A stretch of 64,000 bases of DNA from Amphiscolops sp. MND2022 (lineage: Eukaryota): NCBI GenBank assembly GCA_964187785.1, contig OZ076409.1, forward strand, positions 44,332,001-44,396,000, in the 5' to 3' direction. The notes beneath the pieces are model-generated. The model was not told where the DNA came from. It ran no database searches and saw only the letters and a program-made list of their open reading frames with translations. Shown here piece after piece: positions 1 to 64,000 of this stretch (within the stretch, counting starts at the first letter, position 1; each line of letters starts with the position of its first letter). A program made the translations under genes and the position numbers.

Positions 1-2018
1 GAAAGCAGCAATTCGACACAACCCTGCCACATCAGATACAACCATCACAATTCAGTCCGTTTCTACAAACTTGATCAAACAACCTGAGATACAAGTCCGA
101 CTACGGAAGACGAACCAGATAATTATTGAGCCATCCAAATATGAAGTATTACAGCAACTGAGGGCAAAACTGCTTCATGAGGATTACTCTGAAAATGTAC
201 TGCAACAAGATGCCCGATATAGACATTATGCAAACAACTTGGAACTCATTGTAGTCAAGGAAGACATCCTGACGAGGCAATACTTCGATGAAACAGGGAA
301 TGTGAAATACCATCAGATCCTTTTCCCGCGACACCTACTACAGGGACTGTTTCAGTCCCTTCATGGGACAGAACATAAGCACTCTGCATATCAAAGATGT
401 TACACGAGATCGGAAAGAGGTATTATTATTCTAGCATGGCGAAGCATGTTAAAAGGTGGGTATAAGAGTGCGAACAATGCGCAAAGGGCAAACGAGTCCC
501 CAATGCAACGATCATGCCTGAACTACTCAATTTGCCGGAAAGGGACCTTTGACCCGAAGACGCTATGCAGATGGACTTATTGCCGAATCTTCCCCCAAGT
601 GGATAATTTGAAAACGTTCTAACTGCAATTGATATCTTCTCCCGATATCTGTTCGCCTATCCTCTTACGGACGCCTCAGCGATCAATGTAGCAGAAGTGC
701 TCATTGACATAATGACTAAACATGCGTATTTACTAACAACGCTCTTTGTTGATAAGGGAGCTGTATTCACTTCCACGATTATTGCGGAGATTACGCTCAA
801 ATGTGCAACGACAAAGCACCCGCAAACAGTCGGGAAATCAGAGCGGACACATACTTCACTCAAGACGAAACTCAAAACAGCATGTGACGAATACCGCCGA
901 CAATGGCAAAAATATTTGCCATTGACAGTCCTAAATCATAATACAAGTTACCATGCCAGCATCGGTTGTGAACCAACAAGAGTATTTCATGGAAGAATTC
1001 CATACAATGTCGTGGATCACAATCTTGGAAACAATCCAAACGAACAGATCACTCCCTTAACCGATATTGCGGAAGAAATCCAAACTCACTCGGACAAAAT
1101 CTTGATCGATAAAACGAAACAAAATATCATGCAATCATACATCAAATACAAGGAGTACTATGATCGCAAAGCGAAAGCTGCTCCACTCAGGGGAAACGAA
1201 CATTGCTTCGTATTGCAGCCGAAAGCGGATCATCAAGGATCAAAATTTCCTTTCAAAGATTAACGTTGGGTTGGACTATTTATAGTCCAAAAGGTACTAC
1301 CTAATGAGAATTACATTGTACGCCGGCTCAATACAAATATAACCTAAAATTTGCATCGAATTCGCATTGAAAAGTTTGTTCCCAATCAACCGCTTGAGGA
1401 CCATTTCCGAAAGAAGCGCTTGCAGCCAGACGAAGAAATTATCAAACTGCAAGACGACTTGTACACAGTAACGTGGGAAACAAACTTCGGTGAACAGCTA
1501 GCTACACGAGGCAATCAGCCTATTTCGACTAGCTTGCCGAAAGGCGAACAGCCAGTTACGACAAACCCTGATTTAAGTGACACACACGAGAATGAGCTCG
1601 ATTACATAATATTGAACGACAGTCCGAATGCCGTCCACGACGCCGCACACAAGCGGAATGAAGGATTAAATGATGACGTCAGAAAAAAACATGACGATAT
1701 TGAAGCTGAAGTGAATGAAAACTCTGATTGGCAGAGTCCGGCCGTTTAACCCAAAAACAAAAAAAAATTTTTGCCGGATTCGTCCGAAAAACTGGAAAAT
1801 GTTGATTCGTCAGAAAAACTGGAGAAATTGGAAAAATGTTTGGAAAAAAGTTCTGCTAACGAAACCGATGCAAAAATTTCTCCAAAAAAGGGGATGATAT
1901 TATCGTTCCCGGAATATCCCAAGACGATGATAGAAATGAATGTCTGAGCCCTAGAGGGGGGAAATAAAATCACAGGCATAATCCCAATCCAAACTACTCA
2001 GAAGACTTTAAATACTAG
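1..2018 (+). pseudogene. pol: Ty3/Gypsy element A: degenerate 3' pol (integrase zinc-binding region, DDE core, C-terminal tail); runs off the window start
   Basis: Frameshifted ORFs 71-622, 697-1263 and 1351-1749 give integrase-type sequence (LHG..H, VDKGAVFTS, HPQTVGKSER, YHASIGCEP..VFHGR). The tail reads SPRGGK*N.R.NPNPNYSEDFKY* with stop at 2016-2018, matching the KYNLRTNPKPNANPDFR* tail of element B. Confidence 0.92.
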
Positions 2019-2163
2019 GAAAGACTGAATTCCATCCAGGAACGAGATATGGATTTTCTTTTCTTTTATCTTTTCTTTTCCCGTCCTATAGGAGTAACTT
2101 TTGAATAAATAATGGGACTCCGGGGACAAAGACTCCTTCCAAGCAAATAAATACTAGGGTTAG

Positions 2164-5100
2164 CTAGAAATGACAACAAGTGTGTGTATAAATACAAAAC
2201 AACACAGATCTGAATAATGGGAATGAACAAAAGAAATCAACAAGTTTAAGGTTTGAAAGTACATAAATACATATGTACAAAAACCCGTTAGATATACTGG
2301 CAGCAGATCCTCTTGCGACTGATGAGGCTCGTGACCGCGAAGAACTCTTTTCCATACGTCCCCGCTTGCTGTCATTAGGCGGTGGGATGGCAGGTACGTC
2401 TTCCACCGTGGACACATCCAAAATACTGGGACCTCCAACTCTCTCGGTTGAACTAGAAACGGCAGTGCGATATGTTGAGACATGGGATTTGTAGATTTTA
2501 CCCCAGTTGAAGACATCGACGTACGTCCATGGGTCGTACAAAGGAGAGAATGCCGACTGACCAAAAGAAGCAGATAACCAGCAGAAACTATTCAAATTGG
2601 AATCATTGATACAGCAGGCATGGGAATCTGGCACTCCTGGCAGTTAGCTATGAGATGGCAAAATGACGTCCGTGGTCCGACTCTGGCAACCCGATGTACT
2701 GATGGTTCCCATTGTGACTGCAGGAAAATCGGCACTGTTTGATGTAACACCGAGACAGCACAGTTTAAACAAAAGTAACTGATAGCTGTGAGCCTGCATA
2801 TATTCAAGCGTCTTCAAAAAGTCTATCAGATTCTTGGAATGCTGCGTGACGTCAAGATTTGAAGCATAATTAGCGCGGAGATGGTCAAGAAGTCCTACAT
2901 GTTCATCTCGACAGGTAGACTCATTGGCGGCTGTCACACACGATCGGAGCAGGAAGGTGCAGTAAAGCGTATCAAAAGGACGGAGGGCTACCTCCGTTGG
3001 TCTTCTGAGCATCACGAACGGGTCAAAAGCTGCCAGTCCTTTAACAATGTTTGAACTCAAACTAGCTCGGCGGAGGACTTCACCGATGAGGAATTGCAGG
3101 TACGCTAGCTCATCCCGGACAAAATCGTTCTTTAGAGTCAGGACCGTTTTCTGGATGATGGACTTGTCTGCTTTCTTGCCAGAATGAATGCCCTCTGACT
3201 TCTGGCTACATGCCTTGGACACTTTGTTTGTCATCTGTAGCCGCGTTAAAAACTCTTCCACGGGTATGAAAGTCCCCTCGCTAGTCTATTAGCTCAACAG
3301 GAGAAACCATGAGTTCTCGAGAGGAATTGTGGCAGAGTTGTAGCAACGGAAACACAGTGTGTAAATGTAACGTGAAACTTCCCCACAGGGGTAAAAGGAG
3401 GAATCTCGCTGTTGCTGCAAGTTAACTGGAGTTGTCTGAAACAAATGGAAATGGCCTATTCTGATCTCGAAAGAGAGGCAGAGAACAAACTAGGGATTAC
3501 TAACAGTCACTGATCAAGTGGTAGAAGAACTCCAGTTTGATAAGGAAAAACTCATCGCAGATGGATGACCATTCGAAACTCTGCACCTGAAACAGAACAC
3601 GAAGGGCATAATCACTGATATTAGAAACTCACCTACCCCCACCATTTTTTTTACTATTCATACGGCTTACTCTAGTTCTAAGACAAGTTAGGCAACTCAC
3701 CCTAGTTCTGACGCCCTGACATTATTGCTGTGGCACATGCAGAGTCAAGTATGATGTCATTGACTTCCATTCGTCTTTGAGTTCCTGACAGAACATGGGA
3801 AGAGACTGGAGATTCAGATTGCAGCTGGTAATAGCCTAAAAGGAAACCCAAATTTGGAAAGCCATAACGGTCAGATTTCTGGTTCCTACCCGAAGTCCCC
3901 TTTTGCCAAAAGAAATTAACGGATACTTTCTCGAACTAACTCAGGGCTCCTCTGTACCCAGTCCTCTTGGAGTGAACTGCCCAAAGAAATCACTAGACTT
4001 TTAAGCACCGAGAAGAAGTCAATGTGTCCAAACACACTGTAGCTCGTCTTATGCATCAAGAGGCCTAAGTCTAACTGGTTAAATCGAATTAGCGTTGTAC
4101 GGCCCGAGTAGAGGTGGGCATTTCATCAATGGTGCGGATCAGGTCTTTTGGGCAGCCTGAACAAGCAACTATATCCGCCTTTGTTGAGACCACCGAAAGT
4201 AAGCGGGCAAGGGACCCCAGCTCGCCGGTTAGTTCTGAGGACGGCAACCCATTTCGGCACACGGTGACGCGACAGAGCTCTTGACCTCTCCAGAATCTCA
4301 GTGACATAAATCGACTGGTTCCTCGTCCTCAAACTCGCATTGCGTTCCTCTGCAGTGCTGGGAGGCCATGCTCGAAGTTTGATCGAGCAGTCAAGGAAAT
4401 TGTAAGAAGGATCCTTACAGTCATTCGCTCTTCAACACAATCAAAATTGCAAAGGGCAGCCTGGTGATCCGTGAAGGAACTAATATTTGCCCATAAATTC
4501 CGGAGGACTGACAGGTCTCCTTGAGTCTGAAGAAATTCGCCGACCTCGGAGCCTGAGTCTTGGCTCGTGATTCAGAGGTAATGAGGGGAGTGGTTCGGTC
4601 CCGGATGAAGTCGTCGTAAAACGGGAAGCGTTCTCCCATGTCAACTAGCTCTGATAGGATGAACTTTGGTAACTCTCTAGCCGGCTCGATTTTGGTTAAC
4701 ACTTTCCCGTTGCGGCCTCTAACCCGGTGCTGCACTTTACTACTCACTGGGTCTACACTTCTGGGGTGTTGGTACCTCCAGCGCTGGTATCGCCTCAGGT
4801 GCTTCTCCGCCGTTGGTGGCGAAGGATCTCGAGAGGGCCTTTGGTCTTAATCGAGAAATTCTTCCTACACACATGGCACTGGACCATGAGTGGATTGTTT
4901 ATTCGGGTTAGCAGGACCAGAAATGAAGGACCTCGTCCAACCAATCTTAGCGAAGAACTCTTCGCGCATGGGGACTCCTCGCTGGGCTGTCGTTTGGGCT
5001 TCTGAGGCTTCTTGGCTTGGGTTTTGCGCTTGGAGTTCCCACTTAGGGTCTGTTCTCTAACTTTTGACAGTGTCACATCCTGGCTACTCTGATCTGTTTC

Positions 5101-6238
5101 CTGGCTTCTCCATTCTTCAACCCTGTTAATGTGAGATATGTTGAGGGGCATTCCTTTCTAGTCGTCTTGTACGATGCCGTGATCAGAGCCAGCTCTCCGG
5201 CACTGTCGCTCTTCCCGCAAATTGAGCAATCTCCTGATTCTCCTTGGTGGGTTAACTCCTGATTGTTCGTCTCCGCGTACACGATTGTCTCAGTCTCTGC
5301 ATCACTGGAAATCGCTTCTAGCTTGCATGAAAGGGGTTGAGGTCCTGGTTCTGCTCCGGAAGTGTTCTGTGCGAGATGGTGCTGTGGTTGGCCTTCCTCT
5401 AACAGCATCAAAGACCATTCGTTCCATGGTAGCAGGAGACATCCTGCGAGTTTCCTCTGTTAAAACTCGTAACAGGTGATATATTTGTGGCTCGATAAAG
5501 GCCACACACAGTGGGGTGACCACGGGGAAGATTAAATGCTTTCGTCTCCTGGAAGAAAGTCTTGAGGACGGCTCGAGCTCTTCCAGACAGATCTGGCAGC
5601 TGGTCTTCTACTCCTCTGGAAGTAGGTGCTATGTGTCTCGTTGAGACAAGGCGTTGGAGCCGGTTTCGTGTTCACCTTCAGCTCCCGATTCAGTTGCACT
5701 AGGGATGATCCCGTACAACGAAAGGCTTCCCGCGTTGCTCGCCTCCTCAACTGTTTCTTCTCCCTCACTCAAATCAGCTAGGAACCAGACTTTAGGTTCG
5801 TTGTTGGGCAGCGCAGGCTTTTCGTTGATGGACGACTCGTTGTCATCTTCAGACTGAGGGATAATTGTGACAATGTCCCCATGATCCTCACCTAAAGTCG
5901 GCAATAGCTCGGGCAGTTGCGAATCGGAGGCGGTGGCGATCCTCAAAGCTGACTCCAAAGCGGTCAGACTTGTACTGGTCGCTCTCTCCTCATCCATAGG
6001 GGTGCTTGCGCCTCTGGGTACTGTGGACAGATGGTCTTGTTGGGATTCAGTATTTCCAGTGGACATCAATTCTTCTCCTGTCTCGGCAGTAGTGTGGCCC
6101 TCTTTGCTTAGACGTCGCTCAGCCTCCATACGCAGTACCTTAGCCTCAGCGTAAGCATTGATGTCAGTCTCACTAGCAACACTCTGTGGGGAGTAGCGAA
6201 CTCCAACAGCAACTTGTGGCTCAGGGCATTGTTTCCAT
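2164..6238 (-). pseudogene. Antisense accessory gene of Gypsy element A: acidic low-complexity N-terminus, C2H2/BED-like finger and hAT-transposase-like C-terminal region; spliced, frameshifted
   Basis: Collinear minus-strand fragments 5629-6129, 5073-5411, 4795-5151 (CHVCRKNFSIKTKGPLEILRH), 4421-4747, 4089-4307, 2644-3261 (KGLAAFDP...DFL...FKLCCL) and 2164-2634. GT-AG introns at 3700-3587 and 3504-3436. Homologous by eye to 48138-50947. Start position approximate. Confidence 0.75.
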
Positions 6239-7016
6239 CTGTGGTAGGTTGAGGTCTGGAAGAGAGATCTGACAGTGTCTCAGTTTCAGGTGGTTGATTC
6301 TCTGAACGAAAAGTGATGAAGTTTTGCGGTGAGCTTCCTTGAAAGAAATCCCATTTCCCGTATTAGAAATCGTCCGGAAGTACTTTGAAAATTAAGATGA
6401 AACGTGTTATCAAGTGTTCAGTGATGGAAACAGGAAGCACCTTATGAACGAAATTCAATCCTGATCAAGTTAGGTTAGTTCAAAATAAAAATTCAAAACC
6501 AACCTGTGTTCGAAGACATTCTGCTTTGATGAGTTTGCCGTCTGCGGTTTAGTCCTTATTCGATTGATTATGTTAGGGATACTGGCCGGCGTTGGCTGAA
6601 GAAGGGAGGAGATTCCAATAACTTCAGGGAAGATGAAGTCAGTACCAAAGGTGAAGGCGGATGTGGACGAATGAAGTAATTAGGAAAACAAAAGATAAAA
6701 GATTCAAACAGTAATGGAATTGGAAGTTGTAAAGATAGAAAAGTTGGAGTTGGTGGCTGAAGAGATTTACCACACTGATATTTGTTGTCTATTTACATAT
6801 TTAAAACTGTAGATGGAGTCTGCCAGCGAAGTGTACAACGGTTTCTTCATTTTATACAGCTTGTTTAATTAGAAGCCGATTATGGCTTTTCACTTAGCTC
6901 TGTTTTACCGCTTTGTTCCGTTTTCCCTATCATTCTTAGTACGAATTTCGTCATTTTTGTATTATTCAAAAGTGTTGTTTTTTCGCCATTTTTCTGTTCA
7001 TTATTCAACTTTGTCA

Positions 7017-8166
7017 ATGAGCAATTCTGATTGGGTGAAGCCACTTGGAAAGAAGTTGTTTGACGAATGCCGTTAAATGAACTCGAGCTCGCAGTTAATT
7101 ACTCACTTAACTTGAATTATTCGTTATTGATAACTCAAAGGCACTTGACATCTGCTCTGACGATGTGGGTGATGGTGGACAAGCACCGCGAATTCAAAGG
7201 GAAGCCGACACTCGGAAAGATTCATTCAGAAAAGTTTACGACGGATTAGGATTATCAACCTTAGTTTCTACCGCCAAACTGAAAATACAGGAAAAGTCCT
7301 CACTCGATCTGAAACGGAAATCTAATAAAATTCATTCTGATCTTAAATTCGCTGAAAACAAGTTGCTAGTTAAACTCTTAAAAATTTGCGAAGAAACTGA
7401 TAATGCAAAAACTCAATCTCCCAAGACGATTGTTCGACATGGACGAGGAAAGCTCTAGTCTTCTAACGATTCAGTAGTCTGTTTCTCCAGCGACGAAGAG
7501 AGCCTATCCGAAGGTTGGGAATCTGACTACTCAACTGGGACAGAAGAAATGGTAGCTAGGGTTGAGCAAGAAATTACTTCCAGCCCCTTGCTAATCGGAG
7601 GAAGAATCATGACGATGGGCAGTTTAGAAGAGGATCGGTTGCAGGCCCGAGATCAACAATGCTGAAACAGTCGATCACACCCAAATTTGACAGAGCCTAC
7701 TTTGATGAGAAATTTTGCTATGCCCCCCAAAAGGAATTCAAAAAGGAGAATTTAGCTGTGCAAGACAATTCTCCCAGTCTTGGAGTAACCCTTGTCCCCT
7801 CCTCCACATGAAAGGGGGCCTTCGCGGGCCACTCCACTAATGCAGACGGCCGAATCAGGCTTCCCAGCGTCTTACCATACCCAAAACACAGCGCCGTACG
7901 AAAATGTTATTGAAGTACGTTACGCTGGGTGTATTTTTTGCGGTCGATCTGTGGAGTCGATTAAGAAGTAGAAAGTGTCCGTGTATCTAAAGGAATCTAC
8001 ACCGAGAGATGAACCAGAATATGAACAAAACTAAGGAAAGAAGCATATGAAAATGGTTTGAATGCTGGCGCTTTTCTGTTCCTCGCACCCGCAGTGTTGC
8101 AGGCTGCCGCCTGTGACGGAACCATGATCACAACCATGGAATTCGTACAGATAAACCATTCTCAGG
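7017..8166 (+). pseudogene. Degenerate additional sense-strand ORF of unknown function, probably internal to Gypsy element A
   Basis: ATG at 7017 (MSNSDWVKPLGKKLFDEC), continuing after a frameshift as LNELELAVNYSLNLNYSLLITQRHL. Later acidic stretch (SSDEESLSEGWESDYS) and a CIFCGRS motif near 7930. Multiple stops and frameshifts. Confidence 0.4.
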
Positions 8167-8952
8167 TATGATTTTTATGTTTTACATATTAGTCTGATAA
8201 ATGTACGATTTGGCAAATCAAATCAAATTGATAGAAATTGTCAAAAGACGTGGCAAATGCAGATTAACATTGATGCGAGTTGAATACAACTGTAAGGCAG
8301 CAAAGGAACCGTGCTCAAGTGACGCAAAGTGCTATTCCGCAAACGTCACCTGAGCAGGTAGTCGCAGCCAATCACAATTCACCACTTGTTGCTTCATTGA
8401 TACTTTTGTTCATTGAATGCCGAATAAGGCCAATTGACACAACGCCTCTACTCCTAATTAGCAATGTAGTCAAATGAGGTTTCCGCCGCTGAAAGACCTA
8501 GTTATGAAGGTAATGACACTTGCAGTTACCCAGTAATTAGGTGCTTGTATTCTACGCTCTAAATAATTGCTTCGATGCACAAATTACCAGCCAATACGTG
8601 TGACTTGGTATTATTTGCCGATTAAGGACATTTACCTTTAAATTGTCAGTGCTTATTTGACATGAGATGAATAGCCCGTGCAGGAAGTTTTAATATATTT
8701 GTTGTTACATGTAATTTGCAGTTCAGTTAGAGTAGTATAGCCTGTTTGGTCACGCGCGCCGACGCGTGCCCGCAATGTTTTGTTGAAGCTTTGATGTAAC
8801 TAGTCCAATAACCAATGAATTAATGGCATTCATTTGATGCCACAAATGCCTGTTGCTAGTCACTTGATACATTTTGATGCTTCTCTGATAAAGATAATCA
8901 CGTGACATGTTAGGGTCACGACCATCATGTGATTTTATTTCTAATTGGAAAA

Positions 8953-9682
8953 TGTAAGGAATGTGAGGATCACCTTCTCATGGGTATATATACCAACGCC
9001 TTTCCTGGGAGAGACACTTATTATTTTTACACGCTCTGATGAAGGTACTCTAAAAACGGTTCCATTGTTGATTTTCCGAATTCAAGTATTTATACTTGGT
9101 TTTCTTCGATGCCTACTACTAGAAAATCGAAAAAGGCAAGGAAGTCAAGAAGACTAGAACTACTCTCAGATATAGAAAACTTAGATATAATGTTAGGCGA
9201 AAGACACTCTGAGAGGGATGAGATTGTAAATAGTAACTCAGCCGGAAAGCCGGAAAGTACCACTAGTGACATGTTTGAAAATAACGAAGATAACTTGTAC
9301 TTGAATCATGCAGAAGTGAGACCCGGTAAAAGCGCCGACCCCGGGCAAAATTCAACAAGTGGTAACTCGAATGCTGAGATCAATAGGTTGTCGAGTGAAC
9401 TTATTTCAAGGTTGTCTAGGGAAATGGATGAGGTGATGAATAGTGTTAATACTCAGATCCAGAGGGCCATTAGTGATGCTATAAGCAATCAGATCTTGCC
9501 CCAATTGCAAAATGCCCTAAGGGCCAGATCGGAACATGTGACACAAAATAGATGGAATGTTTCGGTTGAGAGACCGGAAACTAATTCCGAAGATTATCGC
9601 AGTGAGAAAACTAAAAACTACTCTAGAAGTCATCCGACCCGTGATTGTCTACAGGACAATCACACAAACCGAGCTTACGACA
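8953..9682 (+). mobile_element. Putative 3' (or solo) LTR carrying the gag N-terminal ORF (9109-9693); 5' boundary uncertain
   Basis: ORF MPTTRKSKK... resembles the element B gag start MSTTRSQKRR. It ends ...CTTACGACA (9682), at the position equivalent to element B's CGTAACA|TGG junction, and the ORF stops 3 codons later. TATATA at ~8985; candidate TG start TGTAAGG at 8953. Confidence 0.55.
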
Positions 9683-9772
9683 ATATGACTTAATGGAAAA
9701 AATATTTCACCAGATTCTCCATTTCAATTTCGTTGATTTTCTAATCATGAAATTTTTTTTGGCATTGTACCA

Positions 9773-10577
9773 TTTTTTAGTCGGCGCTTCATGAAGTGAA
9801 ACGCGACTATTATAGTGACTTTTTTTTCTATCCACACGAACTGACCAAAAGAGTTCTACAAAAGTTCTACAAAATATTATTGCATCAAAATGCACTATTT
9901 GGTCTAGCGAACTGAACCAAAAAAGTTTTTCCTGTTTTTCCGCGTAACATACCATACCGGGCGAGACCAAAGACTCCCACCTTAAATTTTTTTCGGCACT
10001 GCGAGACATTTTTTTCGGAATTTTTTTCTTCGGAATTTTTTTTCCTCAAAGGGTCCCCCCTGCATTTTTTTGATGTTTTGCGACAGAATGGATGTTGAAA
10101 AATCCCAAAGGGTCACCCCTTTCATCTTTTTTTTTCGGCATTGTGAGATTTTGTCCCGAAAATGAAAATTTTTGTTTTCTTCATTTTTTTCATGTTTTGC
10201 GACAGAATGGATGTTGAAAAATCTCAAAGGGCCCCCCTTTCAGTTTTTTTTTCGGCATTGTGAGATTTTGTCCCGAAAATGAAAATTTTTGTTTTCTTCA
10301 ATTTTTTCATGTTTTGCGACAGAATGGATGTTGAAAAATCTCAAAGGGCCCCCCTTTCAGTTTTTCGGCATTGTGAGACGTTAGCGCGCCAGGGGCTCGC
10401 GGTAGCGAGCCCCGGCGCGCCACTCGGTCCATTTTTTTAGTATGTAATTTTTTCAAAAAAAAGTTTCGAAAAATTTTCGATTTTCGACTACTGTAAACGA
10501 ATACTTGACACTTGGAAGTCTTTTTGCTATTTTTGAGCCTTGGATATGGCGCCGACTTGGGCCGGTCCCGGCTTGTT
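9773..10577 (+). mobile_element. Non-autonomous Helentron-like element (HINE/DINE-1 type), family H1
   Basis: 5' T-run plus AGTCGGCGC subterminal inverted repeat; 3' GCGCCGACT plus GCCGG-TC-CCGGC hairpin and terminal TTGTT. Three ~118-bp internal repeat units; no TSD seen. Confidence 0.8.
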
Positions 10578-11758
10578 GAAAAATATTTCTACCTATTAGT
10601 ACACCAGGGCAGGACTTCGCATCGAGTGTTGAACCTGTGTATCTTTCAAATAGCCATATAAATTTACAGTTTTCTGATATGACGTCTATTTCGATTAAAA
10701 TTTATCCAATTCACGTTATATTCGGAATTCATTGGATTTTTGATTGTCAATATTTTAGGTCTTGGTACGAAGAATACGGGTTTCGACTGTGACAAATGAC
10801 AAATTTTTGTATGATTTCAATTTGAATATTATTACCATTCTTATCATAAAATGTATACCAATAGAATTATTTATTTTAAGTAATTATTACCATTGTTCCA
10901 AAGTTATACTGGATCTTGCTAGAACTAGCACGTTTTTTAAAGACAAATTCGAATATTTTTTGAAGAAAGTTCCCTCAGAATAACCCAAAATGGGCAAAAA
11001 TGACAGAATTTTCAAGTTATTAACTTTTTTATGCTGTTTCATATATCATTTTCGACTAACTTCCATGCATAAAACGGTTTTAAAAACTCAGTAACAACTA
11101 ATTCTGGTATCCACTGGGCGTTTTTGAAAATATAATTGCACTTTTTTGTAGGAATTGGTCTCAGAAGCACCCAAAATCTAAGAAACAACAAAAAAGCATG
11201 TCTTTTGACACATTAATCTCAATTTTCGTTCGAACCACGCAAAATTTTGTACAGTAGAACATCCATCGACCTGAGCGTTGAAACAATAGGGTTTTCAAAA
11301 CGCAATTTGGGAAAAAAGTGGGACGAAGATCCTCGAACTTGACAAGAAAGTTGCCAATGTTTCAAATTTTCTCAGTTTTCGATTACATGGTCCTAATTTC
11401 AGACCCCTTTCGGAATTTTACTTCTGTTAGAAAGACCATATAATCAGGATTAAAACTTGTAGCTATCGCTATTGTTTCGAAAAAATATCGGACAAGTTTG
11501 TTAGCACAAGTTTCAACAATTTTTTGATAATTAAAAATTTTTCTAAGTTTGTCAAAGATTCAAAATTCAAAAAACTCGATGCAAAATCTCTAGGTATGGA
11601 AAACGCCTTCCAAAGGAAAATCTTTCTTCGATTTCCCACGTATGAAGAAAACCTGAAAATGACCCAAACGTCAATGATGTTTTGACGTTTTCTTGCAACT
11701 ATTTTGTAATGTTTTCGAGCTTTTTGGTGGGTTAGAATAGTGTGGGTTAGGTTTTCAA

Positions 11759-12442
11759 TTTTTAGTCGGCGCTTCATGAAGTGAAACGCGACTATTATAG
11801 TGACTTTTCTTTTTTTTTTTTTCAATCCACACGAACTGACCAAAATAGTTCTTAAAAGTTCTACAAAATATTATTGGTCCAAAATGCACTATTTGGTCTA
11901 GCGAACTGAACCAAAAAGGTTTTTCCTGTTTTTCCGCGTAACAAACCATACCGGGCGAGACCAAAGACTCCCCCCTTTCATTTTTTTCGGCACTGCGAGA
12001 CTTTTTTTCCGAAAAAAAATTTTTTCCCCAAAGGGTCCCCCTGCATTTTTTTGATGTTTTGCGACAGAATGGATGTTGAAAAATCCCAAAGGGTCCCCCC
12101 TTTCAGTTTTTTTCGGCATTGTGAGATTTTTTCCCGAAAATGAAAATTTTTGTTTTCTTCAATTTTTTCATGTTTTGCGACAGAATGGATGTTGAAAAAC
12201 CTCAAAGGGTCCTCCCTTTCAGTTTTTCGGCATTGTGAGACTTTAGCGCGCCAGGGGCTCGCGCTAGCGAGCCCCGGCGCGCCACTCGGTCCATTTTTTT
12301 TGAGTATGTAATTTTTTCGAAAAATTTTTTTTCAAAAAATTTCGATTTTCGAGTACTGTAAAAGAGTACTTGACACTTGGAAGTCGTTTTGCTATTTTTG
12401 AGCCTTGGATATGGCGCCGACTTGGGCCGGTCCCGGCTTGTT
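11759..12442 (+). mobile_element. HINE family H1 copy, near-identical to 9773-10577 with two internal units
   Basis: Same termini (tttttagtcggcgc ... gcgccgacttgggccggtcccggcttgtt) and same body. Confidence 0.8.
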
Positions 12443-12519
12443 AACACTTCTAACGACGTTATGTTCAATGTGCCCAAGTTGGCGGCTCAATTTTCTAAAC
12501 CTTGCAAAATATAAATTTT

Positions 12520-13253
12520 TAATTATAAACACTTTTTCTCAATGCCAAAAATTACCCAAAAAATAAGCCTGAAACTCGGAAACCACAATTTTTGCAACAA
12601 AGAAAAAGTTTGTTCGGAAAAGTCAAACAAACAGTAAACGAAAATATTCGAGCTCGCAAAACTACTTTTTTCAAGCGCAAATCAGCTACGAAAGTGAAGG
12701 GTACCCTTGGACCAGATGAATGTTTCGGAAAGAAGCAAAGAGCCGGAAAATGCTGAAAAAAACTTCACAACCAGTAGGGAGTTTCATCAGTTCCACAGCG
12801 TCGAAAAACTACAATGCGGTCACCCTCAGGACTTGGGAAACATGTTTCTTTTACAGAAAACCTTATAAACCTAAAAAAGTACTCGGTAGATCGCACAGTG
12901 CCGAAAAAAACAAAACTCAGATATGCTTGCGAAACATTGTGGTTTCTGCTGAAACGAGGGAGTTTGTTTGCAAAGAGGTCTGAAAAAAGTCGCATAGGAC
13001 GAAAGGTTCTAAAGGGGACGCTTCGGTTTTTCCGTACTTTTCCAACATGAAAGTTGTTTGGTTGAGAGCGAGACTCGAGCCCACGTACCCTTGCTTCTAA
13101 CACTTCAGGAAATCCGCGGTAACTACTAGGTCAAGTGGCAGTAAGAAGTTACTTGAAAAGTTGAAGAACTTTTAAAAGATCAGAAGTATCGAAAAAAATA
13201 CTGACGGAAAGTCATGACTGTAGTCGTTCTTTCCTGACGGAAACAGCCGACTG
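12520..13253 (-). mobile_element. Diverged HINE-like copy containing a tRNA-like segment
   Basis: Ends tgactgtagtcg...cagccgact like the H1 terminus; tRNA-like A/B boxes at ~13060-13135. Left boundary approximate. Confidence 0.45.
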
Positions 13254-15251
13254 ATACTTTAGTATGTTAGGTAGTGGTGTCCACATAGCTCAATACCAAA
13301 ACAATGAGGTACTTAGCGTGTTTATAAATTAGGTGTTTCCTTCAAAAATGGGCTCAGATGAATCAAAACTTTTCCGTCGAACTTCTTTGCTTTTACATAG
13401 TGCATTGGCTATTGTTGAGCCTGAAATGTATGTCGTCGTAAAACAGTCTGGCGCGGAAAATATCTCGCTGCTCAACGGGCGTCTTGTTTATTTTCATTAA
13501 TTATTAACATTGTTCCAAAGTTATACTGGAGCTTGCTATAACTAGTTTTCAAGTTAAATTGCCACTTTTTTTGTCAAACAATTAAAGCTGGAAGGTTTTT
13601 GATTTTTTCTGAAGTCGACTTAGCAGAATATAGAAAAGTATCGCAGTGCCTCTACCTTCTTGTTCATTGTTCTTTCGAGCTTGCGGTTTTTGACAAGAAT
13701 TGCCTATGAAATTCAGGCCGATTTTAACAAGCAGACGATAACAGATCTCACACTATATTGCTGACTTTTTATACAAAATTTTCAAGAATACGTTCATGAA
13801 ACATTGGTAAAGCATCTCAAGTGTCCCTTTCCTTACATCAGTCTTAGGATACTTACAAAACGACTGCCTTTGATTTTTTTCAAAATTGCGAGATTTTTAA
13901 CAAGAACTTTTCATAGTTTTCGCCAATCATTCGAAATTTATTCAAGACGTGGTTCAAATGAATTTATTCCATTTGTTCAAAACTGCTGTATTCCAGACGA
14001 AAGCACTGTTGTAATAAACTTCAAAAGCAACCGTATACCACGCATTGTCAATAACGCTGTTCTTAATTGACACAGGTAATAAGTTCAGCTGAACATGTTG
14101 GATGCGATATACTTTAAGAGAACTAAAGCGAGTTCTACTGTGGACACAAATCAGAGCGTTTTTTCCTTGTAGAATTTCCTGATCATCTATAAATTCGAAA
14201 AGTGAAAAGTATTCTCATGGTTTCATTCCAATCGAATTTTGCTGACGATGTCAGTGTCGATGGGCAGTTGGAAACCCAAGTCGGCCTGTATGAACTGACG
14301 TCATCAAAACATGACTTGGGAACGAAACGACCTTAGGCTTGATTAACTGATTATTTTATTCCCTTGGGAAGTTTTTATAATGGACAGATTGTGTGCTACA
14401 TGACTGTTGTAGCAACTTATGGCGTTGAAGCTACTTTTTGTAGTAAAACTGGGAATGCGAAACACGAAAACAATTTATCCAAGCTCAAACAACTTTGATG
14501 AAAAGCAAATCATTTCGCATGAACGAGTAGGGTCTCAGTGAATCATAAGCAAGTCATTAGCAATTGAAAACAAACTGACTACGAAATTTTTTTAAAAATC
14601 ATTTGGACGATAATGCAGATGATCATCCAGTCGCGTAGAGGATTGTAGATAGCATGAAAACACTTCGGTGATGATTTATGATGAAACATAGTTATAATTT
14701 ACAGCCAAACTATATATTTTTTAAAAAAATTTCAACCGATGTTGAGTGCTAAAAAACATCAGAAGGAAGACCTTCGGTATTTTTTGAATTTTACCTGCCC
14801 CAAAATTACAATTTGCATTGCACCCAAATTCCCAGAAAATTACTGAGCAGCGTTTTTTTCCAATTTTATACCCAAATTATGAAGGTTGTTGCACAGAATT
14901 CAACTGCCATAAAATTCGTATGATAAGTATATTTTGAGTTATATTAATTAACTTTTTTTTCGAACAAGTGAATTTTCAAGAGTCTTGAAATGACCCCAAA
15001 AAAACCTAAATTTAAAAATTTACCCATTTTTAAGCAAATTTTGTAGTTCTTGATTCCAAAAAATCGAATCTCCGTTTATATGATGAAACAATGGCTATCC
15101 AACGATGTTTTTAGAAGATAAATTTTTGTTCTCATTCAAAAATGCCATAAAACGGTCGAACCCAACAATCACGTCCCCCTCCCCAAAGGTATCCAATCAA
15201 AATTATTTGAAAGGTATCATCAATTTCTGTACAATTTTTGTCAAAATTACG

Positions 15252-15303
15252 TAGGAAAAACCTCTGCCTAGTTCAAATAGGAAAAACCTCTGCCTAGTTC
15301 AAA
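15252..15303. repeat. Short direct tandem duplication (2 x 26 bp)
   Basis: taggaaaaacctctgcctagttcaaa occurs twice in tandem. Confidence 0.85.
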
Positions 15304-18300
15304 AACAAAACACTTTCATAGGATACCTTTTAAGAGAAATCCGAGGTTTATCATTTCAAAAGTCTCAAAGCGCAAGAACTTTCCTCTTTTTGACATTTTG
15401 CTGCAACTTTTTTGTTTAATTACTTGTTTTGGTGGGCATTACTAAACACGGAGTTCAAATACAAGAAATTTGTCTACTTAGCACTTTTTGAAAAAATGTT
15501 TATCATGCAAAAAGCCTCGAACTGCTCAAGAAGTAAAAATGCCAAGCCAATTTTAGACCATTTTACTATCTTTGTATACTACATGCTTTGTCTGTGCATG
15601 CTTTTTCTGTCTGTAATTATCCAGAGTTCAACAAAATTTCTGTCTACTAAGCATACATTTTTTGCAAACATTCCGTTTTTGCAATCAACGAATTGCGTGA
15701 AATGAACCGGAAGGTGTCAATTTTTTCAATTTTTAGCCACGCAAATAAAAGATGAAGTTCTGTAACTTAGCATACCACAGATTTTTGCCCGATTTATATC
15801 ACGTTAGAAAAAGGCGCGGTTACTCTAGTTCATTCTGAAAAGATTCACTTCTTTTTAGCCTGTACAAGATTCGAGCCCTGCAATCTAGCAAGAAATAAAC
15901 GGGAGAACTGGATTAGTCAAGTTGTAATCTAATACAGTTCAAAATTGAGGGGCAGATAATTGTGAAGAAAACTTGTAGATTGAAAAACGAAAAGATAACT
16001 GCCACCTAGTCACTAGAATGAACTCAATATTGTCTCAATAATACTTTTGCATTCTGTGGAAAATTCAGAATTGTATTTTTTGTTCTTGCAAGCTGTAGAA
16101 AATTTTAGATTTCGAGGGCGGAGAGATTTTCCCAAGAATCTAACTCTATCAGAAAAAGGATTTTTGGTGAATAAGTTCGGTTAGTTATTTCAATCGTGTT
16201 CTCGCTTATCCAAAGTCTCTCCAGTACTCAAGTTGTTCGGCTCTCTTGAATTGACTAAGAAAATTGAAGTAATAATCGAATCACTTTTTATAAAGAAAGT
16301 CAAATCTGGTTCTTTAACAACAATCACTAACCAATTATTCACGATTCAGCCAAATGCGAAGCAGCGCAAAAAAATTTGTTCAAGTTCAATCTCTAGAGCT
16401 AACGACAAACCAGTTCTTATAGCGAAGCCAAGTTTCTTGCCTCCGTCTCGAGGCTCAACTTGCTTGTAGCTCTCAAACTCGGTTGTGTCTCTTCAGTATA
16501 TTCTAATTCCGCCTCAATTATATTTGTTCATCGCACGTGTTTTTGGTGGTAACATCTTCACTTTCTATCATGTTTGACATTTTCGTTACATACAGAGCGT
16601 CGGCGTCTTAAATTTGCATGAGTTTACCTTCATGATTACTATTCCTTTTATGGCAAGGCGAACGCGTCTAATGATATTTCGGCTAACATTCTTTGCCGCC
16701 AACGACAAATAGTTCACATCTTGTCCGAAGTCCACATTTCAATAATAATTCAAGTCGCCTAAGAAATTTCTAATATCGAGAGGATTGCTCAATGACCTTC
16801 AACTACATGGTTTACATGTTCTCTACGTGTAAGGGGTACTTTTCCGTCCTTTTGGGGCGCAATGCCTCGCGAATTCTCTCGCCTGACTGAAATGCATGAA
16901 TTATCGCTTAGCGACGCTGATTTACATGTTTTATCGCAAGTTCTTTCATATGTTCAGGAGTTGCATCTAAAATGACCTTGAGGTCCTTTCATGACCTTGA
17001 AGTTATTTGTCGTCATCCAAAGTTGCTATATGCCAAGTTATACCATCCTAGGGTCAATGGTTCCCGAGTTACATGATATGCGTATCGTTTGTTTACTTAA
17101 GGCGGTTACCCCCGCATGGGTTAGAAATACGGTTTCATTCACGTTATAAATCGACATTGATCACTCCGGTTCGTTTGAGGTATTACAAGCCAAGGTCGAA
17201 TGTCTTTTATCGGTCGGGCTCGCGCGTCCGGTCCCGCGTGCCTTAAGCAAACATTACTTCGAGCGTTGTGGACCAATTTATGTATCTTTCATGTATTTTA
17301 CTTAGGGTTAGTAGGTGAACATCTTGGGTAAGTTTCCTGATCTTCGGGTCATCTGTTGGCTATTCACATAACGTTCGGGGTTTATTTACATAAGGGCCGT
17401 GCTCCTCCTACGCACGTCGTAGGGTTCCGAAAATATGCGCGAACGGCTTAATATCCTATGTGTTATCAATTCCATATATACTATGACTTATTCAGTGTTT
17501 GGTCGACGAGTTCGCAGGGGGGTTGACCTAGGTCACTTCCGGTGCTAATAGCCCAGGACTGGGGAGTCTCGGCTCGGTTCCGTTTTTATAGATCAATAGC
17601 ATAACAGCTCAGGTATACGTGTGCCAAATTTCAAGTCTCTACGATAAATAGTCTTTGAGAAAATCCCGACGTGGGGGGGGGGTTCGCCGATTTTTCCCCT
17701 CTGTTTCCAAAAACTGTCTTAGAATATTTTGGCTCTTAGGCGGGACTTAGCAAAATTCGCTCCCAGAGATCAACTCTGACTTAGCCGAATCGAGTCATTT
17801 CATCGCTGGCGTCACTCGTTAACTTTGTAATTTTGCCTAAGACGTTTCGTTTACTTAAAGTAAATACTTAGTTTGCCAAATAAGCCATATCGAAGCATGC
17901 TTTGTCAGCCTGTTCAGCTGTTTTCACTATTCCGGCGGTCTAAAAACATGATTATCATAGTGCTGTCTATCGTATGTACTTAGCGCAAAAATGATGGGAT
18001 TTCTCTAAAACGCCAAAATTTAAAAATTCCACACAAGCGGAGTTTTTGGCGATGCGAGACTGACCCTTTTCGGCATTCTAGCTCTCGGCCACCTCAACGC
18101 TTTGACTCAACGCCTTGGGAGGGACACCGACTAGTTAGTTGTTCACGGTTTGTTGACTTGCAGACACTGAGTGGTCATATTCAACTATTTTGTTTTTAAC
18201 AGGTGACTTTTGTTTTGGTATTTTCAGAGGATTCCACTAACTACACATTTTAAAAAAGATTTGATTAAGTAGTTTATTTTTGATTTCGAACAACAATCAA

Positions 18301-18447
18301 CTTCGCTGCAATTGGGTTACATGCCAAAAATGCCAGTTGATTACACAATTTGCTTTTGCACAGTTCACAGAAAATCAGACAAATACGTGCTTAAAATTAT
18401 GCTAGTGAAATCCACTGACTAATCAGTGTCGTGCACTTCTATTTTTC

Positions 18448-19312
18448 AACACAGAGGCGAAGCCGTGCTTCGCAAACACTTGCGAAGAAAGTTGCGAACT
18501 TTTGAAGAAACCCAAATAAGCAATATCATACGGAGAGCCAAGGGTAAAAGGACATTGTTAAAATTTCATCAATTTTACGCCGAAAAATCGCGAAGGGATA
18601 CCCATAAACCTTGAAAACAATTCTTCTCCAACTGGAAACAACAGAAAACCCCATCTTTCTCAACCGCAAACCTTTAAAAAATAGTAAATTGAGGGAAAAA
18701 TTTCGAAATTTTTCGAAAATTTTTTTGATGAAGGTCTCCGGCAAGTCGCATAGTGCCGAAAACCTTGAGCAGTGCTTTATGCTCGCAAAACGTTTCGTTT
18801 CTAGTAAAAATTGAGGGGGCTTTGATGAAAACAAATTAGAAAAAAAGTCGCATAGAAAAAACGGCGGTCTTTAAAAAAACAAAAATAGGATATAGCGTGC
18901 TGGGCCTGAGAAAACCTAATTTTAAGACAAAAATTATTCGATTTGAAAAATCTCACAATGCCGAAAACTATAAAAGGGGGATACTTTGAGATTTTTTTTA
19001 ACATTCGTTCTGTTGCAAAATACCAAAAAAAATGAAGAGAGGAATCTTTGGTGCAAAAAAAATTGCGAAAAAAGTCACAAAGTCGAAATAACATGCACAA
19101 AAAATTTTGGTCAAGGGCGAGACTCGAACACACGTCCTTCTGCTTGGCAGACCGGAAAAAATCCTAATTAACCTCTATGCCAAAGGCCAGAAGTTGCGAC
19201 TTGCACGGCCACAAATTCAGACTATGCGACTTGCGGTCTGAAATGAGAGTTGTCGCGCGGAAAAAAAGCACCCGCACTTTCCCATAACACTTGCTTATCG
19301 CAAGTGTAAAAA
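18448..19312 (-). mobile_element. HINE-like element, family H2
   Basis: AACAC-GCGAAGCCGTGCTTCGC hairpin at one end; subterminal inverted repeats ACACTTGCGA / TCGCAAGTGT followed by an A-run at the other. A related head occurs at 23521. Confidence 0.7.
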
Positions 19313-19958
19313 GATTTTTTAGAGGAAAAAAGTTTTTTATTCATAAAGGATATTTTTAATTATTGCACACTTTCAACACAAATCAAAACAGTATTTCAGA
19401 CTAAAATTGCAATTCGCATTAAGATCTAAGCTTAATCTTATTCATGGACAATCGATTTTTCCGATTTTCCGTACAGTACTGAGGCCTTGGAAATGCCCTG
19501 TTTTCTTATAATTGAATATTTAAGTCGAAAATTCTGAATAATAGTTATTAAAAGTTCCCAGAAATAGATCGAGTTGACCCCGGTCTTTATCGCCGAGGTT
19601 CGATTCACATTGAGAGTACAATTTCTTTTTATTTAAACTATTACTATTCATTTAAATGATTACTCCTTCAAATGAATCGCTTTTAAAGGGTGGAGATTTT
19701 ATATGATCATTTAAATAATTCTTTTGTATTATCCTTTAATTGTACAACACTGTAACTAATCAACACAAAAGTGTGTCAGCATCTGTTTATCTCCGTAGCG
19801 TTGCTTCATCGGAAGCCTGCCGGCCTCACATGGTTGGTTTCCAGTATCATTTCAGCAAAAGTACTTTGATTTATTTTCTATTTCAGTGAGAAGTTTCAAG
19901 TGAAATTTCATTCAGTGAAAATAAAAATATATAATCTACTTGCAAGGGAGAGATATAA

Positions 19959-22900
19959 TTAATTAAGATCAGGAAATTGGTTTGTAAATTTCAGCTTCAG
20001 GAAACGCCAATAATTCTTTCGAACGAGATCATCGGCAGTTTCTAGTCGTTCCAACATGGGCAACAGTTCGTCGTTAAACAAGACTTTGCGGGTTTCTAAC
20101 GACTGGTTTTCATCAGCTAACTGTTCTTCGTAGCAATCCATCATGAACAAACACAAGTATGGTGACAAGGGGCTTTTTGGAGGTCGCACGCGCAGCATAT
20201 TGCGCACAAAGGTCAAGATGTCACAGTTGTGAGGGTCCAGCAATTGGTAGCCAGAGATGTTGGGGAGGTTTTGGGTGATGCCTCTCAGGTAGTTCCAAGG
20301 ACTTTCATTGTAGATGTCCAGCTCTATTTTACTCAGAGTGTATATTATTTCACGTTGCAGCACCTCTTCTGTGAAATCTGTAGTTTGGCTGATGACGAAG
20401 TATCTTTGATTCCAAGCAGAATTATTTCGTAAGTCATCTGTAAAAACCATCAATTTCTAACGTGAAAACATTCAAAAGCTGATCAGAAAGCTAGTCATTT
20501 GATTACAACATTAGACAGAGTGAGTTTATGTGAAACTTTTTTGAGCAGTTTACAGCTATTTCTAATTTTTACGGGAAAACAATTTGAAACATATGATAAA
20601 AATGTCCAGGATAATGTATCAGGTCGATTAGCAAAATGTATCGCGGGACTGTTGGCCGAGTAGCTCAATGAAAAGCTAATTGCGCCTATGGCGGGTGCAA
20701 TAAACAGTCGAATGAAACAAACTCAGATAGGTTCAGGGCTGTCAAGTTGTTAGTTAAAAGTAATTTTTAGTCGCCGTTTTCGAAGAAAATCCCGACTCTT
20801 ACAGTGGCTAGTTTTTTTTCGTCAGTTCAACGCGTAACGTCCACTTTTTTGTTCATTTGTTCAACATCTTACTTAGCCGAGGTAAACCCGGATATTACTT
20901 CGAATATATTGTTTCAAAGTTCCCATGGTTCAAAGTTTGGATATAACGTTTTCAAAGTTCGGATATAACGTTTTCAAAGTTCCGACATAACTTTTTTTTC
21001 GGCATTGAGACTCAGTTTTTTGGGCATTGACTTTTTTTTCAATTTTTTTTTCACCAAAAGTGCCCCTCCAATTTTTTTGACGATTATCGACAGAATGGAT
21101 GAAAAATCTAAAAGTGTCCCCTCTGGTGCGCCAATTCGGTTCAACTTTTGGGTTTTTTGGGTGCCGTAGAAGAGAATACTTTGACACTTTTAAGTCCTTT
21201 TGCTGTTTTTGAGCCTTAGATATGGCGCCGACTTGGGCCGTTCCCGGCTTGTTAACTATGACAACAGTTGACTCGCAAAAAACTTATTTGTTCAAAAAGT
21301 TAACAAGACGAGAACGCCTCAAGTCGGCGCTATATCTAAGGCTCAAAAAGCGCAAAACATTTTTTTTTGGAAAAAATCTTGAAATTTTCGAAAAAAATTT
21401 CTTTCGGAAAATGTCGGACAGTGCCGAAAAATGTAAAAGGGGGACCCTTTTTGATTTATAAACACGCATTCTGTAGCAAAATAACAAAAAACTCAAAGGG
21501 GGGACCCTTTGGGGACATTAAAAAAAATTCGAAAAAAAATCTCACAGCGCCGAAAAAAAATCGAAAGGGGGGGGGGGGGGGTTACGAAACTTTAGTCCCG
21601 TCCGGGCTTGTATGTAACGTTTAAAAAGTAAATGAATGCGCTCCCCGTTTGCCTTTAGCGGTCCAGTAGTTTAGTACTTATTTAGTGGTTGAACGTTAAT
21701 TTTAACGTTCGTCGCTTCGAGTCTGTCTTAAATAAAAAAAAAAAAGAAAAAAAACGAGTGACTGTAATAGTCGGGCTTTTTTCTTAAGAAAAACGCCGAC
21801 TAAAAATGAACACCAGCAAACATGTGCAGCCACTTTAAGTTAACAGTACAAGAAGGCCAACTTTCCGGCTGTCTCGATCAGATTTTGACAACTGGACATT
21901 TTTAAGAGACAGAAAACTCTTTGTTTAGAAAATCGTTTTCAGTTCTGATTGATTTCAAAATATTTTAGGGATTGTTTGACACAGGAGACTTTCCAAATCT
22001 GAAAGACAAGTCGAAGTTGAATATTTGAACTATTTTTAAACGTTTGACATTTTTTTAAAACAGGTTAATAACAGTAAATGATGCAAAAGTTAACAAACAA
22101 GTGTTTAACATGACAACCTCAGATGATTTCAAAATTAGATTTTGAAAAAAGCTGTTCCTTGTTGCTCGCCGCTGTTACAGACACAAGCGGAGTTCACAAA
22201 GTAATTTGGTAGATGCAAAACTTTTTAACCATTTATAAGATATTCCACATATTGCAATTCCTTCTCCCAAAGTGAGAATGTCTTTAGCAGCCATTGTCTG
22301 TATTGCCACGCGTGATAGTTTTTGGCATCTTCTTCCAACATTGATTCGACAAACTTAAGTTCTCCAGCAGCGTCGTTCTTCACCTCAATCACCTAAAACA
22401 TAAGTGTCCAAAACCTCGGAAAACTCGCGTGTTTTACAGGAAAGCAAAAACATGAAGAGAACTCAAAGCTACAACAAACGACAAAGACGAACTTTAAAAA
22501 GCTAATTAATTCGGTTGCCTTGTATGTAAATGTATTTCAAAGAAGCGACAATATTAGCAAGCCGGAAACGGCCCAAGTCGGTGCACCGTTCAAACGAAAA
22601 GTTCTTAAATATGCAAAAGGACACTATTCTTAAAATTTCATCAATTTTACAGTGCCAAAAAATACCCGAAGGGATACGCATAAGACTCAAAAACAACTTT
22701 TTCCTCAACTGGAGACAACAAAATCATTTTGCTCAATCGAAACATCTCAAACGAAAAATTGAAGGGAAAATTCGAAATTTTTTCGATTTTTTTCCAGAAA
22801 AGTCTCCAGTAAGTTGCATAGTGCCCTAAGGCCACTAAAACCCTAAGGAGTCCTCTATACTCGCATAACTTTTGGCTTCTGGAAAAATCGAGGGGTCCTT

Positions 22901-25900
22901 CGATAAAAACAAAGTAGAAAAAAGTCACAGTGCCGAAACAATCCGGGAACGGCATAAGTTGGCGCCATATCTAAGGCTCAAACATAGCAAAAAGACTTCA
23001 AAGTGTCTAGTATTCTTTTACAGTACCCAAAAGTTGGACCGAATTGGCGCGCCGGGGGCCCGCTGGCACAGGCCCTTGGCACGCTAAAAGGGGGAACCTA
23101 TCGGATTTTTTAACATCCATTGTTGCAAAACTTCAAAAAACGGAAGGGGGACACTTTCCGATTTTTTAACATCCATTGTTGTAAAACATCAAAACATTGA
23201 AGGGGGACCCTTTGGGGAAAAAGTTTCGGAAAAGTCTCTCAATGCCGGAAAAAACTGAAAGGGGGACACTTTAGTCTCGCCCGGTATTGTGTTACGCGGA
23301 AAAAAGGAAAAACCTTTTTGGTTCATTTCCTTTTTACCAAATGGTTCAATTTGACACCATAAAATTTCGTATAACTTTGTAGAATTATTTTAGCCAGTTC
23401 GTGTGGATTGAAACTTCATGAAGCACAGAGTAAAAACGACTGTCTTGAAAAAAAAACAAAAGTCGGATATACTGTGCTGGTCCACTGAGAAAACCTAACT
23501 TTAAGACAAAAAATATTTTGAACACAGGCGAAGCTGTGCTTCGCAATCATCTGCGAAGAAAGTTGCGAATTTTTGAAGAGAAAACCAAATAAGCAATATC
23601 AGACGGAAAACCAAGGGTTAGGAAGTCGGACAATTTTTTTAACTGATTGATCAATTTAAAACAAGAATGGAACGTCTAAAGTCGGCGCTATACTTAAGGC
23701 TCAAAAAGCGCAGTTTTTAAAATATGCTCCGGATTATTGTTTAATTTTACAATGCCAAAAAATACCCGAAGGGAGAGGCACAAGACTTGAAAACCACTTT
23801 TTCCCCAACTGGAAACAACAAAAAATCTATTTCTTTTGGAAAAATTGGGATTTTTTCTCTCGGAAAGTCTCATAGTACCGAAAAACCCAAAAGGGGATCT
23901 ATTAAACTCGCAAAACTTTTTCCAGCCAAAAACTTTGAAAAAGTGAAGGGGTGCCATTTTAGCGAAAAAACTATGCCGAAAAGAGTCAGTACGTCTCTTG
24001 CACATATATTGAGAAAACTCTCAGTCTCCCAGGACTAAAAAATCAGAGGTTACCGTTAAAACTGGGAAAACGGTTCTGCTCAACCGAAAGCTTCTCAAAC
24101 CAGAGCCGCATATGCGGTAAAGGAGTCAGCTTAAGTCTTTTTCCTTCTGACTCGCTCGAATCAATCCCAGTCATACGAATTTATTGAAATTGCACACATA
24201 GGACCTTAATATGGCGTAGAATGACTGTAGTTTCGTTCGAATCGTATGGACAGTTGTTTAAAAAAATCAAAAAAGTCGAAAAATGGCTTTTTTGGCCATT
24301 TTTGGGCTAATTTTGGCTATGTTTCTCAGTCATACGATTTTGATGCCTTTGCGTACGCAGGGCCCCTTTGGGTGTAGAATGGCTGTGCAAAATTTTATGG
24401 AAATCGTATGAACGCTTTTTGAGAAATTCCAAATTTTCATTGAAAGGTCGGGAGAAAAAAACGACACGATTGCATAAGTAGTCAAAAATTTTTTCCGACT
24501 CCCTAAAAACTAAATGAAAAAAAATCGTTTTGGAAATTTTTCCAAAAAATGTCTCAGGTAAGTCGCATAGTACCGAAAACCCTGCGGAGTCCTGTAAGCT
24601 CGCGGAGTAAAAATCGAGGGGGGCTTCGATGAAAACAAATTAGACAATAGCCGCATAGTACCAAAAAACGCATGTCTCAAAAAAACCAAAATTCTTATAT
24701 AGCGCAATCCCCGCATCCTCCTTAGTGAAACGCAACCTAATTTTACGACAAAAAATATTATTTTGCAAAGCTCACAACTCCAAAAAATGTAAAAAGCAGG
24801 ACCATTTGGGCATTTTTAACATCAAAAATGCCCCCATTCGGGCAAAAAATCAAAAAAATGCAAGAGGTACCCTTTGGAGACATTGAAAAATTTTCGAAAA
24901 AAAGTATCACAGTCGAAAAATCAAAAGGGGGACTCTTTGATCTGGTCCGGTTTTGCAAATGCACAAAAAAGTCTGTACCAAAAAATGGTACATACAGGGT
25001 GAACTCTGTGGTCTGACGAAAAAAACTAGCGACTGTAATAGTCGGGCACTTTTTGTCAAGAAGCGCTGACTAAAAACTGAGTGGAATAGATAAAGAATAT
25101 TTCCAAACATACCGAAGTTCGCGGAGAGGCAATTAGCGTTTCAAAATATATCAACAAATTTACAGCAAAATTTACATTATTTCATTCAACCTGCGCATCT
25201 GTTCAAAATTTAAAATGAATTTTCGTATCTTCAAAAAAGTTACTTCATATTTTGAGTGACAAAATTCCACAAAAAAAAAACGAAACAAGCAAGGAATTAG
25301 GCCCATAAAATAAGCAAATCGCAAGGAGTTCTGTCTATTTACTCGCCCCATCATCGATCACTCCATCATGTTTTGGCTCAATTGAACTAACCTTTTGTCG
25401 GTGAAACCAGACTTGGTAATTTTTGGGATGAGCTTCAATGATTTCGTCAAGGAATGACAACTCGCCATTCAAATCTTTCTGAAGGTCCCGCAGAAGTTTT
25501 CGCCTATAATACCATACGGTGTAGTTGGCCGGATTCAGCTTGGCTGCTTTCTCGGTTAGATCGAAGGCTCTATCTGAGCGCTCATCAGACTGCAAGACAG
25601 CTCTCAAGTAATCATACGTTTCTCGGAACTCATCTGGAATCATGAAAATTTTCTTTCCATAATAATACTAGCAAAAGTACAAAACATCTTCTTTAAAGGT
25701 AAGTCCAATTGTTTGTGATTGATCTTAGATAGCATGGTTAGGTAGAAGGAAGCCAGCGTCATCAAAGAAATTGAGTGTAATGAGACCGAAGTCAAGCATT
25801 TAAAAGACGAATTAGTGAAACTAGTCTAAGGTAGGTCGATGGAAAGTTTCGCCATTTGGATGTTGAAAAAAATGACAAAAACTGTGCTATAGCTCCTTCA

Positions 25901-26307
25901 GAAATTTTCTTACCGGTTGAAAGAAAATCAGATTGCGTAAGGGAGTTCAAATAAGTACCGTGAACTTACAATAAAAAACTTCGCCGACAAAAAATAATTA
26001 ATTATCAACAACTTCCTTGCAGTCGCTTCTTCAAAAACGCTTCTCCGGATTGTAAAAACTGACCTGAATAATTAATTTTGGCAATAGAATGTACTCCATC
26101 GTTCTGTGGCACAGGAACAACGTCCGCCCAACGAGGATCCTCTTTCAGAGACGGAATGTACTTCCCCAAAAAAGCGTCATCGAACAATTGAATGCGGGTA
26201 GACGTGCTGCTGCTGTTAGATTGATTAGATCTAGTGGCTGACTCAGGGGGCTCTTTCAGGTCTCCAGTGGCCTTGATCTGGTTCTCATCACCACTGGCTG
26301 GCTCCAT
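19959..26307 (-). CDS. FNTA: Protein farnesyltransferase/geranylgeranyltransferase type-1 alpha subunit; exons 26307-26064, 25633-25392, 22392-22230, 20437-19959 (375 aa)
   Basis: PFTA repeats [43 protein letters not shown] and YNESPWNY; N-terminal W.DV.PVPQ.DG. All three introns are GT-AG with compatible phases (1, 0, 1); total 1128 nt, in frame. Confidence 0.95.
20764..21253 (+). mobile_element. HINE H1-related copy in FNTA intron 3
   Basis: tttttagtcg start; gcgccgacttgggccgttcccggcttgtt end; internal 21-bp gatataacgttttcaaagttc repeats. Confidence 0.75.
21302..21806 (-). mobile_element. HINE H1-related copy, opposite orientation, FNTA intron 3
   Basis: aacaag...aagtcggcgc start; cgccgactaaaaa end. 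Confidence 0.75.
22556..25076 (-). mobile_element. Cluster of tandem/nested HINE-like copies filling FNTA intron 2
   Basis: Heads at 22556, 23521 and 23660; tails at ~23436, ~24509 (ccgactccctaaaaa, a different family) and 25076. Confidence 0.65.
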
Positions 26308-26381
26308 GGGCCAATCTTGAAAATAGAACATTCATTTAATTGGATGGTTATTACAAAGTTGATTATTAAATATCAATTAAC

Positions 26382-27080
26382 AACAAGACGGGAACGTTTC
26401 AAGTCGGCGCTATACCTAAGGTTCAAAAAGCGCAAAGTTTTTGAATTATGCTCAGGACGTTATGAAAAACTCACAAAAAGTTCCGAAACACAGAAAAGGT
26501 GCCTTTCGTGCTCGGAAAACGCTTCAGAAGTTCGCATATTGCGAGCGGGAACAAATGGGAGCGCTTGTTTTCGAACCTCAGCCTCCTCCTTGGTAAACGC
26601 AATATAGTTCGGATATAACGTCAAAAATTCGGATATAGCGCTTTATTTCGGATAGTGTTGAAAAAAATGATATATCGACAAAACCTAATATCAGACGAAA
26701 AATAAGAATTTTGAACCGTCTCATTGTGTCAAAAATATAAAAGGGGGGACCCTATAGGATTTTTTGAGCATCCATTCTGTTGCAAAATATCAAAAAAGTG
26801 AAGAGAGGACCTTTGGGAGACATTGAAAAATTTTGGCAAAAAAGTCTCACAGTACCGAAATAAAATCAAAAGGGGGACCCTTTTAGTCTCGTCCGGTTTT
26901 TTATGTTACGTTAAAAAAGTAAAAAATGACAAGGAGACCCTAAGCAAAAACTTAGATGCGTTTCCCAGGTATTTCTTTAGCTGAACAAACAGCAAAAATT
27001 TCATCACATTCGAGTCTGTCTCAAAGAGAAAAACGAGTGACTAATAGTCGGGCTTTTTTCCTAAAAATGCCGACTAAAAA
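26382..27080 (-). mobile_element. HINE H1-related copy 75 bp upstream of the FNTA ATG
   Basis: aacaagacgggaacgtttcaagtcggcgc ... atagtcggg...gccgactaaaaa. Confidence 0.75.
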
Positions 27081-28214
27081 CATCCAATAAGAAGGAAAAT
27101 TTTGCGTATTGTATCCGTATTTTACGCAAAAAGAAATATTCACAAAAAAGAACATTTAACGTAAGAAGGAAAAGTGTATTCAAATAGAGGATCCAAACTA
27201 TGATCAAACATTTTGATCAAATGAAATTCAAGGTTTTATCCATGTTCAATGTGCATCCTACATTAATAGAAAATCTTCCAAAAACCAAAACTGGAATTTT
27301 AATTAGGCTAACCGAAAAAGCTGGAGAATGTTTTAAACAATGGACGGTAAGCGTGATGTATTTTAAATTCCCAGCAGTTTATATTCCAACGAAAAAGATT
27401 GACGAGTAATAATTATTTGAAGGAAGTTTTCAAACGAAGCATGCGGTGACCGCAATCCAGGCTTTCGTGAACATCTGTTACATTGCGAAAATTCGGTTCA
27501 TCAAATTGCCCTTCATCCCTTAGATATTATAGACTCCAAAGAAATACACTGCTCAAATTCTCTTCACAACAATTGTAGATGAAATAATGTTTGTTATTGT
27601 AGATGAATAATGTAGATGAAATAATGAAACAAAGTTTTGCCAACATTTTTGTGAATCGAACATCTTATTGAGGACTTAACATGTAATTGTTACGTAACTT
27701 TGATTGACTATTCATAATTTTATTCAATATTTTCAAAAAAACTGAGCCGTCATTCGAAATAAGTTTTTTGCTAGTAGCAGCGAAGAAAAATTGAAATCAA
27801 TTCTTCAGGCCAAAGAACTCTTGAAGCGTTTTTGATCCGCCTTTCTTTAAGAAGCTTAAGGATATCGTTCGCATCGAAAAAATTTCAACATATTTGACAG
27901 ACTGTGCTTTTTGGAGCTAGAGTGAGGAGCCGACTTGTGACGTTCCAGTCATGTTCTTTCACCCCAATTTATATCGGAACCTCTCTAAAAATCTATTTAA
28001 AAAATCTGCATACTCTACAGTACTGCTATCAAAAGTAAAAGCAAATATAAAAATCGAATAATTCAAAAACGGTAGAAACTCAGAAATTTGTTTTAAATAT
28101 AATTTGTCTTTCGAAAAAAACTGCTATAGTTTCAAAAGACCATTTCAGCCTAGTTAATTGAAAATTAGAAACGTGAATTAGACATCGGTGTAAAATCGGT
28201 AATCAAGAGAAAGA

Positions 28215-29372
28215 AAACGGGAACGTCTCAAATCGGCGTTCGCCTCGTTCAAGGCTCAAAGAGCGCAAAGCTTTTAAAGGGTTTTTCAGGGATTTTCTAA
28301 AGTAAAATCTCACAAATATAAGAGTGCCGGAAATAACAAAAGGGAGTCTTCTGAGCTCGGAAAACGCTTTTCTCTAACTAAAAACAAGTCGCACAATACC
28401 GAAAAAAAACAACAGGGGACCCTTTGGTCTCAAATAGTTTCGCAGATACGGTAAACACTATGAAAAACTCAAAGGGAGTACCTTTTAGCTTCATCGGGTA
28501 CCCTTTAGAACTTACACGTAAGGTCTACAAAAGGGGACCATTCAAAGTGAGGTTGGTGGTCTGACGGAAAAAACTTCTGACGGAAAAAGCAGAAAGTACA
28601 TTTTTCAAAAAGAGAACGCAGGTCCTGAACTCATATGCTCATACGTGTATTTCAATACACCGACATGGAATGTTAGCAATGCGTTCATCGCATTGGCTCA
28701 GAAGAGCTACCGAATTCTAAAACAAACACAGCTAGTGATGTACATCTGTACATGGTTGCTACATACTTGAAGCTAGTCATGCATAGCTAATTCAACATGA
28801 ACAACGGTGTCGTAGCAACCATGACCTCATCGTTTCGCGGCGATTAGGGTCATCGCCCGCGTTGCGCATGGGCCGGCGCCTCCGGAGCAAGTGAAAACTA
28901 ACGAAAAGGAGCGTTTGAAGTCGGCGCCCAGCTTAAGGCTCAAAAACTCAAAAATGCAAAGGCTGGCTTTTGAAAAAGGTCGCAACATTCAGAGTGGCAA
29001 AAATATCTGACCGGGCGACCTGCGGCCTCGAAAAACACTTCTTCTATTGGAAACATCAAAAATACCCGAAATTATGAATTCGTCGAAAGTCGCACAGTTC
29101 CAAATAACCCACAGACATACCGAAGAAGGAACCTTTTGGTAAAATGAAGGTCACACCGTGACAAAAACCCAAGGGAAGACCCTTTAAAACTTCAAGGGTT
29201 TGAAACAAAAATATTTAGTCTTAGGCCGACATCGAACCGGCAGCCGCCTTCTTGGGAAGCGCGCATGGCTGCTAGGGTTTAAAAACTGTTGGAAACTGTT
29301 GAGGTCTTACGGAAAATAGAAACTGGCCACTGTAATAGTCGAGCCCATTTTATAAAATGCGCTGACTAAAAA
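28215..29372 (-). mobile_element. Two diverged HINE-like copies (heads at ~28215 and ~28900)
   Basis: ...tcggcg...aaggctcaaa heads; taatagtcgagc...gcgctgactaaaaa tail. Confidence 0.55.
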
Positions 29373-29778
29373 CCGTAGTGTTTTCCACTTCAAGAATTCT
29401 GACCTTGTATTTCAGTTTCATCAACTGCTCATAATAGCCGCAGGAACCTTCCAGATCTTTTAACCAACAAAACTGGTTTCACTGAACCGCGTTCCCCGGA
29501 GATATTCTCTTTCTTACCTAATCAGTAGTTTTGTTTATTTTCAAGAAGGACTCGCCTGGTAACATCTGAAGAATTGGCTCCAATTCAGCATCGTAACAAA
29601 ATTTGTTCAAAAGCATGACAAATTTTTATCCTCTAATTTTATATCCTCTGTGGGTGTAGCCACTTTGTGGGCTATGCAGGTGTTATCGTATATTCTCCTA
29701 TACAAGAAGCAATGCCAGGGTGACAACACTACATCAAATGGTTTTCCATGACATTTTACCTTTCTTGACTATGTAAAA

Positions 29779-30871
29779 TCACAAAAAAGTGATTTTGCAG
29801 TCGAAGTAGGCGTATGTAAAGTAAGCTTTTACTTTATTGCAATCAAAGTAAGCGTATGAAGCCAAGTGCAAGTTCACTAGGATTTGCCAATCTTGAAGCT
29901 CTGCTGCTTTTGCCTCGGCTTGCTTCGTTTTGGCAGACAGGCGGAACGCATTTGACTCTGCCAACACGTTCAAGCCGTAGATGTTGGGACTCGCTGGTCA
30001 GTCTTTTGATTCTGGAGAATACGGTCGCGATTTTTTCGCCCTTTTCTCTTTACTTCAATCTTTTCCTCCTCTGCGCTGCTCTTTTGGTCTTTCTCGTATC
30101 CAGTTCTTGTACCACGCACAGATAGTAAAATTACGAAGACCCCGACAATGTTTCAATCCATCCTTGCAGCGAAGCAGGGCTACCAGGGTTGACAGGTTTT
30201 GATTATCTTCAATGAGCTCTTGTTGAAAGAAAACCCCCCTCAACATTTGCAGTGCCATGAGAAATCAATAAAGATTTCTTTACGACAACCAGCAGATCCT
30301 TTTGCTTTGAAACGTCAACTAAGTTCACAAAAAGGTGGTCCGCTAGGTCCTCACTTTCGTTGAAACTCGAAAACGCTTCAATATTTACTGAACTGCTTAG
30401 CATTTCCCGATATTGAAAAATTGCCTTATCTGCCGTGTCCTAGTCAATCTGATATTTGTCACAAATACTGCATTAATATTATGGTTTTGGTTCTTGAACA
30501 GTTGTACCAACTCGAAATTTGACTGTCGTAAAACATGCATTTGAATAAAGGAGCAATTTCCTCGGTTTTTCGGAATGACGAATTACTCTCAACCACAAGA
30601 AGCGAATAAAGAATTTCGCCGGAGCGGGTATCGTATTGACCACCGTGGTTTGAGGAATTGGGGCTTAAGTTTCTATCCTCACTTCATTACTGGGTATCGA
30701 TTGCACTTGATTAGTTGCACTTGAAGCCTCATCTTTCTTAGTTTGCAGCCACAACTTGAAACTCTCCTCATTCTTCTCATTGTTCTTGGTATGAGATCCT
30801 AACTGACACATACATATCTTATAGAACATGTAATGCATAGCACATGTCACACGTGTAAAATTATAGTTCAA
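29779..30871 (-). pseudogene. Internally deleted hAT-like DNA transposase remnant
   Basis: N-terminal block EILYSLLVVESNSSFRKTEEIAPLFKCMFYDSQISSWYNCSRTKT (~30617-30483) directly abuts the C-terminal block DKAIFQY...DHLF...VVKKSLLISHGTANVEGGF, which resembles the hAT dimerisation-region motif SHG.A.VERGFS. Confidence 0.75.
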
Positions 30872-31320
30872 ATTAAGATCACCTACACTACAGCGGATCG
30901 GCCCATGTTCGACGTGTAACTCTTGCGAAACGAATTGTTGTTGGCAGCTTGAGAAATTTAAATATCACGCTCATACTCACTGCCGGGCAAAATATCTGAA
31001 TTTTTCAGTAGGCACTCGTAATCACAAAAATTGAACTAAAAAAAGTTCAATAATTCAGATTTCAATATTCCTGTTATCGCAGAAAGAAAAAAATGCTAAA
31101 TAAAAAGCCGCAAGCGGTTTTTTTGCAAAATTTCGAACCACCAATATGGTACGCCAAAGATCAGCGTAACATTTTTGGGGGTTAACGTTTTGTGCATGCA
31201 CTAAAAGGTCACCCTTTGCTTCAACTTCAGATTTAGCAAGGTCCAGAAGTTTCCAAAATCGCCCTCTGCGCGGGAAATTAGTATTTGTTTTAGTCTACAA
31301 TAACCATTAACTACAACAAT

Positions 31321-31985
31321 AACAAGCCCGGAACGGCCCAAGTCGGCGCCTCGCTCAAACCACAAAAGTGTATCCGGGGACGTGGATTTAGTAACACTTC
31401 TGAATGAAGATTTTTAGGAAATCGAAAAGTCTTGTAGTACTGAAAACGTAACCGTAAAGCATTACATTGGACGCAAATTATGTGAAATTTTGGGGAAAAA
31501 AATCTATAACGTTATACTAGAAAAGCAAACGTTATATTCGAACTTTGAAAACGTTTCATCCCAATTTAAGTACGTGTTAGATGTTATGAGATACTTTTCA
31601 CTTAGCACTTTTCACTTTTACATCCGGTTTGCGTTAAATCCGGCACGGATCTTGTTCTTATATCCGTTATACGTTATATCAGGCAGGTTTGCGTCAGAAA
31701 AAATCCAAAAGGGGGACCCTTTTATCACATTGAAAAATTCTGCAAGAAACGTTATATCCGGTATACGTTATATCCGGAATTAGTTTCTATCCGGTTTGCA
31801 TTAAATCCGGTATGGGTTGTGTTATTGTCGAAGGGGACTCCTCAGCATCTTATACAGCTTTTAAGAATTCCCCAAGGAACGTTATATCCGGTATACGTTA
31901 CAGCTTATAAAAATCTGTCACTTCGTTGGTCTTAAAAAAAGCCACTACTATAGTCGTCTCTTTTTACAAAAGCGCCGACTAAAAA
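31321..31985 (-). mobile_element. HINE H1-related copy with internal CGTTATATCCGG repeats
   Basis: aacaagcccggaacggcccaagtcggcgcc head; agcgccgactaaaaa tail. Confidence 0.75.
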
Positions 31986-32053
31986 CATCTGAAATAACTA
32001 TACACTCCTGTTTATTCATTATATAGCGCACGGGTATTCACTGTAACAGTTCA

Positions 32054-32546
32054 GGGAAATGGTCATTTCGCCTAAAGTCATTTCGCCTAACGTGTTTGGT
32101 CACTTCGCCTAATTTTTTTAGGCGAAACGTCTTTTACTTTGGTCACTTCGCCTAATTTTTTTTCAGAAACGTGAAAAACACATGAAATTGGAAAACAAAT
32201 AGTGGAAAACAAATAGAAAACGTGCCTCGGATATGTCCCATTCCTTCTAGTGCCCCGCGGCCCCTTGGGGCCGCTTATGTTCCATCTTGCTAAGCGAGGT
32301 CGAACAGGAGCAAAGACCTAGCGGGAACGGAGATCGCGAAGCGATCGTAGTGGGAGCTGGTCTTTGCGACGGTGAGGGCGAGTGTGCATACACCGCATAT
32401 GCCCCACATTTTGATATTTTCGCTTTCAGAAAGCCTTTTTCGAAACATGATTATTTAGACGTTATTCCCGTTTGGTAATTTTCTTAGGCGAAATGACTCA
32501 ACTAAATTTTTAGGCGAAATGGCATTAGGCGAAATGACCTGCATTC
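32054..32546. mobile_element. MITE/foldback element with repeated GGTCATTTCGCCTAA subterminal motifs, inserted in another repeat
   Basis: Left end ggtcatttcgcctaa-type motifs (x4), right end ttaggcgaaatg (x3). The flanks join to match the uninterrupted repeat at ~33679-33760. Degenerate candidate TSD acagttca/acggttcg. Confidence 0.7.
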
Positions 32547-33678
32547 ACGGTTCGCACCAATTTGATTCTTCTCGGACTTAAAATACAACTACTGAGCGTA
32601 TATGACGTTTGCTTCATCTCAATGAACTTGGCGAACGAATGACTAATTAAGGCTCATTCGCTTCATCGCACGAGAATTAACTATATTAGCTAGCTATAGG
32701 CTGGGAGTAGCTAATCAAAATTGGCGAACAAATTCGGTCGACAAATAGGTCCTGGAAAATTACATTTGCAACTTCCATAATATTTCATTTTCCTATAACA
32801 TTTCAGCTTTCGCAGAATTTAAATTTCTCGGTATGAATGGAATCTGGATGCCATCTTTAAAACGCTCCTCCTCTTACCCTTATACCTTTTTCAAGACCAA
32901 ATTGCGGATGAAGCGTAATGCTTTGCCAGATTTTCTGGTGCAAGTTTGTCTCAGTAAAAAGCTTACTTTTAAATTAATTACAATTTACTTATTTTCACTT
33001 GTATTCTAAATATTGAATATTTTCAATGACTTGCTCCAACTAGAAATTCAGATTGAAAACTTCAAAACGAAACCACAGATATTGACTAGATCAGAATAGA
33101 AGAAATGTGAAATATCCATGAACTTTTAGATGGAGCATTTAATTGAATAAGAAACCAATTAAGAAAAATCTTCATCCGACATAACGTCAATATAATTACA
33201 AAATGAAAATACTGCAGATAAAATGAAATAGCTCAGGGATTGGGATAAGAAAACATTTTTTCCTTTTCTCTGCAAATCCTTTCTATATAGAAAAGTATTA
33301 GGAAGACAATTTCATGGAAATGGCGCTTGCTTCAGTCAAATTTCAAATAAATTTTCATTTTTATTCTTTCAATGGAAAAGGAAAAGTTCCAGAATTCACC
33401 ATACTCAATAAGATTGAAGTCGATTTGCGGAAAAATGACCAGATGACTCCAAAGTCTTGAAGAATTTTGATTTTTCACAGCTCGATTTTCGAGCTACGCA
33501 AAGAGATGAGTCCAACTAGTATCCATTTATTCGGAAATAATAATTATACTTCACTGGTTTAAGAGATTGACTAATTTATAAAATAGGCCCCTCCGGGGCT
33601 CAGTACTATTTCTGCTTTAATCTTTATTTTTTTAAAACAAAAAATCATTAATAAAAGAATCATATCTGGAATACCAAT

Positions 33679-33985
33679 ACACTCCTGTTTAATCATTACT
33701 TAGAGCACAATTAATCACTGTACAAGTTTACACCGCCTTTTATTCTTCTCGGACTAAAGAAAATATAACTAAGCGTAGACGAAGTTTCGCATTCGCATTT
33801 GAATGCAGGCGAAGCTCTCAACGAACGAATAATTAACACTCATTCGCTTCATCTCAATGACGTCAGCATACGAATGGATAATTACCACTCGCTCGTTCTA
33901 TCGCACTAGAATTGAATTGTTGTCGGCAGCTTTCCCACGCTTACACTCACTGCCGAACAAAATATCTGAATTATTCAGTAGGACG
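33679..33985. repeat. Dispersed repeat related to 32002-32700 and 30966-31011
   Basis: Shared acactcctgttta...ttcttctcggact and ctcactgccg..caaaatatctgaatt.ttcagtagg segments. Confidence 0.6.
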
Positions 33986-34629
33986 AAATTTGACGACTGA
34001 AAAAAAAAAGGACCAACTTTGAGGTTACAATAACATTCCTGCTAAAGCAGAAATATTAATAATATCGAAATATAACTCACGAAATTCGGCTAATGTTTCC
34101 CATAATAGCGTAAATGTTGCAATACGAGGTTGAACCGTTTTCTGATTCTCAACTCAGCAGCTTTAAAGAAAATGAACGATTACAGGGGAACATTAGCGAG
34201 CCAATAGAAACAAGATACATAAAATTATTCGACAATTATCATTATTATTGGATAAAGCATGACAATTCTACCACCAATAAATTGTTACTTTTTAAAATGA
34301 CATGATAGCAAAAAATAAAGTTCATACGTTGAATTGATAACAATCATATTTACAGTGAGAATAAAATGAGAGCAACGCACAATATTGCAAAGTCCAAAAT
34401 CTTATATCAACCAAAAAGACACTTGTCATTGTCAAATTTCAAAACACCTATTGCTTCTTTAACAATTATTAAAACCTCCAATTTGATTGTTTATAGCCAG
34501 TGTTTAATAATGCCGTTCAAATCTCAATAGAATTATTTAAAAACTTTCAGCTGGTTGGTTTCAGCGGAACAGCAAAAAAATCGGATGAAATTGTCGTCAA
34601 AACGATTGAGGGTAAATTTTTCATGATGG

Positions 34630-37600
34630 TCATCTGTTGTTGAACTTGAAATGAACATCTTGGGGAGAGGAGGGATTTTGGTGTAACGAATTGCTGAATG
34701 AAGATTGGTAAGCTAGAGAGGAAGCTGCCTGGTTGGCGGCTGAAGAGGATGATCGTCTGCTGTCGAGAACAGCGTTGATTAAACTGTCGCCACCGGTCAA
34801 CACTTTGCTAGCACTGCTGGCTGCTGTGGCGGCGGCGGTAGAAGAATGTTGATTGTTGTGGTGGTGCTGTGATAAAAACTGTTGCTGCTGCATCTGTCTG
34901 ATGGACGCGGCAGCTGCTGCCTGTGCATTCGAGGACAAACTTCCAGCTCCACTTCCGCCCATGATCGCTTCGTTAGTCAAGGCCTCGAGCTGGCTGGTGA
35001 CAGGTATGATACCGGCAGCTGCTGCAGCCGCCGCAAACTTCTCAAGGTCAATGCTGCCAGTTGAGGCACCGGCTGCCAGTCGAGAAGCAGTGTCAGCGGC
35101 GGCTGCTGCTGCCGAATGCTGGTTCATGTACAGGCTCAACTGGTCTGAGTGATCCAGCGATGAGGTGTGAGATGAAAACGAAGTTGACAGCTTTTGAAGG
35201 TAGCTTGAGTCTAGGGATGAAGGAGCCATGGTAGACAGGGAAGATAAGGCGTGCTGGTGAGGCGAGGCTTCTCTAGCGTGGTGTGATGCAGGCAGCTGGT
35301 AAGGAGGTACTGGCAGAAACATCTTCTGACTACTTGAAGTGCCGCCTCCACCACCACGGCCCGAAGATGCATGTGATAAAGATGCGCTGCTGGGTGAAGT
35401 AGATCGCAAAGAGTTGTCGTTCCTTTCCGAAGAAGAAATATTTGAAGATGCCGCCGATAAGTTCGAGTGGTGCATGTTTTCCATGTTGTTTTTCCTGTCA
35501 GGAGGCCGAGATTTTTCAATCAATAGTTGGTAGTGATACTTACACCTGAAAGTGTGGTCATCTAACTCGTACATGACGCCCTTCTCATGTTCTTGGCAGG
35601 TAGAGTGATCACATTGAGAGCAAATGTACACGGCTACTTTTGAGCAGATATCGCACACATGGAGTGGACATTCGAAGTTGGCAGTTGACAAAATGTTGCT
35701 GTTCAAACTTTGAGGAGACTGAAATTCTTCTGGTTTCAAACACTTCTTGTGGTAAAACTTGCCACAAAAAGTCCTTCCGCAAGATATCATTTCCGAAGCT
35801 ACCCCTGTAGTGCTGCATCGATAACAAATATCGACATTCTCTTTCTTTTCCTTCTTATGCCGTCTTTTCTTAGGCCGATCCCTGTCAATGTTGGAGGCTC
35901 CTTTCAAAGGTTTCATTCCAATGTATCCACTACACGAAGGCGAATTGCATTTACACTTCAGCTTTGAATTGCCTAAACAATCCATGTTGTAGTTGAAGGT
36001 AAGCTCAGTACCTGGACTAATATCTGCCAATGCGAATAGTCCTACCCTGATATCACCGTTAACCGTCCACTTTTGCGTTTCACAATTAGGGTCGCAAGAA
36101 TGATTCATGAACCGAGAAAAGTTACCCTTTGGTCCAGCATCGATGATACGTTCCTTATCCAGCACACAAAAGTAGAAATTTAAATCACCAATGTCATTCT
36201 GAAACTGCAAACGCTTTTGGCATTCATCAATGTCAATCAAGTCTCCACAATATTCGTTGACGAAATCACCTTTTTTAATCCAAGCCTTTGTTTTCAAACC
36301 GTATCCTCGACTAGATGTATATACAATTTCAAATCTTGGGTATTGCGCTTTCTGAAAACGTTGGTTGCTGCATCGCTCCCCAGCCCTGCAAACTTGTGGA
36401 TGGCATTCTACGCATAAGAGTCTATTCCAACAATCACTAGTAGGCCCACAAGGATCAGCATCAGTTGCTTTGCATTCACACGGAGTAATTTCCGTTATAT
36501 CAGCACTATACACCTGAACATTTCCGTACGGTGAGTTTTGATAAACGAGTTTATAAGTTGCAGGTGCTGGCGGCTCTGTGATATACTGGTTTTTTGGTTC
36601 TGTTAAAACCGTCAAAGGCTCCATATTCTTGACCTTCTGTTGTTGATAGCATTCAAAATCAGCTTTTATTGGCGAACAAGGAGGACTAATATTAGTTATT
36701 TTTGGGTTATGCTGAGCGCTGTTTTTCACATCTTTCCGGGGTAAAACTTTGACTTCAGAATGATGTGTCGATTTTCGCGGCTGAGGAAACGGTAGGTCTT
36801 TTGAAGACGCTAATTTTTGGGTAGCCTCGTCGAAAGAATGATTGACGGTCAAATCGGAATCGTGGATACTGCCATCAGAAAGAGGTATCTGTGCCATTAG
36901 AGCAGCAGCTGCGGCAACTAATTGCTGCTGCTGCTTCTTTCCAGATCCCTTGGGTCTTCCTTTGGCCCTCTTCATAGGCGATGCCGAATGACTCGGGGAA
37001 GTCTTGAAAAAATTAGCACCCTGGGCTCGGGGTTTGACTCCTGGCTTACGCGTTGGCTTCGGAGGTACTGTTGGCGAGGAACCTGCAATAGCCAGAAGCG
37101 GTGTATTGCTGCGGGAAGCGGGGGTACTCGGCTGATTAAGCAGTGGCAAACCTGTAGAATCGACGTCTCTTTTGTTGGTAGACACGGACGACTCATCGTT
37201 TGTATTTTCTGATTCATGCAGCTCTGGCGGTTTCAGCAAATCCGCTGCCTTTGTGGCCTTAGTCCCTACAAGGTCGCTGAATACAGGCAAAGCGGATTGT
37301 TTTGCGAACTTTTTTCTTTTGATCAAAATTTCACTGGCCTTTTCGAGAGCCTGTTGAAAGTTTCTAGGGTACTGTTTCTCTCCTGGTTCATGGAAATTCT
37401 TATCATTTTCATGGAAGAGAAAAGTTCTTCCTATGTGCACCCAGTGGAATTCTTTAGTTGCAAATAACTGAACAATGAACTCCCCCACTTGATGAGGTTC
37501 TTCCATAGACTTCTGAGGTATCATTCGAGGGAATATCACTTCTGCAGGCCACCAACGATAATTCTGCACTTTTACCCAAAGTATATCGCCGTATCTAGGT

Positions 37601-39939
37601 CGAAGACCAAGTCTGCAACTGTTACACAGCCAGACTTCATCTTTGGGCAACTTTGAAAGACCTATGCATTTCAAGTGAAACGAGGCAGGACATCGTTCGC
37701 AGCACAAAAGACTACCTCCTTGAGAACATACAAAACACCAGCTGACATTAATATGAGCATGTGTCTTGTTGTTTTTGACCGGCATAAAGTGTTTACAGCA
37801 GATGATTGAATTAGGAGCAATTATGGCACAACCTGCGGCGAGACACGCGTCAGTTTCTCCACAGTGGTAGGCAACGGGGCACCGAACACAGCGATACATT
37901 TTGCCATGATACACATCCGGAGATTTCCTATTGTGGAAACCACAGCTAGCACAAGCATGTAGAGGACAAATTAGCTCGCCTTGGAAAGACAAACGAGCCA
38001 AAGGAAAGTCACGCAAGCATTCTTCATGGTAAAATTTGCCACAGTACATAATAGCACATGATCGCATGTTGCCGTTGTTTCGACGGCAAACAAAACACGA
38101 GTGTAAGCCAGTGGTGCATTCGTCGCATTTGAATTCACCTTCAGGAACATCGTCTAGCCCTAAGCACCCTAAATGGAAGGCCCCCGAGCAGGTACCTTCA
38201 CAAAGTAATAGTTCCCCTGATGTCTCGCATACTTTGCAGATAAACTCTTTGCGGGCAGCAGGACAACCTGTTATATCTTCATCGTCATCATCCATGTGAC
38301 CTTCTGCATTCGCTTGCTCCAATGCTTCTTCATCGTTGAGAATAGGAATGGGAGAGCGCAAACTAATCTCAGGAATGATCACTAGAGAGTTGTTCTGTGT
38401 TTCGGAGGAGTTGCTACTAGAAGAGACACTGTTCGAAGAAGGCGCTGCTGGGCGACCGCGCTTCGCTGTGCCAGTGGTAGCACTGGGGACATTAATAGGC
38501 GGTGTTTTTCGGCAAGGTGTTTTACTTGGAGACTCAGGTCCCCCGCTGTTTTTATTCGCGTCTTCCGTGCTATTATTTTCCGTCGACGTACCTTTGTACA
38601 CATTAGTGCTCAAAGTGAGAACACATTTCCTCAATGGTCTGGCTCTATTGATCAGAGTTTCTTCGTCACCAGGGTCCGTTTCATCTCCGGAATCTTTTTC
38701 ACCCGGGTTTTCGTATCTCTTCTTATATTTATCTTTGATTTTTTGATCCAAATTTTTCCACTGCAACAGTAGAAAAGCTTCCAAATCATCGTCGTCATAA
38801 TGAGGAAATTTCAGTTTTGCTTTATCCAAATGTCTGCTTTTATAAAGATCAAAAATAGCTTGGATAAAATCAGGGTCATTTTTGAGCTTCTTAGTTGGCG
38901 TGTCACATTTGGGAGCATTCTCGGGGTTGGTTGTACTTTCTCTTTTCCTGACAGGTTCTCTCTTTGGTCTCATGGGTAGAGTTGGGCTAAATAAGGCATC
39001 CGGTATGTGATCTGTTTGTTTGAATTTTAAATACTTGTCTAATCTAATATATTTGTCAACAAGCCTGGCTTCGTTTGCTTCCTTAATGGAGTCCTCCCAC
39101 CACAGCTTCTTGCTTGGTGGCACTTCATTTTTCTCTGACTTGCCACTCTTTTTGCCTTTGGCCTTTACATTCAAATTTGTGGGCAAAGTATCGAACTGTG
39201 AAACGTCTTCATACTTAACCAAATTTTTCCAGTTTATCCAAGCCCTTTCCGGGACAGATCCAAAAAATTGGACATGATACAAACATTTTTTACTAGCGGT
39301 TGACGCGACCTTGAAAAACATGCTCTGTATGGGGTCATTGGTGACCATTGAAGGCCACCAGGGGTACCCTGATACTCTAGCCCAGACCAAATCTCCAGGG
39401 GTGTGCTGTGGTCCCCCGTACTCATCTACTGCTTCATTTTCATTCAGGCCGACCTTTTCATCCAGGATTGACGGGGGAATCACAAAATTTCTATCATCTT
39501 CGTGGTTATTTTCGGTCTCGAGAGATTCATCGTTGATACCAGTTTTACTAGACTCTTCGAATGTTTTGAAGAGATTACCAGATCCTTCAGTGTTGACTTC
39601 TTTCGAGGAGGAACCTTCATTGGAATTAGTGGATTCTTGTGATGTTAGTTGAGGCACTTGAGGTTGATCAACTGGGTTAGATCGCTGTAGCAAGTTCTTT
39701 TTGGGAGGTAAGCTTGATGGCTGGTGTAAGGAAGTACAGCCATTGGAATTCGCAGCCGAAGACTTGAAGCTTTTACTCAACGACGAGTCGGAAGAATTTT
39801 TTGAATCGGCTTCCAAAGCACTCTTCGTCGAATGTCTCGTGGACGGCTGTGAGTGTGCATCTTTGTCTGCGGAGGTTAGATTTGAAGCTTGTTTCTGAGA
39901 TTTGTTTCTTGTTTCGGCGGCAGCAGCAACTGTTGTCAT
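34630..39939 (-). CDS. NSD: NSD-family histone H3K36 methyltransferase, 1769 aa, single uninterrupted ORF
   Basis: Domain order PWWP (VWARVSGYPWWP), HMG-like segment, four PHD fingers, second PWWP (WVKVQNYRWWP), AWS, SET (RFMNHSCDPN, ELTFNY), post-SET (CKCNSPSC), PHD/C5HCH; Ser/Ala-rich tail. Confidence 0.97.
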   Translation of the reverse strand: MTTVAAAAETRNKSQKQASNLTSADKDAHSQPSTRHSTKSALEADSKNSSDSSLSKSFKSSAANSNGCTSLHQPSSLPPKKNLLQRSNPVDQPQVPQLTSQESTNSNEGSSSKEVNTEGSGNLFKTFEESSKTGINDESLETENNHEDDRNFVIPPSILDEKVGLNENEAVDEYGGPQHTPGDLVWARVSGYPWWPSMVTNDPIQSMFFKVASTASKKCLYHVQFFGSVPERAWINWKNLVKYEDVSQFDTLPTNLNVKAKGKKSGKSEKNEVPPSKKLWWEDSIKEANEARLVDKYIRLDKYLKFKQTDHIPDALFSPTLPMRPKREPVRKRESTTNPENAPKCDTPTKKLKNDPDFIQAIFDLYKSRHLDKAKLKFPHYDDDDLEAFLLLQWKNLDQKIKDKYKKRYENPGEKDSGDETDPGDEETLINRARPLRKCVLTLSTNVYKGTSTENNSTEDANKNSGGPESPSKTPCRKTPPINVPSATTGTAKRGRPAAPSSNSVSSSSNSSETQNNSLVIIPEISLRSPIPILNDEEALEQANAEGHMDDDDEDITGCPAARKEFICKVCETSGELLLCEGTCSGAFHLGCLGLDDVPEGEFKCDECTTGLHSCFVCRRNNGNMRSCAIMYCGKFYHEECLRDFPLARLSFQGELICPLHACASCGFHNRKSPDVYHGKMYRCVRCPVAYHCGETDACLAAGCAIIAPNSIICCKHFMPVKNNKTHAHINVSWCFVCSQGGSLLCCERCPASFHLKCIGLSKLPKDEVWLCNSCRLGLRPRYGDILWVKVQNYRWWPAEVIFPRMIPQKSMEEPHQVGEFIVQLFATKEFHWVHIGRTFLFHENDKNFHEPGEKQYPRNFQQALEKASEILIKRKKFAKQSALPVFSDLVGTKATKAADLLKPPELHESENTNDESSVSTNKRDVDSTGLPLLNQPSTPASRSNTPLLAIAGSSPTVPPKPTRKPGVKPRAQGANFFKTSPSHSASPMKRAKGRPKGSGKKQQQQLVAAAAALMAQIPLSDGSIHDSDLTVNHSFDEATQKLASSKDLPFPQPRKSTHHSEVKVLPRKDVKNSAQHNPKITNISPPCSPIKADFECYQQQKVKNMEPLTVLTEPKNQYITEPPAPATYKLVYQNSPYGNVQVYSADITEITPCECKATDADPCGPTSDCWNRLLCVECHPQVCRAGERCSNQRFQKAQYPRFEIVYTSSRGYGLKTKAWIKKGDFVNEYCGDLIDIDECQKRLQFQNDIGDLNFYFCVLDKERIIDAGPKGNFSRFMNHSCDPNCETQKWTVNGDIRVGLFALADISPGTELTFNYNMDCLGNSKLKCKCNSPSCSGYIGMKPLKGASNIDRDRPKKRRHKKEKKENVDICYRCSTTGVASEMISCGRTFCGKFYHKKCLKPEEFQSPQSLNSNILSTANFECPLHVCDICSKVAVYICSQCDHSTCQEHEKGVMYELDDHTFRCKYHYQLLIEKSRPPDRKNNMENMHHSNLSAASSNISSSERNDNSLRSTSPSSASLSHASSGRGGGGGTSSSQKMFLPVPPYQLPASHHAREASPHQHALSSLSTMAPSSLDSSYLQKLSTSFSSHTSSLDHSDQLSLYMNQHSAAAAAADTASRLAAGASTGSIDLEKFAAAAAAAGIIPVTSQLEALTNEAIMGGSGAGSLSSNAQAAAAASIRQMQQQQFLSQHHHNNQHSSTAAATAASSASKVLTGGDSLINAVLDSRRSSSSAANQAASSLAYQSSFSNSLHQNPSSPQDVHFKFNNR

Positions 39940-40607
39940 TTCGCTAGTCTTCCCTCATACTTTGTTAGAACAGCATTAATCACGAAATGAGAAGTTATAT
40001 TGAAAGCATGAAGACACTGAAAAAAAGATCTATTAGAACTACACAAGGATTTCAAGTCATCTGCGCATTTTAGTAGGTATTTGACCTGTTCAAAATGTCA
40101 ATACATGAAATTCGTCTAAATTATCGTTCGGCTAATGTAACCCTTCCAAACAAAAACAAGCCATTAGCCGCGACATCGTTCCTACGTAAAGGCTGTACTG
40201 AAACAGCTATTGCAACGGAAAGAAGGCGTTCGATGCATGCAAATTTCAAATGTTTGGTACAAAATACTCATCTCCAATAAAAGTTTTCGTGGCTTCAATC
40301 AAGGATGACAATTAATTAAGAGTATTTTTTAGAAAAATGGCAGAATTGTCGAAAATGATGCAACGAATATACAAAGCCGGGTTAATTCGACCCTGAGACA
40401 TTTGACTGCAGGTCGATGGAAAAATAGGTTTTGCAAGACACTAGATTGAAAATGGATTACTTCAAAATGCACTATTCGCAGGAAGGTGCAGAAAATTTTC
40501 ATCAACTTTATTACGTGATCAAAAAATGCTGTCAAAAAACAGTTGATTCAAAAATTCACAAACAATATTACTCATTATTCACAAAGCAAAAGCACCAATT
40601 ATTCATA

Positions 40608-43600
40608 TCACATTAAGGAGTAGAAGTCTTTGAGCCAGCATTTCAATTCGTCTGAGAAACCCAAATTGCACTGGTCTAAATAAGGACAATACCTTTTAGA
40701 CTTTCGTTGATCTTGGTTCTCCAAAACAGCCCTTCTTCGTTCATCTACGGTGCCAATCAACCCCAAGAAAGGCATAACTTCTGTGTACTTCGATCTCTTC
40801 AGAGTCGATCCAGTTTGAGAATAAATGTCAGTTAATTCTCGCATACAGCATATATTTTCCAACTGTTCAGTAGATTGCAACTTCTTGCAAAAATGATTTG
40901 ACGACGGGCAATAGAAAAAACACGAGTCTTCCTGAGTTTCTCCCGAGGTAACAGAACATTCAGCGTTTTGGAATAGAGCATGAACTTTCTCCGGATATGC
41001 AAAAGCCAAAGAATCCAATTGAGAGGAATATATTTTTAAATCTACTTCCGTTTTTGTTTCATCGTTTTCATCATCATTATCACAATCATCATGATTGAAT
41101 TTCTCCTGAATTTTACCTCCAATTCTTTCCATAGTGGGAAAAAAGTTCATGCCTTGAGAACCAGGAGTAATGATGTCAGATCCTTGATACATTAAGGCCA
41201 AATTATTGCTGGAACTGAGGGCATGATTTTCTAAGACCAACTGGAGATCAATGATACTTCTATGAAAATTGTTGGATTTCGCAAGGTTTTCTATAATTGA
41301 ATCTTCAATCTGGACACGCCTGGCAATGCAAATACATTGGAGCAAAGTTTGTAATGCTTCGGTTCTGTTGAAGGGCAGCTCAAACAGTTTTGAGGACACT
41401 CTGATGTTGGACAAAACTTGGTTGTTGGCAATAGTCAATACCACTGGTTTGTTGGACATCTGGGCGATTGTGCAAATGGCTTGATGGAAGTTTGAGTCAT
41501 CAATTAACGTAATGTCAGCATCGTCTATCAGAATAATGCTCTTGGCACCGTTGTCAGAGGTAGCCAGTTTTTGGGCAAGCACTCCATCGCGAAGTTGACT
41601 CATCAAAGCTTTCTGGGAACGGCACTGGGCAGAGTTGATTTCAATCACTTTGTAGTTCAAATCAGCAGCCACTGCGCGAACGAAACTCGTCTTTCCAATG
41701 CCTGTCAATGAAACACTTAACAAAATCTATAGAATAATTCCAATTTTTGAATTTTGCAAGAAGTTAAGCTTTACTGAAAGCATTCAAATCTGGGAATATA
41801 AGCTTTGTTACTTGAATGAAAGAGAAGGAAACTATGCCTTCTAATGAAAAATAGCTATAATGACCTTTTAAATGCAGCCTAAGCTTTCAGAGAACGATTA
41901 ATTTGCCACGCGAGAAAAACAGAATGTGAGACTGAACTTTTGTCACGGTATTGTATGAAAAATTACGATTCAGCTTTGCAATAACATCCCAGCTTACGAA
42001 GAAATAATTAGGCATTTCTTTCATACTAAGACATGAACCAAGAAACCTCTAGAGAAAATTGAGAAATCAGACCACACTTTTGGTTTTCTCCAGAGATCAC
42101 TAACAATATCAAGCCGCGTCGAGTAACTGTTTCAAAAGATGTACAAATTATTTAGTGTAATGGGTAACGAACCGCACATTGGGTATTTGGGATACATTCC
42201 ATATTCTAATCGAGTACCGTAGCGTTCTAAAATGTCGCACCTCCATTGCTTAAAATTGAAAATTTGCAAATTTCCAATCCAAATATCTTGAAACTGTCAC
42301 AAATACGAAAAATTGTCAGCTAGGAAAGTTTCTTAGATTTCATCTCGTTTACAAAAATGATTGTTTGAATTTTCTACAAGTAAAATTACAGAAGTTAGAA
42401 ATTGTAAACTTTGACGAAATGTTATCAAATTTGCACTTTTTCTCGATTATTACAAAGTTGAAAAAATATTTTTGAAAAATTTTCCGTTGATGATTTGCCC
42501 CCAAATCTGTTGAGGATGCTGATATGATTTGATTGGAAAAAATGTTAAACAATTCTTACATCCTATCTTAATACATGTAATGCAGTGCTCATGGACACAA
42601 AATATAATGCACTTTTTCTGATTGAAAACGAATTTCAATCAGGACAATTCGTTAGATTCGGGAGATTCTAGGGAATCTCCGAATAATTTCATTTTCCACA
42701 AAAATGAATTTAAGCCTCTCAAATATCGAAAAACTTTTGATTTAAATTTCATATAATTTTCAATTTCCAACTTTCTCATTTTTGTAATTTAGATAAAATT
42801 CCAAAAAACTAGCAATTAATTTTTGAGTGATGGAGTCCGCTCTATCACAAGCTCTTTACTCGAGCTTGGGTCGTGTGCCAGAAAATTTGCATATGCTTGT
42901 ATTCATATAATTCATTAGCAAATGTACAGTACACTGACTTCACTTCTCTCGCGAAACATACGAAGAGGCTTCTCGAAAATCATTAGTTCAAGCTAAAAAC
43001 CACAGCATTATTCAACAAAAAACTTACAAGCCGAAAGATCTCGAAAAGGGGAACTTATAGAGAAACTTCGTGAAATGAAGGTTAGCAGCAGGCAGAATAT
43101 TCAAAATGGGAAAAATTCTTACAGTATCGGTTATTCGAATACAAATAGAAGAATACAAAGCCCCCCAGTTCAGGGCTTATCATTTAGATTCGGTACTCAT
43201 CACACCTTGCAGCAAGGTCAATTTTAAAGTAAGGTCAACATTGTAGTCAATTTTAAATCTAACTGCCTTGAAATGATCACGTAATCACTGAAATATTCTA
43301 TAACTCCAAATTTCTCACCAGAAGGACCAGAGACGACGCCAATACAAGCCGCTTCCGAGCTCAACCACAACTGATCGTCATCTAAGGCTGATCCCTTGCT
43401 TTTGAGACCCTCAATAATCTGATTGGCCGTAACAGAATAAGACACGAGCCAATTTGAAAATTCGTTTGTCAAATCTTCGAGGCCTAATAAGTCTTCACTC
43501 ACCTTGGCACCGAACATATCCAGATATTGTTTATCTGTACAGGCTTTGTACAATAAAAAACGTCGCAGCATCGGTCGTATAGAAAAGGAATAATTCTTAG

Positions 43601-44582
43601 ATTCCAGCTTTTTCACTTCTTGACGAGCCTGATCTTCGTCTATCAAAGTAATCATAACTTTTCCATTTGATTGCAATTCGTCTTCACCATTTATTACCCC
43701 ATTCATGGACTTTATGTTTGGGAACGTCAATATATCACAATTTCCTGCAGGTATCATGTGTGGAGTCTCAAAATGTGTCAACTCCTGCATCCTATTCGGA
43801 TCACTACTTATTATTGATATTTTGGGAAATGGATTTTCTTCGAGCTCGATTATTTGACCAGTTAGGCGATTTATTTCTTTAGCTGTTGTTTGTGCAATTG
43901 ATTTGGGCAAAATTATTGGCCAGTGTTTCAGCATACTGTCCAAGTTACTGTCTACCGGTTCTCTCTTCTCAGCTTTACTAGCAGCTCGCCTTTCATCGAG
44001 ACTTTTGAAAATTGAAGGCACTACTCCACCATTATTTCCAGATGATTTAATTTGCTTAGAGGTAAAACATATACGCTTGGGTTTCTTTTGAAGGATACTT
44101 TCATCATCCACTATGCAAAAAGTTCTGCCAGAAAAAGTATTTTCAGTTCTTTGACGCTTAGGAGACAAATTTTCTTCGCTGGAACTTCTCCTTCTGGAAG
44201 CTCGTTTCCTCAAACGCCTGATTCGGCCCGGGCTTACACCATTGGTTTCATCTTCGCCGTTACTGGACTCATCCGCTGATACGTTATCGGTATCTGACAG
44301 TCGCTGAGGCTCTGGACTGGTTAATACTTCTGCGTTACTTGAGGTATCTTTGAGCTGACAGTTCGCCGATGGACTTTTGATACTATTATTGTTCTTTGAA
44401 TTTTTGCTCAGGTTACTTTCATTCGGACTTCCACTCAATTCATTTTTCTTGGTATTTCTGACTTCAGCCTTTTTCTCGCGAGGGCTTATCGGAAGATCCT
44501 TCAAATCCGATTTCTGTTTTTCGTTTTCCGCAATTTTGCTTTTGCGAGCAGCTTGAGTCATCAACTCGAAAGCGTTTTTCAT
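40608..44582 (-). CDS. ATAD5: ATAD5/Elg1-like RFC AAA+ ATPase (PCNA unloader-like); exons 44582-43319 and 41701-40608 (~785 aa)
   Basis: Splicing at g|gtgag (43318) and gacag| (41702) rebuilds Walker A GPSGIGKT. Followed by KVIEINSA..RS, Walker B IILIDDAD and NKPVVLT, with a disordered basic N-terminus. RFC-like family is secure; the ATAD5 subfamily call is inferred. Confidence 0.8.
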
Positions 44583-45302
44583 CTTCAGAAAGCCATATAA
44601 CTAAAAAACAAATGGTAGAAGCTGTGGGTAAGAAAACTATGTGTGATTCGATATATAGCTCCTTAAAGATGTTGAAAGAAGTCGGTAGTTCCCATAGCGC
44701 CGATTCTTCAAATCGCCAAAAATTTTAAAGCAATTGGCCTGGTTGAAAAATATCACACTCTCATGATTTGATTAAATAAGAAAGAGATAGTTGAATTTCC
44801 GTACTGGAACATCGAAACAATTATGATAAGACAGTAATTCAAGGAAGACAATCTGTAAAAGGAGGAAATTTGATTCGTCGGTAAATCGCAACACATAGCT
44901 TCATCAAGGTTCATGTCAACTTTTAGTATCTGTGAGATATTTTGGTGGGTGTCCGGAAATAACCCTCAAATGGAAAATCTCCAAAAAAAAATTAATTTAT
45001 AACCACTTTCAAATTATTGAAATATTTCAACATGAAAATGTTTTAATATACAACGAATAAGAAGCTTAGTTACTTTTTCTTCTTCTATAGCTTTCACCCT
45101 TCTTCAAAGCGTACGCTCTCCTCTCCTTACTGTGTGCAGGTTCGTCTGTGTCTGGCTAGGTTTGTTGCTGATACTAGGATTTGGCAATTCGGACATGCAG
45201 TGTATTTTGTTCTGTAGGTTCTGGCAGTTGATTCTGTGGGAAAGTTATGGGCTATTTGTTTGAATGAGCGGCATGTTCTGGAGTGTCTTGCAAAGTTGAA
45301 GC

Positions 45303-47866
45303 TTGATATCTCCTTGTTACGAACACTTCAAAAGCTCCATCGATGACGTTAACGATAGTCACTCAAAGGAATTTTGGAAGCGCGTCAATAAGCTTTTGAC
45401 GGACAAGGAAGATGCTGGACTTTCCCAGTTGTTGAAAGAGAACAAATTCCACTTTGCTGAAAAAGACAAAGCAGATACATTTCGTGAAACTTTTTTCACT
45501 GGAAAGCATTTGGAGAAACTCAGCTTCAACGAAGAATTCAAGCTACACGTAGAGAATACTTTACAACAATCCCTACATTCCGAAAGACCCGAATTAGAAA
45601 GTGATAGGTGGTTTAAATGCGACCTCACCTCCGAAGAACTGGACTACATTCTGCGTTTTTTGAAAACATCGGGAAAGTCTCTCGATAACGACAACATCGG
45701 GTGGGCGGAAGTAGATCGAAGGAACGGGATCGGAAATCAGAGTTAGTCCTCAGGTCGACATACCAAATTTTTTGAATGGGATCGAAACAACTCGGATCGA
45801 AACTTTTATAACGTAGTCAGATATGTTCACATACCCCTAAAGCCGTGAATGCAGGAGCGAAGCGAAGCGGTGCGACGTGCCATATGGCCATGCCTCAATG
45901 TTGCTACTTGGCGAAGGGAGCGAAGCGACCGAGCCATACAACAAATACGATAAAAATCGACCGCAATCCATTCGATCGCAATTCGATCGCAATTCGATCA
46001 AAAGGTTCGACCTCTGTCCTTTCGACCAGTAAAATTCGACCTATTTACAGCCACCCGACAACATCCATCCCAAAATGATCAAGTACGCAGGACCCCGATA
46101 TAAAGAAGTCCTACTTCACATTGCAAACAGAACACTGAATGAAAATCACTGGCCGTGGAACCATTCAAAAGTAATATTTCTGAGGAAGCAAGGTAAAACA
46201 GACTACACGAAACCGTCAGCATATCGGCCGACAACAATCTCCAGCTATATCGGAAAAATTGTGGAAAGATTATTGGATGCCAGGTTGAGAAGCTTCTTCA
46301 AAAAATTCAACCTGTTAGACGAAAAGCAGGAAGGCTTCCAGTCCCACAAGAGCACAGTAAGGTCGTTGTATAGGTTGAAAATGGAATGTCAAGAAGTTAG
46401 AATGAGCAGGAAAAGTGGCGCCTTGATATCCATCGACTTTGAGAAGGCCTTCGATTCCGTATGGATCAATGGACTGCTCCAAAAACTCTATCAATCGGGA
46501 GTTAGAGGTAAATTCATTAATCTGATTGAAAGTATTTTGAAAAGCCGACAACTCAGCATAGAAATCGGTAATCTGAGAAGCCAATACTTTGGAGTCAAAG
46601 ATGGACTTCCACAAAGTAGTGTGTTATCACCAATTCTGTTCATTTTTTTTTCGTTTCCCACATGTTCAAAAACCTCAATTGTAAGAAGTTCAAATTCGCT
46701 GACGATGGAAACCTCCTAGTGACAGGATACACTGAAACCCAAGTCTACCTAAACTGTCAAGTTATTCTAAAACAACTGGAACGGTGGTGTAAAAATTGGA
46801 GCCTCGCAGTAAATGGTGACAAGACGTCAAAAATCTACCTCAACACTGAGTACCCGCACGCTGCGACGTTTTTCGGCGAGGCATGTAAGGTCACCAGAAG
46901 CACAAAAATCCTGGGTTTGATTGTGGACGACAAACTGAATTTCAACGAACATCTACAGCAGGTAGAAGGGAAAGTTGCTAAACAGCTGAACATATTTAAA
47001 AAGTTTTCCGGCTCTAATTGGGGTCTAAGGCAAGCAACGCTCATAAAGCTTTACAAAACTCTAGTGCTCCCCCGACTTCTGTACGCGGCCCCTGTGTGGG
47101 CCAGGAAACACGTTCAAGCACTGAGCCGATTTCAATACACTGCGCTCAAACTTATCATAGGTACAAGTACGAAATTCGACCAGTTGGCAGCAGAAATACT
47201 GTGCGGTCTCCCGCCTATGCAATTACAAATTAACATTATCACTATTAAATTTGGAATCAAGCTTTCTCAACAGCAGGACTTATTGTGGAAACTGTATCGG
47301 AAATGTCAATTGCCGGAAATAATAAGCGATAAAAACCTCATTGACGATTTTTATAAAGTCACAGGAAAAATAAATTGTTACACGGTGTCAACTTGCAATG
47401 AGTACCTGAGAAGTAGATGGAACAGAATATTCAAGAACGCGCTCACGACTGGATTGGTCAATCACTCAAATTGAATTGGAAGGGATTGCCTATCCAAAAA
47501 CGACAAGCAGACACCTAGAAAGAACTATCAACAAGCTCCTTTTGCATTGCAACGTAGAACTGGCAGAGTATGCGTACAAAATTTGACGAGCGGAGACTCC
47601 GCTCTGCCCTTGTCGAGTAGAGACAGAATCAGTCATGCACTACTTATTCTTCTGCCCCCTGTACGAGCAGTTTCGTACGCCCGATTCTGCCGCAGGAAAC
47701 ATCTATTCACTTACCTGGACCACGAACATGATAAATTTCATCATAGATTCTGGACGTTTCGAAAGGAGAACAGAAAGGAAGCCACACTTTCAAGAGAGTA
47801 CTCGACTACTAAAGACTCATAATTTCTGAGGCTATGACTAACAGACCTTCAACTTTTACTTTATTT
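45303..47866 (+). mobile_element. 5'-truncated non-LTR retrotransposon (LINE; RT plus C-terminal Cys/His knuckle), frameshifted
   Basis: RT motifs AYRP, QEGF, DFEKAFDSV, GLPQSSVLSP and FADD; C-terminal CPC...ESVMHYLFFCPLY; T-rich short-repeat 3' end. Confidence 0.9.
45699..46056. mobile_element. 358-bp MITE, probably Mutator-like (9-bp TSD), inserted into the LINE ORF
   Basis: Perfect TSD gacaacatc at 45690-45698 and 46057-46065. Imperfect TIRs GGGTGGGCGGAAGTAGATCGAA / GGGTGGCTGTAAATAGGTCGAA. Removal restores KSLDNDNIHPKMIK. Confidence 0.9.
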
Positions 47867-47937
47867 ACTCAGAACTGATACCAAGTGCCTGAAACATAAT
47901 TGTTAGATTAACCCGCAATTTACTGGGTTGTGTAGAT

Positions 47938-48137
47938 NNNNNNNNNNNNNNNNNNNNNNNNNNNNNNNNNNNNNNNNNNNNNNNNNNNNNNNNNNNNNNN
48001 NNNNNNNNNNNNNNNNNNNNNNNNNNNNNNNNNNNNNNNNNNNNNNNNNNNNNNNNNNNNNNNNNNNNNNNNNNNNNNNNNNNNNNNNNNNNNNNNNNNN
48101 NNNNNNNNNNNNNNNNNNNNNNNNNNNNNNNNNNNNN
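47938..48137. other. Assembly gap (200 N)
   Basis: Run of N; adjacency across it is not guaranteed. Confidence 1.
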
Positions 48138-50947
48138 GATCATCTTCGCCGAGAGATGGTTGGTGACCATCCTGTGTACTCCCTCCCTGTTTGTATGCGG
48201 GTCGAGTACGGGTTCCGCTGAGAAGTTCATCTGTCGGATATGCCATCGCGATGTATCGATGCGGACTAGAGGGGCCGAGGAGTTCAGTCGTCATTTCTTC
48301 TGTGAACCACATTGGCACGCAGATGTCGCGTACCGAGTTCGTGAGGGCCTGCCAAACTTCAATAGGCTTATGGATCCGCTGGAATTATCTGCTGAGCAAG
48401 TGTCAAGTTTCCTGTCTCGTCCAAGCAAAGGACTTGCGGACGGATTCAGCTTCCCTGAAGATTTGCTGCCCACATGTACCCGGGTAGATCCGACCATTCC
48501 GTTATTGACGATGGTGATGTGCTTGCTTGAATTGTTCCGAAGTGGAGGCAGTTACTTTCTCTTCCGGAAATTGTGGGTTGTTTCCGCGCTACTCTTGGTC
48601 CCGAAAACACTCTGTACAATCTCAAGTGGAGTCGTGAGGAATCGTTGGTTAGTGATTTTTTGAGTGATATTATTAATTGAGAGTTTTTTTGGTTTCGTCA
48701 TTGGTTGGTGTGCTTGTTGCTCATTTAGGAAACTTTAGGCAGTGCATAGTAAGTATAGTTATCGTGTTTTAGGCACTGATTTGCCGTGCTCTTTCCCCGC
48801 GGGTGTTGCGTCTGCTGCTTGCCCGAATATCTTCTTTCCGAGACTACAGTGTGTTCTTCGTCGAGGAGTCAGATACTGTGAGTTGTTTTGTGCAGACGTG
48901 GGACGACGTGGTGCAGACCCGTGTTTGTGTGCGGGTGGAATTGGCTGGTCAGCGTGTCCCTTGCGTAGAATTGGCTAGTCTATCTCGTGTTGTGGGTAGC
49001 TTGCCCACTAGCCAGTTGCCACTGTCTTGCCAAGGTGGAAGTCCTACCCTTGTGCGTGTTTTGAACGATAATCATGTGGATGGGCGTCATTTCATAGTTA
49101 GCCGCAATTTTACCGAGGAGATGTTTCTCCAATATTTTCAAGAGACGCATCAAGCTGATTTTGGCGCGCTTGAAGTGATCAGTATGGTGTACTTTCTTAT
49201 GCTGCGACCCCGGGGTGCACTCCAAGAACCCTGGATGGAGGTTGTTCCTATGCTGCGTCGTTGTGTTGTCGCTGGCTATGTGTCATTCCAGGATCTGCGT
49301 AGTGTAATGGGTGAGCTCCTGTCTATCTGGGATTCAGTTTGCGAATTTGTTCACTTCAGCGGCCCACGTCATATAAAATGCGAGGCTGATAGGGTAAAAA
49401 TTTTTGTCTCTTTGTTCTCTAAGCGTCTTGTTTTTCGTGTATTTTCCTCTTTTTTGCCATGTTTTATTGGGTTGTAATAATGTAGATGCGCAGAACGGAT
49501 TGGCTGGTGTACTCGGACAGCACTAATGGGCTGCGTATCGGGCTTCTGGCGCACATGTTGGATCCCTGTGAGTATTGCTTTTGTTCATTCCTTTTGTCTA
49601 AATGCATTTTGTTGTCTATACGTTGGTCTGTCGTTGTTCTTTATTATATTGTGGCTGTTGTGTTTTAGACGCAGTTACCTTCAAGAAACCGCAATCCGGA
49701 CGTAGTGATTACAGTTTCCATTGTTGTATGGAAGTGTGTAGCCTGGTCTTTTGCCTGTTGTCGCGTAGCCGAAGCGTGTCAGCACTGCCTGAGCTAAATG
49801 CATGGGAAAAGTACATGAGTGAATGTCAAAGCTTGACTTTTTTGAGAACATCGATGTGTCGTCGTTTTTACAGAACTACGAGTTCGAAGCTGTCTTGAAG
49901 CAGAGCGAGGGGGGGGGAAGCGCGAGAATTCCGCAACCAGTGCCCAGCATTTGTGGATCAGCTTGTTGTGACAATTTTGTCTTGCCAGTCTGTGTCATCT
50001 AGTCTAATGCAGGGACTTTACAGCTTTTGCCCTGAACTATTGTTAGAGAGGGGTGATAAATGCAACTTTAGCTTGTTTAACAAGCTTGTGCGAGTGCTTG
50101 AAAGAAGTGGGTCTGTGTCCAGTCTGGAGTCTAAAGCTGCTGTCGAGGCGTTTCTGACGTTCGTTGTTGACATTTGGGCTCGTCATGCTAGTAGTGATCA
50201 CCACGCTGAGGATATTGCGAATGTTGTGGATTTCCTATGTCAGATTACAGCATTCTCGCTCGCAAGAACTTATGTCGCGTCTTCAAGTTGTGCTGTTTGG
50301 TTGCTGGGAAACCCCACTCTGAGTTCCCGACTGTGGATATTGACATATCCGGATGTGCTGTCCCCAGACTGACTGTGACGTCCTGCGTTCGAGGTGTTCA
50401 AAGTTGTATTGCCGCATCTAATTACAGACAAAGTGTCCTTTTCACAAAGAATACGTCTGAGTGTGTGCGTGATGCGATTGCTGGCTCGCGGGCTTTTATG
50501 GCTGATGCTGGGTTCGATTCGTGGGTGAACATTTGTGGTGCGGAGCAAGGTGCTTTTGAGAGACGTTATCTGAAACAGTTCACCACCCATCTTGCTTGAA
50601 AAAAGGATAGTTCATATCAGCTTCTTCAAAGTGCCAATACCCGAGGGCAGAAATCTCGCTCTGTGAGTTGTACTGAGTCATCGACGGCAACCTTTTCAGG
50701 TAGTGCTTCTTCAAGTGTCGTTTCTGGTGCGGTCGTTGGTGCTACAAGTGATGCTGGCCCTATGAAAGTGCATTCGAGCTTGGCGTCTTTGTTCGGGCAG
50801 AAAAAGGATCAAAAGGATGGAGGTGTTCAGTCCAGCGGGCGGGAGAAAAGGAAAAAAGTCGTGAAAAAACCTGCTTCGCTCGCGATCCAAAGGAAAGTAG
50901 AACTGATTCTTCAAACTGTTATGTCGTTTGTATGCTGTTGTATGTGA
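48138..50947 (+). pseudogene. Antisense accessory gene of Gypsy element B (C2H2/BED-like finger, hAT-like C-terminal region), three GT-AG introns, 5' end lost in the gap
   Basis: CRICHRDVSMRTRGAEEFSRHFFCEPH finger. Introns 48648-48772, 49394-49485 and 49568-49668 join flanking coding blocks in frame. C-terminal QGLYSFCP...DFL...VFKLCCL. Confidence 0.8.
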
Positions 50948-51964
50948 ACTTGTTGTCTTTATTTATAATTCGTTGCTGTTTGCTGTCTATTGGCATATCA
51001 TTTTTGATTTGCTGGAATTGAAAAAAATGGCAAGAGGGCTCACAGCAAAATAGTAGAAAATTATTCTGGAGTCGAGAAAAAAACACGTAAAAGGCCGTAG
51101 TATGCCAGTAATCAAATTTGTCAGATCGGTTCGATCTGGACTCTGAACAATGTCTTTTTCCTATTTAGCGAGTCGTGGTCATCTAAAGTCAGGGTTGGCA
51201 TTAGGTTTAGGATTAGTTCGTAAATTGTACTTTGCTGTTTTTCTTGGATTGTATCAAACGACAGTAGGCGGTTATTTTTGGGGAATTGGTGGGTTTTCAG
51301 TGGGTGGGGGCGTCGTAAACATGGGTTATCCCCCACGTCTGTAGTAAGATTTTTAAAAAATGGTGACGGTGATGGCGCGTCATTCGTGTCTTCGTATTGA
51401 TTTTCTTTCTCCTGTAGCGTCGTTTTTTCTTCATTTGTGTCCGTTACATTTTGTGTTACAGCTTGTTGGTTATTATTTTCAAGTTCTGACGTCACGTGTT
51501 CGTCTATTTGTTTTCCGAAGTTCCAAAATCAATTTCCCAAGAAGCTGCGTACCACTCGTTGTGCGACACTCTGACGTCTGGGTCTGGAAGATATTCATTT
51601 GCTCGTACTGTGACGTCGGGTATACGTTGTTCTGGCACATAGGGGCTTATACGTGTTCTGGGTAGCGTTTGTGTATATCTTGTTCCAATTTTCCGCATCG
51701 TGTAGTTTTTATTTGATAGTACATTATAACTATATACGGTCCCATCCAGATGCAATCCTGAAATGCGAATTTTGTCGATTGATTGTCGGCTTTCGGGTTA
51801 AGGATATTGCAATAGTCGTTTATTTTGAGCGGAGCTGCGGACGCTTTTCGGTCGTAGTAGTTTTTGTATTTGAGATAAGACAGCATGATATTGTCTTTTG
51901 CTGTTGCACGCAATTCGTCAATTTGTTTTTGTAGTTGCTCTGCTATATCTGAGTTAGGCGTATT

Positions 51965-52464
51965 CTTCCATTTTGGCTTGATACCCAATTTTAAATCGAG
52001 GACATTGTAGGGTATTCGTCCATGCAATACTGTGGATGGTTCACAGCCTAAAGTTTTGTGATACGCTGTGTTGTAGTTCATGGCTGCAATTTGGACGTAT
52101 TTGTGCCACATTGATCGTTTTTCTCCCGTCGATTTATTCAAGGCTGTTTTGATGAAAGCATGTGGTGTTCTTCACAGAATTCTGATTGTTTGTGCATGTT
52201 TCGTGGACGCATGGCTTCCATTTTGGCTTGATACCCAATTTTAAATCGAGGACATTGTAGGGTATTCGTCCATGGAATACTGTGGATGGTTCACAGCCTA
52301 AAGTTTCGTGATACGTTGTGTTGTAGTTCATGACTACAATTTGGACGTATTTGTGCCACATTGATCGTTTTTCTCCCGTCGATATCTTCAAGGCTGTTTT
52401 GATGGAAGCATGTGGTGTTCTTTACAGAATTCCGATTGTTTGTGCATGTTTTGTGGACACATGG
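51965..52464. repeat. 250-bp tandem duplication within the element B integrase
   Basis: Units 51965-52214 and 52215-52464 both start cttccattttggcttg and differ by scattered substitutions. Confidence 0.92.
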
Positions 52465-53957
52465 CTAATTTGTATCTCCAGTATTTGCGTTATTTCTGCA
52501 ACGACTTCTGATCGGAATTGCGAGCCTTTGTCTGATAGAATTAGTGTTGACAAATTTGAATGTCTTGTCATGACGTCGACAATGCATCGTCTTATTGTTT
52601 TTGCTGTATCATTCTGCTTTGGAGATGCGAAAAGATAACGCGAGAAAACGTCGATCATGATTACGATGTTTTGATATCCTGCAGAGTTTGGCAGATTCGG
52701 TAGTATGTCTCAGATATCCTCCGTTCCAAAGACATGTTCTGTGTTGTTGATCATTTTTGGTCTGATTTGATTGTTACCGATTCTTTTGTATTAAATGCAG
52801 TCTTCGCACTTCAGTACCCATTGTTTAATTCTCTTGGCTAATCCTGGGAAGTGTTTCTGCATTTTTGGATCATGTTCGTGATTCCCGGGTGTTTCCCCAT
52901 TTGTCCATGAATTGCTTTTAGAAGTTCTGTAATTAGATGTTCTGGGATTAGTCTTTGGGATTAGTGTGACTTGGCCACATTCCCCGTAGTACTTGCGTAT
53001 TAATATGCCATCTTTGACTATTAGTCTGTTTTCTTGAACAAGCAGACGTCTTGCTTTCGGGTCAGTTTGTAAGAGTTGTATGTCATATTCTTCACAGATG
53101 AGTTTTCGTTTTATTGCTTTGAACATCAAGTCTGCGTCTTGTTCGACTCTGAAGCATGCATCTTCTTTTATTGCCTCAAAGGTGTATGAAGCTTTGTTTT
53201 TTGGGATCGAGGCTGATTCGTTGATAGATATGGCAGTATTTTAAAAATGCATGATAGATTGCTAGGAGTTCTTTGCAGTAGATTGACATTTTTAGCTGAG
53301 CTGGAAAAAACACTTTTGATCCAAATGCGACAGGGGCAAAATTTTCTTCTTCGATTTGAGTTTTTTCTCATTGTCTTCTTCAGTCATTAGCGCATAGCTT
53401 GAGGCGCGAAAACTAGCGTCCGTCATGAGGACGTATGGGCGTCCTGTGATTGGTTGTTTGAGAGCCAATCCGCAGGCTTCCGCTAGCGCTGCGTTAATCG
53501 CTTTGTAGTTGTCAAGTAATTCCTCCGTTAATTTGATCTGTTTGTCCGCTCTCAGAAGTTCATAGAATCCAAGCAGTTTTTCAGTCAAATGCGGGATGTA
53601 GTTGTTGTAATAGCTGACGAAACCAATGTATCTTTGTACTTGTTTTTCGATTTTGGGAACATAACGTTTGCTAAGAATTTTTGGTTTTTGTGGTCTTGGG
53701 AGGCAATTCCTTGTGCTGTGATTCTTCTCCCAAGGAATTCAACTTCAATCACTCCGAAATGGAATTTTCCGATAGTTAGTCCGAGTCCTGCTTGTCTGAT
53801 ACATTCGAAGACAGCTCGGATGTTGCGTATCAACTGCGTCACAGAATTGGCGGCTATTCCGATATCGTCCACATAATGCGCACATTGATCGGCTTTGATC
53901 ACTTTTTCCAAGTACTCTCTCATTAAACTTGAGAATGCCGATAAAGCTCTGCTTATT

Positions 53958-54511
53958 CCTTGCGCTAGTAGTTTGTAGGCGAACGTCCTGCTTGCGAAGT
54001 TGAATGCCAGCATTTCTATTGATCGTTGATCTGCCATTTGTAGGCAATGATATGCCTGAGAGCAATCTAGTTTGCAAAATAGATTTTTACCTGCTAGGTG
54101 CTGAGCTGCGTTTGATAGGGTGCTTACTGGATAATTAATATTGATGTAGTCGTCCGAAAATCAATGCGTTGGTTTTTCGCAAGTCGACAAGTAGACGTAG
54201 TTTGCGCTTTGGTTTGCGTTCTGCGAAAATTGGACAAGCATATTTTAAGAATGGCAGCGTTGTAAAAATGCCGTACCTGTGCACTAGCGCCAATTCAACT
54301 GTTGTCGTTTTCGGACGACTACATCAATATTAATTATCCAGTAAGCACCCTATCAAACGCAGCTCAGCACCTAGCAGGTAAAAAAACTATTTTGCAAACT
54401 AGATTGCTCTCAGGCATATCATTGCCTACAAATGGCAGATCAACGATCAATAGAAATGCTGGCATTCAACTTCGCAAGCAGGACGTTCGCCTACAAACTA
54501 CTAGCGCAAGG
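53958..54511. repeat. ~203-bp inverted duplication within the element B RT
   Basis: 54308-54511 is the near-exact reverse complement of 53958-54160; 147-nt spacer. Confidence 0.95.
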
Positions 54512-57156
54512 TTTTCTTTCAAATCTATCGGTACTTGTAGACTTTGGGCATAGATAGGGCGTTCATCCTTGGGGGTTAGTTTTACTTTGGATTGGTTGTT
54601 TATGCCGATGTCGAGTCGATGACTCGCGAAGATGTCTTTGTATTCAACTATCGTTTGCTCAAGTTGTTCCCTGTCATTTCCTTTGATCTGAGAGTCTTTC
54701 CATTTGAACATATCCAGAAATTTTTCTCTTGATTCTTGATCTTTGGTTGGGTCTGGCTGTTCTTTGTGGATGAGTTCGCGAAATTCTTTCAGAATTTGCC
54801 GTTGTATTGGCGTGTCTCCTCTTCATTCCCTGGATTTTCGAGTGTGGGGAACCAGAGATGTTGTCGTTTTGTTCGTTTTCCCTGGACTTCATGAGTACAT
54901 TGATGTACATGTGAGTGTCATCGAGATCTTGCAGTAGTTTCAATGCAGCGGCGTCAACGGATCTCATTTGCTTTGTATCCTCGGGTTCGAGAATTTGTAG
55001 TTCCGCCATATTTGTATGGTTCTTTATTGTATGTAGTAAGCCTGACAGGTTAGCTATCGTGATGTTTGTTTTTTTTTGCTGTGAGCCGTTGCCAATGCTG
55101 GGGCGACAATGATGGTGGCTGTTTCGTCGAATTCCGGTAATGGTTGTATCGCTCCAAAGACGTCGTTCGTCTTGGTGGTGATTACCACTGGATTCACTGT
55201 TGTTGTTTGTTGGGGCAACAGCGTTGGGTTTTCTTCTGCCATTATTTGGAGCGGTTTTGGATTGCAGTTTTTCATCTCATCTGTCATAGCCAACGTCATC
55301 TCGCCGTGTGGGACGTTGATGGTTCCGTTCACTGTGTCGATTACTGCTTGGTGGTTTCTCATGAAGCTCAGTCCTATTATAGGAAAGGACATTTTCGATA
55401 GGATGACGAATGTATCCGTGAACGTCTATGTTCCAATGTTGAATTGGATGTCGGCCGCAACTATGGGTTGTTCTAGTTGAGCGGTTGCGCATTCAAGTAT
55501 AAAAGGAGGTTGAGGGTACTCCTTTTTGACGCAACTGTCACTGTTCATTTTGATTACGTTATAATCGGACCAAGATATTGCGTTGATGAACGCTCCCGAG
55601 TCGACAAGTCCGTCCACGGTCGTTTCGCCGAATTCAAGTGGTAAGTATAACATTCTTCGTCGTTTTTTGAAGACTATGGTTGATTGTAGGGGTATGTACA
55701 AGTCTCCATCTTTTTCCGCTATGTACTCTTTGATTGAGTTGAGTCAAACGGGGAAATCGTCTGGGAAGGTAGATTCCTTGGTGGAGCCGTGAGTATCTTC
55801 CCTGAGCGGGTGTGACGATGATAGTTCGTTACGGGCGTTTGTATTTTGATTTGCTCATAGTTCAATGGGTTGTTCTGTGGGGGCGAGAGAATTCTGTGCA
55901 TGAAGGTTTGTGCTGTGCTTGTGATCCCAACCGTACTCTCTGTCAGACACATAGGTTCTTTCTTGGTCTGGTTGTGGAAGTGGTCTTTTTAGGGTGACTA
56001 TTGCTTGTCGTCTCAGCCAGTCTCCCGTTGGTGCTCCATTACAATCTGCTGTCATTTCATTAGTATATTTGGTGGGAGGATCTTCTATCGAATACGCCCC
56101 GCGTCTACTGTTCCCCGAAGCGCAAGCGCAGCGTAATTAGTTTTTTGATTCTTCGACGGACTTAGTTGTCGTTGGTTGGACGAAGTTATCCGTCTTTCGT
56201 TCTTGTTGGTTGTGACGTTTGGGTCGCGGACCGTTGGCGGAGTTGGTTCCATTCCAACAATCTTCCGTTTTGTGGGGCTTGCCGCAAGTATTGCATTTGA
56301 ATGGATTGCCTGTACTGTTGTTTGTTTGACCGTTGTCTTTTCGGGTCTGATGCCACTTGTCTCGTTTCATTTTTTGGCTTTGAAATGGCCAAATTTCTTG
56401 CAATAGAAACAAAACACGTTTTTGGTGTTCTGGGTGTTATTTTCTACAGGTTTTGCTTCGGTTTTAGGTTGGGCCGGCTCTATTTGCTTAGAGGTACAAA
56501 GGTCACCTCGTCTGGCGCTCCAAGGCCATTGAGTCCCATTTCCCTTTCTAGGTGAAGTACTATATCCTTATGAGGCTTGTCCTCAAGATATGCCCTGTGG
56601 AGTGTTTTTTTGACGTGATCAGGCATTTTGCGCTATTGCCTTTTCTATGAAATGTTGGGCTTCTGCACCAAAAGCCTCTTTTGCGATACTTTGGAGTACA
56701 TCCAAAAATTAGCGGAGGTTTTGCACTGTGGGATCGAATTTGAGCGCATCCCATTCGCATCTAGCATTTGCCATTGACAGGTAGTCTTCCAAGCGACGTT
56801 GAAAAATCGTCAATATTTCGTCCAGTGAATCCCTTTTCGAGTCTTCTATGTTTCAAAATGCTTGTATGGCGTCTCCTCGGAGCAAGGAATGAAAGTAATT
56901 TATTTTCTGGATTTCCGTGAGGTGCGGATACATTTTGATTTTGTTACGAAAAAAATATTCGAAGAGCTCGAATTTTTCTGATTTTTCATCAAAAAGTGAG
57001 AGTGATGCCGGTAACGTTTTTGGCATAGGCAACGTAGTGTTGTCGTTCTTGTCCGGTGCGAAGAGTATCCTAGACGCTACTGGACGTGCTTTTGACGCTG
57101 GTTGACTTTGGGAACTTATTTTTGGTCTTTTAGGCTTGTTGGTGGAGTCGTTTAAA

Positions 57157-57169
57157 ACTCCTGTCACCA
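57157..57169 (-). promoter_or_regulatory. Putative primer binding site (tRNA-Leu-like) immediately after the LTR end
   Basis: Minus strand reads ...CGTAACA|TGGTGACAGGAGT, one mismatch from TGGTGTCAGGAGT, the complement of a metazoan tRNA-Leu(CAG) 3' end as I recall it. Confidence 0.6.
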
Positions 57170-57856
57170 TGTTACGACTTACGCTAGGGTCGTCATTTTG
57201 GGTTAAGTTTATTCTAACAGGTTTGGTAGGAGTGTAAAAGTTCGTAATTTTGTTTTCCGTTTCTTCTTAAATATTTTCTCTCATATTCTCCCCTGTTTTA
57301 TGTTTTAGTAGCTTCAACATCTCTCTCCAAGGCTCTTGATTTCAGATGTTATTTCTTCTTTTAAAGAGGCTCTCAGAGTCTCTTTGAAGCTATTTTCAAT
57401 CCTGGGAGATTTCGGTCTAGAAGGTCTCGCAATGCTAACGTCCTGATTTGAATGACAGACACTTTCTACTAATATTGGTGAAACTAAACATTCACTTACA
57501 CATTCGGTGCTCTCTTGTTGGTTGTTCCTCCTCTTTTGACTTCTTGTTGTCGACAATTTAGATGAAGAGATTCAATTTGAAATTTTTCATTTGACATTGA
57601 GATATGTTTTTCAACAAAGTTGAGAACGAAATTGAAAAACAAAGAAAACTGTAACACAACTGATTTTCATAGATGAGAAAAGACTGAGTCCCTTAAGAAC
57701 CAAAGCTCTCCATATTTATGCCATCCTAGCTTCAATTGATCACGTATAAACTCCTCATTCTTTCCAAACAATCAGTCATTTCCTGTATTTTCGATTAAAA
57801 AAATCATTTAGATCCCAAATTTGCGTCGATATTTCGTCAAATTTTGAGACACGACA
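57170..57856 (-). mobile_element. Putative 5' LTR of element B containing the gag start; outer boundary uncertain
   Basis: Ends ACA next to the PBS; candidate TG start (TGTCGTG) at 57856; TATA-like ATAAATA near 57713-57719. The partner LTR is not visible (it would lie beyond the gap). Confidence 0.45.
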
Positions 57857-60800
57857 ATTTCAATCTAGTATTAGTCGTCAACCATAATCATATCATATTC
57901 TTCCGGCGTCCGTTTGTTTCCTCCCAAGCAGGAAGTATATGTTACTTCAGTCTGTCGAACCGGAAATATTTCCCTGTTTTACTGCTTTGGTTCGTAGGAA
58001 AATCGACGCGGAGATGACGCTGACGTGAACAACTAGCGCTTGAGCTTGAATTTTGACTTGAAGATAATTATGACTAATACTGTTTGGCTTGAACTATTCG
58101 GAGATGCTAGGAGTAATAGAGGGACAATATACTTGATGAAAGCACTTAACTTAAGATGGGTTGTTGAGCGTAATTTTTACATCTGAATTAATACAATTAA
58201 TATAATTATAGCTCAACGTATAAACAACGTCAGACTAGGTTAACAGAAAACACTAAACAGTAACATCAACTCCAGGTGATGATATATTAGATCAGGCAAT
58301 TCATATTTGGAACGTCATTAAAACAGTGAACAAAGTAATGAGATACGAATGCAGTATTTGGAAAAATATGGCTCCATTAGCAAATACAAATAATTATCTT
58401 CCTTAATTTACAGCGTTCGATTCGTCAAATGCGTTGAGACAGCGACAATTCGTACAAAAAAGTGTCAAAGGTTTGCAGCGAGCAGTAAAAGTATTCGTAT
58501 TAAGTTGCTTAGAATAAACTGTGACTTTCGTTTCAGAAATGTTGAAAAGTTTCAACAAGATTGAGTCTTTATGCAAATATCTACTTTGGCGATATTTTAT
58601 TTGACGACAGGTAGACGCATCTTGAAAGCCCTTTTACACTTATTCTAGCTAGAATATACGCAATTTAAGCACCTTCCTAGCACTAAAGTTTTTATAATTG
58701 CATTCATTTCATTATATTGGATGGACTAAAACAGCTATTTTGATGGATTTGTGACGTAGTGTTGACAAGTTTTCTTAGCTTAGCTTGGCAGTCTGCCAAG
58801 TTTGACGAGTTGCTGACGAGTAATTTGGAATGAAATTCTGACTAGCTACCAAGTTAGTGACGTCATGCCGTCGAGCAATTTGGAATACTTTGAACTAGTC
58901 AACTACCTAGTTGCGTAATGCTGACGTCACAAGTATAGTATTATTTGCATGCTTTGTTTGTTTAACGACGTAATATCGTCCTAATTCTACTTTAATTGTT
59001 GTTCAAAGCACAATTAAGCTGCCTTTTCTTAGAAGAAGCGTAATATTCTCAGAGTGTTATCTCAATGTATTTTCTGTTTCAGATCTGAGTGATGTTCATT
59101 CTTATAGAGAATTTTGGATGTTTTCTTTTAGAATAATCTATGATCTTTTATTCCAAGACGCATCCTAATTTAGTTTTCAGGTGGCGAATGTTTCTATTCT
59201 GTCGCGTCAAAAACGTCTTAACGGAAATGCTTGAAATCATTTTTGGTTCATTTAATTGCCAGTATTCACTTTCGTTTATGATTTGCGCAAAGTTGTCGTG
59301 AGCTTCATTTTTTAGTAACAGTTTATTTTAAAAGTAAATAATGTAGTTTTGAAATCAAAACCCGAAATGCCATTTGGGGAACCTTAGATTGCATCCGTGT
59401 CCTCTGCCGATTGCTATCCTCTTGCAACTGCACCCCAGACCGGGAGCGGGCTGTGACAACGACAAATATCACTTCGCTTGGCAAAATTGATTCGTTTTCA
59501 ACAAAATGGGATCCGCTTCAAAAAGCCTGTGGTAGCCAATGATGCAGAGAGGGGCACAACGCGAACGTGAGAGCTGAACCCCTGTAAAATTTTCAAGAAG
59601 AAACCTAAAAGACCTAATACGGTAAGAACTAAATTAGAGTTAAGAGTTAAGCTGTCGCAATGGAAATTTCCAAATGTAATTCGTTCGACCAATCACTCAT
59701 GAGCACCGAACATTTCAAATTCTTTTGTCTATGAACATGTACAGTAAGGAGCCTGCGGCAAGGTTTTGCAAACACTTAGGGAAAAAAGACATTCTAAAAC
59801 AGGGAACGAAACGGAATTCCAAATAAAAGAAAAACGGATCATGGAACTGCTATTATTCTGTTCCTGATAGCATGAAATGGTACAATTCTATAGCTTCGGT
59901 GGTGACGGTTGCAGAATTCTGACCTAGTCGAGATGAACCAAAAGTGAAAAAGTTGAAGAAAAAGAGTGAGTAAATACCCAATTTTATTTTTTGATGGAAA
60001 ACATCCGAAAGGTTAAACCAATTTTACACTATCGTTGTCAACCCTATTCTTTTGGTCAATACACGAACAACTCTAATTCGCTTTCACTTGACAACAACCG
60101 AAACACTCAGTGAGGCAGAGCTCCTAGGATAAAACGGTGAACAAAATTGTGTCGTGAACAACCTGTGAAACTATACATACAATCGCAGCCCCACGATGGA
60201 CCCAAGCATCCTAATTGCCATTTTGGATTGACCAACTTCAATTAATTTTAAAGATTCAACTCAATATATTACGATACTCCGGTATGCTGACTCTTTTGGT
60301 TGAACCCCTGCGGTTGATTCCCAGCCAATACGGAGCGATTGAAGTTTTAGTTAGAACGGACATATGTTAATTCCTTTGAACTGTTCGAATGTTTCAGAGA
60401 TTTAGTTTCATACCTTTTACATAATGAAACTGAACTGCATTGAATTGAATCTCCCTGTCAACTTGTTGTTATAAAAATGAGTATTGTTTTATCCCGCCAT
60501 TTTTGATCCCTGAGCTTAAACCTACTCATCAACTTCTCCGTCGTTCATTCTCAATGATGTCCTTGCTGCTCAAATCTGTGCTGTCCAATTATATGGACAT
60601 TCAAATGCGTATTGTATGCACGCCCGCACTCGTCGTCAAAAAAGTCCACTCCGTGGTTTTCATTTTCGCGTTATTCATTAGTCAGCAATTTATGAAATAA
60701 AACGCGACTGTTATCGTGACTTTCCGTCATGTTTTTTTTTCAACCTGGACGGAGTGACCATTTTCATGCCGAATTCCAAATTTTTACAATTTCCTCCGAA

Positions 60801-61439
60801 ATAGCAAATTGTTCGTCCGGCTCCTCCGTTTCAAGTTTTGACAAGACTATTTGAATAAAAGAAGATTTGTGGGTTATTTTTCTGCACTATGAGATTTTCG
60901 ACTCTTGCAGTGACTAGTTTTTTCTCCAGTAGCTCTGATCCGTCCACTTTTACGGAGCATAAATGGAGCAAATATACGGTAAAGACCATTTGGCCTAGCC
61001 ACCACGCAAGATTCAATTTCAATTTTTTGACATTACATACGAAGTAAGTTGCGTTTAGCAAAACAGGATGTGGGGGTGTTGCGTTTCACAAACAATATTG
61101 CGCTATATTTTTGACGTTATATCCGAAGTAAATTGCGTTCTACTAAAGAGGTTCCAAATATTGCGGTACTACCGATTTTGGTTTCTTTAAGGCCAGGGAA
61201 CTCACAGATTTCTAATTTTCCCTCTATCAGATATCATGGATCTTCGTCATCAATCAAGTGCCATGTGTATCATCATGTTGGGGGGAGAAGACACACACCC
61301 GTGGTCTGCAACGAACGTAGGGAACCCCATACTAGCCACTATCCCAGTAGACAAGTAACAAAAAATAACAATCAACAAACTACTCATACCAGCCACTATC
61401 ACAGTCGACCAGTAGAATTTTTTTTCAGAGCTGCAATTA

Positions 61440-63960
61440 TATAGAGGTTTTTTTTTAAAAAAAATTATATGTAATAAATTTCTTCGAACGCATCTCTGTC
61501 GCTCACAGTTCCTAGAACTCAGGCCGCATTGCCGATCTGAAGAACCATTGAAAACCGCTGCTTCAAAAAGGTGCCAACTCGTTGATCGACAGAGCATTTT
61601 ACGACAGAGCATTTTACAGAGACGCGTGATGAAAATTTCGCTGCTGTCGCTTAAAGAACCCTGTACTTCCAAGGCCACTGGTTGAAACATGTATCTGTTG
61701 TCTATTAATTCGCGATACTTCTCAATTTTACGCGCTTCATCCTCGGTGGCGGTGGTTCCCGGGTTACATAAAGAGCCTTGATTCAGGCGACTGGGCGACT
61801 GAGCATCCACAACAGTGACATCCCACACCAGCTGTTTACCCATTTCCCTAGAAATCGTGGTAACACCGTCTGGGCGCTTGCCATCGGTTCGGTACAGTCC
61901 GCGTGGTTCGAGCATTGAAGGCAAGCCGAGAGATCCCAACGTCTGCTTTATGAGAGAATTGAGAGTAGCATGACGTGAGAAGCGACCAGCATTCTTGGTG
62001 CAAGAAAGACCTTGTAAACCGTCCCGTTCAACTCTTTTACCACAGCGGCACGTATGCGCAACACAAATGTTGGCTCCGAGATGTAAACCAATTGAAATCC
62101 GAAGTTGCTGATCATCAAGTTTCAGGCCTAGGTTCTTACAAGGAACGACGTTTAGCCATTGGGACCCGAATTTACCTTGATGAGCGTTGAAAACTTTCGA
62201 ACGTTTGTCATCCATTCTAGAAATCAAACCTTGGGCGCTTTTGACGGAGACAGGTTGTGTCCAATTTTTCAGGGTTCCATCGAGAGGACTTTCCTGTTCA
62301 TTCGTCAAACTCAACCATTTATCAAGCGCTTCAGTAAGTGAAACATGTTCGAATGTTTCCGAGAAAATCGCTGTGAGAAAGTCATCCGCACCAAAAGCTG
62401 AGGCCAAAAAATCGGGAAGTGCTAATAATGATGCGAATTGCACCCCAAGACCACCCATTCCAGCGGGCAAAGCCAGCTGGGTACTCGGAATATCGTCGAA
62501 GTTCACATTACACACTTCCGGAAGCCCGTCGCGTACGGTTTTGTCATACTTTTCCAAGAGAGCTGGATGATTAAAACATGTACTGGTTCTCAGGAAGTAC
62601 AACAACTTTGGCAGACTGAAGCACTTTTCCAACATAAAAAAACCATAGTGCGCATCTAGTTTTTTCAACAATCCACTAACATTTTCCAGTTCATTGATTT
62701 TTTTCCAATAAGTCAGCTTGTGATTCCGGGCCGAGCGGTGAACCAAGAATGATAAGTTCATCTTTTTTTGGTGTTTTGATCCCGGGGTAAAGTTTGTGGA
62801 AAGATGCTAAAATTGTCGATCAGCGTTTTTCAGTTATGTCCCCAAGGAAAAAAATCGCATTTCGTGGGTTTAATTTTGAGTCCCAGCGTTTTTTCCGCTT
62901 CAACTATTTTTTGAGATACAGCTTGTCTACTGTCGACTTCCGTATCTTGCCTGAGGTGATTCGAAGACATGGTATCCGGGACACTTTGCGGATAACCGGC
63001 GGAAGGTATTGCCTACAGCGATAGGACGAAGTCCTCCTTCAGTCTTTTTAGCGCAATTAGTTTCGCAGCAAAGAAGTATGGCCGAAGTTCGAAAGGTACT
63101 TTTCTTTCGAGAAGTACATTCACAAGATTTGTTAAGGCATTGAAAAAATTCAGTCCAGTTTGCCCGTTCGGCGGTCAAATCTTTCATAGTTTGTGGCGAA
63201 ATGCCATCCAACCCTGCACTAGAGCCATTGGGGAAGGAAATGAGAGCCTTGTGGAGGAAAAACTCCGAGGTTGAAGAACAATCGATAGCTGTGGGGTCCG
63301 GAACAGAGCAAGTTTCCTTTGCGGATGTATCAGCTTGAGGGCAGCGTAGTTGCCGACCGTGAAATCTGCATTCTTGTCGTCGCCTACTGCCATTCTGATT
63401 CAGGCCTTAACATTACCTTCGTCTAATTTAGTGCAAATGGAACGCAGTCGTCGATGTAACTCGCTTTTCTGCAGCAGTTTTCTGTCGCGTTTCGGTTTTT
63501 CTCAATGACACCATCTCGAATACGCTTGTTGATAATTGCACTGAGTGATGACCACTGACGTTTACCTCCTCGAGGTGGTTTCTCCAAAAAAACAACTTTG
63601 AGAGGAGAGCAATAAGCACCACAAGGCAATATTTGACGGGGTTTCACAAATAATAATTTTGGGTACCAAGTTTTCAGCTAGAGGGATCCGTGAATTTCTA
63701 GGAACTCGTTTCAAGTGAACAACGTCTGAATTAAAAAGGGTGTCTGGTCTAAAGTTATGATCGTGACACTGAGGGATTGTGTTCACTAAAGAGCATCTGC
63801 AACATTTACCTACAATTTACCCAGTCTATCAACCCTGAGGGCTTCAGACACTTCAGAGCGTTGCAGGTTTCGTTGTTTTTCATCACAACTCAACCTAGAA
63901 ACCTAACCAATTGCAGGAATACCACATTTGGGTGTGTGCCAATCTCCCAAAAAAACAATC
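61440..63960 (-). mobile_element. RLE-type (CRE-like) non-LTR retrotransposon remnant with RT core deleted
   Basis: GGLRPIAVGNTFRRL (RT N-part), GGLG, CRCG knuckle-like region, RH, and endonuclease motifs KRPDG, WDVTV, KIEKY and FQPVALE; frameshifted. Confidence 0.85.
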
Positions 63961-64000
63961 ACCACAGAAGTGAAGCAATCCGTGTATGGAAAAAAACGTT

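Follow-up and report, generated by a model that had tools for sequence, protein, structure and literature searches.

Antisense genes of probable hAT transposase ancestry in an abundant clade of Gypsy retrotransposons from Amphiscolops

Introduction

The plant retrotransposons Grande, RIRE2, Retand, and PvRetro13 and the fungal element Boty carry antisense open reading frames (ORFs) in the interval from pol to the 3' LTR; in the available text of the source, the origin of the plant ORFs is called unknown, a nested-transposon origin is described as unsupported, and similarity to other transposable elements is said to be lacking (PMC7264820). The TRP28 domain of Retand (PF04195) is presented, in the accessible part of the relevant paper, as plant-only and confined to flowering plants, with both role and origin unknown (PMC11963269). 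The antisense ORF of Grande has its own promoter and yields a nuclear protein suspected to be a DNA-binding regulator, according to the same available texts (PMC7264820, PMC11963269). Accessory chromatin factors borne by transposable elements include the plant mobile domain (PMD; MAIN/MAIL1), common to Gypsy and MULE elements, and VANC, which is carried by DNA transposons; as far as the accessible text goes, neither of them is a transposase, and PMD was captured from a host gene into a MULE (PMC5418596, PMC13547354).

The origin and the job of the antisense accessory genes of LTR retrotransposons are open questions. The ZBED family, DREF, DAYSLEEPER, and FAM200/GTF2IRD2 are hAT transposases that became DNA-binding chromatin or transcription factors in their hosts.

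Here we analyze a window of 64,000 nucleotides (Amphiscolops sp. MND2022, contig OZ076409.1, positions 44,332,001 to 44,396,000; coordinates below are those of the window) that contains two decayed Gypsy elements with an antisense gene. Like the antisense ORFs of Tat/Retand, Grande, and RIRE2, as described in the available text, this gene has a constant position and orientation and is near-universal in the copies (PMC7264820, PMC11963269). Unlike the Retand type, it contains introns, does not match PF04195, and appears to descend from a whole hAT transposase; unlike in the case of the host-domesticated hAT proteins, the domesticator would itself be mobile, and copies of the gene that move with it are very numerous. 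The product would join PMD and VANC among the accessory chromatin factors borne by transposable elements (PMC5418596, PMC13547354, accessible parts). The giant planarian element Burro/GYPSM1 is likewise an animal Gypsy that has captured accessory domains, and a dUTPase-like stretch separates its protease from its reverse transcriptase (RT), but what it has acquired are domains of apoptosis, ubiquitin, and env-like types, most of them part of one polyprotein, and the available text names no transposase (PMC6431247). In the full-text literature accessible to us, no LTR element with a captured accessory gene derived from a hAT or other transposase came to light; a brief prior description is possible in Repbase or in the subscription papers, most of which lay outside this scope. 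Antisense genes as such being already known, what appears to be new here is an antisense Gypsy accessory gene derived, in all likelihood, from a whole DNA transposase.

Results

The original prediction placed two Gypsy elements in opposite orientations in the window, each with a gene behind pol that runs toward it from the opposite strand, and six-frame reading recovers this layout at both. Element A (plus strand) enters the window with the decayed 3' part of pol, encoding the zinc finger, core, GPY/F, and tail regions of the integrase (2..2018; Pfam rve and tblastn), with 69-74% identity to an intact 1738-aa pol (tblastn); the remaining gag-pol and the 5' LTR lie upstream of the window start (locus L031). 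The 3' LTR (8095..9682, plus strand, TG..CA) includes the opening stretch of the gag frame, about 190 codons long (9043-9690), and is only 87% alike to its 5' partner; no target duplication was found at the ends of this copy. An AT-rich spacer (6351..7401), a putative two-way promoter, lies between the antisense gene and, starting head to head with it, ORF3, a small sense ORF (approximately 7402..8135, plus strand; decayed in the window) whose end overlaps the 3' LTR; the same layout is found at loci L032, L034, L036, and L045. The LTRs of both elements and ORF3 had been overlooked in the element extents given originally.

The antisense gene of element A (gene A, minus strand) had been placed at 2164..6238; the location holds, but the gene starts near 6350 and intact copies end near 2284, the frame down to 2164 being a read-through of the decayed window copy. 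Exon 1 (4419..6350, with several breaks) encodes a long acidic, Ser/Thr-rich region, followed by a CxxC..H..H finger (at about 4878-4790) and a helical linker that occupies the position of the hAT dimerization domain. The remnant of exon 2 (3931..4322), which in the window has lost its first part along with the intron-1 acceptor, encodes a putative RNase H-like core without the catalytic Asp residues. It is followed by intron 2 (3836-3930), exon 3 (3701..3835, 45 codons), intron 3 (3587-3700), exon 4 (3505..3586, 27 codons), intron 4 (3436-3504, GT..AG), and exon 5 (2284..3435, with internal stops), which encodes a hAT-like helical insertion domain, a segment that replaces the catalytic-Glu motif, and a basic tail. 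With its stops, frameshifts, deleted intron-1/exon-2 junction, and GA donor, this copy is dead. On either side of gene A, the window contains one arm of a 20-nt inverted pair.

Element B lies on the minus strand, with a decayed gag-pol (51200..57556; gag at 57556-56236, then protease, RT, RNase H, and integrase, ending about 51200, with pol pieces at about 51200-55700) that carries a 250-bp duplication (51965-52464) and has an inverted part (near 53958-54511); this copy, too, is dead. Its 5' LTR (about 57170..59465, minus strand) directly adjoins the primer site TGGTGACAGGAG at 57169. Gene B, on the plus strand and convergent with pol, consists of a finger exon (48138..48644), an RNase H-like exon equivalent to exons 2 and 3 of A (48773..49393), a small exon equivalent to exon 4 (49486..49565), and a broken last exon equivalent to exon 5 (49668..50947); it is cut at an assembly gap (N, 47938-48137), on the far side of which nothing of its 5' part, of ORF3, or of the 3' LTR is present. 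Elsewhere in the window are a decayed free hAT transposase of the SHGxAxVExGF type (29779..30871, minus strand, outer limits as originally given), which belongs to neither Gypsy element and for which a search for longer relatives found none, and an NSD-type methyltransferase gene (34630-39954, Pfam domains) of animal-like architecture.

All the motif pairs listed in the original prediction as common to genes A and B are present and fall in the same alignment columns: the finger together with FD(W/C)..EER in A and W.R.ES in B, FW..RVTV..ELGSLARLL..CSG with TW..RVCV..ELASLSRVV..CQG, DSSFY with DYSFH, KGLAAFDP with QGLYSFCP, and FKLCCL in both. Direct comparison of the two decayed window copies gave no match at E 0.01, but an intact B last exon matches the window at 3405-2686 beyond chance (E 1e-6, 19% identity over 228 columns). 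Identity between the two lineages amounts to 17-19% in an alignment that is almost free of gaps.

Searches of the assembly (1.07 Gb, 1,929 contigs) confirmed that the two elements of the window belong, as decayed copies, to a large and very abundant Gypsy clade. The intact layout is LTR-gag-pol-[antisense gene]-spacer-[ORF3]-LTR, with an estimated full length of about 16 kb. In the four elements examined at both ends, the LTRs are TG..CA, about 1.7-2.5 kb long, and 97.7-99.9% alike over the compared parts, with the primer site immediately 3' of the 5' LTR. All four are flanked by 5-bp target duplications (ACAGA, TCTAA, GCTAT, and GACAG), without an obvious common sequence, four sites being too few for a test. 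The intact pol of L047 has the Ty3/Gypsy order (Pfam: protease 227-315, RT 626-791, RNase H 860-981, integrase 1179-1350); a weak match to PF00692 (dUTPase-like) occurs in the clade, and no chromodomain was found on intact pol by Pfam. No typical polypurine tract precedes the 3' LTR, only 5-8 of the last 15 nucleotides being purines in 5 of 5 elements; the region is atypical, yet young insertions exist. ORF3 encodes an acidic protein of about 260 aa in intact copies, without a Pfam match and without significant similarity between A and B. An errantivirus-like sense env was not found, the large extra gene being antisense and ORF3 small. Analysis of 6-mers showed nothing above shuffles in 7 of 8 regions, and the excess in the B spacer is explained by a tandem repeat.

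The gene and pol were linked in all 78 sampled places. Starting from the gene (58/58), the end of a convergent integrase lies no more than 1.5 kb from each of the best 30 A matches, and a convergent integrase accompanies 20 of 20 B matches, picked down the list among stop-free rows, and all of the top 8 loci of three further subfamilies; starting from pol, 20 of 20 integrase matches, about every sixth row of 130, are followed by the gene. These samples are best-scoring matches, so that old or free-standing copies are under-sampled. First-look candidates numbered 6,100 with one exon of A and 4,953 with one exon of B; these are not copy numbers, 150 being scored per search. The antisense gene is thus a fixed component of this Gypsy clade.

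In lineage A, five exons make up the gene; the introns between them measure about 70-110 nt, and their phases join the exons into a single uninterrupted frame. The GT/AG dinucleotides at its eight splice sites are kept in 29, 28, 28, 28, 28, 29, 29, and 27 of 30 copies, one copy (L016) probably being misaligned. Between subfamilies, introns are 41-67% identical, compared to 65-85% for exons 2-5. Lineage B has introns at A positions 1, 3, and 4, and in lineage C a single open frame, about 873 codons long, extends from the finger through to the tail; a protein from another source (P0158), 47-53% identical to the best copies in this genome, also has an unbroken frame. Median dN/dS, taken from pairs with dS of 0.1-1.5, was 0.061 for A exon 2 (2 of 15 pairs), 0.076 for A exon 5 (10 of 21), and 0.103 for B exon 2 (15 of 171, with 146 saturated); for the B integrase, it was 0.030 (82 of 153). 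The antisense gene is under purifying selection. Gene and integrase identities both yield the grouping (A,A2),(B,B2),C; within B, the agreement is partial (Mantel rho 0.45, reached in 0 of 2,000 permutations; two copies disagree), the within-B integrase tree being poorly resolved.

These observations bear on the possibility that the gene is a passenger, that is, an independent hAT or non-autonomous element nested in a Gypsy element and amplified neutrally. Nested insertions are common in such genomes, and the 20-nt inverted pair around gene A could be taken for a terminal repeat; this pair, however, is of low complexity, lacks an 8-bp duplication, and was found in none of six intact regions. 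A neutral passenger fits neither the same gene position and orientation in five subfamilies nor the purifying selection, conserved splice sites, and congruent descent, and for the best-scoring copies sampled we consider this reading excluded, with a negligible residual probability. The checks proposed with the original prediction agree: in the linkage survey, no sampled place has the gene without pol; no conserved inverted repeat surrounds the gene, and the end duplications are 5-bp ones at TG..CA LTRs rather than 8-bp ones at its own termini; and the low dN/dS medians (0.061-0.103) indicate selection on the gene itself.

Evidence on the source of the gene comes from comparison with hATs of the remnant type, using a donor-type profile built from five relatives of the window remnant (L100, L103, L105, L107, and L108; the fragment L106 was left out of the N-terminal profile). 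With hhalign, the last exon matched at 90% probability (E 1.6e-6, 161 columns), with a score of 52 compared to at most 15 in 12 column shuffles, and the finger matched at 75% (E 2.5e-5, score 40 versus 14); the RNase H part reached only E 0.025 against the same hAT group. The C, C, H, and H ligands of this BED-type finger are invariant or nearly so (10 rows), and all exon 2 rows keep the Trp of the hAT RW motif. In the ESM Atlas, 23 of 30 matches fell in PF05699 clusters, with FAM200/GTF2IRD2 clusters among the matches, and exon 2 matched Mutator/ISL3-type DDE clusters. Predicted models map in order onto Hermes residues 175-345 and 368-571, with low Z scores (4.5 and 5.8); out of 48,161, Hermes holds rank 1 with the last-exon model and rank 6 with the exon-2 model, in consecutive stretches. 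The conserved Trp and the collinear fold matches link the protein to hAT transposases such as Hermes (PDB 8edg) and the DGPNVN / SHGxAxVExGFS type of this genome, with which it probably also shares the order of finger, helical linker, RNase H-like core, and helical insertion domain.

Several searches were negative. Pfam scans of 27, 15, and 50 proteins gave no match to PF05699/hAT, zf-BED, or TRP28 (PF04195); sequence searches of the PDB with alignments A2, A3, and A4 returned nothing under E 0.2; and Foldseek against the PDB gave no match at E 0.001, its weak exon-2 rows being led by integrases. The N-terminal pieces of the donor-type hATs are themselves without a hAT-related Pfam match. The common hATs of the genome were rejected as donors, given that 11 frames, and a profile of 7 of them, matched no gene profile.

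The gene could have acquired the same accessory role from another source, either a hAT-derived host gene or a different DDE superfamily with an insertion domain (Mutator, P, or Kolobok). Yet the finger and the helical part match one hAT group that is still present here as free decayed copies, the core of lineage C is devoid of introns, and none of the 58 gene matches lies outside a Gypsy element, so that such a source is rather improbable. Although no single test is decisive, uptake of a whole hAT transposase by the clade ancestor is strongly indicated. The suggested hAT-like origin is thus supported by profile-profile, language-model, and fold evidence, and so is the suggested kinship with the remnant at 29779-30871, whose group, and not the common Ac-like hATs of the genome, is the closest.

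The original prediction also held that the segment with the catalytic Glu had been replaced, and indeed an ERxFS-like motif occurs in none of 70 homologous last exons; in its place (with the register uncertain by one) stand Y, L, or F and then P, the latter in 56 of the 70. In 16 exon-2 rows, the first catalytic Asp position holds A, E, I, L, M, T, or V, followed by D/E, the second holds E, H, Q, or S, and the CxxH motif is absent. The DDE triad and CxxH of active hATs are thus lost from the antisense protein in these alignments. Such a protein should bind DNA and oligomerise but not cut, and is most probably catalytically inactive. Also unlike hAT transposons, the captured gene has no TIRs or 8-bp duplications, encodes a long acidic N-terminus, and is moved by reverse transcription.

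The gene evolves differently from its integrase partner. Between lineages, the gene is 16-45% identical and the integrase 50-76%; silent sites of the gene are often saturated where those of the integrase are not, which suggests that the antisense cassette was swapped between subfamilies. The last-exon profile retrieved 1,164 clusters (50% identity) at E 0.001 from 1.84 billion representatives; the 10 that were looked up are all unnamed ENA proteins, and a tree of 58 such clusters displays deep A-like and B-like radiations. Of two metagenome scans for relatives, the first yielded none and the second 2 loci; no longer annotated forms of the gene were found.

A dead transposase that binds cDNA ends or the integrase complex, and assists nuclear import or tethering to chosen chromatin, would perform the role that a chromodomain or host tether has in other systems. 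Conservation of the whole transposase scaffold beyond the finger, including the Trp of the RW position, the presence of basic tails, and the lack of a Pfam chromodomain on intact pol are compatible with such an integration helper. Near-identical integrases are paired with very different versions of the gene, however, a poor fit to a tight integrase partner, and the few target sites (four) share no obvious sequence; we regard this role as unlikely, if worth retaining as an alternative.

Discussion

In the scenario we favor, an ancestor of the clade would have acquired the gene of a whole hAT transposase, placed antisense in the stretch from pol to the 3' LTR. The clade carries it as a fixed accessory gene whose product would have retained the zinc finger, helical linker, RNase H-like scaffold, and insertion domain. 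Its introns presumably survive reverse transcription because they lie on the opposite strand, so that the genomic RNA is not spliced there; the same position would require a promoter of its own, probably in the spacer common with ORF3. Judged from its sequence, the protein has the architecture of a transcription factor: its N-terminus is acidic and disordered (16% D+E and 22% S+T over 470 aa), and a finger and a basic tail follow; basic tails would be consistent with nuclear location. The BED domain of Hermes specifically binds short repeats, and its multimer is held together via the dimerization and insertion domains (PMC10368747, accessible part); by analogy, the antisense protein may bind DNA and oligomerise.

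The likeliest function, to which we assign a probability of roughly 0.45, appears to be that of a nuclear, sequence-specific DNA-binding regulator of its own element. Such a protein would bind its own element family and keep it transcribable, as an activator or anti-silencing factor, and would diverge fast between subfamilies; the acidic N-terminus, the finger, the oligomer scaffold, and the fast subfamily divergence point in this direction. The opposite effect can be envisaged, with the protein and the antisense RNA dampening their own element, much as certain retroviral antisense products act, and limiting harm to the host. Antisense placement with an own promoter is discussed along these lines for plant antisense ORFs and for HTLV antisense genes (PMC7264820, PMC11963269, available parts), and CENP-B homologues, which are domesticated transposases, can repress retrotransposons (PMC5418596, available part). 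Self-restraint is hard to reconcile with a clade that is very abundant and recently active, with thousands of first-look candidates and LTR pairs up to 99.9% alike, and the rapid subfamily divergence better fits conflict with the host; we give it only a small chance.

With regard to the regulator, a more far-reaching and tentative proposal is that a class I element has turned a complete class II transposase to its own use, and that the oligomeric, sequence-specific, dead hAT protein lets each subfamily recognise, shield, or activate its own copies. The antisense gene, which changes quickly, and ORF3 would then form an exchangeable counter-silencing cassette that aided the rise of the clade to a major part of a 1-Gb genome.

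Because the origin of this antisense gene can be traced to a specific hAT group, the likely activities of the protein, namely, binding of short repeats and oligomerising without cutting, are directly testable. Since Pfam does not recognise this large family, annotations have probably mislabelled or overlooked it wherever it is present. The clade also offers a natural example of introns retained in an LTR element through antisense placement, and an apparent case in which the domesticator of a transposase is a mobile element and not its host, the gene having passed from class II to class I. If the counter-silencing proposal is true, this gene would be an animal retrotransposon counterpart of VANC, made from the enzyme of another transposon.

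ORF3 and the antisense gene

The sense-strand ORF3, located between the antisense hAT-like gene and the 3' LTR of these Gypsy elements, is conserved (window 7402-8135; L032:1391-2164; L045:1975-2745, the last in a B element); a search of the genome returned 147 scored matches and 8,028 candidates, and in comparisons of ORF3 copies dS is saturated at dN of 0.2-0.3. The product is acidic and carries a V/L-I-x-I-S-S acidic stretch that resembles a SUMO-interacting motif. The lineage A version contains a CxxC motif, and no relatedness was detectable between the ORF3 of A and that of B. The spacer that separates ORF3 from the antisense gene in the B element includes a tandem repeat of about 115 bp (L045:2900-3230) with recurring GACGTCA (CRE-like) motifs.

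Some B-like proteins cleanly lack intron 4 (P0004 and P0005, compared with L045 and P0010), and all core introns are missing from the antisense gene of lineage C (L135). These differences represent intron gain or loss within a retroelement gene.

Other features of the window

The minus strand encodes an NSD-type histone methyltransferase in a single unbroken frame of 1,774 codons (window 34630-39954), with PHD, PWWP, AWS, SET, and C5HCH domains. Three more long minus-strand frames (window 40608-41726, 43224-44600, and 61250-62806) are probably host exons; one is AAA ATPase-like, and the other two produced no convincing Pfam match. Many copies of a dispersed repeat family with GGGGACCCTTT-type subrepeats, probably non-autonomous DNA transposons, occupy window 9770-12450 and 18400-31900 in both orientations, and a plus-strand remnant of a non-LTR-type reverse transcriptase (window 45300-47820) lies directly ahead of an assembly gap.

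Pol, LTRs, and priming

The intact pol at L047 has a long N-terminal extension ahead of the protease and, between the protease and the RT, a weak dUTPase-like match (residues 353-435; PF00692, E 0.18). Roughly the first 130-190 codons of the gag frame lie within the LTR, and the frame continues across the primer site; every 3' LTR thus holds a copy of the gag start. The end of ORF3, too, falls within the beginning of the LTR (window 8095-9682; L033, L035, L037, and L046 for all three observations). About 170 bp behind the 3' LTR of element A (window 9683-9778 and 10572-10644) recur at L031:2870-3036, where they form part of the primer-site region that follows the 5' LTR of this element; this suggests that its two ends underwent conversion or rearrangement with each other. 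A polypurine tract preceding the 3' LTR is absent from all five elements (window 8055-8094; L032, L034, L036, and L045) despite the existence of young insertions; plus-strand priming of these Gypsy elements must be atypical.
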